64,000 nt of DNA from Methanonatronarchaeales archaeon (lineage in GTDB: Archaea; Halobacteriota; Methanonatronarchaeia; JAANXF01). The position numbers and the translations under genes are program-made. The stretch covers positions 16,001 through 80,000 of the forward strand of contig JAANXF010000017.1 in the NCBI GenBank assembly GCA_018263395.1. The letters run 5' to 3'. Of the stretch, positions 1-64,000 are shown in pieces. Each line of letters starts with the position of its first letter. Position 1 is the stretch's first letter. The notes beneath the pieces are model-generated. The model ran no database searches. It saw nothing but the letters and a program-made list of their open reading frames with translations, and had not been told where the DNA came from.

Positions 1-411
1 CACGGAACCCCCGGTTACTGCGCTGTATACATCCTCGTCCAGCGAGTCCAGGCTGACGTTGACCCTGTCCAGCCCCGCTGCCCTCAGGCCCCGGGCCCTG
101 TCGGCGAGCATCGTGCCGTTAGTCGTTAGTGAGACGTCCCTGAGCCCGGGGGAAACCGCCTCGATTATCCGCTCCAGGTCCTGTCTAACGAGTGGCTCCC
201 CGCCGGTGAACTTCACCTTCTCAACGCCGCGCGTCTTCGCCACCTCGATGAGGTCGACGACCTCTTCCCCGGAGATTTCACCGTCCGCTGGTTCCCACTG
301 ACCCTCTCTATGGCAGTAAAGACACGACTGATTACAGCCCTGCGTCAGGGAGACCCTCAGGTTCGTGACGGGCCTTCCGAACCGATCCTTAACCCTCTGC
401 GTGGTTGACAA
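1..411 (-). CDS. moaA: GTP 3',8-cyclase MoaA (radical SAM), N-terminal part; the gene runs off the window edge
   Basis: The reverse-strand translation reads (M)STTQRVKDRFGRPVTNLRVSLTQGCNQSCLYCHREGQWEP...KVKFTGGEPLVRQDLERII...SLTTNGTMLADRA...NVSLDSLD. It has the CxxxCxxC radical-SAM motif and lies in a moaA-moaB-moaC context. The TTG start at 411 is my guess. It is absent from the ORF track because it is open at the window edge. Confidence 0.8.
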   Translation of the reverse strand, partial: MSTTQRVKDRFGRPVTNLRVSLTQGCNQSCLYCHREGQWEPADGEISGEEVVDLIEVAKTRGVEKVKFTGGEPLVRQDLERIIEAVSPGLRDVSLTTNGTMLADRARGLRAAGLDRVNVSLDSLDEDVYSAVTGGSV

Positions 412-886
412 CGTGTCTGAGCTCCTCCCTAATGATGGACATCCCGGTCTCCACCGCCCCAGTCGAGCCGGGCAGGCAGAAGACCGGCACGCCGTCTATT
501 ACGCCGGCGGTGGTGCGGCTCAGGACGGCGCGGGTCCCGACCACCCGGTAGCTCTTCAGGGCGAACACCGCGGAGAACCCGGTGAGCTCCTTATCGAAAA
601 TGGGCCTCAGCGTCTCGACGGTAACGTCCCTCGGTGCTACCCCGGTTCCGCCGGTGGTGATCACGGCGTCCATGTCGAGCGACGACCTCACCGCCCCCTC
701 GATTTCGCCCGAATCGTCCCTAACCAAGACCCGCTCCACGCGGTGCCCGTCCTCGCACAGCCCCTCCTCGACGAGGTCACCTGACGGGTCGTCACGGGGG
801 TCCCTGCTGTCGCTCACCGTGACGACGGACACCGCGAGGGGCTCCTCCCCCCTCTTGTGGGGATGAACCGCTTCGTCGGAAATCAC
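389..886 (-). CDS. moaB: MoaB/MogA-family molybdenum cofactor biosynthesis protein
   Basis: The 165-aa ORF contains TVSDSR...DAVITTGGTGVAPRDVT...PVFCLPGSTGA, typical of the MoaB/Mog fold. It lies between moaC and moaA. Confidence 0.85.
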   Translation of the reverse strand: MISDEAVHPHKRGEEPLAVSVVTVSDSRDPRDDPSGDLVEEGLCEDGHRVERVLVRDDSGEIEGAVRSSLDMDAVITTGGTGVAPRDVTVETLRPIFDKELTGFSAVFALKSYRVVGTRAVLSRTTAGVIDGVPVFCLPGSTGAVETGMSIIREELRHVVNHAEG

Positions 887-891
887 CGTTA

Positions 892-1371
892 TTACCGTTC
901 GGTCACATCCCTTTTAACTTTTCGCTCCACCCGAACGTCCGTTATCACCGTCTCGGGGTACTGTCCCTCCGCGTCCTTCTCGACCGACTTCACCATGTCC
1001 CAGACCGTCAGGAGGCCGCGGGCGACGCCGTTCAGGGCCTCCATCTCCACCCCGGTCCGCCCGACGCTCCTGACCGTAACCTCAACCCGCACATAATCAT
1101 CCTCGATGGAGAGATGCACGTCCACGCCGCTGATGGGTATGGGGTGGCAGAGCGGGATGTCGTCCCAGGTCTCCTTCACCGCCTGTACGGCGGCGACTCT
1201 GGTCGTGGCGAAGACGTTCCCCTTCTCGACGCCACCCGCCTCTATGAGGCGAAGCGTCCCCTCCCCCAGAATAATCCTGCCCGACGCGGCGGCCTCCCTA
1301 CGAACCTCCTCCTTTCCGCCCACGTCGACCATCCTCACGCCCTCCCCGTCGATGTGGCTGAACTCGCTCAT
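892..1371 (-). CDS. moaC: Cyclic pyranopterin monophosphate synthase MoaC
   Basis: The 159-aa ORF reads SHIDGEGVRMVDVGGKE...ATTRVAAVQAVKETWDDIPLCHPIPISGVDV...GRTGVEMEALNGV, which is MoaC-like throughout. Confidence 0.9.
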   Translation of the reverse strand: MSEFSHIDGEGVRMVDVGGKEEVRREAAASGRIILGEGTLRLIEAGGVEKGNVFATTRVAAVQAVKETWDDIPLCHPIPISGVDVHLSIEDDYVRVEVTVRSVGRTGVEMEALNGVARGLLTVWDMVKSVEKDAEGQYPETVITDVRVERKVKRDVTER

Positions 1372-2855
1372 TCGCCCACCGGGTAGTTCGGCGCCTCGTC
1401 CGTGATCTTCACGTCGTGCGGGTGGCCCTCCGTCCGGCCGCTCGAAGTAATCCTCAGGAACTCGGTCTCCTCCCGCAGCTCCCGAATCGTGAAGGAGCTG
1501 GTGTAACCCATCGCGGACTTCAGCCCCCCGACCAGCTGGTACATCGTGTCCCTCAACGGCCCCCTGTACGGCGTGACGCCCTCTATGCCCTCGGGAACGA
1601 ACTTGGTGCTCCCGATCCTGCCTCCCCCGTCGTCCCTCAGGTAACGGTCTCTGCCGAAGCCACCCGTCATGGCGCCGAGGGAACCCATGCCGCGGTACTC
1701 CTTGTATTGCCTGCCGTTCCTGGAGACTATCCGGCCCGGCGCCTCCGCGGTGCCCGCCAGGAGTCCGCCCAGCATCACTACGTCGGCACCCGCCGCGATG
1801 GCCTTCGCAACGTCCCCGCTGTACCTGATTCCTCCGTCCGCTATGACCGGGACGTCCTCCTCGGCCGCCACGTCAGCGACGGAGGAGACAGCCGTAACCT
1901 GGGGCACACCCACGCCCGTCACTACCCGTGTGGTGCATATCGAGCCCGGGCCGACGCCCACCTTGACGCCGTCGACTCCTATGGATACCAAGTCCTCCGC
2001 GCCCTCCGCAGTGGCGATGTTTCCCACGACGACCTCGGCCTCCACCTCGTCCATGATGGAGGCCGCTGACTCGACGACGTTGAGGTTGTGGCCGTGCGCG
2101 CAGTCCACGAACACTATGTCCACACCGGCCTCGTCCAGGAGGACGGCTCTCTCCGGGTCGAACGGACCCACGGCCGCCGCCGCAACGAGATGCCCCCCCT
2201 CATCCAGGGAGGCACCGACAAGTCCCTCCCTCTCCAGTATGTCGCTGAGCGTGATTATGCCCCGGAGCCCCCCGTCGTCGTCCACCACCGGGAGCCTCTC
2301 TATGCGGTTCTCGTACATCAGGTCCAGGGCCTCGCCCTCTGAGACGTCCGGGCCCACCGTGATGACGTCCCGCGTCATGGCATCGGAGACAGAGGCCTCG
2401 CGTCCCCTCTTCACCAGCGGCGACAGATCCCTCCGGCTGACGACCCCGACGACCCTCTCGTCGTCCACGACGGGGGCACCGCTGACCCCCTCGGACTGAA
2501 GGTCACCCCACGCATCCTTCACCGGCGTATCCGGCGACACCGAGACCACCTCCTTGACGACGAACTCGGATGCGGCCTTTACCTCCTCCACCATGGCCGC
2601 CTGCTCCTCCGCAGGCACGTTGCGGTGAATGACGCCCAGGCCACCCATCTCCGCCATCGCTATGGCCATCCGGGCCTCGGTGACGGTATCCATCGCCGCA
2701 CTGACCACGGGCACGTTCAGCGAAACCCTGCCGGTAACCCGGCTTGAGACCTCCGCCTCCGACGGCTCCACCCTGGAAGCCGCCGGCTTCATCAGCACGT
2801 CGTCGAAGGTGAGTGCCTCCTCGGCCGACTCCACCTTCTCCCCAAAAGAACCCAT
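1368..2855 (-). CDS. guaB: IMP dehydrogenase with CBS pair
   Basis: The 495-aa ORF has FDDVLMKP, an internal CBS-domain segment, the catalytic loop GVGPGSICTTRVV and GIRYSGDVAKA. It overlaps the moaC start by 4 bp. Confidence 0.93.
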   Translation of the reverse strand: MGSFGEKVESAEEALTFDDVLMKPAASRVEPSEAEVSSRVTGRVSLNVPVVSAAMDTVTEARMAIAMAEMGGLGVIHRNVPAEEQAAMVEEVKAASEFVVKEVVSVSPDTPVKDAWGDLQSEGVSGAPVVDDERVVGVVSRRDLSPLVKRGREASVSDAMTRDVITVGPDVSEGEALDLMYENRIERLPVVDDDGGLRGIITLSDILEREGLVGASLDEGGHLVAAAAVGPFDPERAVLLDEAGVDIVFVDCAHGHNLNVVESAASIMDEVEAEVVVGNIATAEGAEDLVSIGVDGVKVGVGPGSICTTRVVTGVGVPQVTAVSSVADVAAEEDVPVIADGGIRYSGDVAKAIAAGADVVMLGGLLAGTAEAPGRIVSRNGRQYKEYRGMGSLGAMTGGFGRDRYLRDDGGGRIGSTKFVPEGIEGVTPYRGPLRDTMYQLVGGLKSAMGYTSSFTIRELREETEFLRITSSGRTEGHPHDVKITDEAPNYPVGE

Positions 2856-3071
2856 GCCGTACTATGGCACCTATCCGTAAAGAAAGTTTACGTGGGCTCA
2901 CCCCTACCCGCCCCATCCGCTGCGGAGTCCCGGGGCCGCCCCACCGAAATTTCCGCGGATTACGGCCCGTCCGTCGAGATTTAAGCAGCACCGGCGAGAA
3001 CAATCCGTGTGACCCGCACCGCTTCCTTCGAAGGCGAGTGCTCAAACAGGTCTCTCCGGAGGAGAAGACCT

Positions 3072-3281
3072 GTGACCTTCGTAGTGCTGGAGGGCCTCGA
3101 CGGCTCCGGCAAGTCCACGCAGACGAAGCGCCTCGCCGAGGAGCTGGGACTCAAGGCCACCGCCGAACCCACGGAGGGACCGGTCGGGACCCTCATCAGG
3201 GGGGAGCTCTCCCGGGGAGACCTCGAACCTGAGATTCTGGCCCTGCTCTTCGCAGCCGACCTTGCAGGACGGAAAGAGTAA
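3072..3281 (+). pseudogene. tmk: 5' remnant of the resident (high-GC) thymidylate kinase gene
   Basis: It encodes (V)[25 protein letters not shown]...[10 protein letters not shown]...ILALLFAAD. Tmk similarity then ends (LAGRKE, stop) exactly where the AT-rich DNA begins. The GTG at 3072 is the likely start; the track ORF starts at 3009. Confidence 0.8.
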
Positions 3282-3346
3282 AGTTTCAGTCTGTCTCTTT
3301 CAATAACTGCAAGTGAGAGATCCCGTATAACTATGAGTGGACTAGA

Positions 3347-4099
3347 ATGAGCGATTTAATCGATAAGCCATTTTTCGTGGTAATTGAGGGATTAGATGGT
3401 AGCGGAAAATCGACTCAAACTGCTGAGTTAAAATCGTGGCTGGACGATTATTGGAATGGAAATAACGGTAAAAGGGGTATAGCGGTTACAAGAGAGCCGA
3501 CCCAAGGAGATATTGGCTCGTTGATAAGGGACAAGTTGGGGACAAATGGCTTTCTCAAGAACACATTTGCCCTCCTCTTTGCAGCTGATAGGTTAGAGAA
3601 TATTGAGCGAAATATCAAGCCCGAGCTCAAAAAAGGAAAAGGTCTTCTATCGGATAGATTTGTTTATTCTACTCTGGCTTATCAAGGAGCGCAAGGTGCA
3701 GATAGGAAGTGGATATGTGAAATCAACAAAAACATCATCTCGCCAGACCTCGTGGTAATACTGAAATTGGACCCAGAGAAGGCCCTTGAGAGAATTGATA
3801 CAACCGCATTACGCGGTTATTCTAAAAAAGAATATTTTGAAAAAAAATTAAACCTTTTGATTAAAATAAACGAGGAGTATGAAAAAATGTTTCACCAAGA
3901 GGGCGAATATTCGAAACTAGCCGGTATGTATCCTTTCCTAGATACGAGCTTTAGGGAGGTAGATGCACAGGGATCTATACGAGAAGTTCAGAATAGGATA
4001 AGGGGGAACGTAAAGGGCCTCTTAAAGGGGGAAATCCCAATAAAGGATTGGAAACACATTAGATTCGAACCAGAGCAGAAATTCATTTCGGAATATTAA
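3347..4099 (+). CDS. tmk: Thymidylate kinase, complete, on AT-rich (foreign-looking) DNA
   Basis: The 250-aa ORF has the P-loop [27 protein letters not shown] and SDRFVYSTLAYQGAQG, plus a lid-like region. Its codon usage is AT-rich (aaa/ata/tta), unlike the neighbouring genes. Confidence 0.88.
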   Translation: MSDLIDKPFFVVIEGLDGSGKSTQTAELKSWLDDYWNGNNGKRGIAVTREPTQGDIGSLIRDKLGTNGFLKNTFALLFAADRLENIERNIKPELKKGKGLLSDRFVYSTLAYQGAQGADRKWICEINKNIISPDLVVILKLDPEKALERIDTTALRGYSKKEYFEKKLNLLIKINEEYEKMFHQEGEYSKLAGMYPFLDTSFREVDAQGSIREVQNRIRGNVKGLLKGEIPIKDWKHIRFEPEQKFISEY

Positions 4100-4121
4100 A
4101 CGGCATTGTTTAAATCAGAAA

Positions 4122-4466
4122 CCCGCCTACTAGGCGGCGCAAGGCCTCGCCCCGGAGTGGCTCTGCGAGATCAACCGTGACGCCCGCGCCCCGGAGGTCG
4201 CCGTGCTGATAGACGTGGAGCCGGGGACCGGAATGGAGCGCGTGACGAACGGCCGGGAGGGCACCGAAATTTTCGAGAAACTCGGCTTCCTGGAACGGGT
4301 GGAGGAGCAGTACCGCGCCATCTTTCGGGGGAACGAGCCCTGGTCCTCGTTGCAGGAGGATTACGGCTTCCTGGACACCGAGCTGAGAACAGTCGACGGC
4401 GAGGGAACGATGGACGAGGTGACGGGCCGCATCCTGGACGCGGTGGGGGACGTGCTTGTAAAATAG
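4122..4466 (+). pseudogene. tmk: 3' remnant of the resident (high-GC) thymidylate kinase gene
   Basis: The in-frame reading from 4122 is PAY(TAG)AAQGLAPEWLCEINRDARAPEVAVLIDVEPGTGMERV...FLERVEEQY...VDGEGTMDEV. It parallels AYQGAQGADRKWICEINKN...ILKLDPEKALERI in the AT-rich copy. A TAG occupies the position of the conserved Gln codon. Confidence 0.75.
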
Positions 4467-4491
4467 CGGTGTCCTTCAGCTCTGTACGGTT

Positions 4492-4851
4492 TCAATATCC
4501 GGAGAGTATCCGTCGCTTCTGGTCCTCCCACCGTTTCCTGAACCAGTAAAAGTACTCAGAGATTTCGGGCTCCTCCCCGAAGAGAACTTCGTAGTCCGAC
4601 ATGGCGGTGGCCCTAACCTTCAGCGGTAGAAGCTCGAAGACCCGGACGTCGTATATCCGGGGAGCCTTGCCCATCAGGTCCCTCTGGAGCTCCAGGTTCT
4701 CCTCCCGGTTCTCCGTGCGGGTTACGACGGCGACGTCTATGTCGGAGCCGGGTCGGAACTCTCCGGTCACGTAGGAGCCGTAACTCACGGCCTCCCCGTC
4801 ATCCAGAAAGGAGAGGTCGTCACGTATCTGTTCCTCAGTCTTCCCGTTCAT
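4492..4851 (-). CDS. Minimal nucleotidyltransferase (MNT/MntA-like antitoxin)
   Basis: The 119-aa ORF has YGSYVTGEFRPGSDIDVAVV, a GS-x10-DxD polymerase-beta-type NTase motif. It overlaps the upstream HEPN gene by 17 bp. Confidence 0.8.
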   Translation of the reverse strand: MNGKTEEQIRDDLSFLDDGEAVSYGSYVTGEFRPGSDIDVAVVTRTENREENLELQRDLMGKAPRIYDVRVFELLPLKVRATAMSDYEVLFGEEPEISEYFYWFRKRWEDQKRRILSGY

Positions 4852-5239
4852 CGAGGAACTCCTCCACGACGCTCGACAGCTCGCCGAGCACGTCCCGGGC
4901 CTTGTCTACTGACTCCAGGGCGAGGTCCTCGTCAAAGCTGTTGTACCTGTGGACAAGGTGGTTCCTGAGGCCGTTACACCGCTTCAGGTCCTCCGCCAGT
5001 TCAGAAGAGAGCGGCCCGTCCTTGAGAGTCTCGATATTGGTGTAGTCATCCTCCACCCGTTTATCGAGGTCCTTGAGCATCATTGCGAGGAGATCCATGG
5101 CAGCCTCTATCGCGGTGTGTAGCCGGTAGAACACACCGCTGACCTCCAGTTCGTCCTTCGGCCTCTCCGGAAGGTCCATCAGCGAGTCCCGGATGTAACG
5201 AACCTTCTCCCTGTACCTCAGCACCCGCTCGTCCTTCAT
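4835..5239 (-). CDS. DUF86/HepT-like HEPN domain protein (toxin partner of MNT)
   Basis: The 134-aa helical ORF carries the Rx4-6H motif in CNGLRNHLVHRYNSFD and is paired with the adjacent MNT. Confidence 0.75.
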   Translation of the reverse strand: MKDERVLRYREKVRYIRDSLMDLPERPKDELEVSGVFYRLHTAIEAAMDLLAMMLKDLDKRVEDDYTNIETLKDGPLSSELAEDLKRCNGLRNHLVHRYNSFDEDLALESVDKARDVLGELSSVVEEFLDERED

Positions 5240-5309
5240 TACCGGACCTACGTGGAGGTCCCCCCGGAAAGTGTTTTTCCCTGTGGAGCATTTCTGGGGG
5301 CTCCTTCAT

Positions 5310-7988
5310 CTACCTCGATACCAGCAGCGTGGCATCCCCTGCCTCCAGCACCTCGACCTCGCGGCCCCCGGAAACCGGTTTCTCCACGACGGAGACGGCG
5401 TCCCGCGGCACATCCACCGACTCGCCGTCCAGCTCCACCGTGACCTCACCGCCCTCCAGCATCTCCGCCACCGCGTCGGGGTCGGCCTTCAGGGCCTCGG
5501 CGGCGCGCTGCGCCTCCCCCTTCAGGGCCGGCCCGAGGACCGAGAAGTCCACGTCCACGTCCACGGGCCGCTCCTCCAGCTCCGGCCTCCCCTTCCTGTA
5601 CGCCGCCTCCCTCACCTTCAGCGTGGCCTCGACGTCGTCCAAGTTTCGCTCCACGACCCCCCCAGCTCCGTAGACCTCAAGGGACACGACCTCGGCGTTC
5701 AGCGGCACGCCCTCCTCCGACTTCCACCTTCGCACCCGTCGAACCACATCCACTACCTCGCCGTAACCCGCCTCGACCTCGCCGTCGATTAGGTCCTCGT
5801 CTGCCGAGGGGAACTCCGCGGCGTGGACGGAGCCATCGCCGTAGTGGCTGTAAAGCTCCTCGCAGAGGTGCGGCGTGAAGGGTGCCATGGCGCGGACCAG
5901 CCCGTCGACGCAACGCCTCAGAGTGGCGCCCGCGGCCGGGTCCTGCCCGGAGTAAAGCCTGCCCTTCACCAGCTCCACGTAGTCGTCAGCCAGTACGTCC
6001 CAGGCGAAATCCCTCAGCCGCTTCGCGGCGTCCTGGAACTGGAACCCCTCCATGTCCCTCTCGACGTCCCGCAGCGTCCGGTTCAGGTGGCTCAGCACCC
6101 AGAGGTCCATGTCAGCGAGTTCGTGCTGAGAGGAGGTATCGCCCCCTGCCGTTTCGCTATCTCCCCCCTGGAGGTGCGGAGAGGACCCACCCTTTCCTTT
6201 CTGAAAGTGCGGGGCGGATCCTCCCTCCCCGTCCGGGAAGTGAGGAGCGGAGAAGCGGAAGAGGTTCCAGAGCTTCCGCATGAAGCGGGAGCCGGCCTTC
6301 ACCTCCCTCTCGCTGTACGGGGTGTCGCTGCCCGGTGCTCCGCCGGACGCGGCCCAGAGCCGGAAGGCGTCAGCAGAGTACTCCTCCACGACCTCCTCGG
6401 GCTGCACGTAGTTGCCGCGGCTCTTCGACATCTTGTGGCCGTCGCCTCCCAGCACCATGCCGTTGATGAGCGCCGTATCCCACGGCACCGTGTCCTCCAG
6501 GGCGTCGGTCCGGAGCAGGGTGTAGAAGGCCCATGTACGGATGATCTCGTGGCCCTGCTCCCGCAGCTGCGTCTCCCGGAACCCATCGGGCCAGCCCCCG
6601 ACGTGCAGCGCCGAGAGGGAGGAGTCCATCCAGGTGTCGAAGACGTCGTCCTCCGCCTCCACGTCGGTGGAGCCGCACCCGTCGCAGGGCCGCGGAGGGT
6701 CGTCCCTCAGAGGATTCAGGGGCAGGTCCTCTATCTCCGGAATCAGGGCTTCGCCGCAGTCGCGGCAGTACCAGACCGGTATCGGGGTGGCGAAGACCCG
6801 TTGACGCGAGATGCACCAGTCCCACTCCACCTCGTCGGCCCAGGCGTCCAGCTTCTTCCTCATGTGCGACGGGACCCAGTCCACCTCGGCGGCCCTCTCC
6901 TTGACCGCCTCGCTGTCCACCTCGACGAACCACTGCTCCGTGGAGAGTATCTCGATCGGGGTCTCGCAACGCCAGCAGAGCCCGACGTGCTGCTCCAGCT
7001 CCTCCTCGTCCTCCAAGTACCCGAGTTCGTCCAGCCTCTCGATGACGGCCTCCTTCGCCCTCGGGATTGTCGTGCCCTCGAACTCGCCGGCCAGGGTGTT
7101 CATGTATCCCCGCTCCGTTATGGCCTCCCGCAGCTCGAGGTCGTGCTCAGCCCACCACTCCACGTCCTGCTTGTCTCCGAAGGTGCAGACCATGACGGCG
7201 CCGGTACCGAAGCCCGGGTCCACGTCCTCGTCGGCGAACACCTCCACCTCCTGCCCGAAGATGGGGACCTTCGCGGTCTCTCCCACGAACTCCGCGTACC
7301 GCTCGTCCTCCGGGTTCACCACGACGCCGACGCAGGCCGGAAGCAGCTCCGGCCGCGTGGAGGCGATGCGGAGCTTTCCACCGTCACCGGTATCGAAGTA
7401 GAAGTAGTTCAGCTTCGTGTCCCGGTGCTCGTGCTCCACCTCGGCGTCCGCGATGGCGGTCTGGCACCGCGGGCACCAGTTCACTGGATACTTACCGCGG
7501 TACGCGTCGCCGCTCCGCACCATCTCGACGAAGCTGCGTTGCGTCTTGGCGAAGTACTCCGGACGCATCGTGACGTACTCGTGGCCCCAGTCCTGGGAGA
7601 ACCCGAGGCGCCGCATCGTGGCCCGCATGGCCTCGATGTTCTCCCACGTCAGGTCCTCGCACATCTCCCGGAACTCGGCCTTCGGCACGTCGTTCTTCGT
7701 GATGCCGTGCCGCTCCTCCACCTTCACCTCTGTCGGGAGCCCGTGGCAGTCCCATCCCTGCGGGAACAGCACGTCGAAACCCCGCATCCGCCTGTACCTC
7801 GCGGTGAAGTCCATGTAGCACCAGCCCAGCGCGTTCCCGATGTGGAAGTTCCCGGTCGGGTACGGCGGCGGCGTGTCGATGGCGTAGCCCGGCTCCCGAC
7901 CGGAGTACGCGTAGACGTCGGAGCCCTCCCACTCCCTCCGCCACTTCGCCTCGACCCTGTGCGCGTCGTACTCCCTGGGGACCTCCAT
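5310..7988 (-). CDS. valS: Valyl-tRNA synthetase
   Basis: The 892-aa ORF has YAIDTPPPYPTGNFHIGNALG, ARYRRMRGFDVLFPQGWDCHGLPTE, an editing-domain region and KMSKSRGNYV. Overall colinearity is with archaeal ValRS. Confidence 0.88.
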   Translation of the reverse strand: MEVPREYDAHRVEAKWRREWEGSDVYAYSGREPGYAIDTPPPYPTGNFHIGNALGWCYMDFTARYRRMRGFDVLFPQGWDCHGLPTEVKVEERHGITKNDVPKAEFREMCEDLTWENIEAMRATMRRLGFSQDWGHEYVTMRPEYFAKTQRSFVEMVRSGDAYRGKYPVNWCPRCQTAIADAEVEHEHRDTKLNYFYFDTGDGGKLRIASTRPELLPACVGVVVNPEDERYAEFVGETAKVPIFGQEVEVFADEDVDPGFGTGAVMVCTFGDKQDVEWWAEHDLELREAITERGYMNTLAGEFEGTTIPRAKEAVIERLDELGYLEDEEELEQHVGLCWRCETPIEILSTEQWFVEVDSEAVKERAAEVDWVPSHMRKKLDAWADEVEWDWCISRQRVFATPIPVWYCRDCGEALIPEIEDLPLNPLRDDPPRPCDGCGSTDVEAEDDVFDTWMDSSLSALHVGGWPDGFRETQLREQGHEIIRTWAFYTLLRTDALEDTVPWDTALINGMVLGGDGHKMSKSRGNYVQPEEVVEEYSADAFRLWAASGGAPGSDTPYSEREVKAGSRFMRKLWNLFRFSAPHFPDGEGGSAPHFQKGKGGSSPHLQGGDSETAGGDTSSQHELADMDLWVLSHLNRTLRDVERDMEGFQFQDAAKRLRDFAWDVLADDYVELVKGRLYSGQDPAAGATLRRCVDGLVRAMAPFTPHLCEELYSHYGDGSVHAAEFPSADEDLIDGEVEAGYGEVVDVVRRVRRWKSEEGVPLNAEVVSLEVYGAGGVVERNLDDVEATLKVREAAYRKGRPELEERPVDVDVDFSVLGPALKGEAQRAAEALKADPDAVAEMLEGGEVTVELDGESVDVPRDAVSVVEKPVSGGREVEVLEAGDATLLVSR

Positions 7989-8014
7989 CGCCCCGGAATT
8001 CAGCGGGACGGCCC

Positions 8015-8150
8015 ATTAATTCTGCTGAGCGGAGTCCGGCAAAATTAATTATAATTATTTTATATGTTAAATATGTTCGGGTATAACCTGCATAATAATT
8101 ATGATAATTATTTATCATTCCGGTAACATTTAAGTAAAAGCGCGGCGTTT
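8015..8150. promoter_or_regulatory. Extremely AT-rich divergent intergenic region with reiterated ATAATTAT-type motifs
   Basis: The sequence aaaattaattataattattttatatgttaaatatg...cataataattatgataattatttatca lies between the valS start (7988, minus strand) and the 8160 ORF (plus strand). It contains multiple TATA-like elements for both directions. Confidence 0.6.
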
Positions 8151-8159
8151 CTTTGTTAC

Positions 8160-8489
8160 ATGAAAACAGCCATCAAAACAGCCGTCTACAGCCCCGTAAT
8201 CGAGGAGGTCCGCGACGAGCGGGAGGTACGGAGGGCCGGGTCCGAAGGTGGGCTGCTCTCCGACGTCCGGGGCGTTGACCCCGCACTGGCCAGAAAAGCC
8301 GCCGTCGTCGTGTCAGACCTCGCCGCGGACCACAGGGCCGTCGAATCGGTGAAGTCCACTCTCGGCGCCCTGGTAGACGACGACCTTTTGCCCTCCACCG
8401 CAGAGAGGCGGATATGCGATACCTACCGACAGAACCTCCCGGAATCCCTCCCGGTGGAAGGGGCCATAGAGCGGATATACTCCGCCTAA
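8160..8489 (+). CDS. Hypothetical protein (109 aa)
   Basis: It is an ATG-initiated ORF with backbone-like composition directly downstream of the AT-rich promoter region. I recognise no motif. Confidence 0.45.
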   Translation: MKTAIKTAVYSPVIEEVRDEREVRRAGSEGGLLSDVRGVDPALARKAAVVVSDLAADHRAVESVKSTLGALVDDDLLPSTAERRICDTYRQNLPESLPVEGAIERIYSA

Positions 8490-8608
8490 AGCGGTGCTCT
8501 CAAAAGGCGCAGGCCTGAAAAACCTCTCTCATTGCCGACCGGCACGGCCCGCGAAGGCCGCCTCCATCGGCCCTCACCGCGTTCTCCACGGGGACGGAGG
8601 CCGACGTC

Positions 8609-9649
8609 CTACTCGACGGTACACACCTCTCCGTCCGTGAACAGCCGATACCGCGTGGCCAGCGCCACCTTCACCAGTGCCAGCATGACGGGGACCTCTA
8701 TCAGGGGACCGATAACGGTGGCCAGGGCTGCGTCGCTGGCGACCCCGAAGGCCGCCACGGCTACGGCGATTGCGAGCTCAAAGTTGTTGGAGCCGGCGGT
8801 GAACGCTATGCTCACCCCCTCCCGGTAGGAGAAGCCGAGGGCTGAGGAGACGAGGTACGCCGCAGTCCAGATCCCGGCGAAGAACAGGAGCAGCGGGGCC
8901 GCCACCAGCCCGACCAACAGGGGGTCCGCCAGCACGTGCTCCCCTTTCAGGGCGAACATGACCAGGACAGTGAAAAGCAGGCCCATCAGTCCGACCGGCG
9001 AGATTCGGGGCACGAACCGGGAGAAGTACGCCTCGCGCCCGACCGTGGCGAATCCGGCTCGTTGCGTACCGTACCCGAGCACGAGGGGGAGACCGAGGAA
9101 CACTAGGACCGTTCGGGCCACGAGGGCGAGGTCGGCCTCCACCGCGGAGCCCTGCAGCACGGTCAGGAGAAGGAAGGCGTAGGGGACGAAGAGCAGGACC
9201 TGCAGCACGCTGTTCACCCCGACGCAGATGGCGCACATCTCCTGGTTCCCACCCGCCAGATCGTTCCACACCAGCACCATGGCGATACAGGGCGCGATGC
9301 CGACCAGAACCAGCCCCGTCAGGAGCCCCGGGTGGTTCCGCAGGAACAGCCACGCGAGGCCGTACATCAGGAAGGGCGCCACTGTCCAGTTGAACCCGAG
9401 GGTGACCCCTATCTCGCGCCGAGCCGTCCGGGAGACCTTCGGCACCGCGCGGTAGTCCACCCTCGCCATGATTGGATACAGCATGGCGAAGAGCCCGGCG
9501 GCGATCGGCAGGCTCGTGCCGGCGACGGAGAACGCGTCCAGCGCCTCAGCCACCCCGGGAAGGACCCGGCCGAACAGGAGACCCGCAGCCATGGCGAGAA
9601 GGATCCAGAGCGTGAGAAAACGGTCCAGGACGTCGAGGTCCCTCGTCAC
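8609..9649 (-). CDS. acr3: ACR3-family arsenite efflux permease
   Basis: The 346-aa polytopic membrane ORF has LVLVGIAPCIAMVLVWNDLAGGN, the conserved Cys-containing ACR3 segment. Its GTG start overlaps the arsR stop. Confidence 0.88.
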   Translation of the reverse strand: MTRDLDVLDRFLTLWILLAMAAGLLFGRVLPGVAEALDAFSVAGTSLPIAAGLFAMLYPIMARVDYRAVPKVSRTARREIGVTLGFNWTVAPFLMYGLAWLFLRNHPGLLTGLVLVGIAPCIAMVLVWNDLAGGNQEMCAICVGVNSVLQVLLFVPYAFLLLTVLQGSAVEADLALVARTVLVFLGLPLVLGYGTQRAGFATVGREAYFSRFVPRISPVGLMGLLFTVLVMFALKGEHVLADPLLVGLVAAPLLLFFAGIWTAAYLVSSALGFSYREGVSIAFTAGSNNFELAIAVAVAAFGVASDAALATVIGPLIEVPVMLALVKVALATRYRLFTDGEVCTVE

Positions 9650-9893
9650 TCCTCGCCCTCCAGCGCCTCCAGCAGCCGCTCCGCCCCCTCCGTCGCGTCG
9701 TAGAAGGCCCCCTCCCCTCCCGGCGCCGCGTCACGAGTCCCGCGCCCCGCAGCGTCGCCAGGCCGTGGCTCACCGCGCTCGACGAGACGTCCAGCACGGC
9801 GTCCAGCTCGCAGACGCAGACCTCCCCCTCCGCCCCGACCAGCGCCCTGACGATGCGGAGCCGGGTCCCGCTGGACAGGGCGGAGAGCGCCAC
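9646..9893 (-). pseudogene. arsR: ArsR-family metalloregulator interrupted by a 1-nt frameshift (or a sequencing error)
   Basis: The N-terminal frame reads LSALSSGTRLRIVRALVGAEGEVCVCELDAVLDVSSSAVSHGLATLRGAGLVTRRREGRG. After the C5 run at 9708-9712 the sensible continuation AFYDATEGAERLLEALEGEE-stop is in another frame, and that frame gives the GTGA overlap with acr3. The span is 248 nt, which is 3n-1. Confidence 0.75.
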
Positions 9894-10272
9894 GAGGTCG
9901 TCATCGACCTCCCCGCCGGCTGCATCCGCCAGGCGCCGCAGCCGCCGCTCCTCCTCGTCCAGCGCCTCCGCGCCGCAGAACCGGCCCAGGGCCTACCTGC
10001 CGCGACGTTCAGGGTCCAGTGGACGTACAGGAACCGGATGTAGGCGACGAACCCCCGCGGTAACTCCCCGCATCACAGACAGGAGCGCTGTCCGGCCACC
10101 GGCAGGGGTACCGGAGGAATGCCGGCGAGGTTGTCCATCAGGGCCGCGAGGTGGTACAGCGTCCGGGCGCTCGGCAACGCTTTCGTGGGCGTAACTGTCG
10201 GCTGCGAGGGATAAAGTGCGAGGGGTGCCTCGCTATGCCCGCCCGGGCGCGTTCAGAGGCAATCTTTGGGCC

Positions 10273-11847
10273 TCACAGGTGGATCAGGTGGGCGTCGCGG
10301 ACTCCGTCTATTGCCCGTATCTCCTCTACCGCCTCGTCAGGGACCTCGCCGTCAGTCTCCATCAGCATCACGGCCTTTCCCCCGGCCTCCTGCCTGCCGA
10401 CCTGCATCCCCGCGATGTTTACGCCGCGGTCCCCCATCGAGGTGCCGACCTCGCCTATCACGCCCGGCTTGTCGACGTGGTGCGTGAACAACATGGTCCT
10501 CTCCATGGGTGCGTCGATGCGGTACCCGTCCACCTCTATAAGGCGGAATGCCTTTTTACCGAAGACCGTGCCGGAGACGGTTTTCCCGCCCTCCGAGGTC
10601 GTCACCTCGATCGTCACCAGATTGGTGAAGTTGTCGGTGTCTCCCTTCGTCTCCGAGATCCTGACGCCCCTGTTCTTCGCCACTATATCGGCGTTGAGGA
10701 ATGTGGGGGGCTCCTGGAGGAGCGGTGTCAGCACGCCCTTGACCCCCGCTATCCGTATCGGCTCGATGTCCTCACGGCTTATCTCTCCGGCCGCCCTGAC
10801 CTGTATCTCTTCTATGGAGCCGGTCAGCATCTGGGATGCGAACCTGCCCAGCTTCTCCGCAAGCATGATGTAGGGGCCAAGCCTATCCATGGCCTCCTTC
10901 GACACGACCGGAACGTTGACGGCGGACCGTATTGGCTCGCCCTTCAGCGCCCTCGTGACCTGACGAGCCGTCGAGACGGCGACACTCCGCTGCGCCTCCT
11001 CGGTCGAGGCCCCGAGGTGCGGGGTCGCGATGAGGTTGTCCAGCTCGAGCAGTGGGTTGTCATCCGGTGGCTCCTCCTCGAAGACGTCGAGGGCCGCACC
11101 GGCTATCTCGCCTTCCTCGAGGGCCCAGTAGAGGGCGTCCTCGTCGATGATGCCGCCGCGCGCCACGTTTAGCAGCCGCGCGCCCTCCTTCATTCTCCCG
11201 ATCTCCTCCTCGCCTATCATGCCCCTGGTCTCGTCCGTCAGGGGGACGTGGAACGTCATGAAGTCGGCCTCCTCCACAATCTCGTCCACGCCCCTGAGCG
11301 TGGTCCCCATCTGGTTCGCCCGGTCCTCCGAGATGTACGGGTCGTAGGCGACGACGTTCATGTCGAAGGCCTGAGCCCTCCTGGCCACCTCGGCTCCTAT
11401 GCGTCCGAGGCCGAAGACGCCGAGCGTCTTGTCGTACAGCTCCACGCCGAGATACTTCGACTTCTCCCACCGTCCAGACTTTACGGACTCGTAGGCCTGC
11501 GGGATGTTTCGAGCGAGGGAGAGCATGAGACCCACGGTGTGCTCCGCCGCGCTTATGGTGGATGACTGCGGCGAGTTGAGGACTACGATTCCGCGCTCCG
11601 TGGCGGCGTCGAGGTCTATGTTGTCCACACCCACTCCGGCGCGCCCGACGACCTTCAGGCGATCGGCCGCCTCGAGAAACTCCGCGTCCACTGCAGTGCC
11701 GCTTCTGACTATTATGGCGTCGAACCCGGGGGCCTCCTCGAGAAGCCTCTCGCGGTCGAAGGTGGTCGCGTCGACGGCCTCCGCCTCCTCCTCGAGGGCT
11801 CTGATTCCCTCCCGGTCGATTGGATCCGTAACCGCAATTCTGAACAT
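10273..11847 (-). CDS. serA: D-3-phosphoglycerate dehydrogenase with C-terminal ACT domain
   Basis: The sequence MFRIAVTDPI...VVGRAGVGVDNIDL...GVFGLGRIGAEVARRA...ATPHLGAST plus a C-terminal ACT-like region supports the call. I prefer the internal ATG (MFRIAV) over the track start at 11907. Confidence 0.88.
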   Translation of the reverse strand: MFRIAVTDPIDREGIRALEEEAEAVDATTFDRERLLEEAPGFDAIIVRSGTAVDAEFLEAADRLKVVGRAGVGVDNIDLDAATERGIVVLNSPQSSTISAAEHTVGLMLSLARNIPQAYESVKSGRWEKSKYLGVELYDKTLGVFGLGRIGAEVARRAQAFDMNVVAYDPYISEDRANQMGTTLRGVDEIVEEADFMTFHVPLTDETRGMIGEEEIGRMKEGARLLNVARGGIIDEDALYWALEEGEIAGAALDVFEEEPPDDNPLLELDNLIATPHLGASTEEAQRSVAVSTARQVTRALKGEPIRSAVNVPVVSKEAMDRLGPYIMLAEKLGRFASQMLTGSIEEIQVRAAGEISREDIEPIRIAGVKGVLTPLLQEPPTFLNADIVAKNRGVRISETKGDTDNFTNLVTIEVTTSEGGKTVSGTVFGKKAFRLIEVDGYRIDAPMERTMLFTHHVDKPGVIGEVGTSMGDRGVNIAGMQVGRQEAGGKAVMLMETDGEVPDEAVEEIRAIDGVRDAHLIHL

Positions 11848-11976
11848 CGCGCCACTTAGATGCAGCGCGCGCCGCTTTATTCTTTCCGGGACGGCCCTGG
11901 CGCACAAGAGGGATGTGAGTGTAGAGTCACAGGTGGAAAAGCTTTATCTATGCACCGTCCGAGTTATCGGCCCCTG

Positions 11977-12372
11977 ATGATGGAATCGTCACAGGCCATC
12001 GAGGTCGCCCGGGACGTGGCCGGCAGGCTGGTGCTCGAAGAGTCACGCGGCTCGCTGGTGAGGGGACTCAGGGTGAAGACGGGCCTGACGCAGAGCGAGC
12101 TGGCCGGGATACTCGGAACCACCAGAGAGCGGGTCTCCCGCGTCGAGAACGGCCACGTCGCTCCGTCCGTCGACTTCCTCGAGAGGTGTTCCAAGACCTT
12201 CGCCCTCGGCGAAGTGGCGAGGGAGATGGACATCAGGGGCGAACTCGACCACAGGGAGCTCGTCAGGGAGGCGAACAGGCTCGGCGTGGACGAGGAGGAC
12301 CTGGACCTGCTGCTCATAGAGGCCCTGACGAGCCTCGACGAGAAGAGGAGGAGCCTGATAAGGGAGCTTTGA
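11977..12372 (+). CDS. XRE-family helix-turn-helix protein
   Basis: GLRVKTGLTQSELAGILGTTRERVSRVENGHVAPS is a classic HTH_3 segment. A TATA-like aagctttatcta lies about 30 nt upstream of the ATGATG at 11977, so I shortened the track ORF (11860). Confidence 0.7.
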   Translation: MMESSQAIEVARDVAGRLVLEESRGSLVRGLRVKTGLTQSELAGILGTTRERVSRVENGHVAPSVDFLERCSKTFALGEVAREMDIRGELDHRELVREANRLGVDEEDLDLLLIEALTSLDEKRRSLIREL

Positions 12373-12373
12373 C

Positions 12374-14629
12374 GTGGTCACCATGAAACCGATTCTGGAC
12401 ATAGAGGACGTAGGGAAGGAGGACTTGGAGAGGGTCGGCGGGAAGGGAGCGAGCCTCGGAAGGCTGGTCGGGGCGGACCTGAACGTGCCGCCCGGGTTCA
12501 TCGTAACCGCCGGCGCGTTCAGAAAATTCATAGACGAAAACGGCATTGCCGACGAGATATTCGCCCTCCTAAGAGAGGTGGACTCCGAGGACTCCCAGAG
12601 CCTCAAGGAGGCAAGCGAGTCCATCGAGGACCTCATAATGGGGGCAGATTTCCCGGCGTACCTCCGGGAGGAAATACGCGGTTTCTACGCCGACCTGGAC
12701 GACGAACCGTACGTCGCCGTCCGGTCGTCGGCGACCGCGGAGGACCTGCCCGACGCCAGCTTCGCCGGTCAGCAGAAAACGTTCCTCAACGTCAGGGGCT
12801 ACGAGGACCTGGAGGAGGGCATCAGGCGTTGCTGGGCCTCCCTGTACACCCCGCGTGCTATATTCTACCGGGAGAATCAGGGGTTCGAGCACGAGCAGGT
12901 CGACATCGCCGTCGTGGTCCAGGTGATGGTGGACGCCGAGAAGGCCGGCGTCATGTTCACCAGCCACCCCACCACCGGAAAGCCGGAGGTCCTGATAGAG
13001 GCGGCGTGGGGCCTCGGCGAATCCGTGGTCGGCGGAGGTGTATCCCCCGACAGCTACTCGGTAGACCGCGCCACGGGAAGGGTCATAGACGTAAACATCG
13101 GTAACAAGGGGATAATGTTCGTGAGGGAGGACGGCTCCACGGTCGAGAAGGAGGTGCCCCGGGAGAGGGCCGAGGCCAGGGTGCTCGACGAGGAGGAGCT
13201 GCGGGGGCTCACCGACCTCGCCGATGAGCTGGAGGGCCACTACGGTTCCCCTCAGGACGTGGAGTGGGCAATAGTAGGCGACGAGGTCTTCCTGCTCCAG
13301 TCCCGTCCGATCACGACGATAAGGGGAGAGGTCGAGGCGGAGGAGGTCACCGGCGAAGTGCTGCTCACCGGGCTCCCCGCGTCCCCGGGACGGGCAGCGG
13401 GTCGGGTAAAGCTCATCTGGTCCGTGAACGAGCTCGACCGCGTGGAGAGTGGCGACGTACTCGTTACCGAGATGACGACCCCGGACATGGTTCCCGGAAT
13501 GAAGCGGGCAGCCGCCATCGTGACGGACGAGGGGGGACTCACCTGCCACGCAGCCATAGTGTCACGGGAGCTAGGGACCCCCTGCATCGTGGGAACCAGC
13601 AAGGCCACTGCCACCCTGTCAGATGGACAGGTGGTCACCATCGACGGGGACCGCGGAAAGGTCTACCGCGGCAACCTCGAGGAGGGTAACGGGGAGTCCG
13701 CGGAAGCCCGGGGGCCGCGGGCCGCCCCGGCCGAGGTCACGGCGACCGAGGTGAAGGTGAACGTATCCATACCGGAGGCCGCGGAGAGGGCAGCCGCCAC
13801 CGGTGCCGACGGCGTGGGACTCCTCCGCCTCGAACACATGGTGCTGGACCTGGAGATGCACCCCTCCGCCTACATAGAGGAGGGCCGCGGGGACGAGTAC
13901 GTCGACGCCCTCTTCGAGGGAGTCTCGCGGGTGGCCGAGGCGTTCTACCCCCGACCGGTGTGGGTCCGGACCCTGGACGCCCCCACCGACGAGTTCCGCT
14001 CCATGGAGGGCGGCGAGAGCGAACCCGTGGAGCAAAACCCCATGATGGGGCTCCGCGGGATCAGGCGCGACCTCGAGGAGACGGAACACTTCGCCCTGGA
14101 GGCCGTGTGCTTCCGGAGACTCGTCGACCGCGGCCTGGACAACGTGGGAATCATGCTGCCCCTCGTATCCGAGGCCGGGCAGGTCGGGCGTGCCCGGGAG
14201 CTGCTGGAGGCGGAGGGGCTGGACCTCGACGCCCTGGACTTTGGAGTGATGGTGGAGACGCCGGCCTCCGCACTCGTGGTCGAGGATATCGCGTCCGAGG
14301 GGGTCGACTTCGTATCCTTCGGAACCAACGACCTCACCCAGTACACGCTCGCCGTCGACAGGAACGACGAGAACGTCAGGGACCTGTACCGGGCGGACCA
14401 CCCTGCCGTCCTGAAACTCATCGAGCGCGTCATCGACACCTGCAGCGACCTGGGCGTGAAGACCTCGATATGCGGACAGGCCGGCAGCGACCCGAGGTTC
14501 GTCGAGACTCTGGTGAACTACGGCATCGACAGCGTATCCGCCAACATCGACGCCGTCTCCAGAATCCGCAGGACCGTGGCCAGGGCCGAGAGGCGTATAA
14601 TGCTGGAATCCGCCAGACGCAGGAGCTAA
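12374..14629 (+). CDS. ppsA: Phosphoenolpyruvate synthase (pyruvate, water dikinase)
   Basis: The 751-aa ORF has the N-terminal ATP-grasp GGKGASLG, the phosphohistidine segment TDEGGLTCHAAIVSRELGTPCIVG and a C-terminal PEP-utilising TIM barrel (SFGTNDLTQY). Confidence 0.93.
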   Translation: MVTMKPILDIEDVGKEDLERVGGKGASLGRLVGADLNVPPGFIVTAGAFRKFIDENGIADEIFALLREVDSEDSQSLKEASESIEDLIMGADFPAYLREEIRGFYADLDDEPYVAVRSSATAEDLPDASFAGQQKTFLNVRGYEDLEEGIRRCWASLYTPRAIFYRENQGFEHEQVDIAVVVQVMVDAEKAGVMFTSHPTTGKPEVLIEAAWGLGESVVGGGVSPDSYSVDRATGRVIDVNIGNKGIMFVREDGSTVEKEVPRERAEARVLDEEELRGLTDLADELEGHYGSPQDVEWAIVGDEVFLLQSRPITTIRGEVEAEEVTGEVLLTGLPASPGRAAGRVKLIWSVNELDRVESGDVLVTEMTTPDMVPGMKRAAAIVTDEGGLTCHAAIVSRELGTPCIVGTSKATATLSDGQVVTIDGDRGKVYRGNLEEGNGESAEARGPRAAPAEVTATEVKVNVSIPEAAERAAATGADGVGLLRLEHMVLDLEMHPSAYIEEGRGDEYVDALFEGVSRVAEAFYPRPVWVRTLDAPTDEFRSMEGGESEPVEQNPMMGLRGIRRDLEETEHFALEAVCFRRLVDRGLDNVGIMLPLVSEAGQVGRARELLEAEGLDLDALDFGVMVETPASALVVEDIASEGVDFVSFGTNDLTQYTLAVDRNDENVRDLYRADHPAVLKLIERVIDTCSDLGVKTSICGQAGSDPRFVETLVNYGIDSVSANIDAVSRIRRTVARAERRIMLESARRRS

Positions 14630-14657
14630 GGAGCTCACCGACGAATCCCCCACCCAG

Positions 14658-15788
14658 ATGCACAGGAGGCGGACCGACGAAGAGGAGGTCCTTAAGCAGC
14701 TCCGCAAAGCCAGGGAGAGGGACAGCTCCTACCGCAGTGACCGCGTCCTGAGCTCGATGTGCACCCACCCGCTCCCGGTCGCGGCCGAGGCCCACCGCCT
14801 CTTCATGGGGACAAACCTCGGCGACCCCGGCCTGTTCCCCGGAGCCGCCGAGGTCGAGTCGAAGGTCGTGGCGGAGCTCTCACGGCTCCTGAACCTGGAG
14901 GGCGGCGCGGGATACGTAACCACCGGCGGCACCGAGTCAAACGTACAGGCCCTGCGCGCAATCAGGAACGTCTCGGACGTCGAGGACCCCGAAATCGTGG
15001 TCCCCAGGTCGGCGCACTTCTCTTTTGACAAGGCCGCCGACATGCTCGGCGTCAGGCTCAGGAGGGCACCTCTGGGTGGGGACTACGCGGTCGACCCCTC
15101 AGGCGCCGAGGACCTGGTCAACGACCGGACCGTCGCACTCGTCGCCGTCGCGGGAACCACGGAGACCGGACAGGTGGACCCGGTCGACGAGCTCGCCGAG
15201 GTCGCGGAGGAACACTGCCTGCTGCTGCACGTCGACGCCGCCTTCGGTGGATTCGTCCTTCCCTTCCTGGACGACGCCCCGGAGTTCGACTTCTCGATCG
15301 ACGCCGTGGACACGATGACGGTGGACCCCCACAAGATGGGGTTCAGCACCATACCGTCCGGTTCACTGCTGCTGAGGGAGGAGGAGCTGCTGGACTCCCT
15401 CGCCACTGCCACACCGTATCTCACATCGGACGAGCAGCACTCCCTCACAGGGACCCGCACCGGGGCCGGAGCCGCCTCCGCCTACGCCGCCATGACGAGG
15501 CTCGGAAGGGAGGGATATCGCGAGGAGGTGGAGAGGTGCATGGGGAACGCGGAGACACTCGCACGCGGCGTCGGGGAGGTGCCCGGACTTGGGCTCTCCC
15601 TGGAGCCGGTGACCAACGTAGTATCGGTGACGGCCGACGAGCCCCACCGGCTCGCAGCGAAACTGGAGGAGAGGGGGTGGAGCGTCTCGGTCTCATCGCT
15701 GCCCGAGGCGCTGCGGCTCGTCGTCATGCCGCACGTCACCCGCGAGACAGTAGAGCAGTTCCTGGACGACCTGGAGGACCTGGCGTGA
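14658..15788 (+). CDS. mfnA: PLP-dependent L-tyrosine/L-aspartate decarboxylase MfnA
   Basis: The 376-aa ORF has SSMCTHP, GYVTTGGTESNVQALR and VDPHKMGFSTIPSGSLL (PLP lysine), the archaeal MfnA pattern. Confidence 0.85.
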   Translation: MHRRRTDEEEVLKQLRKARERDSSYRSDRVLSSMCTHPLPVAAEAHRLFMGTNLGDPGLFPGAAEVESKVVAELSRLLNLEGGAGYVTTGGTESNVQALRAIRNVSDVEDPEIVVPRSAHFSFDKAADMLGVRLRRAPLGGDYAVDPSGAEDLVNDRTVALVAVAGTTETGQVDPVDELAEVAEEHCLLLHVDAAFGGFVLPFLDDAPEFDFSIDAVDTMTVDPHKMGFSTIPSGSLLLREEELLDSLATATPYLTSDEQHSLTGTRTGAGAASAYAAMTRLGREGYREEVERCMGNAETLARGVGEVPGLGLSLEPVTNVVSVTADEPHRLAAKLEERGWSVSVSSLPEALRLVVMPHVTRETVEQFLDDLEDLA

Positions 15789-16753
15789 TGGAAGAGGTCG
15801 CCCGGCGGGCAAGGGAGGCCGTGGAGGAGCGCGGCGCCGGGACCGTGGCGCTGCAGCTCCCCGGGGGCCTAAAGCGCGGGGCCGCAGCCATCGCAGGGGA
15901 GCTCCGTGACCTCGGCGCCGAAGTCGTGATATCCGGCGACCCCTGCTTCGGGGCGTGCGACCCCGCCCCCCCGGACCTCGAAGCCCTCGGCGTCGACCTG
16001 GTACTGCACCTGGGTCACAGCCCGATGGAGTTCGGCACGCTGCCCACCGTACACCTGGAGGTGGGGCCCGACGTCGACGTGGAGCCGGTGGTCAGGGAAG
16101 CCGCGACGCTCCTCGGTGAGGCCGCAGGCCTGGTAACGACCGCGCAGCACACCCGCTCGCTCGAACGCGCCGCCGCCATCCTCGCGGAAGAGGGGGTCGT
16201 GCCGGAGATAGCGGACCGCGGCAGGCGAGGCACCGGCCCCGGCCAGGTCCTCGGGTGTGACCTGGGAAACGCCCGGGTAGACGCGCCGGAGCTGCTCTAC
16301 CTCGGCACGGGACTGTTCCACCCCCTCGGGGCCCGCCTGGCCACGGGGAAGCGCGTGGTGGCCGCCGACCCGTCCACGGGCGAGACGGTGGATCTGGAGG
16401 AGGAGGTGGAGAGCTTCGTCCGCAGGAGGTTCGGCTCGGTCTCCGCAGCCTCGGACGCGGAGACCTGGGGCGTCCTCGTCGGCAGAAAGCCGGGGCAGCG
16501 ACGATTGCGGAAGGCACGGGAGTCCGCAAACCTGCTGGAGGAGAGCGGCAGGGAGGCGAACCTCGTTACGCTCGACCTGGTGACGCCCGAGGCTCTCACG
16601 AACCTCGGCATGGACGCCTACGTCAACACGTCGTGCCCCAGGCTCTCCCTGGACGACGGCGACAGGTTCGACCGCCCCGTTTTGACGCCGCCGGAGCTCG
16701 AACTGATGCTCGGACTGACTCACGAATACCGGTTCGACGAGTTCGAGAGGTAG
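15788..16753 (+). CDS. dph2: Diphthamide synthase Dph2 (2-(3-amino-3-carboxypropyl)histidine synthase)
   Basis: The sequence reads MEEVARRAREAVEERGAGTVALQLPGGLKRGA...ISGDPCFGACD...LYLGTGLFHPLG...YVNTSCPRLS. The ATG overlaps the mfnA stop. The track ORF (15536) is extended upstream in the mfnA region. Confidence 0.85.
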   Translation: MEEVARRAREAVEERGAGTVALQLPGGLKRGAAAIAGELRDLGAEVVISGDPCFGACDPAPPDLEALGVDLVLHLGHSPMEFGTLPTVHLEVGPDVDVEPVVREAATLLGEAAGLVTTAQHTRSLERAAAILAEEGVVPEIADRGRRGTGPGQVLGCDLGNARVDAPELLYLGTGLFHPLGARLATGKRVVAADPSTGETVDLEEEVESFVRRRFGSVSAASDAETWGVLVGRKPGQRRLRKARESANLLEESGREANLVTLDLVTPEALTNLGMDAYVNTSCPRLSLDDGDRFDRPVLTPPELELMLGLTHEYRFDEFER

Positions 16754-16789
16754 CGCCAGACATTTCACGGAACGCGGAGATGACGGGGC

Positions 16790-17389
16790 GTGCGAAAGAA
16801 GCACCTCGAGATGGAGCTCGAGCGCCTCGATGGATTCGACGACCCCTCCGCGAAGCTCGAGCAGTACTCCACGCCGGCGCCGATAGCCGCCGAGGTGCTT
16901 CACCTGGCCCACTCCCGCGGAGAGCTGGAGGGACGCGTCGTCGACCTGGGCTGCGGAACCGGCGTCTTCGCCGTGGGTGCCTCCCTGCTGGGGTCGGACG
17001 CCATCGGGGTCGACGTGGACCCGGGGGCCCTGGAAACGGCCCGGGAAAACGCAAGTGCTTTAGGAGCCGGGGTGGAGTTTATACTGGGCGACGTGGAGGA
17101 CCTGGAGCTGGAGGGAGACCTCGTTATCCAGAACCCGCCGTTCGGTGCACAGTCGCACGGCGCCGATCGGCCCTTCATGGAGAGGGCGATGGAGGCGGCA
17201 CCCGTCGCCTACAGCCTGCACAACGCCGCGACGAGGGACTTCGTGCGCAGACACGTGGAGACCCGCGGTGGAAGGGCGCGCGTGGAGGGAACCTACGAGT
17301 TTCCGATTCCGCGAAGCCACCACTTTCACAGGAGGGACGTCGGTGCGGTGAAGGTCGACCTGTACAGGTTCGAGTCGGAGGATGGATGA
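16790..17389 (+). CDS. METTL5/COG2263-type SAM-dependent (putative rRNA N6-adenine) methyltransferase
   Basis: It has LEQYSTP, the SAM motif VVDLGCGTGVFAVGA and the catalytic NPPFG. It sits in the conserved dph2-MTase-csl4-rpoL neighbourhood. Confidence 0.8.
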   Translation: MRKKHLEMELERLDGFDDPSAKLEQYSTPAPIAAEVLHLAHSRGELEGRVVDLGCGTGVFAVGASLLGSDAIGVDVDPGALETARENASALGAGVEFILGDVEDLELEGDLVIQNPPFGAQSHGADRPFMERAMEAAPVAYSLHNAATRDFVRRHVETRGGRARVEGTYEFPIPRSHHFHRRDVGAVKVDLYRFESEDG

Positions 17390-17942
17390 GATGTCAGAAG
17401 CCAGGATTGTGACCCCGGGAGAGAAGATGGGAAAGACCGAGGAGTACCTCGGCGGCGAGAATACGTTCGTGTCCAACGGGGAGATATACGCTGAGGTGAC
17501 AGGAACCGTGGAGACCGATGGCAGGAAGATTCAGGTGAAGCCCTCGGTTTCGACCCCCCCCGTACCCCGCCTGAACGACGTCGTGGTGGGCAAGGTGTTC
17601 CGAATAAGGAACGCCCTCGCACTCGTCAGGCTCAGCTACGTCGAGGGCAACGAGAGGCGCGAGATACCCTCCCAGGAGGTCGCGGCTCTCCACATATCCA
17701 ACCTGTCGCAGGACTACGTCGACGAGATGTCCGACGTGGTGCGCGAGGGCGACATCGTGAAGGCCCGGGTCACGAACCCGCAGAGCGGAAACATAGACCT
17801 CACGACCGCGGAGCCCGGCCTCGGGGTCGTAAGCGCCAGGTGTCAACGCGACTCCACCAGGCTGAGGAACGAGGACGGAAAGCTCGTTTGTCCGGAGTGC
17901 GGACGCGAGGAGAGCAGGAAGGTATCAGAGGACTACCGGTGA
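17382..17942 (+). CDS. csl4: Exosome complex RNA-binding subunit Csl4
   Basis: It has an N-terminal domain, an S1-like core (VVVGKVFRIRNALALVRL...GDIVKARV) and a C-terminal zinc ribbon (C...CPECG). Confidence 0.85.
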   Translation: MDEMSEARIVTPGEKMGKTEEYLGGENTFVSNGEIYAEVTGTVETDGRKIQVKPSVSTPPVPRLNDVVVGKVFRIRNALALVRLSYVEGNERREIPSQEVAALHISNLSQDYVDEMSDVVREGDIVKARVTNPQSGNIDLTTAEPGLGVVSARCQRDSTRLRNEDGKLVCPECGREESRKVSEDYR

Positions 17943-17947
17943 ACCGT

Positions 17948-18208
17948 ATGGACGTCAAGGTCCTGGAGGTGACGGACACCGAGGTAAAGCTCGAGCTACG
18001 CGGCGAGAGCCACGGCTTCCCCAACCTGCTGAAGGAGGCCCTGCTGCGGGACGGGAGAACCGGGGTCGCGTCGTACGACATCGACCACCCCCTCGAGGGG
18101 GAACCCGTCCTCTACCTCGAGACGAAGGGCGACGACCCCCTGGAGGTCCTGAGGGAGACCCTCGAAACGATCAGGGACGAGATGGAGTCGGCAGAGGCCT
18201 CCATCTAG
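17948..18208 (+). CDS. rpoL: DNA-directed RNA polymerase subunit L (Rpo11)
   Basis: MDVKVLEVTDTEVKLELRGESHGFPNLLKEALL...ASYDIDHPLEGEPVLYLETKGDDPLEVL matches the Rpo11/RpoL pattern. The start is at an internal ATG of track ORF 17840. Confidence 0.88.
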   Translation: MDVKVLEVTDTEVKLELRGESHGFPNLLKEALLRDGRTGVASYDIDHPLEGEPVLYLETKGDDPLEVLRETLETIRDEMESAEASI

Positions 18209-18323
18209 ACACGAAAACCGCCGCTTCCCGACCCGGGAACCGGGCAAACGACCGGCCACAGGATAAGGAGCCACCCCTCACCTCATCGCCACGGCCCCGT
18301 CGAAGCGGCACGGCGAACCCGTC

Positions 18324-18357
18324 GGTAAAGGATACGGTAAAGGATACGTTTTTTTTT
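18324..18357 (+). terminator. Tandem 12-bp repeat (GGTAAAGGATAC x2) followed by a T9 tract; likely intergenic terminator
   Basis: The sequence ggtaaaggatac ggtaaaggatac g ttttttttt lies between the convergent rpoL (ends 18208) and ilvC (ends 18372). Oligo-T tracts are the known archaeal termination signal. Confidence 0.5.
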
Positions 18358-18371
18358 ACGCAGTCACTCCC

Positions 18372-19355
18372 TCAGAGCCAGTCCATCATGTCGCGGAGTC
18401 TCGCGCCGACCCTCTCGACGGGGTGATCGGCCTCGCGTCGCCTCAGTGCCCCGAGGCTGGGCCGGCTGGCCCTGTTCTCCAGGACGAACTCGCGGGCGAA
18501 CTCGCCGCTACGCACCTCGTCCAGCACGTCCTCCATGGCGGCGCGGCTCTCCTCCCCCACCACGCGGTCTCCCCGGGTGAGGCCGCCGTACTCCGCCGTG
18601 TTTGAGACGTTGTCCCACATCCCGGCGAGGCCGCGGCGGTGTACCAGGTCGACGATGAGCTTCAGCTCGTGCAGCGACTCGAAGTAGGCCACCTCTGGCT
18701 GGTACCCGGCGTCCACCATGGTCTCGAAGCTCGCCTTGATGAGGGAGGTGACGCCACCGCAGAGGTCGACCTGCTCACCGAACAGGTCGGTCTCAGTCTC
18801 CTCGGCGAAAGTCGTCTCGATGACGCCGGCCCGCGTGCAGCCGATGCCCCGTGCGTAGGCCAGGGCACGGTCCAGTGCCCCGCCGGTGGCGTCCTGCTCC
18901 ACGGCGACGAGGCCCGGCACGCCGGCTCCCTCGTCGTAGGTCTGCCGAACCAGGTCGCCAGGGCTCTTCGGCGCCACCATGAATACGTCAACGTACTCCG
19001 GCGGCACGATCTGGTTGAAGTGCACGTTGAAGCCGTGCGAAAATGCCAGTCCGTCCCCCTCCTCCAGATTCGGGGCCACCTGGTCCTCGTAGACGCCCGG
19101 CTGCGCCTCGTCCGGTATGAGCATAACGACCACGTCCGCGCCCGCCGCGGCCTCCTCCGTCGGCAGGACGTCCATGCCCTCCGATACGGCCCGCTCCCAG
19201 GAGGGACCCTCGCGGAGCCCCACGACGACGTCGAGGCCGCTGTCCCTCAGGTTCAGGGACTGCGCCCGTCCCTGGGAACCGTACCCAACGACCGCTATGC
19301 GTGAACCCTCGAGGAACGCGGGGTCCGCGTCCTCCTCGTAGAACATATTGACCAT
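18372..19355 (-). CDS. ilvC: Ketol-acid reductoisomerase
   Basis: The sequence is [46 protein letters not shown]...GGVTSLI. ggaggtcaaagg precedes the ATG at 19355. The track ORF (19505) is over-extended. Confidence 0.9.
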
Positions 19356-19556
19356 CCTTTGACCTCCGTCAACGGCACCGCTACGGTCCGGATAATGGCG
19401 CGACGGAAGCATAATAGCAGCGGAAGTGGGCCCCAACCCCGGGGGTTTCAGTGTCCCGAACGTGGAGACGTGCCCCTCCTGAGCGACGCAACCTCCGTAA
19501 CCCATCTCCGTCCCTCGCCGTCAGGAGTTCGGCTCTAAACTGACTCGCTCCGTCAT

Positions 19557-20054
19557 CTACTCAGTCCCCGTGTACTTCGGTCCGCGGGCCATCGCGGCGA
19601 CGCCCGTTCGGGCGACCTCCTTGATGCCGTGCTCCCTGAGCAGGTCCAGCATGGCCTGAATTTTGTCCTCGGTCCCGGTGACCTCCACGGTGACGGTGTC
19701 GCGGGAGACGTCGATGACGGCGCCGCGGAACACGTCGGCCACCTGCATCACCTCGCTCCGTGACTCCGGGCTGGAGACGTCCACCTTCACGAGGGCGAGC
19801 CCCCTCTCGACGCACCCGGCGTCGAGGTGCGTGACCTTGATTACGTCCGGCAGCTTGTTGAGGTGCTTCGTGAGCTGCTCCAGGACCTTCTCGTCCCCGT
19901 CCAGGGTCAGTGTCATCCTCGATACGTCGCTTCGCTCAGTCACACCCACGCTTATGGAGTCGATGTTGAAGCCGCGGCGGGAGAAGAGCCCCGAGACGCG
20001 GTTCAGGACGCCGGGCTGGTTCTCCACGAGCACCCCGATTACGTGTCTGCTCAC
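19557..20054 (-). CDS. ilvN: Acetolactate synthase small (regulatory, ACT) subunit
   Basis: The 165-aa ORF has [34 protein letters not shown] and lies directly downstream of ilvB. Confidence 0.9.
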
Positions 20055-20055
20055 C

Positions 20056-21741
20056 TTATCCCTCCAGTATCTCGTTTATGGCGGCGCCGGCCGGGACCAT
20101 CGGGAAGACGTTCTCCTCCCGGGCCACGCGGAAGTCCAGGACGACCGGGCCGTCGTGCTCCAGCGCCTCCCGGACGGCGTCCTCCACCTCGCTCGGCCTC
20201 TCGACCGTGACCCCCTTTACGCCGTAGGACTCTGCTACGCGGGCGAAGTCCGGGACCTGGTCCAGGTCAGTGGAGCTGTAGCGCTCCCCGAAGAAGAGCT
20301 CCTGCCACTGCCGAACCATGCCGAGGTAACCGTTGTTCAGTATCGCGACCTTGACCGGTATGTCGTTCAGGGCCACGGTGGCGAGCTCCTGTATGTTCAT
20401 CTGGAGGGAGCCGTCGCCTGCCACGTCCCAGACCGTGGCGCCGGGCCTGCCCACCTGTGCACCTATGGCGGCCGGGAACCCGTACCCCATGGTCCCGAGC
20501 CCGCCGCTGGAGACGAGGCTCCGGGGCTTGGTGTAATCGAAGAACTGGGCCGCCCACATCTGGCACTGCCCCACCTCAGTTGCGATGACGGTGTCCTCCG
20601 GGGAGTGCTGATTTATGGCCTCAACGACGCTCTGGGGCTTGATGACGTCGTCCGACTCCTCGTAGTCCAGCGGGTACTCCCTCTTCCAGCGCTTCACCTT
20701 CTCGCGCCACTCGGAGCCGTCCCTCACCGCCATCTCCTCCAGCGTTGAGTTCAGCTCCCCGAGCACGTCCCCCGCGTCCCCGACTATCGGGACGTGGGCC
20801 TCCACGTTCTTGGATATCTCGGCCGGGTCTACGTCGATGTGGATGACGGTGGCGTTCGGGGCGAAGGCGTCGAGCTTGCCGGTAACCCGATCGTCGAAGC
20901 GGGCGCCGACGGCTATGAGCAGGTCGCTCTCGGTGACGGCGTAGTTCGCGGCCTTCGTGCCGTGCATGCCCAGCATCCCGAGGCTCAGCGGGTCCCGCTC
21001 GTCGAAGGCCCCGAGCCCCATCAGGGTGGTCGTCACCGGGGCCCCCGTGATCTCGGCCAGCCTCCGCAGCTCCCGGGACGCCCCGCTGGCTATCACTCCG
21101 CCGCCCGCGTAGACGACGGGTCTGTCGGCCCCTGAGATGGCCTCCGCCGCCCTCTTCACCTGCCGCGGGTGACCACCGTACGTCGGGGAGTACCCCCTGA
21201 TGCCCCTCTTCACGTCGTCCACCGAGGGGTACTCCACGTCGGTCTCGGCCGTCTGTACGTCCTTCGGCAGGTCCACGACGACCGGGCCGGGCCTCCCGGT
21301 GTTCGCGAGGAAGAAGGCCTCCCTCATGACGCCGGGCAGCTCGTCCGCGTCCTGGACCAGGTAGTTGTGCTTCGTTATCGGCATCGTTATCCCGGTGACG
21401 TCCGCCTCCTGGAAGGCGTCGTTACCTATCATGCCCGTCGGGACCTGCCCCGTTACGGCGAGAATGGGCACCGAGTCCATGTGGGCCGTCGCGATGCCAG
21501 TTACGAGGTTCGTGGCGCCGGGCCCGCTGGTCGAGAGACACACCCCCACCTCGCCGGTGGCCCTTGCGTAGCCGTCGGCGGCGTGGGCCGCGGCCTGCTC
21601 GTGCCTGGTGAGCACGTGGTTCAGGTCCGCGTCGTAGAGCGTGTCGTACAGGTTGATTATCGCGCCGCCGGGGTACCCGAATACGGTGTCCACTCCCTCG
21701 GCGTCGAAGCTCTCCAGCACGACGTCGCATCCATTCCTCAT
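20056..21741 (-). CDS. ilvB: Acetolactate synthase large (TPP-dependent) subunit
   Basis: The 561-aa ORF has [23 protein letters not shown] and the TPP motif [14 protein letters not shown]...NNGYLGMV. Confidence 0.92.
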
Positions 21742-23225
21742 GCCTCCTCCTCCAGCAACCGGTTCACCCCGTCGATCATCGCCTCCACGCTAGCCATGAT
21801 TATGTCCGCGCGGGCGCCGTGGGCCGTGACGATTCTGCCGTCCCTGCTCAGCTTGATCACGACCTCGACCAGGGCGTCGGTCCCGCCCGTTATGGCCTCG
21901 ACGCGGTAGTTCTCCAATTGGATGTCGGCCATCCCCTTAATAGCTTTCCTGAGCGCCCTGATGGGGGCGTCCACCGGACCCACCCCCGTGGACGCCTCGT
22001 CGACCGTTTCGTCATCTATGTTCAGTCTAACGGACGCCGTAGGGGTGACCTTGTTCCCGGAGACCACTGTGAGGTCCTCCAGACGCACCACCGGCTCCTT
22101 CTCGAACTTCAGCACCGTCTCGGCTATGGCCTCGACGTCCGCGTCCGTTATCAGCTTCCCCTTGTCCGAGAGGTCCTTCACGCGCTCGGTTATCTCCACC
22201 ACCTGCTCCTCCGAGGCCTCGACGCCCCGCTCCCCGAGGTAGGCCCTCACCGAGGAGCGCCCTATGTGCTTCCCCAGGACGAACCTCCGCTTTCTGCCGA
22301 CCGCCTCCGGCGTTATGGGCTCGTAGGTCGATTCGTCCCTGAGCATTCCGTGCACGTGTACCCCGCTCTCGTGCGTGAAGGCGTTCTCACCGACGATGGG
22401 TTTGTTGAGGGCGATGGGCATCCCGGTGAGTCGGGACACGAGCCTCGACGCCTCGTAGAGCTGTCCCATGTCCACGCCGCAGGCGAGTTCGTTCAGTGCG
22501 CTCGCGTTGGAGACGACCTCCTCCAGCGACGCGTTGCCGGCCCTCTCCCCGATACCGTTGACGGTGACGTGTACCTCGGAGGCCCCGGAGAGGAGTGCCT
22601 CCACGGTGTTGGACGTGGCGTTGCCGAAGTCGTTGTGACAGTGGACCGCGAGCGGGACTTCGAAGGAGCCCGACAGCCTCTCGAATAGCGAGGAGGTCCT
22701 CCTCGGCGTCAGTACCCCGACCGTGTCGCAGAAGACCAGTCGGTCCGTGCCCGCCTCCACCCCCCTGCCGTAGAGCTGCTCCAGGAAGTCCGTGTCGGCC
22801 CTGGAGGCGTCCTCCGCCGACAGCTCCACCACCAGGCCGTGGTCCCTGGAGAGCTCCGTCATCTCCGTGGCCAGGTCCAGCACCTCCTCTCCGGTCCTGC
22901 CGAGCTTCTCCTCTATGTGGGTCCTGGACGAGGGCAGCACGAGGTGTACGGCGTCTACGCCGCACCCGGCGGCCTGCTCTATGTCGGTGTCCAGTGCACG
23001 GCAGTAGCTGGCCACCTCGGCCTCCAGCCCCTCGTCCGCCACCCGCCCTATGCCCCTCCTCTCCCCCTCGGAGGTGGCGACGGAGCCGGCCTCGATGGTG
23101 TCGACCCCCATGGAGTCCAGCTGCCTGGCTATCCAGAGCTTCTCCTCCGAGGTGAGCGAGATCCCGGGCGTCTGCTCACCGTCCCTCAGCGTCGTGTCCA
23201 GGACCCTGAACTCCCCTTCGTGCAC
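21738..23225 (-). CDS. 2-isopropylmalate synthase / (R)-citramalate synthase family enzyme
   Basis: It has [27 protein letters not shown] and a C-terminal LeuA-dimer-like regulatory domain. LeuA and CimA cannot be separated by eye. Confidence 0.85.
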
Positions 23226-23336
23226 TGTGCCCCGTATTCTGCAGGCACTCGATTAAGTCTTGTCTTCGGGGATGGGGCGACCTGGCCGTCTGAAGGAAAG
23301 GGTTAATAGCTCCCTGATAGATATAAAGCCGGTGTT

Positions 23337-23579
23337 TTGGTGGTCGTCGGAGTCACCCTCGTAAACGTCACCCCCGGAAATGAGAAGAGCGTCTTCAGAG
23401 CCCTGAAGGACCTCGGCGGCGTGCGTGAGATCCTGCACGTGTTCGGCGAGTACGACTTCATTGCGATAGTCGACGTGGAGGGGCTGTCAAACCTTAACTC
23501 CGTGGTCGACCGGCTGCGCGAGGTCGACGGAGTAACCTCCACCCAGACGATAATAGGGGCGGAGATGCCCGCCCCATGA
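23337..23579 (+). CDS. Stand-alone Lrp/AsnC ligand-binding (RAM) domain protein
   Basis: The 80-aa ORF reads [48 protein letters not shown]...[14 protein letters not shown]-like gatagatataaag lies just upstream. Confidence 0.7.
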
Positions 23580-23608
23580 GAGGGGTCCGTGGAGGAGGTG
23601 CGTCGTAA

Positions 23609-26600
23609 GTGGCCGAGGCGGGGGATTACGGCTCAGAGTCAATCCAGGTGCTGGAGGGTCTCGAGGCCGTAAGGAAGAGGCCCGGGATGTACATCGGCGG
23701 CACCGGGGCCAGGGGCCTGCACCACCTGGTCTACGAGGTGGTCGACAACTCGGTCGACGAGGCCATGGCGGACCACTGCTCCAGAATCCAGGTCTCCCTC
23801 CTCGAGGACAACGTGGTGGAGGTCAGCGACGACGGGCGCGGGATCCCGATAGAGGAGCACCCGGAGTACGGCGTCCCGGCCGTCGAGGTGGTCATGACGC
23901 GGCTGCACGCCGGCGGCAAGTTCGACCACAAGAGCTACAAGGTCAGCGGCGGCCTGCACGGCGTCGGGGTGTCCGTCGTCAACGCGCTAAGCGAGTGGCT
24001 CGTCGTGGAGGTCCGGAGGGACGGAAAGTTCTACAGGCAGAGGTTCGAGCGCGGGGTGCCCAGCAGGCCGGAGGTCGAGGAGGACTCCAGGGAAGAGGGG
24101 TCCGGGACCACGGTGAGGTTCAGGCCGGACCCCGAGCTCTTCGGGGATGGCAGGATCAGGTTCGACAGCCTCGTGGAGCGCATGAGGGAACTCGCCTTCC
24201 TGAACGAGGGCCTCAAGATCACGATAAGCTCCGGGGATGAGGAGAGGACGTTCAGGTACGAGGGGGGCATCTCCTCCTTCGTCGAGCACGTGAACCGGAA
24301 CCGCGACCCGCTGACCGGCGTCGTACACCTGGATGACGGGGACGAGGAGGTGCGGGTCGAGGCTGCTCTGCAGTGGACCTCGGAGTACGTCTCCTCGGTG
24401 TTCGCGTTCGCGAACAACATCAACACGCGGGAGGGCGGCACCCACCTGTCCGGGTTCAGGGGCGGCCTCACCCGCGCCGTGAACGAGTACGCGGAGAAGG
24501 AGGCCGGCGTCGAGGAGAGGTTCTCCGGTGACGACGTGAGGGAGGGCCTGACGGCCGTGATAAGCGTGATGATTCCGGAGCCCCAGTTCGAGGGCCAGAC
24601 CAAGACGAAGCTGGGCAACAGCGAGGTCAGGGGCGTGGTCGAGTCCATAGTCTACGACGGCGTCTCCAGGTTCCTGCAGGAGCACCCGACTGAGGCTGAC
24701 GGGATAGTGGAGAAGGCGCTCCACGCCCTTCGCGCGAGGAAGGCCGCCTCGGAGGCCAAGAAGCTGACGCGGCGAAAGAACGCCCTCAAGTCCACGCGGC
24801 TGCCGGGAAAGCTGGCGGACTGCTCCTCCAGGAAGCGCGAGGGCACGGAGCTCTTCATAGTGGAGGGGGACTCCGCCGGCGGCTCCGCGAAGCAGGCCCG
24901 GGACCGGGAGTTCCAGGCCATTCTTCCCCTGAAGGGCAAGATACTGAACGTGGAGAAGGCCCGGCTGGACAGGATTCTGAACAATGACGAGATAAGGAGC
25001 CTCATCACCGCCCTGGGGACCGGGATAGGCGACGAGTTCGACCTGGACGACGCCCGCTACTCCAAGGCAATCATAATGAGCGTCGATGGAGAGGAGCACG
25101 GCCTCGTGAGGGGTCCCGGGGGGGAGGCCCGCCTCGTCAGGATAGGGGAGTTCATTGATTCCGTGCTGGGTATGGACGGGGAGTTCGAGGGGTACGATGT
25201 CCTCTGCTTCGGCCTGGACGACCACGAGACCAGGTTCCGCCAGATAAACTACGTCGTTAGGCACGAGATTGAGGAGCCGCTCTACGAAATCGAGACGGCC
25301 TACGGGAGGAGCGTGAAGGTCACAGCCTCCCACAGCATCTTCGTGTACCGAGACGGCGAGGTGGAGCTCGCCAGAGGAGACGATATAAAGGAAGGAGACC
25401 TCGTTGTCGCCCCGAGAAACGTTCCTCTGCCGATGGAGCGCGAGGACGAAATCGATTTAGTCGAGGCCCTTATGGAAAGTGGGGCCTCCTGTTCCGAGGT
25501 ATTCCTTCAGGGCGGAGGCGCTGAGAACCTCCTGAAGAAAAAGGTCCTCGCCGAACACACCGGTACCGAGGCCGCGCGGAGGAGGGGGCGGGTCCCAAAA
25601 GAGGTTCTCCACAAGCTTAAGGCGGCGAGGGAGGAGGGGGGGCTCACCCAGTCGGACGTGTGCGAGGCTGTCGGCGTAAAGCAGCCCATAACGGTGTCTC
25701 ACTGGGAGGGGGGCATAAATCGACCCTCCCTCGAGAACTTCGAGGCCTACTGCGATGCAGTAGGAGTGCCCTTCGACGACGTGGCTAACGAGATAGAGGT
25801 CAAGTCCTCCCAGCTTGAAGAGAAGTGGAGCGGGGAGTACTCCGACTCCGGGCGGAACAGGGTCAGGTCCCGCGCCCGGCTGAGCGAACTAGAACCCGGG
25901 GATCTCGACCGCCTGCCCGATGACGCCGATGTCGAGCTGACGCCCGAGCACTACGCGGACCGGGGAATCGGAAGGTTCGTGAAGGTCGACGAGACCTTGA
26001 TGGAGCTGATGGGCTTCTACGTCGCCGAGGGAAGCTGCTCACCCCGTAACGGTATCCGGCTCTCGGTGGACGAGGAGCGACTAGTGGAGAAGTACCTCCA
26101 CGCGTTCCAGCACGTCTTCGGAATCGGGGCAAAGTTCTACGGCTACGAGGAGAGGACGGGTGAGGTCAAGCTCCTCAATCGCCCCGCGGCCATAGCGTGG
26201 AGAGAGGTACTCGAACTCGACGCCGAAACCTCATCCGAGAAGTCGATACCCGGCCTCGTGTTTAACGCTCGCCCCGAGGAGCGGAGGGCCTTCCTCCGCG
26301 GCCTCCTCGACGGAGACGGAACCGTGGCGGGAGACAGGGTAACGTGGTACACGGCCTCCCGCGGCCTCGCCAGCGGCCTGATGTACCTCCTCTCCTCCCT
26401 CGGAGTAACGGCCTCCCTGTCGGTCACGGATGCGGACGAGATTCCGGACGGCGAGATAAGGGGCGAACCCATCCGGACTGTCAGCGACCGGTACACCGTG
26501 ACGGTATCCGCAAGGTCGGACCTCGAAAGGATACGGGAGGTCTGGAGCGGCATCCCCGGTTCCGGGAGAATCAGGGAACGAGTCGATCGGGGATGGGACA

Positions 26601-27178
26601 ACGAGGCCAACCGGTCCTTCGAGGAGGTCAGCGACGACCTGTTCGCCCTCCCCGTCCGGTCGGTAAGGGAGGTGGAGCCGTCCGGGAGAAAGGTCTACGA
26701 CTTCTCCGTCGAGGAAGACGAGAACTTCGTCGCAGGAATCGGCGGCCTCTGCGCCCACAACACGGACGCCGACGAGGACGGGGCCCACATCGAGACGCTG
26801 CTCCTGACGTTCCTCTACCGGTATATGAAGCCCCTGATAGAGAGGGAAATGGTGTACCTCGCCAAGCCACCTCTCTACAGGGTGAGGAAGGGCGGCGGGG
26901 ACCACTACGTCTACACCGAGGGGGAAAAGGAGGAGCTGCTGGGAGAGATAGGGCGGCGCGGAGTATCGATGCAGCGCTACAAGGGCCTCGGCGAGATGTC
27001 GCCGAAGCAGCTCTGGGAAACGACGATGGACCCGGACAGCCGCGTCCTGCTACGGGTGGAGAACCCGGACGACGTGGAGGCCGACGAGCTCTTCACGACC
27101 CTGATGGGTAAGCACGTGGAGCCCCGCAGGGAGTTCATAAAGCGGCACGCGACGGAGGTGGAGAACCTTGACATCTGA
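23609..27178 (+). CDS. gyrB: DNA gyrase subunit B, interrupted in frame by an intein
   Basis: The GHKL N-terminus ([38 protein letters not shown]) is followed by Toprim ([14 protein letters not shown]). The sequence ...ARYSKAIIM / intein / [19 protein letters not shown] restores the canonical IIMTDADVDGAHI junction. Confidence 0.93.
25079..26761 (+). mobile_element. 561-aa intein with LAGLIDADG homing-endonuclease core and an embedded XRE-like HTH
   Basis: It starts with Ser (SVDGEE...), has block [12 protein letters not shown] and LAGLIDADG motifs [10 protein letters not shown] and [12 protein letters not shown], and ends ...[23 protein letters not shown] followed by Thr+1. An internal [29 protein letters not shown] resembles an HTH_3. 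Confidence 0.88.
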
Positions 27179-29672
27179 GGCGTCCGAGGCGAACAGGATA
27201 GCTCAGGAGATAGTGGACACCCCCCTCGTGGACAAGATGAGGGAGGCCTACCTCGAGTACTCCATGTCCGTCATCGTCGGGCGTGCGATACCGGACGTCC
27301 GTGACGGACTGAAGCCGGTGCAGCGACGAATCCTCTACGCCATGCACGACATGGGTCTCAGGCACGACAGGCCCTACAAGAAGTCCGCCACCGTGGTCGG
27401 CGAGACGATGGGGAAGTACCACCCCCACGGCGACGCCGCGATATACGACACCCTCGTCAGGATGGCGCAGGACTTCTCCCTCCGCAACCCGCTGGTCGAC
27501 GGTCACGGAAACTTCGGCTCGATGGACGGCGACTCCCCGGCGGCGATGCGGTACACCGAGGCCCGGCTCACGGAGCTCTCCGGCGAACTGCTGGAGGACC
27601 TGGATAAGTCGACGGTGGAGTGGCGCGACAACTTCGACGGCTCCCTGCAGGAGCCCGAGGCCCTTCCGTCGAAGGCCCCGAACCTCCTGATAAACGGCGC
27701 CAGCGGCGTGGCCGTCGGGATGGCCACGAACGTTCCGCCCCACAACCTGCGGGAGGTCTGCGACGCCGGGATACGCCTCATAGACGAACCTGACTGCACC
27801 GTGGAGGAGCTGATGGAGCACGTGAGGGGACCGGACTTCCCGACCGGCGCAACGATAACGCGGGACGGAATACGGCAGGCCTACGCCACGGGCACCGGCA
27901 AGGTCACGATGCGTGGCAGGGCCCGCGTCGAGGAGGGCGAGAAGCGCGACACGGTGGTCATAGAGGAGGTTCCCTACCAGGTCAACAAGGCACGACTCGT
28001 GAAGTCGACCTCGGACCTCGTGACGGAGGGACACCTGGAGGGCATACGGGACCTCAGGGACGAGTCCGACCGCGAGGGGGTACGGGTCGTCCTGGAGCTG
28101 GAGAGAGGGGTCTCGGGACACGCCGTGCTGAACCAGCTCTACGAGTCCACGCGCATGGAGAGCACCTTCGGCGTGATAAACCTCTCCATAGTTGACGGCG
28201 AGCCGCGGCTCCTGACGCTGAAGGAGACCCTCGAGCAGTTCCTGAAGCACCGGGTCGAGGTGGTGGAGCGCCGGACCCGTCACGAGCTCGAGAGGGCGAG
28301 GTCCAGGGCACACGTCCTGAAGGGCCTCAGAACCGCGCTCGCGGACATAGAGGCCGTCGTGGAGCTGATACGGGAGAGCGAGGACACCGCGGAGGCGAGG
28401 CAGGGCCTGATGGAGGAGTTCGACCTGACGGAGGAGCAGGCGAAGGCGATACTGGACATGAGGCTCCGCCGCCTCACCTCCATGGAGGCACGGGAGGTCG
28501 AGGAGGAGCACGCCTCCCTGCTGAGCGACATAGAGCGCTACGAGGAGGTCCTTTCCTCCCGCGAGGAGGTTCACTCCATAATCCGGGAGGAGCTCGCCCA
28601 CCTGAAGGAGGAGTACGGCGACGAGCGCCGCACCGAGATCGTGGAGGGCGGCGACAGGACGATACGCGACCTCGTGGTGGAGGAGACTGTGCTCCTGACG
28701 AGGAGCAGCGAGGACTACGTCAAGAGGACGCCGCTCGTGGATTACAGGCTCCAGAACCGGGCCGGGACCGGGATCATCGGGGCCGACCCGGGCGGCGGCG
28801 AAATCGTCGAGTCCCTGGTGGCCAGCACGCTGGACAGGCTGCTGGTCTTCACGGAGTCGGGACAGGTCTTCGATACCGACGTCTTCAGGCTGCCTGAGAG
28901 GGACCGCACCTCGAAGGGACGGCCCCTCGTCATGTCGCTGCAGGAGCTGGGCGACGAGGAGGTCGCCGCGACGCTGGCCCTGCCCGAGGACGCCGAGGGC
29001 TGCCTGCTCTTCGCCACGAGGCGCGGAAAGGTGAAGAAGACCGACCTCTCCCGCTACGGAAACATCTTCTTCGTCGGCATACGGGCGATAGAGCTGGAGG
29101 AGGGCGACTCCCTGGTTGACGTGGCGCTCGTGAGGGAGGGGCAGGACGTGGTGCTCGGCACCGCCTCAGGCCAGTCGGTGAGGTTCCCGCAGGGCGAGGC
29201 CCGCGAGATGGGTCGCGCCACCCGCGGCGTGCGCGGCGTCGAACTGGACGAGGGGGACGAGGTGACGGCTATGGAGGCCGCGGAGCCCGGCGACATGGTT
29301 CTCTCCGTCACCTCCACGGGGTACGGCAAGATGACGCCCCTGGAGGGCTACAGGCGGACGCACCGCGGCGGAAAGGGCGTGATCAGCGTGAAGACGCGGG
29401 GCGGAAGACTGGCGGGGCTGAGGGCGGTCTCGGGGGACGAGGAGGCCGTGCTCACCACTGCGGGCGGCCGGACCATACGGTTCCCGCTCAGCGGCGTCTC
29501 AACCATGTCCAGAAACACCCAGGGAGTGAAGCTGATGGACGTGAGGGACGACCGCGTCGTGGGCGTCGAGATCGCGCCACCCGGGGAGGACGAGCCGGAG
29601 GAGGTCGAAGAGGTTGAGGGAGAGGCAGAGGATGGAGAGACTGAGGGCGGAGAGGGGGAGAAAGAGAGCTAA
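27168..29672 (+). CDS. gyrA: DNA gyrase subunit A
   Basis: The 834-aa ORF has [19 protein letters not shown], the [10 protein letters not shown] active-site Tyr region and C-terminal beta-pinwheel repeats. Its TTG start overlaps the gyrB end. Confidence 0.93.
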
Positions 29673-29696
29673 TTAAGGGCCCCGGAATAGGCGATT

Positions 29697-30036
29697 TCAG
29701 CCGAACTCCTCCTCGTAGATACTCTCCAGTTCATTTTCGAGCCGAGGAAACTCGTCCTTTACGACGTTCCAGACGATGGACCAGTCGATTCCGAAGTAGT
29801 GGTGAATCAGCCTGTCACGCATACCGGCCATCTTTCTCCACTCAACCCCCATGCCTCTTCCTGAACTCGTCCGACAGGTTCTTCGCCGCCTCCCCGATTA
29901 CCTCGAAGCTCCTCGCGAAGGCCCTCTTGAGTACCCCGTCCTCCTCCAGTTCCTCGAGTGTCAGGCCGCGGCTGTTCCTCCTCAGGAAACCGATTTCTTC
30001 TATGACGTGTCTGAGGAACTCCTCGTCGGGCCTCAA
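29697..30036 (-). pseudogene. hepT: HepT/DUF86 HEPN toxin with a +1 frameshift in a homopolymer
   Basis: Frame 1 reads (M)RPDEEFLRHVIEEIGFLRR...FEVIGEAAKNLSDEFRKRHGG-stop. Frame 2 continues VEWRKMAGMRDRLIHHYFGIDWSIVWNVVKDEFP...EEFG-stop and carries the Rx4H motif. The switch is at the C5 run 29846-29850. The span is 340 nt, which is 3n+1. Confidence 0.75.
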
Positions 30037-30331
30037 ACCATATGACTACCTCCCTCTCCACCCGGGGCCTCACGTAGCGGTGCAGACCCCTTTTGGTGAC
30101 GAGGTCCACCCTCTCGTCGAGCACGTCCTCGAGGAAGAACGCCAGGTCCATGAAGTGGTCGAAGGTGCCCTCCCCCGTCCTGAACTCTACGACGATGTCT
30201 ATGTCGCTCCCCTCGACGGCCTCGCCCCTGGCCGCCGAGCCGAAGAGCCCGATGGACTCCACGCCGAACTCTCTCTGCATCCGGGAAAGCTCCTGCCGCA
30301 GGACCCCCAGGACCTCGTCCCTGGAACGCAT
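29807..30331 (-). CDS. mntA: MntA-type nucleotidyltransferase (antitoxin); the ORF lacks a stop at the expected end and reads through hepT
   Basis: The sequence is MRSRDEVLGVLRQELSRMQREFGVESIGLFGSAARGEAVEGSDIDIVVEF...VTKRGLHRYVRPRVEREVVIW. The conserved domain ends near 30040. The frame then stays open to 29807, a high-GC read-through. Confidence 0.7.
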   Translation of the reverse strand: MRSRDEVLGVLRQELSRMQREFGVESIGLFGSAARGEAVEGSDIDIVVEFRTGEGTFDHFMDLAFFLEDVLDERVDLVTKRGLHRYVRPRVEREVVIWFEARRGVPQTRHRRNRFPEEEQPRPDTRGTGGGRGTQEGLREELRGNRGGGEEPVGRVQEEAWGLSGERWPVCVTG

Positions 30332-30523
30332 GGGAACCACTCTCCACTCAGAAAACATAACTCTGCCTGCGAATCCGGCGTCACCCGACTGCACGATTTC
30401 CTCCATCGAGTCGGTAAAGTCTCCAGCGAGAACCCATCCTCCAGGTCCGCAGGGATGGAGGGAGGGCTGTCATCCATCGATTCGAAGCCCCGGATGGGCA
30501 CCGGGGTTTCCGGGGACGTGCAT

Positions 30524-30853
30524 TCAGGCGACTTCGACGCCCGTCTCCACGGCTCTGTAGACGATGTTCGGCCTTCTGTCTCTCCTCTTTTCGAATTCCT
30601 CAGGGGTGAGGCAGATGAACTCCGGGTCGGGAAGCTCGTCGTAGTTCCAGTGGCGGTAGAACAGCTTCGGCCTCGCGTAGTTGCTGACTCCCTCGAAGTC
30701 GGGGGAGACGAGGACGAGGTCCACATCGCTGGAGGGCCTGTAGTCCTCCCCGGCCCTGGAGCCAAAGACTATGACGAGGGCCAGCTCGATGCCCTCCTCC
30801 TCGGCCGTCCTGAGCACGTTTACCCTGGCTTTTTCTACCGTCTCTTTATCCAT
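30524..30853 (-). CDS. Minimal nucleotidyltransferase (MNT)
   Basis: The 109-aa ORF has LVIVFGSRAGEDYRPSSDVDLVLVS and overlaps the upstream HEPN gene. Confidence 0.8.
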   Translation of the reverse strand: MDKETVEKARVNVLRTAEEEGIELALVIVFGSRAGEDYRPSSDVDLVLVSPDFEGVSNYARPKLFYRHWNYDELPDPEFICLTPEEFEKRRDRRPNIVYRAVETGVEVA

Positions 30854-31188
30854 CTCAACAGTTCCTCCACAGCATCGAGCCGGGGTTTCACCTCGTCCAT
30901 ACCCAGGTCCGCGGTATCGGGGTAGCGGACCGCCGTGTACGCCGGGTTCAGGTCCTCCAGGGCCGACATGAACCTCTCAGGCACCTCCAGCTCAACGTAC
31001 AGTCTTACGAGGTCGTGGGTAAAAGAGTATTCGCCTCTCCGCCGAATTTCCAGTGACTTCATGCCCTTCTCCGCCGCCTGGTGACCGAAGAAAATGGCTG
31101 CTTCTCTCTCACCTATTCCCAGATTCTTGTAGGCGGTCTCAAGATCGCGTTCCGCCTGTTTCATCCACCTCTCGGCCTCTCCTTCCAC
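30835..31188 (-). CDS. Classical HEPN domain protein (COG2250-like), partner of the MNT
   Basis: The 117-aa ORF reads WMKQAERDLETAYKNL...AIFFGHQAAEKGMKSL...THDLVRLY...AYTAVRYPD. Confidence 0.8.
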   Translation of the reverse strand: MEGEAERWMKQAERDLETAYKNLGIGEREAAIFFGHQAAEKGMKSLEIRRRGEYSFTHDLVRLYVELEVPERFMSALEDLNPAYTAVRYPDTADLGMDEVKPRLDAVEELLRWIKRR

Positions 31189-31219
31189 ATATCAATTATG
31201 CGTGGCCCCTCACTTTAAA

Positions 31220-31375
31220 CTACAAGTCTTGTCCACAGTGGACCGATGTGGCCGAGATACGGCAGGGACTCTCTCCGAGCTTCCTGAGGTTCTTCCGGAC
31301 GATTCTCCGGGATTTATCGTCGAGACTTTCTATGAACTCGTTGGCGTCGGGGTGCAGCAGGACGTCGTAGCTCAT
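31220..31375 (-). pseudogene. RelE/ParE-like toxin, apparently 3'-truncated (51 codons)
   Basis: My own translation is MSYDVLLHPDANEFIESLDDKSRRIVRKNLRKLGESP, then CRISATSVHCGQDL-stop. The N-terminal half matches the RelE/ParE pattern, but the C-terminal catalytic half is missing. It is ATGA-coupled to the upstream small ORF and is not in the ORF track. Confidence 0.45.
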
Positions 31376-31500
31376 TCGAGCTCAACGAGCTCGTCCCTGT
31401 CCATCCCCTCGGTCTCCCGCATCTTCTCGGCGAGCCTCTTCCGGCTGTGCTCCCGGATCAGCTCGGCCAGGATGTCGTAGTCGTAGTAGGTATCCCCCAT
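31372..31500 (-). CDS. Small (42-aa) putative antitoxin upstream of the RelE-like remnant
   Basis: The sequence is MGDTYYDYDILAELIREHSRKRLAEKMRETEGMDRDELVELE-stop. Its stop overlaps the ATG of the downstream relE-like ORF. It is not in the ORF track. Confidence 0.4.
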   Translation of the reverse strand: MGDTYYDYDILAELIREHSRKRLAEKMRETEGMDRDELVELE

Positions 31501-31508
31501 GCCTCGGG

Positions 31509-31903
31509 TTACTGTAACTCTGGTGCCGCCTTTTTGGCCTCTTTGAGAAACTCCTCCGCGTCTCGGAGGAAACGCTCGGCGTCCTCCTGGTCGTCGAGGA
31601 AGACGACCTCGTAGTCGGCCTCCTGCCTCTTGGCCTGGTACCTCGATAACTTGCCGTAGAACTCCTCGTCCATGAGTTCCTCCTCGTGGATCACGTGTTT
31701 TCCGAAGAGGGCGATGGCTCCCGACTGCGACCTTGGCGAGAGCTCCAGCCTCGCCAGAAGCTCGAAGACTGCGTGATACATGCAGTAGAAGGCCCTGTCC
31801 TCGACGGTCCTGAGCGACCGGTCGTTCTCGAAGCGAAGGCGAACTCGGCCTCCGCGAGCATCTCCTCAGCCACGTCGAAGTGGTCAGACTGCTGCCCGTC
31901 CAC
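31509..31903 (-). pseudogene. HEPN domain protein disrupted by a 5-bp tandem duplication
   Basis: The N-terminal frame reads MDGQQSDHFDVAEEMLAEAEFAF. The C-terminal frame reads ENDRSLRTVEDRAFYCMYHAVFELLARLE...RQEADYEV. The two are offset by the duplicated cgaag/cgaag at 31829-31838. The span is 395 nt, which is 390+5. Confidence 0.75.
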
Positions 31904-32309
31904 TCCTCAGCACCTCCTCGGTGAAGCGGGTGGACCTCGTCCTCTCGAACTCCTCCTCGGTCCTCACGACGGGGGCGATGTGGACGCCGTGCTCCAGGGC
32001 GACCTTCGAGGCGACCTCGTACACCCTCTCCTTCTCCCTCTCCGTCCCCACCACGACGAAGACGTCCACGTCGCTGAATCGCCGCTCCTCACCCCTCGCA
32101 ACCGACCCGAAAAGGACGAGCTCCTGGAGAGAACCCTCCATCTCCTCCTTCACCCTTTCGGCGAACTCGAAAACTCTCCTGAGAGTTTTCTTCGATGCAG
32201 AAGATCTCCGATCTTTGAATCCTCGAAGGCACTCCTCTGTGCCGGGTCTTCTCCATGTCTCTGGTAACTCAATCTCTCCCCCGCAATCATACGTCTGCCC
32301 CGGAACCAC
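31884..32309 (-). CDS. Nucleotidyltransferase (MNT), partner of the disrupted HEPN gene
   Basis: It has LQELVLFGSVARGEERRFSDVDVFVVV. The start is uncertain; the GTG at 32309 is the only upstream start codon in frame. Confidence 0.7.
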   Translation of the reverse strand: MVPGQTYDCGGEIELPETWRRPGTEECLRGFKDRRSSASKKTLRRVFEFAERVKEEMEGSLQELVLFGSVARGEERRFSDVDVFVVVGTEREKERVYEVASKVALEHGVHIAPVVRTEEEFERTRSTRFTEEVLRSGRAAV

Positions 32310-32426
32310 GAAACAGGAAATCCCCGGTCCCGAATCCCGCGAAAGCGAACATCTGACGCGACCGCTCCACGGCCACCGAGGGGCTTTTCCGGTTTGGGCC
32401 TAGCCGTCTCCGTATTCCCGCCTGTT

Positions 32427-32446
32427 TAACCGTGTCTAACCGTGTC
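32427..32446. repeat. Perfect tandem 10-bp direct repeat TAACCGTGTC x2
   Basis: The repeat taaccgtgtc taaccgtgtc lies in the 386-bp non-coding leader of the low-GC cassette. Confidence 0.6.
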
Positions 32447-32647
32447 CCTACCGCCCCGGAACGCGGTCATGGCGCATTGACCCGGCGTTCAAAACATGTC
32501 TTAACACCCCGTATTGGCACATCTCCCTCAAGATAACAGCCCAGAAAACCCCTATTCTGTGCTGTTTTGAGGAATAATCAGGAAAACTGCCGCCATCAAA
32601 ACGCTGTTACGGCTCTTAACTGTCCCTGTTTTAGTCAGTTAACGGGC

Positions 32648-32679
32648 ATAACACCAGATAACACCGATAGTTTTAATAA
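32648..32679 (+). promoter_or_regulatory. Direct repeats ATAACACC (x2, 10-bp phasing) abutting a TATA-like TTTTAATAA; putative promoter/operator of the cassette
   Basis: The sequence gcATAACACCagATAACACCgatagTTTTAATAAgcgccctgacataacaATG places the TATA-like element about 20 nt before the ATG at 32696, so the transcript is leaderless or near-leaderless. Confidence 0.5.
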
Positions 32680-32695
32680 GCGCCCTGACATAACA

Positions 32696-33739
32696 ATGGG
32701 TATCATGGGGAGAAAGTACCTCGTTGACATTCCGGCCCACCTGGCCCGCAGGACGGATGCCCTGATAGACTCCGGTGACTACGAGTCCGTCTCCGCGTTT
32801 GCACGTGCTGCCTTCGAGAACCAGCTCCTTCTCCACGCCTCAAATGAAGAAACAATTCTAGTCGATGATGCTCCGGATACCGGAACAGCTCCAACCCAAG
32901 AATCCGCTTCAGATGATGAGCAGGCGATTGATAGTTGGCGGGAGGCGCTGTCACTGTCCAAGCTAAACGCCGAAAGCGTGGAAACAGCCGAGGCCGAGCC
33001 GATAACCGACGGGCCGATATGGGGGCAGTTCAACAAGCTCCTCCCCATCAAGATAGGGGTGCGGGGTCTGGCGGTCCTCCAGTCGGATGAGGGCGGGCCG
33101 GTCCCACTCGAAGAATTCCGGAAAATCGTCGGTGAGCAGGCATCGCAGGTCCGCACACACCTAGGGAGGCTAGACGATGCGCAGGGCAGGCGCAGGGGCG
33201 AGAAGATGGCCGCCGGACTGCCGGACGGAAGCAGTGAGAAGTCCGTAAGGCGCTACCGCAACCACTTCCTAGGCTCCCTGGACAGCGACGGGGACATGCG
33301 GGGTGCGCTGGCCGAGATGGGATTTGTCAGGCTGTATGTGGACGGCGACGGGGAGATGGCATCCCTGACCGATGCGGGACTCGACTTTGCTGAGATCGCC
33401 AGCCCGGTTCTGGATGGGAAGGATGAGCCGACCATGACGCTCTCCGAGGATGAGAGGAAATTCCTGATTCGCCACATGGCCGAGAACATCCCGGGGGAGA
33501 TTGAGGGCATGAGGCAGATTCTGGACTGGATAGAGAATGGCCACAACACTCCTAACAAGTTAAATAAAAAGGTCGCAACAATGAATGAGGAATGGTCGGA
33601 AAAGATGGCTAAAACTATGAGAACGGGGCTACTCGGAAGGATGTACGACCTCAGGCTGGTCGAGAGGGAGTGGGAGGGGATACGGGTGACCTATTCATCC
33701 AAAGACCAAGAATCGCTCATTGCTTCCGGGGAGGTGTAG
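32696..33739 (+). CDS. Ribbon-helix-helix N-terminal domain protein with probable winged-helix C-terminal region; function unknown
   Basis: The N-terminus MGIMGRKYLVDIPAHLARRTDALIDSGDYESVSAFARAAFENQLL is a typical RHH/CopG beta-alpha-alpha pattern. An acidic linker and an unassigned roughly 250-aa region follow. I prefer the ATG at 32696 to the track start at 32567. Confidence 0.6.
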   Translation: MGIMGRKYLVDIPAHLARRTDALIDSGDYESVSAFARAAFENQLLLHASNEETILVDDAPDTGTAPTQESASDDEQAIDSWREALSLSKLNAESVETAEAEPITDGPIWGQFNKLLPIKIGVRGLAVLQSDEGGPVPLEEFRKIVGEQASQVRTHLGRLDDAQGRRRGEKMAAGLPDGSSEKSVRRYRNHFLGSLDSDGDMRGALAEMGFVRLYVDGDGEMASLTDAGLDFAEIASPVLDGKDEPTMTLSEDERKFLIRHMAENIPGEIEGMRQILDWIENGHNTPNKLNKKVATMNEEWSEKMAKTMRTGLLGRMYDLRLVEREWEGIRVTYSSKDQESLIASGEV

Positions 33740-33744
33740 CCATT

Positions 33745-35745
33745 ATGGAAGACAAGTTTGAGGCATATGAAAAGGGCTCTAGAGATACCACGGTTAACTG
33801 GGATAACACTCTGAAGGGGATTAAGGATAGCTATGACCAGCACAGGGGTCTTGTCCATGGCATCCAGAAAGATGCAATCCAAAACGGGTGGGATGCCCGC
33901 ATTAATAGAGAGCAGGGAACTGGTTGGAAGTTTACATTCGAGCTCGTTAGGGATGGGGATGATGCGCTCTTTGTGATGAGGGATGAGGGCACGACTGGTC
34001 TTACTGGCAGAATCTTAGAAGAGGAGGAATACACCGAAGAGCTGCCACCGGGGGAGCGATGGGCGCGATTTGAGAGCCTAGCGTTTATAAAGGAGGAGGC
34101 TGGAGGATCGCTTGGATCAAGAGGGCAGGGAAAATTCATATTTGTTGCTGGTTCGGGCAATAAGACAATAGTTTATGATACCTATCGTGAGGACGGCACG
34201 TACCGAGCAGGGATGCGTAGAGTTAAAAAAACAAGATCTCCTGTGGTAGCTTGGGACGGTGAAGAGGGAAGGGAGAAGTTCGACGATCTTACCGGAAACC
34301 TCCTTGAGCCGTTTCAGTCGGTTGGAACCCGTGTTGTCATAGTTGATCCGGTGGATGAGCTCTTAGAGTCTGTTGAATCAGGAGGTTTTCTCCGATATGT
34401 TGGGGAAACTTGGTGGGAGATTATTCTAAAATACGATGCAACAATCGAGCTAGTTGTTGATGGTGAGACATTTACTGCTACTATACCTGAGGAATTCAAC
34501 CTCGTTGAGGAGGATACCGACAATCTTCGATGTTGGACTAGGGAGTTCGAAATGGTTGAGGACGAGTACAAGATTAAAAAGCTCCACATAATCAGTTCCA
34601 ATGACGATGTACCAAATGATTTAAATGGAATTTCGATTCAACGGGGTGGGATGAAGGTTGATGTGATTGAGCCAAAATACCTTCCCAGAGATATCTCAAA
34701 AAGTATCTATGGCTACATCACTGTCGATGATGATGTTGAAGATGAGCTGAAGCGAGCTGAGAATCTGACACATTACGGCTTCAGTTATCGCTATAAAGCG
34801 CCCAAAGCAATCAGGAATTACGTTGAAAAACAGTGCGAGAAATTTGCCCAAGAGAAGCTCGGGTGGCAGAGCTCTAGGCAGGCTGTAAGGGCCAGAAGGC
34901 AGAGAAACGCTGAGAGGATGGCACTAAGGCAGATAAACAGAATAGCGGAGGAGTTCGATTTCCCCTCCACGCCCGGGATGGGTGGTGATTCAGGAGGATC
35001 AGGGGGAACAGGTGGAAACGGGGGCGGCGGTGGCAGTCCAAAACCGCTTCGTATTTGGATGCCTGACTTGAAGCTGCCTCGTGAGGACGATTTGAGGGTA
35101 GATTATGGTGAAAGCGTTGGCGACATCCAAGCCAAAGCAATAAATGAAAGCGCTGACCCTCTTGAGGTTAAGCTAAAAATTTACATCCGCAAGAATGATG
35201 AACTCAAAAGAGTCTATTTGAACGAGGAGCTCTGGCTCTCCTCCGGAACAAGTAGTGATAGCTATGGACCTTTTGAACAGCACTTTGAGGAGGAAGAATT
35301 TGATCCTGGAAGATACACGGTAGTTGCACGTCTAATCTTATTGAGTGATGAGGACTTTGGGGGTGTCCTTGACGAGAAAAGAAAGTCTTTTTATCTAGAA
35401 GAAGAGCCACCCTCAGGTGGAGGAATTTTCGAAGATTGCGAAGCCGTCGAATTCGATACAACATCTCGGCTGATGGGCTGGGTAACCGGGGGCGATGAGG
35501 GGGGTTATCGTCTTCAGTACAATGTCCTTCACCCAGCGTATAAAGACGTTTGGGAGAGCGAGGAAGACCTAGCGGAATACCTATTTCGCATTATGGCCCT
35601 CGAACTTTATCGAGTGGACCTTGAACGTGGGGAGCCGGTCATTTTTACGGATTTGGGAGGGGAAGTATCACCAGGGGAAATTGCGTATGAAATAGTCGAA
35701 GAACTTAGTGAATTCACGTATCAATACCATGCGGGTGAGGGGTAA
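33745..35745 (+). CDS. GHKL (Bergerat-fold, MORC/HATPase_c_3-like) ATPase with Gly-rich linker and beta-rich C-terminal region
   Basis: The Bergerat motifs are readable. N-box: GIQKDAIQNGWDA. G1: VMRDEGTTGLTG. G2: GGSLGSRGQGKFIF. Motif IV-like: VGTRVVIVD. These are followed by GGDSGGSGGTGGNGGGGGS and a roughly 250-aa tail. GGAGGTG lies 9 nt upstream of the ATG at 33745. Confidence 0.7.
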   Translation: MEDKFEAYEKGSRDTTVNWDNTLKGIKDSYDQHRGLVHGIQKDAIQNGWDARINREQGTGWKFTFELVRDGDDALFVMRDEGTTGLTGRILEEEEYTEELPPGERWARFESLAFIKEEAGGSLGSRGQGKFIFVAGSGNKTIVYDTYREDGTYRAGMRRVKKTRSPVVAWDGEEGREKFDDLTGNLLEPFQSVGTRVVIVDPVDELLESVESGGFLRYVGETWWEIILKYDATIELVVDGETFTATIPEEFNLVEEDTDNLRCWTREFEMVEDEYKIKKLHIISSNDDVPNDLNGISIQRGGMKVDVIEPKYLPRDISKSIYGYITVDDDVEDELKRAENLTHYGFSYRYKAPKAIRNYVEKQCEKFAQEKLGWQSSRQAVRARRQRNAERMALRQINRIAEEFDFPSTPGMGGDSGGSGGTGGNGGGGGSPKPLRIWMPDLKLPREDDLRVDYGESVGDIQAKAINESADPLEVKLKIYIRKNDELKRVYLNEELWLSSGTSSDSYGPFEQHFEEEEFDPGRYTVVARLILLSDEDFGGVLDEKRKSFYLEEEPPSGGGIFEDCEAVEFDTTSRLMGWVTGGDEGGYRLQYNVLHPAYKDVWESEEDLAEYLFRIMALELYRVDLERGEPVIFTDLGGEVSPGEIAYEIVEELSEFTYQYHAGEG

Positions 35746-36405
35746 ATGGCGGTTATAATCCGAGAGACTCGAGAAATAGCCGGTAAAAGAAGTGAGGTTA
35801 AGATATACAGGACAGATGGCCTTCTGACAAGGGAGGAGAAACAAAGGGCCGAGGAACTCGACGACCTGATTCAAAGGGAGATGAGTGCTATAGTCGAAGA
35901 CCTAAAAGAAAAGTCCTTAATAACAGGAGAAGGGGAGAAAAAGAATTTGGAAATTTGGTACAAAATCGGGGGGGGTCTACAGTTCATAGATCAAACAGAT
36001 TTAATCGAAGATCGAGACAGAAAGTACATATGGAGGGCTATTTACGACCATTCCGGCCCCCTCCATACGGGGGATATACCAGTAAGGGCAGATCGCCCTA
36101 AAAACAACGATTTCAGATATGCATATTTACTTGCTAAAAACTTCGATTGGGAATTCGTTGAATCAGGTGGAACATGGACTACTTGGGGTGAATTTTTTGA
36201 CTCGCCAGTTATACGTAATGACCAACGAATCATCGACTGGTTGGGAACTGTCAAAGAGAGGAGAGGGGACCAAGGTCTACAGGATTGGATACGGCCACTT
36301 ACGGTAGAAATTCGAAGAGAACTTAAAAATGTGGATACCGGTGTATTCGAAAAAGCAAGATTAGTAGAGAGGCTAGAACGTATCTATAATTCGATCAAAG
36401 GGTAG
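35746..36405 (+). CDS. Hypothetical 219-aa protein, translationally abutting the GHKL ATPase gene
   Basis: Its ATG immediately follows the upstream TAA (taaATG). I can recognise no catalytic motif. It is Trp-rich and helical-looking (EIWYKIGGGL, TWTTWGEFF, IIDWL). Confidence 0.55.
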   Translation: MAVIIRETREIAGKRSEVKIYRTDGLLTREEKQRAEELDDLIQREMSAIVEDLKEKSLITGEGEKKNLEIWYKIGGGLQFIDQTDLIEDRDRKYIWRAIYDHSGPLHTGDIPVRADRPKNNDFRYAYLLAKNFDWEFVESGGTWTTWGEFFDSPVIRNDQRIIDWLGTVKERRGDQGLQDWIRPLTVEIRRELKNVDTGVFEKARLVERLERIYNSIKG

Positions 36406-36413
36406 TATTCGGA

Positions 36414-37031
36414 CTAATTGGCGTAAATACATGCTTTATTTAGGGTGCAGTTATTGCAATCGGGATTAGGCCTGCAATATACTGCAGGGAAATCCAGTAA
36501 CGCCAGATTATAAGTTCGATAGTCTGAGTTTGGTAGTAACTTCTGTGCCTTTTTAGCAATTTTTTTCTGATCCGATATCCCAAAATACCTAGAAATCAGA
36601 CGCCTCACATTGGTATCAAGGATTGGAAATCTCCTATTTGCAGCAAAGCAAGCTGTCGCGTTTGCGATGTAGTCTCCGAGCTCATCTATCCCTTTGAGCT
36701 CCTCCGGGTTCGTTGGTGTATTTCCACCGTATTTTTCCCCCACCTCCTCGACGGTCTCGTGCATCATCTTGAGTCGACGATTCACAAGTCCCAGGGTTTC
36801 CAGAATCTCCCTTAGGTCGTCCTCGTTGGCCCGGCTGAGGTCCTCCATCGTGGGATACCTTTTAATGAATTCATTGTAAACCCCCTCAACCTGATCGGCC
36901 CGTGTTCGCCTCAACATGATTTCGGCCATCAGAACCCGGTATGGGTCATCCGTGGCACGCCAGGGATAGCTTCTCAGGTTCTCCTCGGCGAACTCCAGCA
37001 GCGTGTTTACGAAGAACTCCTCTTCCTTCAT
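36414..37031 (-). CDS. HhH-GPD superfamily DNA glycosylase (MutY/Nth/Mig-like) with 4Fe-4S loop
   Basis: It has YPWRATDDPYRVLMAEIMLRRTRADQV, an HhH region, the catalytic-Asp segment PILDTNVRRLISRYFG and the C-terminal Cys cluster CRPNPDCNNCTLNKAC. It overlaps the methyltransferase stop by 4 bp. Confidence 0.8.
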   Translation of the reverse strand: MKEEEFFVNTLLEFAEENLRSYPWRATDDPYRVLMAEIMLRRTRADQVEGVYNEFIKRYPTMEDLSRANEDDLREILETLGLVNRRLKMMHETVEEVGEKYGGNTPTNPEELKGIDELGDYIANATACFAANRRFPILDTNVRRLISRYFGISDQKKIAKKAQKLLPNSDYRTYNLALLDFPAVYCRPNPDCNNCTLNKACIYAN

Positions 37032-38407
37032 TGGGCCTCGACGGAGGCCGGAACGCTCTGCTTGGAAACCGGCTCGACTTGGGCGCCCGCGAACTTTCTG
37101 AGAAGCGACTCGGCCATCCTTTTAGCGAGGAGCGGCGGCACGGCGTTCCCGATCTGCCCGTACTGGGCGGTTCTGGGGCCGCTGAATCTGTAGTCGTCCG
37201 GGAAGGACTGAATGCGGGCTGCCTCCCTCACTGTGAACGTTCTTGCCTGCTTATCATCTGGGTGTATGAAGCGGTTGCCGTCCTTTGCGAGATGAGCGAA
37301 GATGGTTGTGCTGGGCGCATTCCAGCTCTGCTTTCGGTACTTGTCCTTGAAGGAGCTCATGTCGTACTTTATACAATTCCTGATGTCCTGCTCATAATCA
37401 CCCTCAACCACGTCCTTCGCAGTGTGCCCCTGTTTCATGGCCCGGTACAGTCGCTGGTCCCTTCGCATATGGCTCCGAGCGATGTGGTCTGTGAGGTGCT
37501 CGGGGATATCCGGTACAACGAAATCCAAGAACTCTTGGCCCGTTTCATCAAGGTTCCTGTAGTGACTGAAGAAGCAATCCTTGTGATACTCGACCTGCTT
37601 CTCACCGTTGCGCCTACCCTCGTTAATCTTTCTGACTTTATCCCTCTCATCGTCGGGGATATCTGTAAATGTGTACTTTGCCTCCAACTCGGGAAGGTCA
37701 CCAATTGTGTCCCAGAGGGTGACTTGGGGCTTCTTCCCGTCTCCGTGCGTCCTTTCCGGGAAGGGGTTTTTGATGGACTGGTTATTTCCTATCAGGAAGA
37801 TTCTACGCCTGTTCTGGGGCACACCGTAGTCGGCGGCGTTGAGCTTGAGGTACGTATCTTGGATGAGCTTATCCTGTCTTTCGTTCTCGAAAGTGTACCC
37901 GATGCTCTCAAGGTCCTGACGAATTATCTGGACGTACGGGGTGCCGTCCTCACCCTTCTTTGATGCCAGCCCGAGAACGTTTTCAAAAACTATGAAGCTC
38001 GGGCTGAGGGTTTTTACTAGGTCGATGTAGGCCATATACAGGTCATCACGCGAATCGTTTTCAAATTTTGAGTTCCCGACGCCGTACCCGGAGCGTGGGC
38101 CGATTAGGGAGAACGACTGACACGGGGGACCACCGATGATAACATCTACCTGACCGTTACATAGGTCGAGAATCTCCTTTTTGGTATCCTCATCGTTGAG
38201 GTCCCCCAAGATTACCCTGTTGGGGTCCTTGTCTCTCTCTTTAAAGTGGGAACGCAGTGTCTGACAGGCGTATTCATTTTTATCCACAGCACACACGGTC
38301 TCGAACGAGTAACCGTCAATCTCGTCTGCAAGCTCGAAGCCGAGGTAAAAACCCCCTCCTCCTGCGAAGAGGTCTAACACTCCGAGCTTCTCGGACATCC
38401 CGTCCAA
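37028..38407 (-). CDS. dcm: DNA (cytosine-5)-methyltransferase
   Basis: All signature motifs are present: I LDLFAGGGGF, IV GGPPCQSFS, VI FVFENVLG, VIII QNRRRIFLIG, IX REAARIQSFPDDY and X GNAVPPLLA. There is a long variable (TRD) region between VIII and IX. Confidence 0.93.
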   Translation of the reverse strand: MDGMSEKLGVLDLFAGGGGFYLGFELADEIDGYSFETVCAVDKNEYACQTLRSHFKERDKDPNRVILGDLNDEDTKKEILDLCNGQVDVIIGGPPCQSFSLIGPRSGYGVGNSKFENDSRDDLYMAYIDLVKTLSPSFIVFENVLGLASKKGEDGTPYVQIIRQDLESIGYTFENERQDKLIQDTYLKLNAADYGVPQNRRRIFLIGNNQSIKNPFPERTHGDGKKPQVTLWDTIGDLPELEAKYTFTDIPDDERDKVRKINEGRRNGEKQVEYHKDCFFSHYRNLDETGQEFLDFVVPDIPEHLTDHIARSHMRRDQRLYRAMKQGHTAKDVVEGDYEQDIRNCIKYDMSSFKDKYRKQSWNAPSTTIFAHLAKDGNRFIHPDDKQARTFTVREAARIQSFPDDYRFSGPRTAQYGQIGNAVPPLLAKRMAESLLRKFAGAQVEPVSKQSVPASVEAQ

Positions 38408-38610
38408 TTGGTCCTAGGGGATAATTTTCTTTGAGGTCGCCCAATAGCCGTACTTCTAGAGGGCGTTCTCTGGACCTCCATACAAACCGGTGGAGGAGAT
38501 GGGCGTGGTTGGTGCTGAAAGATGAATAGTTTCACACTCCTCTTCCCGTAAGGAGTTTCGTATCTGCGGGAGAAGATGACCCGGGGAATACCGGCCTAGG
38601 AGGAACACAA

Positions 38611-38880
38611 ATGTCGCCCGATGTAATGGATTATTCGAAGCTTTCCACGGAGGCGTTCAGGGCTGTCTGGCAGACGCTTCTCGCACTGGCCCCCGGCCTG
38701 CACCCGGACGAGATAGGGCAGGAGGGTGGCGGATGGGGGGAGCACCCCGTTATCAGCGCGATTGGACAGGAGGCCCTGCGTCGATACGAAGCCGGCGATT
38801 TCGACGCCGACGACCTCTACGACTTCGAGGCCCAGCGCTCCGGTCTCCCGCACAGGGAGTTGTATCCCGGCTACGGGTAA
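38611..38880 (+). CDS. Hypothetical 89-aa protein
   Basis: The ATG ORF is preceded by ctaggaggaacacaa and has backbone-like GC. I recognise no motif. Confidence 0.4.
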   Translation: MSPDVMDYSKLSTEAFRAVWQTLLALAPGLHPDEIGQEGGGWGEHPVISAIGQEALRRYEAGDFDADDLYDFEAQRSGLPHRELYPGYG

Positions 38881-38962
38881 GACGGGTTCAGCTGGCCGGG
38901 TCTCCGGGTCTAAACCGCTGGCCGGAATCATTTTGACTTATCGGTATGAGGGTTTCGAGGGG

Positions 38963-39259
38963 ATGCTTGTAACCGCGATGGACCCGCTGGGGAACCTGAT
39001 AGAGCTGGGCGAGGAGAGGTGGGGACACATAGTCACGGGGCACCCGGAGATGGAGAGCAGGCTAAAGGAGGTTGAAACCGCTCTGAGGGACCCGGACCTG
39101 GTGCGGAGGAGCAGGTACGACGACGAGGTAAACCTGTACTACAGGCGGATCGGCGAGGATTACGTCTGCGTCGTGGCGAATCCGCTCAAGGGATTCGTCC
39201 TCACGTCCTACGTGACAGAAGCTATAAAGGAGGGAGCGGAGATATGGAGGAAGGGATGA
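38963..39259 (+). CDS. Small putative toxin-like protein paired with a DUF2283 protein
   Basis: The sequence is MLVTAMDPLGNLIELGEERWGHIVTGHPEMESRLKEVETALRDPDLVRRS...VCVVANPLKGFVLTSY. It overlaps the downstream DUF2283-like ORF. The family assignment (DUF4258-like) comes from memory of gene pairing only. The start is uncertain (an alternative TTG lies near 38933). Confidence 0.45.
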   Translation: MLVTAMDPLGNLIELGEERWGHIVTGHPEMESRLKEVETALRDPDLVRRSRYDDEVNLYYRRIGEDYVCVVANPLKGFVLTSYVTEAIKEGAEIWRKG

Positions 39260-39450
39260 GGGTCCACTACGACGAGGAGGGCGACGTGCTCTACCTCAAT
39301 CTGAAGCCCGGAGCAGAGGCCGTCGCCGAGGAGACCGGGGACGAGACGCTCGTCCGGAAGGACCCAGAGACGGGGGAGATCGTCGGCTACACCGTTATGC
39401 ACTTCCGTAAGAGAGCCGGCCAGAAGAAGGGAATCGAACTCGAAGCCTGA
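39244..39450 (+). CDS. DUF2283-like small protein (putative antitoxin)
   Basis: RVHYDEEGDVLYLNLKPG...DPETGEIVGYTVMHF matches the YDxExDxLYIxL pattern of DUF2283. Confidence 0.6.
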   Translation: MEEGMRVHYDEEGDVLYLNLKPGAEAVAEETGDETLVRKDPETGEIVGYTVMHFRKRAGQKKGIELEA

Positions 39451-39456
39451 AGTACC

Positions 39457-39588
39457 CGCCTCACCGATTATCTCTATCCTCCTGATTACGGCGTCCTGAA
39501 GCTGGCGTGATTCGAGAAAATCGTCCCTGGTGCTTCCCTCCACGTAGCCCTCTATCAGCTCCACGGATTCGAGGAGGGGAGACATCAT
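39457..39588 (-). pseudogene. N-terminal remnant (about 44 codons) of a HepT/DUF86 HEPN gene
   Basis: MMSPLLESVELIEGYVEGSTRDDFLESRQLQDAVIRRIEIIGEA is the conserved DUF86 N-terminal half. The RxxxxH half is missing, and the ORF continues as antisense of the DUF2283 gene. Confidence 0.6.
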
Positions 39589-39611
39589 TGTTGGACCGTG
39601 TACATGTGGTG

Positions 39612-39829
39612 ATGGAGTTCTACGCCTCTGAGGAGCTCAGGGACGACAGGGAGCGGGGAGAGGAGGTGTACGGGAAGTTCCTGGAGGAGATGGAGGCGGA
39701 TCACCCGTCAAAGTCGTGGCTATCGACTTCGACGAGGGGGAAGTCATCCGCGTCGCCGAGGGGGACGTCGAGGAAATCAGCCGCAGGGTCAAGGGCGGCA
39801 CGGCGGAGAGACACGGCCTGACCGGATGA
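39612..39829 (+). pseudogene. Small (about 72-aa) protein with an apparent 1-nt deletion
   Basis: The sequence MEFYASEELRDDRERGEEVYGKFLEEMEADHP is followed, in another frame, by the sensible continuation VKVVAIDFDEGEVIRVAEGDVEEISRRVKGG...-stop. The switch is near 39702-39709. The span is 218 nt, which is 3n-1. Confidence 0.4.
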
Positions 39830-39926
39830 TGCTTACGGCTTTCCTAAAAAGTAGTCCTGTTCCAACGTCCAGCCGTATCTCCGGACACTCGAAACAAATT
39901 TACGTGATTGTATCTAATCACACCCT

Positions 39927-40181
39927 ATGGCGAAGATGAGGTCGGTGCAGGTCCGGTTTCCGGAGGAGGAGCTGAGGCGCATCGACAGGTACGTGGAGAG
40001 GGGAGAGTACCCCTCGCGGTCGGAGTTCATCAGGGACGCCGTTCGTAAGGCGGAGGCCATCCGTTCCATCGGGACCATGAGGCGCCTCGTCGAGGATGAG
40101 GGCCTGACCGAGCAGGAGCTGGTCGAGGGTGGAATGGAGGTCCGGGAGGAGCTGTTCAGAGAGCTCGTCGGGGACGGGTGA
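39927..40181 (+). CDS. Ribbon-helix-helix (CopG-like) antitoxin
   Basis: SVQVRFPEEELRRIDRYVERGEYPSRSEFIRDAVRKA is a classic RHH. It lies directly upstream of a PIN gene. Confidence 0.8.
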   Translation: MAKMRSVQVRFPEEELRRIDRYVERGEYPSRSEFIRDAVRKAEAIRSIGTMRRLVEDEGLTEQELVEGGMEVREELFRELVGDG

Positions 40182-40182
40182 C

Positions 40183-40589
40183 GTGAAGGTCCTGCTGGAT
40201 TCCTCGACGCTCTACTCCGCTATCGCCTACGACGGAAACGAGAGCGACCTGCTGAAGGCTGTCATCGAGAGGCACCAGCCGGTCATCTCCGACTACGTCC
40301 TCGAAGAGCTGCGGAGGAACTTCTCCCGGAAGCTCTCGGGCCACCGCAGGGACGAGGTCCTGCCGAACTGGAAACCCTCGCCTCCGCCTGCGAGGTCAGG
40401 GAGATGGCCGAGTACTCGGGAAATATCGATGAAGCGAGGTCGATTATAAGCGACAAGGACTCACCGGTCCTCGCGTGCGCCATGCTTCCCGAAGTAGACC
40501 TGCTTATCACCAGCGACGCAGAGTTCGGAGAGGCGGAGCACCCCGACGTGAGGGTAGCCTTCCCGGATGGTGCGTGGGAAGCGATATAG
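40183..40589 (+). pseudogene. vapC: PIN-domain (VapC-like) toxin with an apparent 1-nt deletion
   Basis: The N-terminal frame reads (V)KVLLDSSTLYSAIAY...VISDYVLEELRRNF...RRDEVL. The C-terminal frame reads AELETLASACEV...DKDSPVLACAMLPEVDLLITSDAEF. The switch is near 40358-40365. The span is 407 nt, which is 3n-1. Confidence 0.7.
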
Positions 40590-40684
40590 TCCTTAATTCA
40601 ACGCGTCAGAACCAGATGAACCTGCTCTGAATACTTTCTCTGTCCTCTCCGCAAACGGGTTGTGTCTGGGTTACTGTTAATAGG

Positions 40685-42595
40685 TTGAAATCACACATCG
40701 AGGTGTCCTGGAGGGGATGGAGAAGTGCCCGTAAAGAGGCTGCCAGTGGTGAGGATTTGAGTGCGACCCCGAGAAAAAGTGCCGAGGACCTCGCCGAGGA
40801 CCAGCGCCAGATATCCATAGCGGAGTTCTTCGAGAAGAACAGGCAGATACTGGGCTTCGACTCGTCCACGAGGGCGCTGATAACGAGCGTGAAGGAGGGC
40901 GTGGACAACGCGCTGGACGCCTGCGAGGAGGCCGGGCACCTGCCGAATACCCTGGTCGAGATAAGCGAGACGGACGAGGGCTACTACCGGGTGGCCATCG
41001 AGGACGACGGCCCCGGAATCGTGAGGGAGCAGATACCGAAGATTTTCGGGAAGCTGCTGTACGGGTCCAGGTTCCACGCCAACAGGCAGTCCAGGGGGCA
41101 GCAGGGGATCGGGATAAGCGCGGCGGTGCTCTACTCGCAGCTCACCACGGGCACGCCCGCCAGGATAATCAGCAAGACGGGCTCCGACAGTGACGCTCAC
41201 CTCTACGAACTCATAATCGACACCGCCAGCAACGAGCCGGAGATATCGAGGGACGAGGTCTACGACTGGGACAGGCCACGGGGGACCCGCATCGAGCTGC
41301 TGATGGACGGGCGCTACATCCGGGTCAGGAAACAGTCGATATACACCTACATCAAGAACACCGCGACCGTGAACCCTCACGCCACACTGACCCTGGTGGA
41401 GCCCGACGGGAACAGGGAGACCTTCAGCAGGGCGGTCTACGACCTCCCGCCGGAACCCAGGGAGATAGAGGTCCACCCGCTGGGAATCGAGCTAGGTCAG
41501 CTGATGAAGATGCTGAAGGAGACCGACTCCTACAAGCTCTCCGGGTTCCTGACCTCGGAGTTCAACAGGCTCGGAAGCACCAACGCGGAGAAGATATGCG
41601 AGGCAGCCGACCTCCCGGTGGGCAGGCGTCCCTCGAAGATGGAGAGGGAGGAGGCGAGGAGGCTGCTGGACGCCTTCGAGGAGGTGAACCTGGTCCCTCC
41701 CCCGGTCGACTGCCTTTCCCCCATCGGCGAGGACGGGATATACAGGGGTCTGGAGAAGGAGTACCCGGGCGCCGAGCTCATCTCTGCCACCACCCGAAAC
41801 CCAGAGGTGTACGGCGGCAGCCCGTTCACGGTAGAGGCGGGAATCGCCTACGGGGGCGACCTGGAGAGCGAGGGCAGGGCGGACCTGCTCAGGTTCGCCA
41901 ACAGGGTTCCGCTGCTCTACCAGAGGGGCGCCTGCGCGATAGCCTCCGCGGTCGAACGGATAAACTGGAAGACCTACGAACTGACGCACAGGGGCAACAA
42001 CGGGATGCCGGAGGGCCCCGTCGTCATGCTGGTCCACGTCGCCTCGACGAACGTGCCCTTCACGTCGGAGAGCAAGGTCGCGATCGCGGACATACCGGCC
42101 ATCAAGGACGAGGTGGAGAACGCGCTGCGCGAGGTCGCCAGGGACATGAGGCGGCACGTGAAGCGCCGCAAGAAGCTCCAGGAGCGCCGCAAGAAGGAGT
42201 CGGTGGTGAAGAGAATACTGCCCAGGATAGCGGAGAAGAGCGCCGAGGTCAGCGGGGGAGAGGCCCCCTCCGTGCGGCCCGTCGTCGCGAAGATAATGAA
42301 CAGTGTCCTGGTGGCCAGGGAGACGGAGAGCGTGGGGGGAAGGGACGTCACGAGGCTCAGGGTGGCGAACTTCGACTCGAGGAGCCGCGACCTCAGGGTC
42401 TCCTACACCGCGCCGGGGGAGGCGGAGTCGGCCTCGCCCCCGCCCTCCGTCGAGAGACGGGACGGCGGGTTCAGGCACACCTGGAGGGTCACAGTTGACA
42501 GCGGCGGAGTCGAGGAGGTGGAGATGATAGGGGGAGGCGAGGGAGAGGTAACTGTTTCCGGCGTGGAGCCGGAGGACGTGGTAATCGATGGATAG
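40685..42595 (+). CDS. top6B: DNA topoisomerase VI subunit B
   Basis: It has [17 protein letters not shown], the GHKL motifs [15 protein letters not shown] and GQQGIGISA, and a transducer domain. The start is uncertain: TTG at 40685, or TTG at 40757 downstream of a TATA-like ttaatagg. Confidence 0.9.
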
Positions 42596-43667
42596 GGACG
42601 CCGAGACGGTCGAGGCGATAGTGGAGCTGGCCGGCGGCATCAGGGGCCAGATAGAGGACTGGGAGGTGCCGAGGGTCGAGGTGCCGACGCGATCGAAGGC
42701 GAACATAGAGTTCGACGAGGGGAGCCGGGTCTGGAAGTACGGCGACCGGACCTCCACGCGCAGCGCCAAGAGCGTCAGGGGCGCCTACCGCCTCCTGAAG
42801 CTTCTCTACACGGTCGGGTTCTTCAGGGAGCAGCTGGAGCAGGACCGCTCCTCGACGCTGAGGGAGATGTACTACATCTCGGAGAACTGGAGCGACGCGA
42901 AGTTCCGGGAGCAGGGCGAGAGCGACAAGCTCATAGAGGACCTCGAGATAGTCACGGGCCTGAAGAGGGAGAACTTCCACGTGCGGCCGGAGGAGGACGG
43001 CGCCACCGTGCTGGGCCCGCTCCGCATAAGGGAGAAGACCAGGAGGGGGGAGCGCGAGATACACTGCCAGGAGGACGTCGGGGAGGGAGGCTACCAGGTG
43101 CCGAACAACCTGGAGAACGTCGAGTTCCTGGAGCACGACGCCGAGCTCGTCGTGGCCGTGGAGACCGGCGGCATGAGGGACCGGCTCGTGGAGAACGGGT
43201 TCGACGAGGAGTACGGCGCGATACTGGTCCACCTGAAGGGGCAGCCCAGCCGCTCCACGAGGAGGCTGGTAAAGCGGTTGAACGAGGAGCAGGGCCTCCC
43301 CGTGGCTGTCTTCACGGACGGCGACCCGTGGAGCTACCGCATCTTCGGCTCCGTGGCCTACGGCTCTATAAAGTCCGCCCACCTCTCCGAGTACATGGCG
43401 ACGCCGGACGCGAGGTTCCTCGGCGTTCGGCCGTCGGACATAACGGACTACGACCTGCCGAGCGACGACCTGACGGACCAGGATATACGGGCCCTCCGCA
43501 ACATGAAGACGGACCCCAGGTTCGAGGACGACTTCTGGAGCGGGGAGATAGAGCTCCAGCTCGACCTCGGGAGAAAGTCGGAGCAGCAGTCCCTCGCCAA
43601 GTACGGCCTCGACTACGTCACGGAGACCTACCTGCCGGAGCGACTCGGCGAGATGGGGCTGGCTTAG
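42588..43667 (+). CDS. top6A: DNA topoisomerase VI subunit A (Spo11 homologue)
   Basis: The 359-aa ORF has LREMYYISE (active-site Tyr region) and Toprim VVAVETGGM...[11 protein letters not shown]. It overlaps the top6B stop. Confidence 0.92.
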
Positions 43668-43705
43668 GGCAGTTTTTATCTCCGACACAGACTGATGAAA
43701 AGGGG

Positions 43706-44110
43706 ATGAACGGGAAGAGGGTTAACGCGAAATCAGCGGTGACGACCCTCATCTACGCAGCGCTGAGTATCCTGCTCATCTTGGCCTTCGCCCTCCTTCA
43801 GCCCGTCTTTACCCCAAGTTCGACGTCCTTCCCGCTCATAGTGCAGAATCAGGATCACGTGAATCATACGATAGACGTGACTCTTCTGAACGGTTCGGGC
43901 GAGGCGGTTTTTGGGGAGCAGTTATACGTGGAGGAATTGGGGAGTGACCGGACGCACGTCGACTTGTCCCATGAGAGATACGTAGCTAAGGTTGAGGTGG
44001 ACGGCGTCGAGGTGCGACGCTCTCTCTGGGCCGACTCCGTACGCGTGGACATCATCGTGGGTAGAGTCGATGGCGAACTGGATGTGCAGATACTGCCCGC
44101 GATTACCTGA
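43706..44110 (+). CDS. Small membrane-anchored hypothetical protein (134 aa)
   Basis: MNGKRVNAKSAVTTLIYAALSILLILAFALL is an N-terminal TM anchor, followed by a beta-rich segment. The start is at an internal ATG of track ORF 43328. Confidence 0.5.
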   Translation: MNGKRVNAKSAVTTLIYAALSILLILAFALLQPVFTPSSTSFPLIVQNQDHVNHTIDVTLLNGSGEAVFGEQLYVEELGSDRTHVDLSHERYVAKVEVDGVEVRRSLWADSVRVDIIVGRVDGELDVQILPAIT

Positions 44111-44133
44111 GAGTTTTCTTAACTCCTATTCGT

Positions 44134-44373
44134 GTGAATGAGGGGGAGGAGGCATTGGTGGTCCCACCACTCTCATCCTCTTCTCAGCACCGTTTTCAAG
44201 GCCTCCCGTTCAGGCGTTTCGCGTCATCCGTGACTACCGGTGCATCAATACCTGAGGAGCTGAGGGAGGATGGCGTCATGGAAGTCGCAAGAACGGAGGG
44301 TGACAAGAAGGTCTACCGGTTAACCGAAGAGGGGGAGTTGCTGCTAACGGCCGTTGGGAAGGAGAATAGCTGA
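44134..44373 (+). CDS. Questionable ORF with a winged-helix-like C-terminus; possibly a degraded regulator
   Basis: The C-terminal IPEELREDGVMEVARTEGDKKVYRLTEEGELLL resembles the wing of a PadR/MarR-type wHTH. The N-terminal half looks non-protein-like. Confidence 0.25.
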   Translation: MNEGEEALVVPPLSSSSQHRFQGLPFRRFASSVTTGASIPEELREDGVMEVARTEGDKKVYRLTEEGELLLTAVGKENS

Positions 44374-44661
44374 CTTTTCGTGTGTCCGCCGAGCCGCAAC
44401 ATTTTAACGTTCGACCGGTGCAGGTCGTAGTGGTTCCATGTCCGGGAGTCCAGGTACAGGGGGCCTTCTGGAAGTAGGAGATTGTTGTCTTCGTTGTCTT
44501 CGAGGCGCAGAAAGCTCCTGTGGAGTTTCGAGTTCGCACGTCGCGTCGAGAATGAACTCGGGGACTGGCAGGAGAGGGTGGTAATGTTCGGGCCCGTAGC
44601 AGGGATTAGGGGCGTGAGGTAGCGACGTGGGGGTCGTGAGCGAGCGGTCTCGAAAAGATAG

Positions 44662-45096
44662 GTGCAGTCGGAGCCAGTTTTATGGCTGTCGGGTGCGTAC
44701 TTTAAGACGGTGGCTTCCGGCTCAGTCGAGGAGAAGGCCTACAAGGCGCGTGAACTCGTAGAGGAGGGCGAGTTCGACTACCAGCGGGCCCTCGACATGG
44801 AGGGGGAGTTTAGGCCCCGGAAGGTATCTTCTCGGGCCTGCGAGGCCGTGTTCCACGCCCTGGTGGAGTTGACCGACGTGGTCCTGGCAAGGCATGGCAG
44901 GGTGTCGCCCAAGAACCACGAGGGTCGCGTGAACGCCCTGCTCGACGTAGGTAGAAGCGACCTGGCGGACCTGTACGAGGAGGCCATGTTCAGGCTGCAC
45001 GACCAGGGTTACTACGAGCAGAAGCTCTGGCCCAGGGCGAAGGAGACCATCGACAGGGTGAAGGCGATGGTCGAGAAGGAGCTCGGGCCGGAGTAA
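44662..45096 (+). CDS. PaREP1-like/HEPN-like helical protein
   Basis: AYKARELVEEGEFDYQRALDM...SSRACEAVFHALVELTDVVLARHG...HEGRVNALLDVGRSDLADLYEEAMFRLHDQGYYE fits the archaeal PaREP1 pattern as I remember it. Confidence 0.5.
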   Translation: MQSEPVLWLSGAYFKTVASGSVEEKAYKARELVEEGEFDYQRALDMEGEFRPRKVSSRACEAVFHALVELTDVVLARHGRVSPKNHEGRVNALLDVGRSDLADLYEEAMFRLHDQGYYEQKLWPRAKETIDRVKAMVEKELGPE

Positions 45097-45397
45097 CGAG
45101 GCAATCGAGCCTGTTCACCTTTTGGCCGGAAGGTTTTGGCGTTTGGTCAGTTGTAGGTCTTAGCAGGTTCTATCTCTGAGTCCTCGGGGTGTAGGCAGGG
45201 GGATGCCCTTCGGGACTCGAGGATTGCGGATCTTCTGCGTCGCAGGAAACTCCGGCGAAGTTTTTCGAATTTGCCCGGCGGGTCGGGGAGCACCTCGAAC
45301 AGGCGCAGACGGACCTCAAAAACGTTGCCAAGAGACCTCTTCCGCCAGGAAAAAGATAAATCCCTCGCGGCCGAGAAGTTTTTCTGAGGTATTCTAG

Positions 45398-46588
45398 TTG
45401 ACCGAGATACGTCCGGATGTAAACTGGGTCGGCGCCATCGACTGGGACATCAGGGAGTGCGGGGCGTACACCACGCCTCACGGCACGACGTACAACTCGT
45501 ACCTCGTCGAGGGCGAGGAATCCACGGCGCTGGTGGACGCCGTGAAGCGGGGGTTCGCAGACCAGGTTCTCTACAGGATACGGAAACACATGGATCCCGG
45601 AGAGGTGGATTACCTGGTCTGTCTTCACGCCGAACCGGACCACGCAGGCGACATCGGGGCACTCGCGGAGGCCACCGGGGCGGAGGTCGTTTGCCGCGAG
45701 AAGTGCAGGGATGCACTGGAGGGACACCTCGCCGGCGACCTGGACTACGTTTCGAGGGAGGACGGCGAGACGCTGGAACTCGGCGAAAGGAGCCTGCGCG
45801 TGATCGACGCCTCCATGCTGCACTGGCCCGATTCGACGTTTGCGTACCTGGAGGACGAGAACGTCCTGTTCCCAAACGATGCATTCGGGCAGCACGTCGC
45901 CTCCTCTACGAGATTCGCGGACGAGACGCGTTGGGTGATGGAGGAGGCCACGAGGTACTACGCCGCCATCCTGCAGATGTACTCCGGACTGGTCTCCCGG
46001 AAGCTGGAGGAGCTGGGCGAGCTCGAAATCGACGTGATCGCACCCGCGCACGGAACCGTGTGGCGACCGGCAGAGGAGGCGGCCGGGGACGGCCCGACCG
46101 TCGGGGACGTGCTCGAGAAGTACGGGCAGTGGAGCGGGAGTGTCCGCAGGGACAAGGCGGTGGTGGCGTACGACACGATGTGGGGCTCCACGGGCAAGAT
46201 GGCGCGGGCCATCGCGGAGGGCCTGATGGAGGGCGGCTACGACGCAAGGGTGTACCACCTTCGCAGCAGCGACTTCACCGACGTGGCGGCGGAGATCCTG
46301 GAGAGCAGGGCCCTCTTCCTCGGCTCCCCGACCATAAACAGCACGATTTACCCGAGTGTGGGCGAGTTCCTGACCTTCCTTGAGGGGCTCAGGCACGGCG
46401 GAGACGCCCTCGCGTTCGGTTCCTACGGGTGGGCCTCCGCGGCGGAGAGGGAGCTATCGGAACAGCTTCGGGAAGCCGGCTTCGACGTCGACGAGGGACT
46501 GACGTCCAGGTACGTCCCGGCCGACGACGCCCTGGTGGCGTACAGGCGGCTGGGGAGGGAATACGCCGAGGCCCACCGCGCACCGTAA
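45398..46588 (+). CDS. fprA: Flavodiiron protein (FprA-type: metallo-beta-lactamase-like plus flavodoxin domains)
   Basis: It has YNSYLVEGEESTALVD, the diiron motif CLHAEPDHAGD, a flavodoxin-like C-terminal half (AVVAYDTMWGSTGKMA) and a TTG start. Confidence 0.85.
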   Translation: MTEIRPDVNWVGAIDWDIRECGAYTTPHGTTYNSYLVEGEESTALVDAVKRGFADQVLYRIRKHMDPGEVDYLVCLHAEPDHAGDIGALAEATGAEVVCREKCRDALEGHLAGDLDYVSREDGETLELGERSLRVIDASMLHWPDSTFAYLEDENVLFPNDAFGQHVASSTRFADETRWVMEEATRYYAAILQMYSGLVSRKLEELGELEIDVIAPAHGTVWRPAEEAAGDGPTVGDVLEKYGQWSGSVRRDKAVVAYDTMWGSTGKMARAIAEGLMEGGYDARVYHLRSSDFTDVAAEILESRALFLGSPTINSTIYPSVGEFLTFLEGLRHGGDALAFGSYGWASAAERELSEQLREAGFDVDEGLTSRYVPADDALVAYRRLGREYAEAHRAP

Positions 46589-46694
46589 CATTTTTATACT
46601 TGGAGTCACTTCTCATCCCGTTGTATCTTACCGAGGGTGCTCAGGCGGTTTTCGGACTCGTTTGCCGGTCGCCGGGGCGCGGGGGTAACCAGAG

Positions 46695-47705
46695 TTGGTC
46701 GAATCTGAGGAGTTAAAGAGCAGCGTAGAGGTAGAGGAGGGGGAGAAGCGTGCCGAGGCCGAAACCGGGACGAAGAGGGAGTCCCAGGGCGAGTACGAGG
46801 AGGAGCTGAAGTGTCCCGAGTGCGAGTCCCCTGAGCTGAGGCATGATTACAAGCGCGCGGAGCTGGTGTGTGACGACTGCGGACTCGTGGTCGACGACGC
46901 CTTCATAGACACGGGTCCCGAGTGGAGGGCCTTCGACAACGAGCAGAGGCAGAAGAGGGCGAGGACCGGTGCCCCCATGACGATGACGCAGCACGACAAG
47001 GGCCTTACCTCCGTTATAGGGAGCGACGACACGGACTCCTACGGCTCGCCGCTATCATCGAGCAAGCAGCAGCAGTTCTACCGGCTGAAGAAGTGGCAGC
47101 GCCGCGCGAGGCTGTCCGACTCGAACGAGCGGAACATGGCGCTCGCGCTCGGGGAGATCAACCGCATGTCCTCGCAGCTCGACATACCGCAGTCCATACA
47201 GGAGACGGCGTCCGTGATATACCGCTCGGCGACGAAGGCCGACCTGATACGTGGCCGCTCCATAGAGGGGGTTTCCGGTGCCGCGCTCTACATCGCGTGC
47301 AGGCACCTGAACGTCCCGAGGACGCTGGACGAAATCGCCGAGGTTGCCAGAATTCCGAAAAAGGAGCTGGGCCGCACGTTCCGCTTCATCGCCTCCGAGC
47401 TGAACATAAACATGATGCCGGCCAGCCCCATTGACTACGTCCCGCGATTCTGCTCCAAGCTGGGGGCCTCGCAGGAGGTCCGAAAGGAGGGCGAGGACAT
47501 ACTGAGGAAGGCCAGCGAAATCGGAATCACGTCCGGGCGCTCGCCCACCTCCATCGCCGCAGCCGCCATATACATAGCCGGAATCCAGTGCGGCGAATCC
47601 ATCACGCAGCGCGAGGTGGCGGACGCCACCTGCACCACCGAGGTCACCGTGCGCAACAGGTACAAGGAGCTGGCAGAGGAACTCGACCTGGACCTCAGGG
47701 CGTAG
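46695..47705 (+). CDS. tfb: Transcription initiation factor IIB (TFB)
   Basis: It has the zinc ribbon [27 protein letters not shown], a B-finger region and two cyclin-like repeats ([34 protein letters not shown]). TTTTTATA at 46591-46598 is a candidate TATA box. Confidence 0.92.
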
Positions 47706-47766
47706 AAAGCCCGTAGAGCGGGAGGGAGAGGGGCCGGGCTGAACCCTTCGTACCTATACTTCGTAC

Positions 47767-48672
47767 CTATAGCTCCCGGTACGCCGAGTCCAGCCCGCCG
47801 GCGGCTTCCCGCAGGGCCTCCAGCTCGTGGTCTGCGAGGTCCAGCTCCACGACCTCCTTCACGCCGCCTTCGCCCAGGACGCACGGGACGCCGAGGCAGG
47901 GCCCCTCGATGCCGTACTCCCCGTCCAGCACCACGCTGCAGGGCAGCACCTCGCCGGTGTCGTTCATGACGGCCTCCACGACGTGGGTCAGTCCCCGGGC
48001 CGGGGCAAACTCGGTGGCGTCCTTCCGCTCGATGACCCGCATGGAGCTCTGACGCAGGGACTCCGTTATCTCCCTCCTCTCGTCAGCGGTGAACTCCGGA
48101 GTTTCGCCCCCCACGCTTACCGTGCTGAACACCGGTACCTGGGCCTCGCCGTGCTCGCCGAGCACAGACGCCTCCACGGACGTGACGGGGACGTCGAAGC
48201 GCCGGGAGAGGACGTAGCGGAAGCGGGCGGAGTCCAGGCGCCCGGCGAACCCGATAACCCGGCCCCGGTCCCTGTCACCGGCCTCCAGACCGTACCGGTT
48301 CAGCACGTCCACGGGGTTGGTCGTCGTGATGGAGACCGCATCCGGAGACACCTCCTCGATGGAGCCGAACACGGTACTCACGATGGGCGCGTTGGCTCCG
48401 GCGAGGTCCATCCGGGTCATTCCCGGCCTCCTCGGCCGACCCGCCGTCACCACGAATACGTCAGCGCCCTCCGCGTCCTCGTAGTCGCCCTGGTACACGT
48501 CCGCGTCGGAATCGTACGCGATGGCGTGCATGGTGTCCAGGGCCTGTCCCTGCGCGGCCTCCTCCATGATGTCGATATAAACCAGTTCGTCCACGACCCC
48601 GGTCAGCGCGATTTCGTAACCCGCGGCCGCTCCAACCGTTCCGGCCGCACCCACGACTGCTGCCTTGCGCAT
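47767..48672 (-). CDS. mdh: Malate/L-lactate dehydrogenase family (LDH-like MDH)
   Basis: The sequence is MRKAAVVGAAGTVGAAAGYEIAL...VVTAGRPRRPGMTRMDL...GEHG. I use the internal ATG rather than the over-extended track start (48792). Confidence 0.88.
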   Translation of the reverse strand: MRKAAVVGAAGTVGAAAGYEIALTGVVDELVYIDIMEEAAQGQALDTMHAIAYDSDADVYQGDYEDAEGADVFVVTAGRPRRPGMTRMDLAGANAPIVSTVFGSIEEVSPDAVSITTTNPVDVLNRYGLEAGDRDRGRVIGFAGRLDSARFRYVLSRRFDVPVTSVEASVLGEHGEAQVPVFSTVSVGGETPEFTADERREITESLRQSSMRVIERKDATEFAPARGLTHVVEAVMNDTGEVLPCSVVLDGEYGIEGPCLGVPCVLGEGGVKEVVELDLADHELEALREAAGGLDSAYREL

Positions 48673-48833
48673 GCCCCTCCTATCGTGAGGACGTCCCAAA
48701 AAGATGGCTACGGTCGTCCCTCCACCACCAGTCTGCGGAACCGGTCGCTCCGACCACGTTCCGCCGAAGCGGGGCCTTCCTCCGGTTGCCAAACCCTTAT
48801 TCTCGCTCCCCCCGAAATGGTCTAGGAGGCTAC

Positions 48834-49268
48834 ATGGCTCGTGAGGAGATAGAGTTCGGGGACAGTCGAAACGTCATCGGATGCTGCGAAAACACCGAAC
48901 TTGAGGATTACAACGACGGCGAGTTCAGGGGGGAGACGATGGAGGTCGGCCTGTACCTCGCGATGGCGAGACAGGCGCAGCGGGAGGGATTTCCCGAGAT
49001 CGGTCGCGTGCTGGAGGACATAGCGTGGGACGAAGCGTACCACGCCGCCCGATTCGCCGAGCTCAACGGCAGGGTCTCGGAGTCGACGGAGGAGAACCTC
49101 GAAAAGATGCTGAAGGGCGAGAGGGGTGCAAACAGGCACAAGCTCGGCGTGGCCCTCGAGGCCGTGGAGGCGGGAATCGACGAGGCGCACGACTGCTGGA
49201 ACGAGGCCTCTCGCGACGAGCATCGACACGCCGAGGCCCTCAGGGGCCTCCTCGAAAGGCACTTCTGA
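48834..49268 (+). CDS. Rubrerythrin/ferritin-like diiron protein
   Basis: It has EVGLYLAMARQAQREGFPEIGRVLEDIAWDEAYHAARF and EASRDEHRHAEAL (ExxH pairs). The start is at an internal ATG of track ORF 48786. Confidence 0.7.
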   Translation: MAREEIEFGDSRNVIGCCENTELEDYNDGEFRGETMEVGLYLAMARQAQREGFPEIGRVLEDIAWDEAYHAARFAELNGRVSESTEENLEKMLKGERGANRHKLGVALEAVEAGIDEAHDCWNEASRDEHRHAEALRGLLERHF

Positions 49269-49355
49269 CGCTCCGTCCCCCCTCCGGGGTCCCGGAACGC
49301 CCCGGATCCTCCCTCTGGTACTCCCTTTAATACGGCGAAAACGCAACGTCTTGGC

Positions 49356-49781
49356 GTGAGCTACGAGTTCCTGGAACACACCGCGGACGTGAAGTTCAGG
49401 GCCACCGGCGGGTCGCTGGAGGAGCTCTTCGAGTCGGCGGCGGAGGCGCTGGTGGCCTCGATGGTGGACCCATCGACCGTCCGCCCGGAGGTGGAGGTCG
49501 AGGTGGAGGTGGAGGGCGACGACCTGACGGAGCTGCTGTTCCTCTGGCTCGACGAAGTAGTCTTCCTCGTCTCCGCCAGGACCATGCTGTTCCACAAGTT
49601 TGAAGTCGAGGAGGTCGAACACTTGGACGGGGCGCACAGGGCCAGGTGTAGGGGACTCGGCGAGGAGGCCGACCTCGACAGGCACAGCTTCGAGACCGAG
49701 GTGAAGGCCGTCTCCTACCACGGGATGGAGGTGGAGGAGACGGACGGCGGCTGGGAGGCCAGCGTGATACTGGACGTGTGA
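49356..49781 (+). CDS. Archease (RtcB activator)
   Basis: YEFLEHTADVKFRATGGSLEELFESAAEAL...VKAVSYHGMEV is the canonical archease signature. It lies immediately upstream of rtcB. Confidence 0.9.
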   Translation: MSYEFLEHTADVKFRATGGSLEELFESAAEALVASMVDPSTVRPEVEVEVEVEGDDLTELLFLWLDEVVFLVSARTMLFHKFEVEEVEHLDGAHRARCRGLGEEADLDRHSFETEVKAVSYHGMEVEETDGGWEASVILDV

Positions 49782-51226
49782 TTATGAGGAGAGAGGAACT
49801 GGTCAGAAGAGGGGACAACCTCTGGGAGGTACCGCAGGGGTACAAAAACTGTATGAGGGCGCCGGGCAGGCTCTACTCGAGCGACGAGCTGCTCCCGGAC
49901 GTGGAGGAGGACTGCCTGGAGCAGCTGGCAAACGTGGCCTGCCTCCCCGGGATACACAGGTACTCCATCGCCATGCCCGACACCCACCTGGGCTACGGGT
50001 TCCCCATCGGGGGAGTAGCGGCCCTCGACGCGGAGGAGGGCGTGGTGTCGCCGGGGAGCGTCGGGTTCGACATAAACTGCGGCATCCGCGTGCTCCGCAC
50101 CGATATCAGGAGGGAGGAGCTGACCGACGTGAAGGGCCTCGTGGACAGCCTCTTCGAGAGGATTCCCAGCGGCGTGGGCTCGAAGAGCGAGTTCCGCGTC
50201 TCGAAGGACGAGCTGAAGAAGTTCCTAGAGAGGGGGTCGCAGCACGCCGTCGACGAGGGGTTCGGCCGCAGGGAGGACTACGAGCACTGCGAGGAGAATG
50301 GCATGATGGAGGAGGCCGACTCGTCGAAGGTTAGCGAGAGGGCCCTCGAGCGCGGAAAGGCCCAGATAGGCACCCTCGGCTCGGGAAACCACTTCACCGA
50401 GGTTCAGTACGTGGACGAGGTCTACGACGAGGAGGCGGCGGAGGTCTTCGGCCTTTTCGAGGACCAGGTACTCGTCATGATACACACGGGCTCCCGCGGC
50501 TTCGGACACCAGGTCGCCACGGATTACATCAAGAGGCACGAGGACGCCATGGAGAGGCACGGCGTGGAGCTCCCGGACAGGCAGCTCGCCGCAGCCCCGG
50601 CCCAGAGTCGGGAGGGACAGGACTACCTGGCCGCTATGGCGTGTGCCATGAACTACTCCTGGAGCAACAGGCAGATGCTGACGCACTGGGCCCGGGAGGT
50701 GGTCGCCGACCACCTCGACATGGACGAGGAGGCCCTGGGCCTTGATGTGGTCTACGACGTCGCTCACAACACCGCGAAGCGCGAGAGCTACGAGTTCGAC
50801 GGCGAGCGCAGGGATGTCCACGTACACAGGAAGGGCGCTACCAGGAGCTTCGGACCCGGGCTCGAGGCCGTGCCGGAGAGGTACCGGGACGTCGGGCAGC
50901 CGGTACTCATCGCCGGAACCATGGGCAGCCCGAGCTTCGTACTGCACGGGACCGATACCGCGATGGAGGAGTCGTTCGGCACGACGTGCCACGGCGCCGG
51001 AAGGACGATGTCCAGGACCGCGGCGAAGAAGAAGTTCTGGGGCCGCACGGTTCAGGAGGAACTCGCCGAGCGACAGATGTACGTCCGCGCCACCAGCGGC
51101 GCCGTCCTCGCGGAGGAGGCCCCCCTCGCATACAAGGAGAGCCAGTCAGTCGTGGACATCGTCGACAGGGTCGGGCTCTCCAGGAAGGTGGTCAAGGTGC
51201 AGCCAATGGGCACAATCAAGGGTTAG
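49778..51226 (+). CDS. rtcB: RNA-splicing ligase RtcB
   Basis: The 482-aa ORF has PDTHLGYGFPIGGV, GFDINCGIR, GSGNHF, HTGSRGFGHQ and TCHGAGR. No intein is present. Confidence 0.93.
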   Translation: MIMRREELVRRGDNLWEVPQGYKNCMRAPGRLYSSDELLPDVEEDCLEQLANVACLPGIHRYSIAMPDTHLGYGFPIGGVAALDAEEGVVSPGSVGFDINCGIRVLRTDIRREELTDVKGLVDSLFERIPSGVGSKSEFRVSKDELKKFLERGSQHAVDEGFGRREDYEHCEENGMMEEADSSKVSERALERGKAQIGTLGSGNHFTEVQYVDEVYDEEAAEVFGLFEDQVLVMIHTGSRGFGHQVATDYIKRHEDAMERHGVELPDRQLAAAPAQSREGQDYLAAMACAMNYSWSNRQMLTHWAREVVADHLDMDEEALGLDVVYDVAHNTAKRESYEFDGERRDVHVHRKGATRSFGPGLEAVPERYRDVGQPVLIAGTMGSPSFVLHGTDTAMEESFGTTCHGAGRTMSRTAAKKKFWGRTVQEELAERQMYVRATSGAVLAEEAPLAYKESQSVVDIVDRVGLSRKVVKVQPMGTIKG

Positions 51227-52893
51227 GTGAAGAGGTCCTCGAAGCGCCTTATCTCCGGACCGGAGCCCAGCAGGACCACCTCGTCCCCCTCTTCTACGAA
51301 TTCGCCGCCGTGGGCAGGAATCACCGCGTCCTCCCCACGCACCAACGCGACGACGAGGCAGCCCGTCCTTCGCCGTATGTCCCCGGCACGCAGCTCCTCA
51401 CCGACCAGTCCCCCAGCGCTCCTCCTCGCTGCGACCGCGTCGAACGGTGGGTCCACGGCCCCGAGTCGCACGAGGCTCTGCATGAGCATCCTCGCACTGA
51501 CCGTGGGCATTGAGATGGGGTGGTCTACACCTGCCCATAGAAATTTTGACATCGACCCCTCAGATACCGCTCTCGCCGATATGTGGACCTCCGGGTTCAG
51601 GGACCTGGCCTCCAGGGCCGACTGTATAGATGCACTGTCGTCGTTCAGGGCGATTACGAACTCTCCAGCCCCGGGAACGCTGGCCTCCTTCAGCGCGTCC
51701 CTCGACGTTGCGTCCCCGACAACCTGCCCGTCCAACTCCTTCTCATCGAGGTCCACGACGGTGGCCTCTATACCGGCCGAGTGGAGCCTCTCGTGGGCCT
51801 CGGCTCCCACGTCGCCGTACCCCGCGATAACGACGTCCCCGAGGCCCTCAGTGTCGCTGGTCAGCCTGGCGAGGTCCTTCACGTTCTCCTTGCTGCCGAG
51901 CGCAATCAGGGCCGCCCCGAGAACCTCGACGTCCGGTTCTGGGTTCAGCACGAGTTCGTCGCCTCTCCAGAGCCCGACGATGAGGGCCTCGGTCCTGCCC
52001 CCGATGTCAGCGACTCGCATCCCCGACAGCTGGGAGCCCTCGGTTATGTAGAACATGGAGGGGTTGAGGTCGCCTATGACCTCCGCGCCCTCCTCCACCT
52101 TGATCGGCGGGGGCCAGTCCGCGGGGGTCGGTATCGCCAGCGTCCAGTCCACGAGGCCCCTCCCCATCGCCCTCTTCAGGAGGATCACGTGGTCCGCACC
52201 CGCAAGCTCCGCGTACCTGGCGTTCTCCTTCCTCTCGACCAGTGAGACCATCGACAGCTCCCCCAGACTCCTCGCCGCCAGCAACGACCCGATGTTATCC
52301 GCGTCAGACCCGCATGCAACTATTCCCCCCGCTTTCCCGACGTTCGCCCTCTCCAGCGTGTCGGTTTCGTCGGGTTTACCGAATACCACGTCGAGGCCCC
52401 GCCTCGCAAGAATCAGTGCCTCTGACTCGTCGCTGATGATGAAGAGGTACGGGACGCCGAGTTCATCGAGTGTCTCGGCGAACTTGACGACCAGCTCGTT
52501 GTAACCCGTGAAGACGATGTGGTCCTTCAGGGAGCTCGACGTCGGTGGACGGGGTGCGACCCTCTCCTCCACCCAGAGCGCCACCAGGGTCGCGACTATG
52601 AAGAACAGCAGGGTGAAACCGACCACTATGAGGAAGGCGGAGAGGAGGTTCATCCCCAGCGACGAGAAGGGTGAGTACCCCCCGTAACCGACGGTGGTGA
52701 TCGTCTCCAGCACGAAGACGAAGGCCTGGGCCCAGGTCATGGGCTTCCCCTCCTGAGTGATCACGAGGTGCCTGACAAGGGGAATGGACACCACGATCAG
52801 CGTAATGAGGAGGGCGAGGGCCAGACGGATCAGTCTCCTCATACGGTCGGTGCGCCTCATCCCCCTTAAGGAGGTGCCCCCGGGCAAAACCAT
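51223..52893 (-). CDS. Potassium channel with tandem RCK/TrkA domains
   Basis: It has an N-terminal two-TM pore with ETITTVGYGG, then two Rossmann-type RCK-N segments (IVFTGYNELV; VVIAGYGDVGAE) and TrkA-C-like regions. The start may be the internal MRRTDRM (52860). Confidence 0.85.
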   Translation of the reverse strand: MVLPGGTSLRGMRRTDRMRRLIRLALALLITLIVVSIPLVRHLVITQEGKPMTWAQAFVFVLETITTVGYGGYSPFSSLGMNLLSAFLIVVGFTLLFFIVATLVALWVEERVAPRPPTSSSLKDHIVFTGYNELVVKFAETLDELGVPYLFIISDESEALILARRGLDVVFGKPDETDTLERANVGKAGGIVACGSDADNIGSLLAARSLGELSMVSLVERKENARYAELAGADHVILLKRAMGRGLVDWTLAIPTPADWPPPIKVEEGAEVIGDLNPSMFYITEGSQLSGMRVADIGGRTEALIVGLWRGDELVLNPEPDVEVLGAALIALGSKENVKDLARLTSDTEGLGDVVIAGYGDVGAEAHERLHSAGIEATVVDLDEKELDGQVVGDATSRDALKEASVPGAGEFVIALNDDSASIQSALEARSLNPEVHISARAVSEGSMSKFLWAGVDHPISMPTVSARMLMQSLVRLGAVDPPFDAVAARRSAGGLVGEELRAGDIRRRTGCLVVALVRGEDAVIPAHGGEFVEEGDEVVLLGSGPEIRRFEDLFT

Positions 52894-52968
52894 TTTTGGG
52901 CAACCCGGTAAACAAAAATTGTAAACGTTACAAAAAAGTTTATTAAAGTTCCGGACACTCGGGATTCA

Positions 52969-53988
52969 ATGACGGGACGCGGATTCCTCGACACGATCGA
53001 GGACAGGTCTCCCCTTTACGTCCTGCTGCTGGGGAACACCGAAAGTGCGAAGATACCGGGGATATCCGCCGCGGGCGCCAGCCCGGAGCTCACCGATTAC
53101 ACACCGGCCGCCGACGCCGAGTTCCTGCTGCACGGGGAGTGCCGCTGCATCGACGGGGTACCCGTCACCCCGGACGGCATCCCGACGCCCGCCGTGATAA
53201 GCTGCGCCGCCCTATCACTGCTCGACGCCCCCGTCCTCCTCGCCGACGCCGGACTCGGGCCGGAGCCGGAGGCACCCGTCCTTAACCTCGGCGGCTCCCC
53301 CGGCGGCGACGTCCGGGAACCGAAGCCGGTCCCGGACGCACGGGGGCTCTTCGACCGCGGAGCCGCCCTGGGCCGCGAGCTCTCCAGGAGCGACACCTAC
53401 CTCGTCGTCGCGGAGTCCATAGCCGGCGGAACCACCACCGCCCAGGGAGTCCTGACCGCCCTCGGACACGACGCCACCGTCTCCAGCTCCCTCCCCGACA
53501 ATCCTCTGGAGCTCAAGCGCGAAGCGGTCCGGGAGGGTCTCGACGCCTCCGGCCTCGCCCCCGGTGACGCCTCCGGCCTCGAAGCCGCAGAGGATATGGG
53601 CGACCCCGTCCTCCCCGCCGTGGCCGGTATCGCCGGCGGCGCTGACTGCCCCGTCCTGCTCGCCGGCGGCACACAGATGGGCGCAGCCGCGGCCCTCCTC
53701 CGCGCCACCGGCGACACTCGCGACCTCGCGATAGGCACCACGCGCTGGATAGTTGAGGACGGCTCCAGCGACGCGGAGGAACTCGCCGCCGAGACCGGTT
53801 CGGAGCTGCTCAACTCCGAACTCTCGTTCGAAACCTCACGATACCCCGGCTTGAGGGCGTACGAGGACGGGGCCGTAAGGGAGGGGGTGGGCGCGGGAGG
53901 TCTCTCCCTTCTCGCCGAACAGCGGTTCGGCGCGGAACCGCTGCTGGACGAGGTGGAGGCGGTTTACGAATCCTTGGTGGACACCTGA
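52969..53988 (+). CDS. cobT: Archaeal CobT-type (UPF0284) nicotinate-nucleotide-dimethylbenzimidazole phosphoribosyltransferase
   Basis: It has LLLGNTESAKIPGISAAGASPELTDYTPAADAEF and VAESIAGGTTTA. The TATA-like aaaagtttattaaag lies about 25 nt upstream of the ATG. Confidence 0.8.
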   Translation: MTGRGFLDTIEDRSPLYVLLLGNTESAKIPGISAAGASPELTDYTPAADAEFLLHGECRCIDGVPVTPDGIPTPAVISCAALSLLDAPVLLADAGLGPEPEAPVLNLGGSPGGDVREPKPVPDARGLFDRGAALGRELSRSDTYLVVAESIAGGTTTAQGVLTALGHDATVSSSLPDNPLELKREAVREGLDASGLAPGDASGLEAAEDMGDPVLPAVAGIAGGADCPVLLAGGTQMGAAAALLRATGDTRDLAIGTTRWIVEDGSSDAEELAAETGSELLNSELSFETSRYPGLRAYEDGAVREGVGAGGLSLLAEQRFGAEPLLDEVEAVYESLVDT

Positions 53989-54023
53989 AGTCCCGCGGAA
54001 CCGCGGTTATCGAATTGTCTGGA

Positions 54024-54096
54024 TAGTCCCGGGCGGATTCGAACCGCCGTCCTGGGGACCAGAACCCCAGAGGATTGACCGCTACCCTACGGGACT
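54024..54096 (-). tRNA. tRNA-Gln (anticodon CUG), no encoded CCA
   Basis: I folded the cloverleaf by hand. The acceptor is AGUCCCG/CGGGACU, and the D arm is GGGU-AGCGGUCA-AUCC. The anticodon stem UGGGG/CCCCA carries the loop UUCUGGU. The T arm is GGCGG-UUCGAAU-CCGCC, and the discriminator is A. Confidence 0.9.
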
Positions 54097-54136
54097 TCAG
54101 CCTATAGAGAGTGGGCGGTGGGGAAATATTTTCGCC

Positions 54137-54256
54137 CTACCCGAAGCCGAGGACCTTGCCGCAGTGGGGGCAGGAGTGCATCTCGCGGCCATCGTCCTCC
54201 TCCGTCTCCACGTTGCTCCACCGGACGACGCCCCTGCAGTGGGAACAGATGGCCAT
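54137..54256 (-). CDS. 39-aa zinc-ribbon protein (not in the ORF track)
   Basis: My own translation is MAICSHCRGVVRWSNVETEEDDGREMHSCPHCGKVLGFG-stop, with two CxxC pairs. It lies 6 nt downstream of trmB on the same strand. Confidence 0.5.
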   Translation of the reverse strand: MAICSHCRGVVRWSNVETEEDDGREMHSCPHCGKVLGFG

Positions 54257-54262
54257 CGGGGG

Positions 54263-54991
54263 TTAATCCGCCGCCCCGGAGGTAATACTTTCGGGGTCGG
54301 ACCCTGCCCGTTTGAGCCGGAAGCGGAAGAAGGTCTCGAAGAGCTGCATCATCCCCGGGCTGTCGCTGAATATGCCTCTCCTTCCGTCCTCCGTCTCGAA
54401 CGACACGAGCATCTCGGAGTCCCCGATGACCACGAATCCGTTCATCCTTATGGGATGGGCGAAATCGTCGGGGAACGGCCGGGTGTCGACGTCGACTTCC
54501 GCGGTGGTCACCACCCTGGTTTCCGCCGCCGTCTCGCTCAGTTCAGGTTCCAGGTCCGCGACGACGCCGGGGTAATCAATTATCCATACCTTCTCTCTGG
54601 ACGCGCGAATTATCTCGCGGCCCCTCTCGACGACGTTTCTCTCCCCCGTGATGGTCCAGACCCCTCCCTTGCTCTCCTTCCGGGACTCCGTGTACGCCTT
54701 CTTCAGCGTCTGGAGGGCCTCCCGCTCCTCAGAGCGCCTCAGCCTCTTCAGGCGGTCCATAGCCTCCTCCGGCTCCACCGCCCTGTAAACTGTAGGTCGG
54801 GAACCGGACGTCTCGACCAGTCCCCGGTCGGCGAGCCTGTCGAGGGCTCCGTAGACGTTGGAGCGCGGCACCCCGCTTTCCTCGTGCACCTCCTTGGCCG
54901 TCGCCTCCCCCAGCCTGGTGAGGGCGGTGAACGCCAGGGCCCCGTACTTGGTCGGCCCCAGCTTCTCGAGTTTTTTCGCCGCGTCATCCAC
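54263..54991 (-). CDS. trmB: TrmB-family transcriptional regulator
   Basis: The N-terminal wHTH is LGPTKYGALAFTALTRLGEATAKEVHEESGVPRSNVYGALDRLADRGLV, with a TrmB-type C-terminal domain and a GTG start. Confidence 0.85.
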   Translation of the reverse strand: MDDAAKKLEKLGPTKYGALAFTALTRLGEATAKEVHEESGVPRSNVYGALDRLADRGLVETSGSRPTVYRAVEPEEAMDRLKRLRRSEEREALQTLKKAYTESRKESKGGVWTITGERNVVERGREIIRASREKVWIIDYPGVVADLEPELSETAAETRVVTTAEVDVDTRPFPDDFAHPIRMNGFVVIGDSEMLVSFETEDGRRGIFSDSPGMMQLFETFFRFRLKRAGSDPESITSGAAD

Positions 54992-55022
54992 ACGGCCGAA
55001 TCCACCGGGACAGTAATTAATG

Positions 55023-55040
55023 TTGTTGTTTTAACAACAA
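55023..55040. promoter_or_regulatory. Perfect 8-bp inverted repeat TTGTTGTT-tt-AACAACAA abutting an A/T-rich TATA-like element; candidate TrmB operator
   Basis: The sequence is aatgTTGTTGTTttAACAACAAaaaatatatg. It lies in the 56-83 bp divergent spacer between trmB and the surface-protein/RND gene pair. Confidence 0.5.
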
Positions 55041-55074
55041 AAAATATATGTCCACTTCTCGAAGAGGGTTGGGC

Positions 55075-56517
55075 ATGAGAAAGCTTCCTCCCGTTATCGC
55101 GACGCTCACATTGGTGGCACTGCTGCTGGCGTCCACACAGCCGTCTTCCGCCATTCTGGGAATCGAGGACCTGCCGCCCACCCACCAGGAAAAGTTCGCC
55201 GACGACTGGTGGGACGTCGACTCAGAGCCCGAGTTCGACGCCGAGGTCATGCAGAGCGAGATCGGTCCCGGGAAGCCGCAGCAGATCCACGTCCTACTTA
55301 CCAACGTCGGCCAGACCACGGGCTTCGACTCCGTCAACGACCCGGCAAGCGGAGGCGCACACGTCACCAGCGACCCGGTGAACGACACCAAGGCCGCCGG
55401 CAAAGAACTCGGCTACGACCAGGAGGGGACCACCGCAAAGAACCTGGTCGCCACTCTCGAGGGCAAGGGCCCGATAGAGGTGGACACCCGGACCGCCTCC
55501 TCGCCCTCCCCCGTGATCTCCGGCGCATCCGCCCAGCTGCCCTTCACGGTCACCGTGGACGAGGACGCGGAATCAGGAACATACGAACTCAACTTAACCC
55601 TCTCCTACAACTACCTGCAGGACGCCGCGGTGTTCTACGACAGCGGCAACTTCGTCCCCTACAGGTACCACAGGCGGACCGAAACCACGATACCCGTAAA
55701 GGTGACCGTCGAGGAGAACCCCGTGTTCGAGGTGATCGACGTGGAGGTCGCCGAGGGCGAACTCCGGCTGAGCAGGGAGTCCACGGTCGCAGTCACCTAC
55801 CGCAACATCGGGCAGGACACCGCCTACCGGGCCGAGTCCAGCCTGACCACGAAGCCGCCGTTCTCCACGCAGGGAACCGTCCGCCCCTCCGGAGGCGCGT
55901 CCGCCGACACCACGTTCCTCGGAGACCTCGCACCCGGAGAAGAGGCCACCGCGACCTACGAGCTCTCGGTCTCCAGGGACGGACTCGCAAAGAACTACAG
56001 CCTCAAGTCCAGAGTCAGCTTCGAGGACTCCGGTGGCAACACCGAGACCTCACGCGCCCTCAAGACCGTGCTGAGCGTCAGGCCCTTCGAGAAGCAGTTC
56101 CGCGTGGTCGACGCCGAGCTCGGGTCCGAACTGACACCAGGAGGGGAGTCCGCCCTGACGGTCACGTTCGAGAACACCGGGGACAGGCCGGCAAACGACG
56201 CGGTCGGCCGCATCAGCGTCGCCGACCCATTCACGTCGACTAGCGACACCGCCTACCTCGGAGACATCGAACCCGGCTCGACGGCGACCGCGAGGTTCAG
56301 GCTCTCCGCCGCCGGCGACGCCATGCCGAAGCGCTACGGCGTCGACTCCGAGGTCAAGTACAGGGACGAGAACGGCCGCACCAAGCTCTCCGACAACATG
56401 AAGGCCGAGGTCCAGGTCGGAGAGACCTCCGGCGGCCCCCTCGGCGCACCCGGTCTCACAGCCGCCTCCGCCGCCGCGGCCCTCGCCCTCCTGGCGCTCC
56501 TCGCCAGACGCAGATAG
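55075..56517 (+). CDS. Secreted repeat-rich cell-surface protein (COG1361-like) with PGF-CTERM-like anchor
   Basis: The signal-like MRKLPPVIATLTLVALLLASTQPSSA is followed by repeated beta-rich modules. The C-terminus is GAPGLTAASAAAALALLALLARRR (Pro-Gly-x, hydrophobic helix, basic tail). The track ORF starts at 55048. Confidence 0.7.
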   Translation: MRKLPPVIATLTLVALLLASTQPSSAILGIEDLPPTHQEKFADDWWDVDSEPEFDAEVMQSEIGPGKPQQIHVLLTNVGQTTGFDSVNDPASGGAHVTSDPVNDTKAAGKELGYDQEGTTAKNLVATLEGKGPIEVDTRTASSPSPVISGASAQLPFTVTVDEDAESGTYELNLTLSYNYLQDAAVFYDSGNFVPYRYHRRTETTIPVKVTVEENPVFEVIDVEVAEGELRLSRESTVAVTYRNIGQDTAYRAESSLTTKPPFSTQGTVRPSGGASADTTFLGDLAPGEEATATYELSVSRDGLAKNYSLKSRVSFEDSGGNTETSRALKTVLSVRPFEKQFRVVDAELGSELTPGGESALTVTFENTGDRPANDAVGRISVADPFTSTSDTAYLGDIEPGSTATARFRLSAAGDAMPKRYGVDSEVKYRDENGRTKLSDNMKAEVQVGETSGGPLGAPGLTAASAAAALALLALLARRR

Positions 56518-56582
56518 ATGCCTCGCCGCCCCCTAGAGAAGATGAGGGACTTCGAGTCGAGCACCTCTGAGAGGGAGGAGAG

Positions 56583-58874
56583 ATGCTGAGCGACCTTTTC
56601 AGCCGGATAGGGACTATCGCGTCCAGGCACCCCGCCGCCATGCTCGCACTCGCCCTGCTCCTATCCTTCGCCGCGGTACAGGGCGCCGGCATGATAGGGT
56701 TCGCCTCCGGCTCTGACACCTTCATCCAGAAGGACACCCAGATATTCCAGACCTACGACACCTACAAGGAGAACTTCCTCTCCGAGAACATCGTCCTCCT
56801 CGTCGAGACCGACGACGTAACTGCCCCCAAAGAAATCCGGGCAATAAAACGCTTCGACAAAACCACCTCCCAAATCGAGGGCGTCGAAAACGTCTTCAGC
56901 GTCGCCGACGTCGCCGCACCCGGCGAAACCGTCCCCAACCACCCAGAAATCGTTCGGCGCCTCGACGCCGCCCCGCCCGGAAACCTCGAGCGCGTCATGC
57001 CGGACACCAAGCGCTCTTTCGTCCTCGTGGAGCTCGAGCAGGGCCTCTCCGAAGAACAGACCCGGCAGACCTATCCCCGGGTCCAGGACTCCGCCCGCTT
57101 CGCCGAGTTCCCCGCCGGCACCTCCACCCTCCTCACCGGCTCACCGGTCTTCGGCCTGCAGATGCAGGGGGCCATGCAGCGCGACCTCGGCGCCATGTTC
57201 GGGGCCGCCGCCCTCCTCATGGTCCTCGCCCTCACCCTGTTCTTCGCAAACGTCGAGTTCCGGCTGCTGCCGCTGCTCATCGTGCTCGTCGGCGTCTTCT
57301 GGACCTTCGGTGGCATGGGGTTCCTCGCCGTCCCCATGACCATGGTTTCGATGGCGATATTCCCGATCCTCGTCGGCATAGGTATCGACTACGCCGTCCA
57401 GTTCCACAGCCGGGTCCAGGAGGAGATGGAGGACGGCTCAGCCTCCGACGCCATACCCACCGCCTACCGCACCACCGGACCCGCCGTCCTCGTCGCCCTC
57501 GTCGCCACCGGACTCGGATTCGTCGCCATGATGACCTCCCCCATACCGATGATAGGGGACTTCGGCATGATGTCCCTCATCGGGGTCGTCGCCGCCTTCC
57601 TCGCCGTAATAATCCTACTCGTCCCGACCTACCTCCTGCTGGGGCGGTACGCCCCCGACCTCTCCGGACGCATCCCCTCGGCCGGAACCGGGTTCAACCC
57701 GCTGGAGAGGATGGACCTGGAGACCCACCTCGGCAACGCCGCCCTCACCGCGGCGAAGCACCCGGTTCTGATACTGCTCGCCTCCACGGTACTCATGGCG
57801 GGCGGATACGCCGTCTCGGACCAGGTCGACGTCGAGATACAGGAGGAGGCCCTCATTCCCCAGGACATGCCGGCCCTCCTCAACATACAGAAGTTCCAGG
57901 ACCTCGGAGGAGGAGGCCGCCCCATCGCCGTCGTCGTCAAGGGGGACGTACTCGCCCCGGAGACTCTGGAGTGGATGCGGGATTTTGAGAAGCGACAGGT
58001 AGAGAAGAACCCCTACTTCGTCGGTCACAGCTCCATCGCCGACTCCGTCGCAGCCGCCAACGGCGGAGAGATACCGGACAGTCGCTCCGAGGTCGAACGG
58101 ATCGTGGAGAACCTGCCGGACGTGCCGGTGGAGAGCCAGCTCGAGGGGAACTCCCAGGCCGTCGTCCGCCTCGACCTACCCGGGTTCATAGGATTCGAGA
58201 AGTTCATGGACACCATAAACGCGCTCGACCGGGACCTCCGGTTCAATCGGCCGCCGCCCGGCGTATCAACCGCCGTCACCGGCGACATGGTGCTTATGAC
58301 CACGGCGTTCGACGCCATCGCCACCGGCCGAACCTTCATGAGCGTCCTCGCCCTCGGACTCATATTCGTAGCCCTGACCGCGATATACCGCGACCCCGTC
58401 AAGGCCCTCGTCCCCCTGATACCACTCGCGTTCGTCATCGGGTGGAACGGCGCCGCCATGTTTCTGACGGGGACGGACTACACCCCGCTCACCGCCACAC
58501 TTGGGGCACTCACAATCGGCGTCGGCTCCGAGTACACGATCCTCATGATGGAGCGCTACTTCGAGGAGCGGGAAGACCTGCCGCCCCTCGAAGCAATGGA
58601 GACCGCCGCCTCAAAGATCGGCCGCGCCATAACCGTCTCGGGCCTCACAACGGTCTTCGGATTCAGCGCACTAATGGCCAGCGACTTCCCCATGGTCCAG
58701 AACTTCGGCAAAGTCACGGTCATCACCGTCCTCCTCGCCCTCCTCGCCGCCTTCGTCGTGCTGCCGCCGGTCGTAGTGGGTCTCGACCGCTGGAGGGGAC
58801 GCGGCATCAGGGTCAGCCTGAGGGAGGCGGTGTCATTCTCCCTTTCCTTCCTACTGTCCGGATGGAAACGGTGA
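56583..58874 (+). CDS. MMPL/RND-superfamily exporter (COG1033-like)
   Basis: The 763-aa ORF has two blocks of about 6 TM helices, each preceded by a large extracytoplasmic loop. This is the typical MMPL architecture and pairing with a COG1361-like protein. Confidence 0.8.
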   Translation: MLSDLFSRIGTIASRHPAAMLALALLLSFAAVQGAGMIGFASGSDTFIQKDTQIFQTYDTYKENFLSENIVLLVETDDVTAPKEIRAIKRFDKTTSQIEGVENVFSVADVAAPGETVPNHPEIVRRLDAAPPGNLERVMPDTKRSFVLVELEQGLSEEQTRQTYPRVQDSARFAEFPAGTSTLLTGSPVFGLQMQGAMQRDLGAMFGAAALLMVLALTLFFANVEFRLLPLLIVLVGVFWTFGGMGFLAVPMTMVSMAIFPILVGIGIDYAVQFHSRVQEEMEDGSASDAIPTAYRTTGPAVLVALVATGLGFVAMMTSPIPMIGDFGMMSLIGVVAAFLAVIILLVPTYLLLGRYAPDLSGRIPSAGTGFNPLERMDLETHLGNAALTAAKHPVLILLASTVLMAGGYAVSDQVDVEIQEEALIPQDMPALLNIQKFQDLGGGGRPIAVVVKGDVLAPETLEWMRDFEKRQVEKNPYFVGHSSIADSVAAANGGEIPDSRSEVERIVENLPDVPVESQLEGNSQAVVRLDLPGFIGFEKFMDTINALDRDLRFNRPPPGVSTAVTGDMVLMTTAFDAIATGRTFMSVLALGLIFVALTAIYRDPVKALVPLIPLAFVIGWNGAAMFLTGTDYTPLTATLGALTIGVGSEYTILMMERYFEEREDLPPLEAMETAASKIGRAITVSGLTTVFGFSALMASDFPMVQNFGKVTVITVLLALLAAFVVLPPVVVGLDRWRGRGIRVSLREAVSFSLSFLLSGWKR

Positions 58875-58896
58875 GAAGAGAGTACAAATCTTTCAT

Positions 58897-61095
58897 TCAG
58901 GTACTTTGGGACCGCTGAATTAATAGACGTTGGATGTATCTCGTGACTTTTGTATGGGATAGGGAGAACTCGTCGAATTCTGAGTATTCGGATTTGGCGG
59001 CTTCAAACTTCTCTGCCGAGTAAAATTTTCCTTCTCTGAGCTTTTCCAAATAGTCCGAACCAAGGGGAGCAAGGAATTCATTAATAAACCAATTTTTTTC
59101 GACCGCTACGATAACGTTGTCTCTCACACTGTTTAAGTAATAGTCATCGATTAGGAAGCAGACTAGGGGGAGTTGTATACGGAGGTCCTGAATGATTGCA
59201 TCAACTTCCTGCTCATGGATTTGTTCATGCTCCAATTGGTTGATGATGGGCTTTATGGAATTCTTAAATGGTTCCCTTGCTTTAACAAAGAGTCTCGGTC
59301 TGTCCTTGGACCTAAGCACTGACCACAGGACGAACTTCCACAATGCCATCCATCGGTTAAAGGATCTTTCGAGGGCGAGTTCCGGACTCTCCTCGGAAGT
59401 CGCAGCCTTTTCAAGTTCTCTAGTAATTTTTTTGATGGCGTTCTCCCGAATCTCTTCCCACTCTGGAGTCTCTAGTGGCTTTGGGGTTTCCTCCTCACTA
59501 TCCTCTCCAGGTCCCCGGACGGGAGAGGAAGGGGGGGCGTCGGAATCTGAATCTTGGTAATCGAGTTTGGTAAAATCGAAATTGCTCAGGAAATGAGAGA
59601 GAGCCAAGCGGTCTTTCGGCCGTTCACCGTACATCTCCAAAACTTCGATGATGCCGTCACGCCACTCTGTTCGCTCCCCCTCTCTGATGGTCCTTCGAGG
59701 CGGCAACCCTGATATTCTATCCTTCGAGAGCCAACGCCAACGCGTTTTGATCGCCTCCTTTCCCGGAGTTACAAACTCGAGACGTACCTGCGTCGGTTCC
59801 GAACAGAATTCGACGCCTCCCTCGTCTAGTTCGGAGACAAACTCGTCATCTTCCTGGCGGGCGAGGTACTTCGAATCCTCATCCTTTTTCTTAGGGTGGG
59901 TTAACTGAACGTTTACTTGCGTATCTGGTCCCGGAGGTCCCTTATCCTTTAATTTAACCCTAATCTGTTTCTCTTTTAAAAGAGCCTCTTGTATATTAAT
60001 CTCTCCTCGAATTTCCGCATCTGGAAATTTTGGGTAGGAATATGCGATGCTCTTGAGGTCGATTTTTTCTATGGTGAACGAGTCAGAGGAAATGAGGTGG
60101 TCGAATCCGTCTCTGCCTAGGGCCTTCCTGAGAATGGCGGTCTCAATATTTCCTTCTCCTCCAGCGGTTAGGAGTGCAGCTCTTGTTAGGTTAGGGCTGC
60201 CGTACAAGCAGTAGGAATGCTGATGTCCTTTTAGGATAAGCGCCTTTCCGTGGATGAATCGAGTGGGCTCTTCGCTGAAATTGATTTCTCGAAGCCCTAC
60301 TTTGCATCCAGTCTCCTCAAGTTCGGGAATAGCTTCATGAGGAAAACCTCGGACCTTCTCGGGCTGGATATATAGCTGAAAAGAGGAGCACCCAGCTTCG
60401 GCCAACATTTTAAGAGGCTCTCCCTTCTCGTCCCAGAATGGGGAGATGATGTGGGCTTCCTCAATCTCCTCCTCAATTATATCTAGGATGTTGGGGAGTA
60501 TGGGGGATTGGAGGTTGTGGAGGAAACGGAGTGCGTCGGTGCCTGCTTGCCCTTCAACCGCTTCCAAGACCTCCTCGTGAGCTTTCCGCAGAACTTCCTG
60601 ATGGCGTTGAGAAGAAACCAATTCAGTTTTAATAATCTCATCTATAAAAGATGCTACGCCACGAATGGCGCTGATCTCCTCAGGAGTTGATTCGTGATGA
60701 CCAAATTCAAAAGAGTCCGCTATCTCTCCATTTTTGTCCCATCCTCTGTTTGTCAGATTGAAACTGCCGAAAAGCACTTTCACGTATCCGGGCCCCGAAA
60801 GGAGACAGACCTTCGGATGAAAAGTTCCACTGGTTGGGACGTAATCTAGATAGTATCGATGGCCAAGATGGTTCGTATCTGTAGATCTTTGGTATTCTGA
60901 TATATCGGTGAGAACTAGGGTTTCGCGCACCCCCAAAGAGGAGAGGGTTTTGAGAGCTACATTTTCGAAAAACGCTGGGTCGAAATTGAAGGTAAGGAAG
61001 ATGGCGTAGTCCGCTTCGTCGATTCCTCTAAGGTTTTTGCGGAGATTCTGTTCCGGCTTTCCTCGCTCGCCCAACTTGTTAGCCGCCGTTGACAA
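58897..61095 (-). CDS. Two-HKD phospholipase-D-family (nuclease-like) protein with long unassigned C-terminal region
   Basis: There are two HKD-type motifs: TFHPKVCLLSGPGYVKVLFGSFNLTNRGW and FIHGKALILKGHQHSYCLYGSPNLTRAAL. About 400 further residues include an acidic Ser/Pro/Glu linker and a helical tail. It sits on lower-GC DNA, and its TTG start overlaps the upstream gene by 17 nt. Confidence 0.7.
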   Translation of the reverse strand: MSTAANKLGERGKPEQNLRKNLRGIDEADYAIFLTFNFDPAFFENVALKTLSSLGVRETLVLTDISEYQRSTDTNHLGHRYYLDYVPTSGTFHPKVCLLSGPGYVKVLFGSFNLTNRGWDKNGEIADSFEFGHHESTPEEISAIRGVASFIDEIIKTELVSSQRHQEVLRKAHEEVLEAVEGQAGTDALRFLHNLQSPILPNILDIIEEEIEEAHIISPFWDEKGEPLKMLAEAGCSSFQLYIQPEKVRGFPHEAIPELEETGCKVGLREINFSEEPTRFIHGKALILKGHQHSYCLYGSPNLTRAALLTAGGEGNIETAILRKALGRDGFDHLISSDSFTIEKIDLKSIAYSYPKFPDAEIRGEINIQEALLKEKQIRVKLKDKGPPGPDTQVNVQLTHPKKKDEDSKYLARQEDDEFVSELDEGGVEFCSEPTQVRLEFVTPGKEAIKTRWRWLSKDRISGLPPRRTIREGERTEWRDGIIEVLEMYGERPKDRLALSHFLSNFDFTKLDYQDSDSDAPPSSPVRGPGEDSEEETPKPLETPEWEEIRENAIKKITRELEKAATSEESPELALERSFNRWMALWKFVLWSVLRSKDRPRLFVKAREPFKNSIKPIINQLEHEQIHEQEVDAIIQDLRIQLPLVCFLIDDYYLNSVRDNVIVAVEKNWFINEFLAPLGSDYLEKLREGKFYSAEKFEAAKSEYSEFDEFSLSHTKVTRYIQRLLIQRSQST

Positions 61096-62746
61096 ATTTA
61101 TCTAGAATCTTCAGCCCGTCTTGGGTGGGGGATATACTTGTGTCACCTAAGGTGGCTAGGCCTAGATCTCGGAGGGTTGATTTGGAACTGTTGAGTCTTG
61201 TCGTGCGGTGCCCCGCGTCGTGATCACGCTTCATGACATATCCGTCCTCCCCTCTACTGAAGTAGGTGGGGATATTTGGTTTGCTTAATGCAATGTTTCT
61301 GGCCTCGCGGATTACGTATTCATTGAAGAAATCACGTGCAAACTCCTCGACAGTAAGGCGCTGATTCAATACCTCTTGGTGGAGGTAGTCAACAAAGCGA
61401 ACGATGCTCAAATCGTTATTGGCGTGGTTTTGTATCCAGGCCCATGAGGATGAACGTGTTTCTTTGAGGCGAAAGTTCCTCATGTACAGGGTGAGGAGTA
61501 GGACAATCCAGACTGAGCCGATTTTCTCTTGGTTACGATTATTGGCCATAGCCGCTTCGAGTTCCTCCACCAGCTTCACTTCATTTAAGTGATGATCCAG
61601 CCCAACTCGCCGATCAAATTCTCGACTGGGCTCTCTGTAGGGCTCTCCCCACGACGTTTCTGTTATACTTTGCGACGTTGACTCTACGAGATAGCTAAGG
61701 TTGGTGGTTTCTGGTGAATCGATATCTTCCGTGATTGATTCGATTAATGAGAGAGAGTCTCTGGTGATATCGCTTACGAAATCGTCAGGATTATTTGTTC
61801 CTCCACCCTCAATTTCTGAAAGAAACGACGATAGAAGGCATTCTAGACAATAAGTAAAGAAATCGTTGGCCGTAAAGATGCTCCATCTTTCAACAATTTC
61901 GTTTAGCTCCTCAGGTATGGCTATGCTTTGGTACGTATCCCCGGTCGGTATCGCCCTCAGATAAGAGGCGCTACGAAAAGTGGATGTATCCAAGGGCGTT
62001 CCGAGTTGGCCTACCCTTTCGGCAAGAAAGAGGATATACAGCAGGGACTGTTTGCGGAAGATGTGCCGCTTGTCGCTAGAACTGGACCTATCCCTCAGGA
62101 AAATTTCCCTCAGCGCTTCTCGTTCCGGCGCATCCTCGTCACCCAACCGGCAGAGGCAAACAGATTTTCCGGCTTCTAAGAGTCCTCGTTTAGTTGCTGT
62201 GCTCTTTTTAGATATGGCTTTAAGCCCGGCTTTAGTTGCAACTTTGTCGAAGAGCGAAGCAATCTCTTTACCCCGGTCGGTAGGCTTGTCGTATTTGTCG
62301 CCTTCAGTAATACGGAGCAACCCGATGGTATGGGTGGGACCCCGGTAATCTTGGGTGTAGCCTCCTCCTAGACTCGATAGAAATCTGAAATCGAGGTCTA
62401 CCGTGTCTTCCCCTTCCTCCCAGGTCCTGCTTCCCTTAATCTCTCCCTCCATCGCCCGATGGTCTTCTGAGCCATTCTCAGCGCGGTGGGCAATACACGA
62501 AAGGAGGTAGGCCCTCTCCAGCTCATAGATTCCATCACGCAAATCGTTCCAATCTTCGATGTCATCCTCTTTGTCGAGCTCGTGGGCACACCACGTGTAG
62601 AACGAGTAATATCGAGCTCTTTGTGAAGTAGTGGTAATTCCGTGAAGAAGGTCAGCTACTAACCTATCCGAGGCTCTGTTTGCCCCCAAGGGTTCTCTTG
62701 CTCCCTGCTCTTCTGTCTGAGCCGTCCAGAAAGGCCTACTTCCCAT
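61079..62746 (-). CDS. Hypothetical 555-aa protein, operon partner of the PLD-family protein
   Basis: It is a long ATG-initiated ORF on lower-GC DNA with non-repetitive, protein-like composition (e.g. GITTTSQRARYYSFYTWC, ELERAYLLSCIAHRA). I recognise no family or catalytic motif. Confidence 0.6.
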   Translation of the reverse strand: MGSRPFWTAQTEEQGAREPLGANRASDRLVADLLHGITTTSQRARYYSFYTWCAHELDKEDDIEDWNDLRDGIYELERAYLLSCIAHRAENGSEDHRAMEGEIKGSRTWEEGEDTVDLDFRFLSSLGGGYTQDYRGPTHTIGLLRITEGDKYDKPTDRGKEIASLFDKVATKAGLKAISKKSTATKRGLLEAGKSVCLCRLGDEDAPEREALREIFLRDRSSSSDKRHIFRKQSLLYILFLAERVGQLGTPLDTSTFRSASYLRAIPTGDTYQSIAIPEELNEIVERWSIFTANDFFTYCLECLLSSFLSEIEGGGTNNPDDFVSDITRDSLSLIESITEDIDSPETTNLSYLVESTSQSITETSWGEPYREPSREFDRRVGLDHHLNEVKLVEELEAAMANNRNQEKIGSVWIVLLLTLYMRNFRLKETRSSSWAWIQNHANNDLSIVRFVDYLHQEVLNQRLTVEEFARDFFNEYVIREARNIALSKPNIPTYFSRGEDGYVMKRDHDAGHRTTRLNSSKSTLRDLGLATLGDTSISPTQDGLKILDKFVNGG

Positions 62747-62810
62747 TGCTGCACTCTCTCAGACTGTAGTATCACGTTGTTTGGAAAAGTGCTGCGGTGG
62801 CATTAGGATT

Positions 62811-63974
62811 CTACCCCCGCTCCCCCTTCGCCACGTCCCTCAGCAGCAGCGCACCGACTGCGACACCGGCCAGCACCGCGAGGAAAACCGCCACGATGCC
62901 GCTCGCGGTGTAGAGCCCTGCCAGCACCAGCGGTGCGAAGCCGTATCCCAGGAAGCGGAAGGAGTTGTAGATGGAGGCCGCGGTGCCCCGGGCCTCCGGC
63001 ACAAGCTCCACGGACAGAGTGTTGTATGACGTGAAGACCGTGTGGGCGCCGAACCCCAGCAGCATCAGGCCCGCCACGAAGCTGTACACCTGCACCCTGG
63101 CCGCCACCAGGAGCAACACGAGGCCGCCCAGCGCCATGACTCCGAACCCGAGCAGCGCCGTCCTACGGCGACCGAGTCCGTCCGCCAGGTACCCCGCCAT
63201 CGCTCCGGCCGGAATCCCCATGCCGAGCCCGAGGGACACGATTGTTCCGATTCTGCCCTCGCCCAGTCCCAGCGGCGGCCCGGCCAGGAAGTCGGAGGAG
63301 TAGGACGCGGCCCCGATGAGGCCGAAGAACACCGCCGCGGAGGAGAGCGACATCATGACCACGGACCGGTTCCGCAGCACCGTCCCCAGCCGTGTCGCCG
63401 TCTCCCGAAGAGCGTAGGACTCCCCCCGGTTCCGGATGATGGCGACGTACATGAGGCCCACCACGGCCGACACGGCCGCGAGTAGCACGAAGAAGACGCG
63501 CCAGCCGTACAGCTCCTGCGTCCACCCCCCAGTGAACGGTCCCAGCACGTTCCCCACCGCGATGAACATCGAGAACAGCCCCATGACGCGTCCCCTGAGC
63601 TCCGGTCCGAACTGGTGCCCGATGGCGCCCATCAGCACAGGCGCGATGAAGGCGGAGCCACTGCCCTGCACCGCCCGCGCCCCCAGCATGAACGAGAAAT
63701 CCGGAGACGCCGCCACGCCCAGGGCCCCGCCGCCGTACAGCAGAAACCCGAACGCCAGCACCCGTCGCTCCCCCAGCGTCTCCGCCACCGCCCCCGACAC
63801 GAGGAGCAGCAGGGCAAACGGCACCATGTACGCCGTGATGAGGCTGTTCGCCTGCGCCACCGTCACCCCGAGCTCCGCCTGGAACGTCGGTATCAGGGGA
63901 AATATGGCGTCCCCGCCGAACGGGCCCAGGAAGGCACCGACCGGCAGGAGCCACCGCAGTCTGCTCCTCTCCAC
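62811..63974 (-). CDS. Major facilitator superfamily transporter
   Basis: The 387-aa ORF has about 12 predicted TM segments and the MFS loop motif-like LADGLGRRRT. Confidence 0.8.
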   Translation of the reverse strand: MERSRLRWLLPVGAFLGPFGGDAIFPLIPTFQAELGVTVAQANSLITAYMVPFALLLLVSGAVAETLGERRVLAFGFLLYGGGALGVAASPDFSFMLGARAVQGSGSAFIAPVLMGAIGHQFGPELRGRVMGLFSMFIAVGNVLGPFTGGWTQELYGWRVFFVLLAAVSAVVGLMYVAIIRNRGESYALRETATRLGTVLRNRSVVMMSLSSAAVFFGLIGAASYSSDFLAGPPLGLGEGRIGTIVSLGLGMGIPAGAMAGYLADGLGRRRTALLGFGVMALGGLVLLLVAARVQVYSFVAGLMLLGFGAHTVFTSYNTLSVELVPEARGTAASIYNSFRFLGYGFAPLVLAGLYTASGIVAVFLAVLAGVAVGALLLRDVAKGERG

Positions 63975-64000
63975 TCCCCAAACATCGGTCCGGCGTTAAA

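What the first reader, a model, noticed from the sequence alone, without database searches (positions are those of the whole stretch)
58897..62746. Low-GC two-gene operon: unrecognisable 555-aa protein + two-HKD PLD-family protein with a 400-aa extension
What the sequence shows:
- Two long overlapping ORFs (17-nt overlap) lie on DNA of visibly lower GC than both neighbours, an MMPL exporter and an MFS transporter.
- There is essentially no spacer on either side.
- The downstream protein has two HxK...GSxNLT motifs, the signature of PLD-family nucleases and phosphodiesterases.
- Its C-terminal 400 aa, and the entire upstream protein, match nothing I can recognise.

Established knowledge: PLD-fold nucleases serve as effectors in several defence systems and restriction enzymes (e.g. 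the Nuc/BfiI type and DISARM DrmC).

Inference: this is a horizontally acquired two-component sensor + PLD-effector defence candidate.
Basis: partly seen in the sequence, partly recalled or inferred. Interest (0 to 1): 0.8.

Follow-up and report, generated by a model that had tools for sequence, protein, structure and literature searches.

The report
Helicase-less Azaca-like PLD nuclease gene pair
These two foreign-looking genes are one copy of a widespread, unnamed two-gene cassette: a new-fold protein plus a DNA-cutting-type PLD enzyme that shares two modules with the Azaca anti-phage system but lacks its essential helicase, so it is most likely an uncharacterised anti-virus or anti-plasmid system.

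Summary
Two co-directional, tightly coupled minus-strand ORFs, A (555 aa) and B (725–732 aa), lie on DNA of 48.6% GC (GC3 0.51–0.53). Native genes in this Methanonatronarchaeales MAG have GC3 of about 0.85.

B has a double-HKD PLD core with invariant catalytic residues. Its best family match is ZacB, the Azaca nuclease. It also carries about 380 C-terminal residues that match nothing.

A is not unrecognisable. Its first ~100 residues are homologous to ZacA/DUF6361 (hhalign 95–97%). The rest is a confidently predicted, mainly helical fold (pLDDT 94) with no structural match, ending in a probable winged helix.

The pair is strictly conserved:
- 74 of 77 informative genome loci, from more than 15 bacterial phyla and from archaea.
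- 9 of 9 plasmid loci, with stop/start overlaps in most genome loci.

It often sits among restriction–modification and other defence genes, and sometimes lies between hsdS and hsdR. It was absent from the phage collections searched.

No helicase or other NTPase is a conserved partner, and none lies in this window. In canonical Azaca the ZacC ATPase is required.

Verdict: a new helicase-less variant of an Azaca-type PLD nuclease system, acquired horizontally. Function and mechanism are inferred, not tested.

The parts
61079..62746 (-). Gene A: 555-aa soluble, acidic protein of an unannotated family of about 550-aa proteins.
   Evidence: ORF. The family has 2,689 clusters at 50% identity, 682 of them at E<=1e-30 and nearly all full length. 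There is no Pfam or NCBIfam match. The AF2 model has pLDDT 94.3 and pTM 0.93. Foldseek found no match in PDB (best E 0.49) or BFVD (best E 0.22). No membrane segment.
62405..62704 (-). N-terminal ZacA/DUF6361-like domain of A (aa 15-114), with the motif EPLG...GITTTSQRARYYSFYTW.
   Evidence: The PADLOC ZacA model, positions about 26-114, matches 15 of 20 family members scanned. hhalign of the A family against ZacA from two canonical Azaca loci gave 95.4% probability, E 1.6e-8, 97 columns. The N-domain alone gave 96.7%, E 3.5e-10. The peptide was verified.
61091..61279 (-). C-terminal probable winged-helix (DNA-binding) module of A (aa about 490-552).
   Evidence: The AF2 secondary structure is strand-strand-helix-strand-strand-helix over aa 496-552. 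Relatives give weak Pfam HTH_45 hits, best 1.2e-4 and below the gathering score. A PDB profile search hit Sso10a at E 0.017 and eS19. K489, R517, D527 and G544 are nearly invariant.
58897..61074 (-). Gene B: 725-aa ZacB-like PLD-family protein. It starts at the TTG at 61074; the longest ORF would start at 61095.
   Evidence: PADLOC ZacB E 1.1e-17 over aa 89-403. Pfam PLDc_2 E 1.1e-9.
60040..61017 (-). Double-lobed PLD catalytic core of B (aa 20-345).
   Evidence: The AF2 model has pLDDT mostly 70-90 here. Foldseek against PDB hit phospholipase D 7e0m (4e-11), Tdp1 (5e-10), and the PLD lobes of SauUSI and NgoAVII, plus NucT and Zucchini.
60724..60819 (-). HKD motif 1 (H86-P-K88 ... G103-S104-F-N106 ... 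N115-x-E117).
   Evidence: Peptide HPKVCLLSGPGYVKVLFGSFNLTNRGWDKNGE. H86, S104, N106 and E117 are invariant and K88 and N115 are 99% conserved in 71 family members.
60142..60252 (-). HKD motif 2 (H275-G-K277 ... G292-S293-P-N295 ... N309-x-E311).
   Evidence: Peptide HGKALILKGHQHSYCLYGSPNLTRAALLTAGGEGNIE. H275, K277, G292, S293, N295, N309 and E311 are 100% conserved.
58900..60003 (-). C-terminal extension of B: a beta-rich region (aa 358-448) followed by a helical region (aa 460-725). Function unknown.
   Evidence: AF2 confidence is moderate to low: 50-65 for the beta region and below 50 for the helical region. Sequence conservation is low across the family, although the region is always present. 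No family hit. No similarity to ZacA, ZacB or ZacC.
62747..62810 (-). 64-nt spacer between the MFS stop and A's start. It is the only room for a promoter belonging to the pair.
   Evidence: Sequence read. No promoter was tested, because the available scan does not cover archaeal promoters.

Best explanation
The locus is a horizontally acquired, self-contained two-gene nuclease system directed against invading DNA (viruses or plasmids). It is an evolutionary relative of the Azaca (ZacABC) defence system that works without the ZacC helicase.

Shown by computation:
- A and B are translationally coupled and almost never found apart.
- B has an intact double-HKD PLD active site, and its closest family is the Azaca nuclease ZacB.
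- A carries the ZacA-type N-terminal domain, a large helical body of unmatched fold, and a probable C-terminal winged helix.
- Neither protein has an NTPase motif, and no third gene is conserved.

Inferred:
- A and B form a stoichiometric complex.
- A positions or gates the nuclease on target DNA through its winged helix and ZacA-like domain.
- B cuts DNA by the metal-independent phosphohistidine mechanism of PLD nucleases, without ATP.
- B's extra C-terminal domains and A's extra domains take over whatever the helicase contributes in Azaca.
For: Pair linkage:
- 70 of 80 genome loci have B immediately downstream of A. Four more have B cut by the contig end, and only 3 of 77 informative loci lack an intact B.
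- 9 of 9 plasmid loci carry both genes.
- 59 of 70 A-stop/B-start junctions overlap by 4-11 nt.

Homology to Azaca modules:
- PADLOC ZacB 1e-17 to 2e-21, covering 300-400 columns.
- The ZacA model hits the same N-terminal region in 15 of 20 members.
- hhalign against genuine ZacA gave 95-97% probability.
- Azaca is an experimentally shown anti-phage nuclease complex (bioRxiv 10.1101/2025.07.10.664194).

Active site: all HKD residues are essentially invariant in 71 members.

No helicase:
- None among the recurrent neighbour families. ResIII/DEAD appeared in 4 of 59 neighbours, 3 of them HsdR, and ZacC was not among the recurrent families.
- No SF2 helicase and no ORF combining a P-loop with a DExx motif in the 64-kb window.

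Defence context:
- hsdM-hsdS-A-B-hsdR in Myroides, Microbulbifer and other loci. This is the same slot that canonical Azaca occupies in Haliscomenobacter.
- Neighbours include MmeI-type R-M, a Mokosh-like gene, AbiE, E2/JAB/ThiF, Gabija-like genes, DRT, PARIS AriA, integrases and transposases.

Foreign composition.

Carriage: present on plasmids and absent from phage collections.
Against: - There is no experimental evidence for this family.
- In Azaca, ZacC and its Walker A motif are required for DNA cleavage in vitro. A helicase-free relative might therefore be inactive, might use a partner encoded elsewhere, or might do something different.
- The similarity of A to ZacA is confined to about 100 residues. 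The Pfam DUF6361 model does not reach significance.
- The winged helix rests on sub-threshold hits.
- Several loci, including this one, sit among metabolic or transporter genes rather than in a defence island.
- Defence-neighbour enrichment was counted but not tested against a genomic background.
- The PLD fold alone does not separate nucleases from lipid enzymes or Tdp1-type repair enzymes.
Confidence: 0.6

Rival explanations
1. Abortive-infection or toxin-antitoxin-like logic. B is a constitutively dangerous nuclease, and A is its inhibitor and infection sensor. Infection releases B, which then degrades host and viral DNA alike.
For: - Strict pairing, with A translated first and coupled to B, fits an antitoxin-then-toxin order.
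- In decayed loci it is B that is lost or truncated while A persists, as in L019 and L032 and the orphan A in L021. This is the pattern expected if B alone is harmful.
- In Azaca, mutating conserved ZacA residues did not affect cleavage in vitro, which leaves room for a regulatory role.
Against: - In Azaca, ZacA is needed for cleavage rather than inhibiting it.
- A is far larger than typical antitoxins, and its probable DNA-binding module points to targeting.
- No toxicity data exist.
Confidence: 0.15
2. An incomplete Azaca system. The pair still depends on a helicase or translocase supplied in trans: HsdR where it is embedded in type I R-M operons, or a distal ZacC-like gene elsewhere.
For: - ZacC ATPase is essential in BmAzaca.
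- 11 of about 74 loci have type I R-M genes within 8 kb.
- In L051 and L079, B's stop overlaps the hsdR start.
- L005-L007 have a divergent DEAD/ResIII helicase next door.
Against: - More than 85% of loci have no helicase adjacent.
- The L005 helicase is not ZacC-like.
- No SF2 helicase lies in this 64-kb window.
- Both proteins have gained large extra domains relative to ZacA and ZacB, as expected if a function was replaced rather than lost.
- A defective remnant would not be kept intact in more than 15 phyla with invariant catalytic residues.
Confidence: 0.1
3. A housekeeping DNA-repair or nucleic-acid-processing phosphodiesterase (Tdp1-like) with a DNA-binding partner. Not immunity.
For: Tdp1 structures are among the best Foldseek matches for B's core. 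A has a probable DNA-binding winged helix.
Against: - Distribution is patchy and mobile. It was found in only about 145 of 185,579 species genomes with the motif used, and on plasmids.
- The composition here is foreign.
- It is embedded in R-M operons.
- The closest sequence families are all defence nucleases.
- B has HxK...GSxN motifs rather than the HKN variant that I recall (own knowledge) as typical of Tdp1.
Confidence: 0.07
4. A lipid-modifying PLD enzyme (cardiolipin or phosphatidylserine synthase-like) working with the neighbouring MMPL and MFS transporters.
For: The pair is adjacent to the MMPL and MFS genes. Phospholipase D and phosphatidylserine synthase appear among the structural matches.
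Against: - The MMPL and MFS neighbours are not conserved in any other locus.
- The MMPL gene belongs to a separate conserved TrmB-CARDB-MMPL trio.
- B gives no NCBIfam hit, synthase models included.
- Neither protein has a membrane segment.
- The composition differs from the flanking genes.
Confidence: 0.02

Closest known systems
Azaca (ZacA DUF6361 + ZacB PLD nuclease + ZacC SF2 helicase). Described by Millman et al. 2022 (own knowledge); biochemistry in bioRxiv 10.1101/2025.07.10.664194.
   Same: - The gene order is accessory protein, then PLD nuclease.
- B's best family match is ZacB, over 300-400 columns.
- A's N-terminal ~100 aa are homologous to the same part of ZacA.
- Both cassettes can occupy the slot between hsdS and hsdR of type I R-M operons.
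- Both occur on haloarchaeal plasmids.
   Different: - There is no ZacC helicase and no NTPase of any kind. In Azaca, ZacC's Walker A is essential.
- A is about 550 aa against about 400-420 for ZacA. Residues 115-555 match nothing in ZacA.
- Pfam DUF6361 is not significant for A.
- B is 700-950 aa against 486-622 for ZacB. Its C-terminal ~380 aa match nothing in ZacA, ZacB or ZacC.
Other PLD/HKD defence nucleases: DISARM DrmC, PbeA, DpdK, PADLOC candidate PDC-M27B, and the restriction enzymes SauUSI, NgoAVII and BfiI.
   Same: HKD catalytic motif and PLD fold. Sequence hits are weak (DrmC 9e-4 to 1e-10, PbeA 3e-9, PDC-M27B 2e-5 to 2e-9), and there are structural hits to SauUSI and NgoAVII.
   Different: - The matches cover only the HKD lobes.
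- The partner genes of those systems (DrmA/B plus methylase, Pbe/Dpd clusters, PDC-M27A, helicase or B3 domains) are absent.
- A does not hit PDC-M27A.
Defence cassettes embedded in type I restriction-modification operons. Canonical Azaca in Haliscomenobacter was seen here; PARIS, PrrC and the GmrSD-like system of Vibrio VPI-2 are from own knowledge.
   Same: A-B lies between hsdS and hsdR, co-oriented, with overlapping stop and start codons in Microbulbifer. The same arrangement occurs on the Myroides plasmid.
   Different: Most copies, including the one in this window, stand alone and are not embedded.

Membership tests
Azaca (ZacABC) | A ZacB-type PLD nuclease with two HKD motifs | tested here: met
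   PADLOC ZacB E 1.1e-17 for the window protein (aa 89-403 against model positions 107-413). It is the best family for all 9 relatives scanned. HKD residues are invariant.
Azaca (ZacABC) | A ZacA protein: full-length DUF6361 family member of about 400 aa | tested here: not met
   Only the N-terminal ~100 aa are homologous (hhalign 95-97%; PADLOC ZacA E 4e-4 for the window protein). Pfam DUF6361 gave no hit for the window protein and a best of E 0.12 in 1 of 7 members. Residues 115-555 do not match ZacA.
Azaca (ZacABC) | A ZacC SF2 helicase encoded in the operon. Its Walker A is required for cleavage. | tested here: not met
   The flanking genes here are MMPL and MFS. No SF2 helicase or ORF with P-loop plus DExx lies in the window. 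No helicase recurs in 59 immediate neighbours across loci. The one adjacent helicase, in L005, is not ZacC-like.
Azaca (ZacABC) | Demonstrated protection against phage, and cleavage of (modified) phage DNA | not testable with these tools
   Requires infection and nuclease assays.
PLD/HKD superfamily | Two HxK(x)n...GSxN motifs on a two-lobed PLD fold | tested here: met
   Motifs read directly from the sequence. Pfam PLDc_2 at 38.7 bits against a cut-off of 27. Foldseek against PLD and Tdp1 structures gave E 4e-11 to 1e-7.
Cardiolipin / phosphatidylserine synthases | A match to the curated synthase models, plus membrane association | tested here: not met
   No NCBIfam hit at E<=1. No 19-residue window has hydropathy above 1.6. 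Phosphatidylserine synthase appears only as a generic fold match.
DISARM (DrmC) | A short single-HKD DrmC together with DrmA, DrmB and a methylase | tested here: not met
   The DrmC hit is E 9e-4 over about 35 residues only. No DrmA, DrmB or methylase neighbours.
PADLOC candidate PDC-M27 | Both PDC-M27A and PDC-M27B present | tested here: not met
   B hits PDC-M27B weakly (2e-5), more weakly than ZacB. A and 19 relatives never hit PDC-M27A.
Winged-helix DNA-binding domain (C-terminus of A) | A significant match to a wHTH family or structure | tested here: inconclusive
   HTH_45 reaches at best 1.2e-4 and 22.5 bits against a cut-off of 25.5, in a relative. Sso10a scores E 0.017. The AF2 topology is compatible.

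The most novel reading that the evidence does not exclude
The A-B cassette is an autonomous, NTP-independent immune nuclease found across Bacteria and Archaea. A previously unseen helical fold carrying a ZacA-type head and a winged helix recognises foreign (possibly modified) DNA and licenses a PLD nuclease. It would then be an unnamed defence family that shows how the Azaca core can work without its motor protein.
Probability: 0.45. Interest if true: 0.7.

Novelty: new variant of a known kind. Interest (0 to 1): 0.6.

Why it matters
- It would add an unnamed, widely distributed defence cassette. The family has at least 2,689 clusters at 50% identity, occurs in more than 15 bacterial phyla plus methanogenic, haloarchaeal and Archaeoglobus-type archaea, and is carried on plasmids. 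Current annotation calls both proteins 'hypothetical' or 'PLD family protein'.
- It gives a natural experiment on Azaca. The same two core modules occur with and without the helicase that is essential in vitro, so a comparison could show what ZacA-type proteins and the helicase each contribute.
- Protein A has a very confident predicted fold with no match in PDB or BFVD, which makes it a good target for structure determination.
- For archaeal biology, it is a candidate antiviral system in an extreme halophilic methanogen lineage whose defences are little studied.

Tried and rejected
- Word-indexed homologue searches found only 4-9 relatives and suggested an orphan. The exhaustive HMMER scan overturned this.
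- The genome scan with the 95-sequence alignment failed because no block was conserved enough. It was repeated with 5 sequences.
- Empty-site test. Exact-match look-ups of A and of the MMPL protein returned only contigs with the same insertion. The metagenome scan with MMPL returned relatives of at most 42% identity, with the TrmB-CARDB-MMPL trio but no adjacent MFS. No uninserted site could be compared.
- Boundary repeats, att sites and target-site duplications. Only short, chance-level repeats turned up. The nearest tRNA is 4.8 kb away. No integrase or IS element is adjacent.
- Solved-structure sequence searches gave nothing significant for A or B.
- Foldseek of A against PDB and BFVD gave no match.
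- The supplement of the Azaca preprint, wanted for ZacA sequences, was not held. Genuine Azaca loci were found instead through weak tblastn hits that landed on annotated DUF6361 genes.
- Literature searches for a named two-gene Azaca variant, DUF6361 or PDC-M27 found no description.
- The lipid-enzyme reading and a DrmC or PDC-M27 assignment were rejected, as set out under the membership tests.

Full report
**Observation.** The window carries two long minus-strand ORFs. A is 61079..62746 (555 aa, ATG start). B is 58897..61095 (732 aa from the first TTG). The database gene model for B has 725 aa, and homologues align from that start. This places the start at the TTG at 61074, 4 nt after A's stop codon. 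The reported 17-nt overlap therefore depends on start choice, but the genes are tightly coupled either way. The flanking genes are an MMPL transporter (56583..58874, +) and an MFS_1 transporter (62811..63974, -). The spacers are 22 nt and 64 nt.

GC is 0.486 over the pair and 0.628 over the rest of the window. GC3 is 0.526 (A) and 0.514 (B), while native genes are mostly 0.83-0.91. The source is a Methanonatronarchaeales MAG. The same arrangement occurs in contigs from several sequencing runs. The rest of the window is core genome: a class I tRNA synthetase, RtcB, gyrase, topoisomerase VI, TFIIB and ilv genes.

**Protein B.** Pfam finds only PLDc_2, and NCBIfam finds nothing. In PADLOC the best match is ZacB, the nuclease of the Azaca system (E 1.1e-17, aa 89-403). 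PDC-M27B and DrmC match far more weakly. The AlphaFold model is confident for aa 20-345 as a two-lobed PLD fold. It is moderate for a beta-rich region (358-448) and poor for a helical region (460-725). Foldseek matches the core to phospholipase D, Tdp1, phosphatidylserine synthase, polyphosphate kinase, SauUSI, NgoAVII, NucT and Zucchini. This confirms the superfamily but not the substrate.

In 71 family members, H86, K88, S104, N106, N115 and E117, and H275, K277, G292, S293, N295, N309 and E311, are essentially invariant. The C-terminal half is always present but poorly conserved. There is no membrane segment.

**Protein A.** There is no Pfam or NCBIfam family. PADLOC gives a marginal hit to ZacA (E 4e-4, aa 10-79). 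On its own this would be weak. However, the same N-terminal region hits the same part of the ZacA model (positions about 26-114) in 15 of 20 family members scanned, with E as low as 1.7e-8.

I then located two canonical Azaca loci on plasmids, each with a DUF6361 protein, a PLD protein and a helicase of about 1,080-1,100 aa. Profile-profile comparison of the A family with these ZacA proteins gives 95.4% probability, E 1.6e-8, over 97 columns (A 18-114 against ZacA 28-128). The N-domain alone gives 96.7%, E 3.5e-10. The shared motif is D-x-L-G ... P-G-I/T-T/S-T-x-x-x-R-A-R/K-Y-Y/F. Residues 115-555 of A match nothing in ZacA, ZacB or ZacC.

With a 95-sequence alignment, AlphaFold gives pLDDT 94.3 and pTM 0.93. 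The model is mainly helical with a few small beta hairpins. Foldseek finds no match in PDB (best E 0.49) or BFVD (best E 0.22). The C-terminal ~60 residues look like a winged helix. The evidence is sub-threshold HTH_45 hits in relatives (best 1.2e-4), Sso10a at E 0.017, and eS19.

**Size and spread of the family.** The word-indexed searches suggested orphans. An exhaustive profile scan found 2,689 clusters at 50% identity, 682 of them at E<=1e-30. Nearly all are full length at about 540-570 aa, and every named one is 'hypothetical'.

A scan of one genome per species returned 145 relatives. The 80 loci kept come from the following groups:
- Archaeoglobaceae
- Planctomycetota
- Verrucomicrobiota
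- Acidobacteriota
- Chloroflexota
- Myxococcota
- Desulfobacterota
- Pseudomonadota
- Fibrobacterota
- Nitrospirota
- Spirochaetota
- Actinomycetota
- others

Plasmids of Halobaculum, Haloferax, Halorussus, Mycobacterium avium, Prevotella, Myroides, Polaromonas and others carry it. No relative was found in 50,697 phage genomes or in IMG/VR.

**Linkage.** Local HMMs for A and B were run on the 80 genome loci, with these results:
- 70 have B immediately downstream on the same strand.
- 4 more have B running off the contig end.
- 3 are cut within A and are uninformative.
- 3 lack an intact B.

That is 74 of 77 informative loci. In the reverse direction, every locus reached through B also had an A-family gene upstream. 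The A-stop/B-start junction overlaps by 4-11 nt in 59 of 70 loci.

**No third partner.** I scanned 59 immediate neighbours of at least 280 aa and found no recurrent family. ResIII/DEAD occurred 4 times (3 of them HsdR), UvrD twice and integrase twice. ZacC was not among the recurrent PADLOC families. The one adjacent divergent helicase (L005-L007) is not ZacC-like. The 64-kb window has no SF2 helicase and no ORF combining a P-loop with a DExx motif. The preprint on nuclease-NTPase systems reports that all three Azaca proteins, and ZacC's Walker A motif, are required for cleavage of T4 DNA. The absence of any NTPase is therefore the key difference.

**Context.** The pair often sits with defence or mobile genes:
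- An MmeI-type R-M gene plus a helicase-PLD protein.
- AbiE, E2/JAB/ThiF and WYL.
- An Eco57I-type methylase and DUF2130.
- AbiE plus a methylase and restriction endonuclease in M. avium.
- Transposases and integrases on haloarchaeal plasmids.
- PADLOC hits to type I R-M, PbeA, GajB, DRT, AriA and mad2 among neighbours.

Eleven genome loci have type I R-M genes within 8 kb. In Microbulbifer (L051, L079) and on the Myroides plasmid the order is hsdM-hsdS-A-B-hsdR. In the two Microbulbifer loci, B's stop overlaps the hsdR start. Canonical Azaca occupies the same slot in Haliscomenobacter. Other copies, including this one, lie among metabolic or transport genes.

**Interpretation.** The evidence supports a self-contained two-gene module that shares two building blocks with Azaca, the ZacA head domain and the ZacB nuclease core. 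It has replaced or dispensed with the helicase, and both proteins have gained large unique domains. The most likely function is nuclease-based immunity against invading DNA. A would act as the targeting or licensing subunit, and B would cut by the PLD phosphohistidine mechanism. That last point rests on established knowledge of Nuc- and BfiI-type enzymes. The complex, the DNA substrate and the ATP independence are all inferences.

The rivals, in order of plausibility, are:
1. Toxin-antitoxin-like gating.
2. Dependence on a helicase in trans.
3. A repair phosphodiesterase.
4. A lipid enzyme linked to the neighbouring transporters.

The last is contradicted by the non-conserved neighbours, the absence of synthase hits and membrane segments, and the foreign composition.

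**Horizontal acquisition.** Composition supports it strongly. It could not be confirmed by an uninserted site, because no close relative of the host was available. No insertion scars were found.

**Novelty.** The cassette fails two of the three Azaca gene criteria and is not called by the 2023 PADLOC models. I found no paper describing it. I could not check newer defence catalogues. I rate it a new variant of a known kind, of moderate to high interest.

Noticed in passing
window 32567-38407: A second low-GC island (GC3 0.41-0.69). It holds a C-5 cytosine DNA methylase (37028..38407 -, Pfam 2e-65), an HhH-GPD glycosylase (36414..37031 -), and three ORFs with no Pfam match (390, 691 and 219 aa on the + strand). 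It looks like an acquired m5C restriction-modification and repair module.
   Followed up: partly
window 3347-4099 (+): An isolated low-GC gene (GC 0.405, GC3 0.42) encoding a thymidylate kinase (Pfam 1e-39), embedded in high-GC core genes. It may be another acquired gene.
   Followed up: no
window 54263-58874; loci L103-L182: The trio of TrmB regulator, CARDB/NEW3 surface protein and MMPL transporter next to the finding recurs in distant methanogen-type metagenome contigs (MMPL at most 42% identical). The MFS gene is not adjacent there.
   Followed up: partly
L193 (Haliscomenobacter pHALHY01) vs L092 (Myroides pFM-G13) and L051/L079 (Microbulbifer): Canonical three-gene Azaca and the two-gene A-B cassette occupy the same position, between hsdS and hsdR of type I R-M operons. 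They appear to be interchangeable cargo at one hotspot.
   Followed up: partly
L002 4390-9947 and L003 610-6167: Directly upstream of the pair and on the same strand lie a 1,554-aa protein with faint TPR signal and a 291-aa protein with no family. They may be extra partners in that lineage.
   Followed up: no
L008 2535-7993 (Streptomyces): Upstream of the Streptomyces pair is a co-directional four-gene cluster that includes an HSP70-family protein. A second HSP70/MreB-like gene and GrpE lie downstream. This is an unusual chaperone-rich neighbourhood.
   Followed up: no
L019, L021, L032, L068: Decay patterns: B is truncated to 84 aa (L019) or lost (L032), there is an orphan 717-aa A next to an HsdR fragment (L021), and both genes are frameshifted in L068. 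Where only one gene survives intact, it is A.
   Followed up: partly
L188 644-3413 (Roseomonas plasmid): The pair lies beside QueC (7-cyano-7-deazaguanine synthase), a TatD hydrolase and a P-loop NTPase, next to an IS21 element. QueC also occurs near the pair in L009. This may link it to 7-deazaguanine DNA-modification clusters.
   Followed up: no
B family, loci L012-L091: B proteins fall into two length classes, about 704-770 aa and about 815-956 aa. The window, L005, L012 and L191, all archaeal or archaeal-looking loci, have B of 722-739 aa.
   Followed up: no
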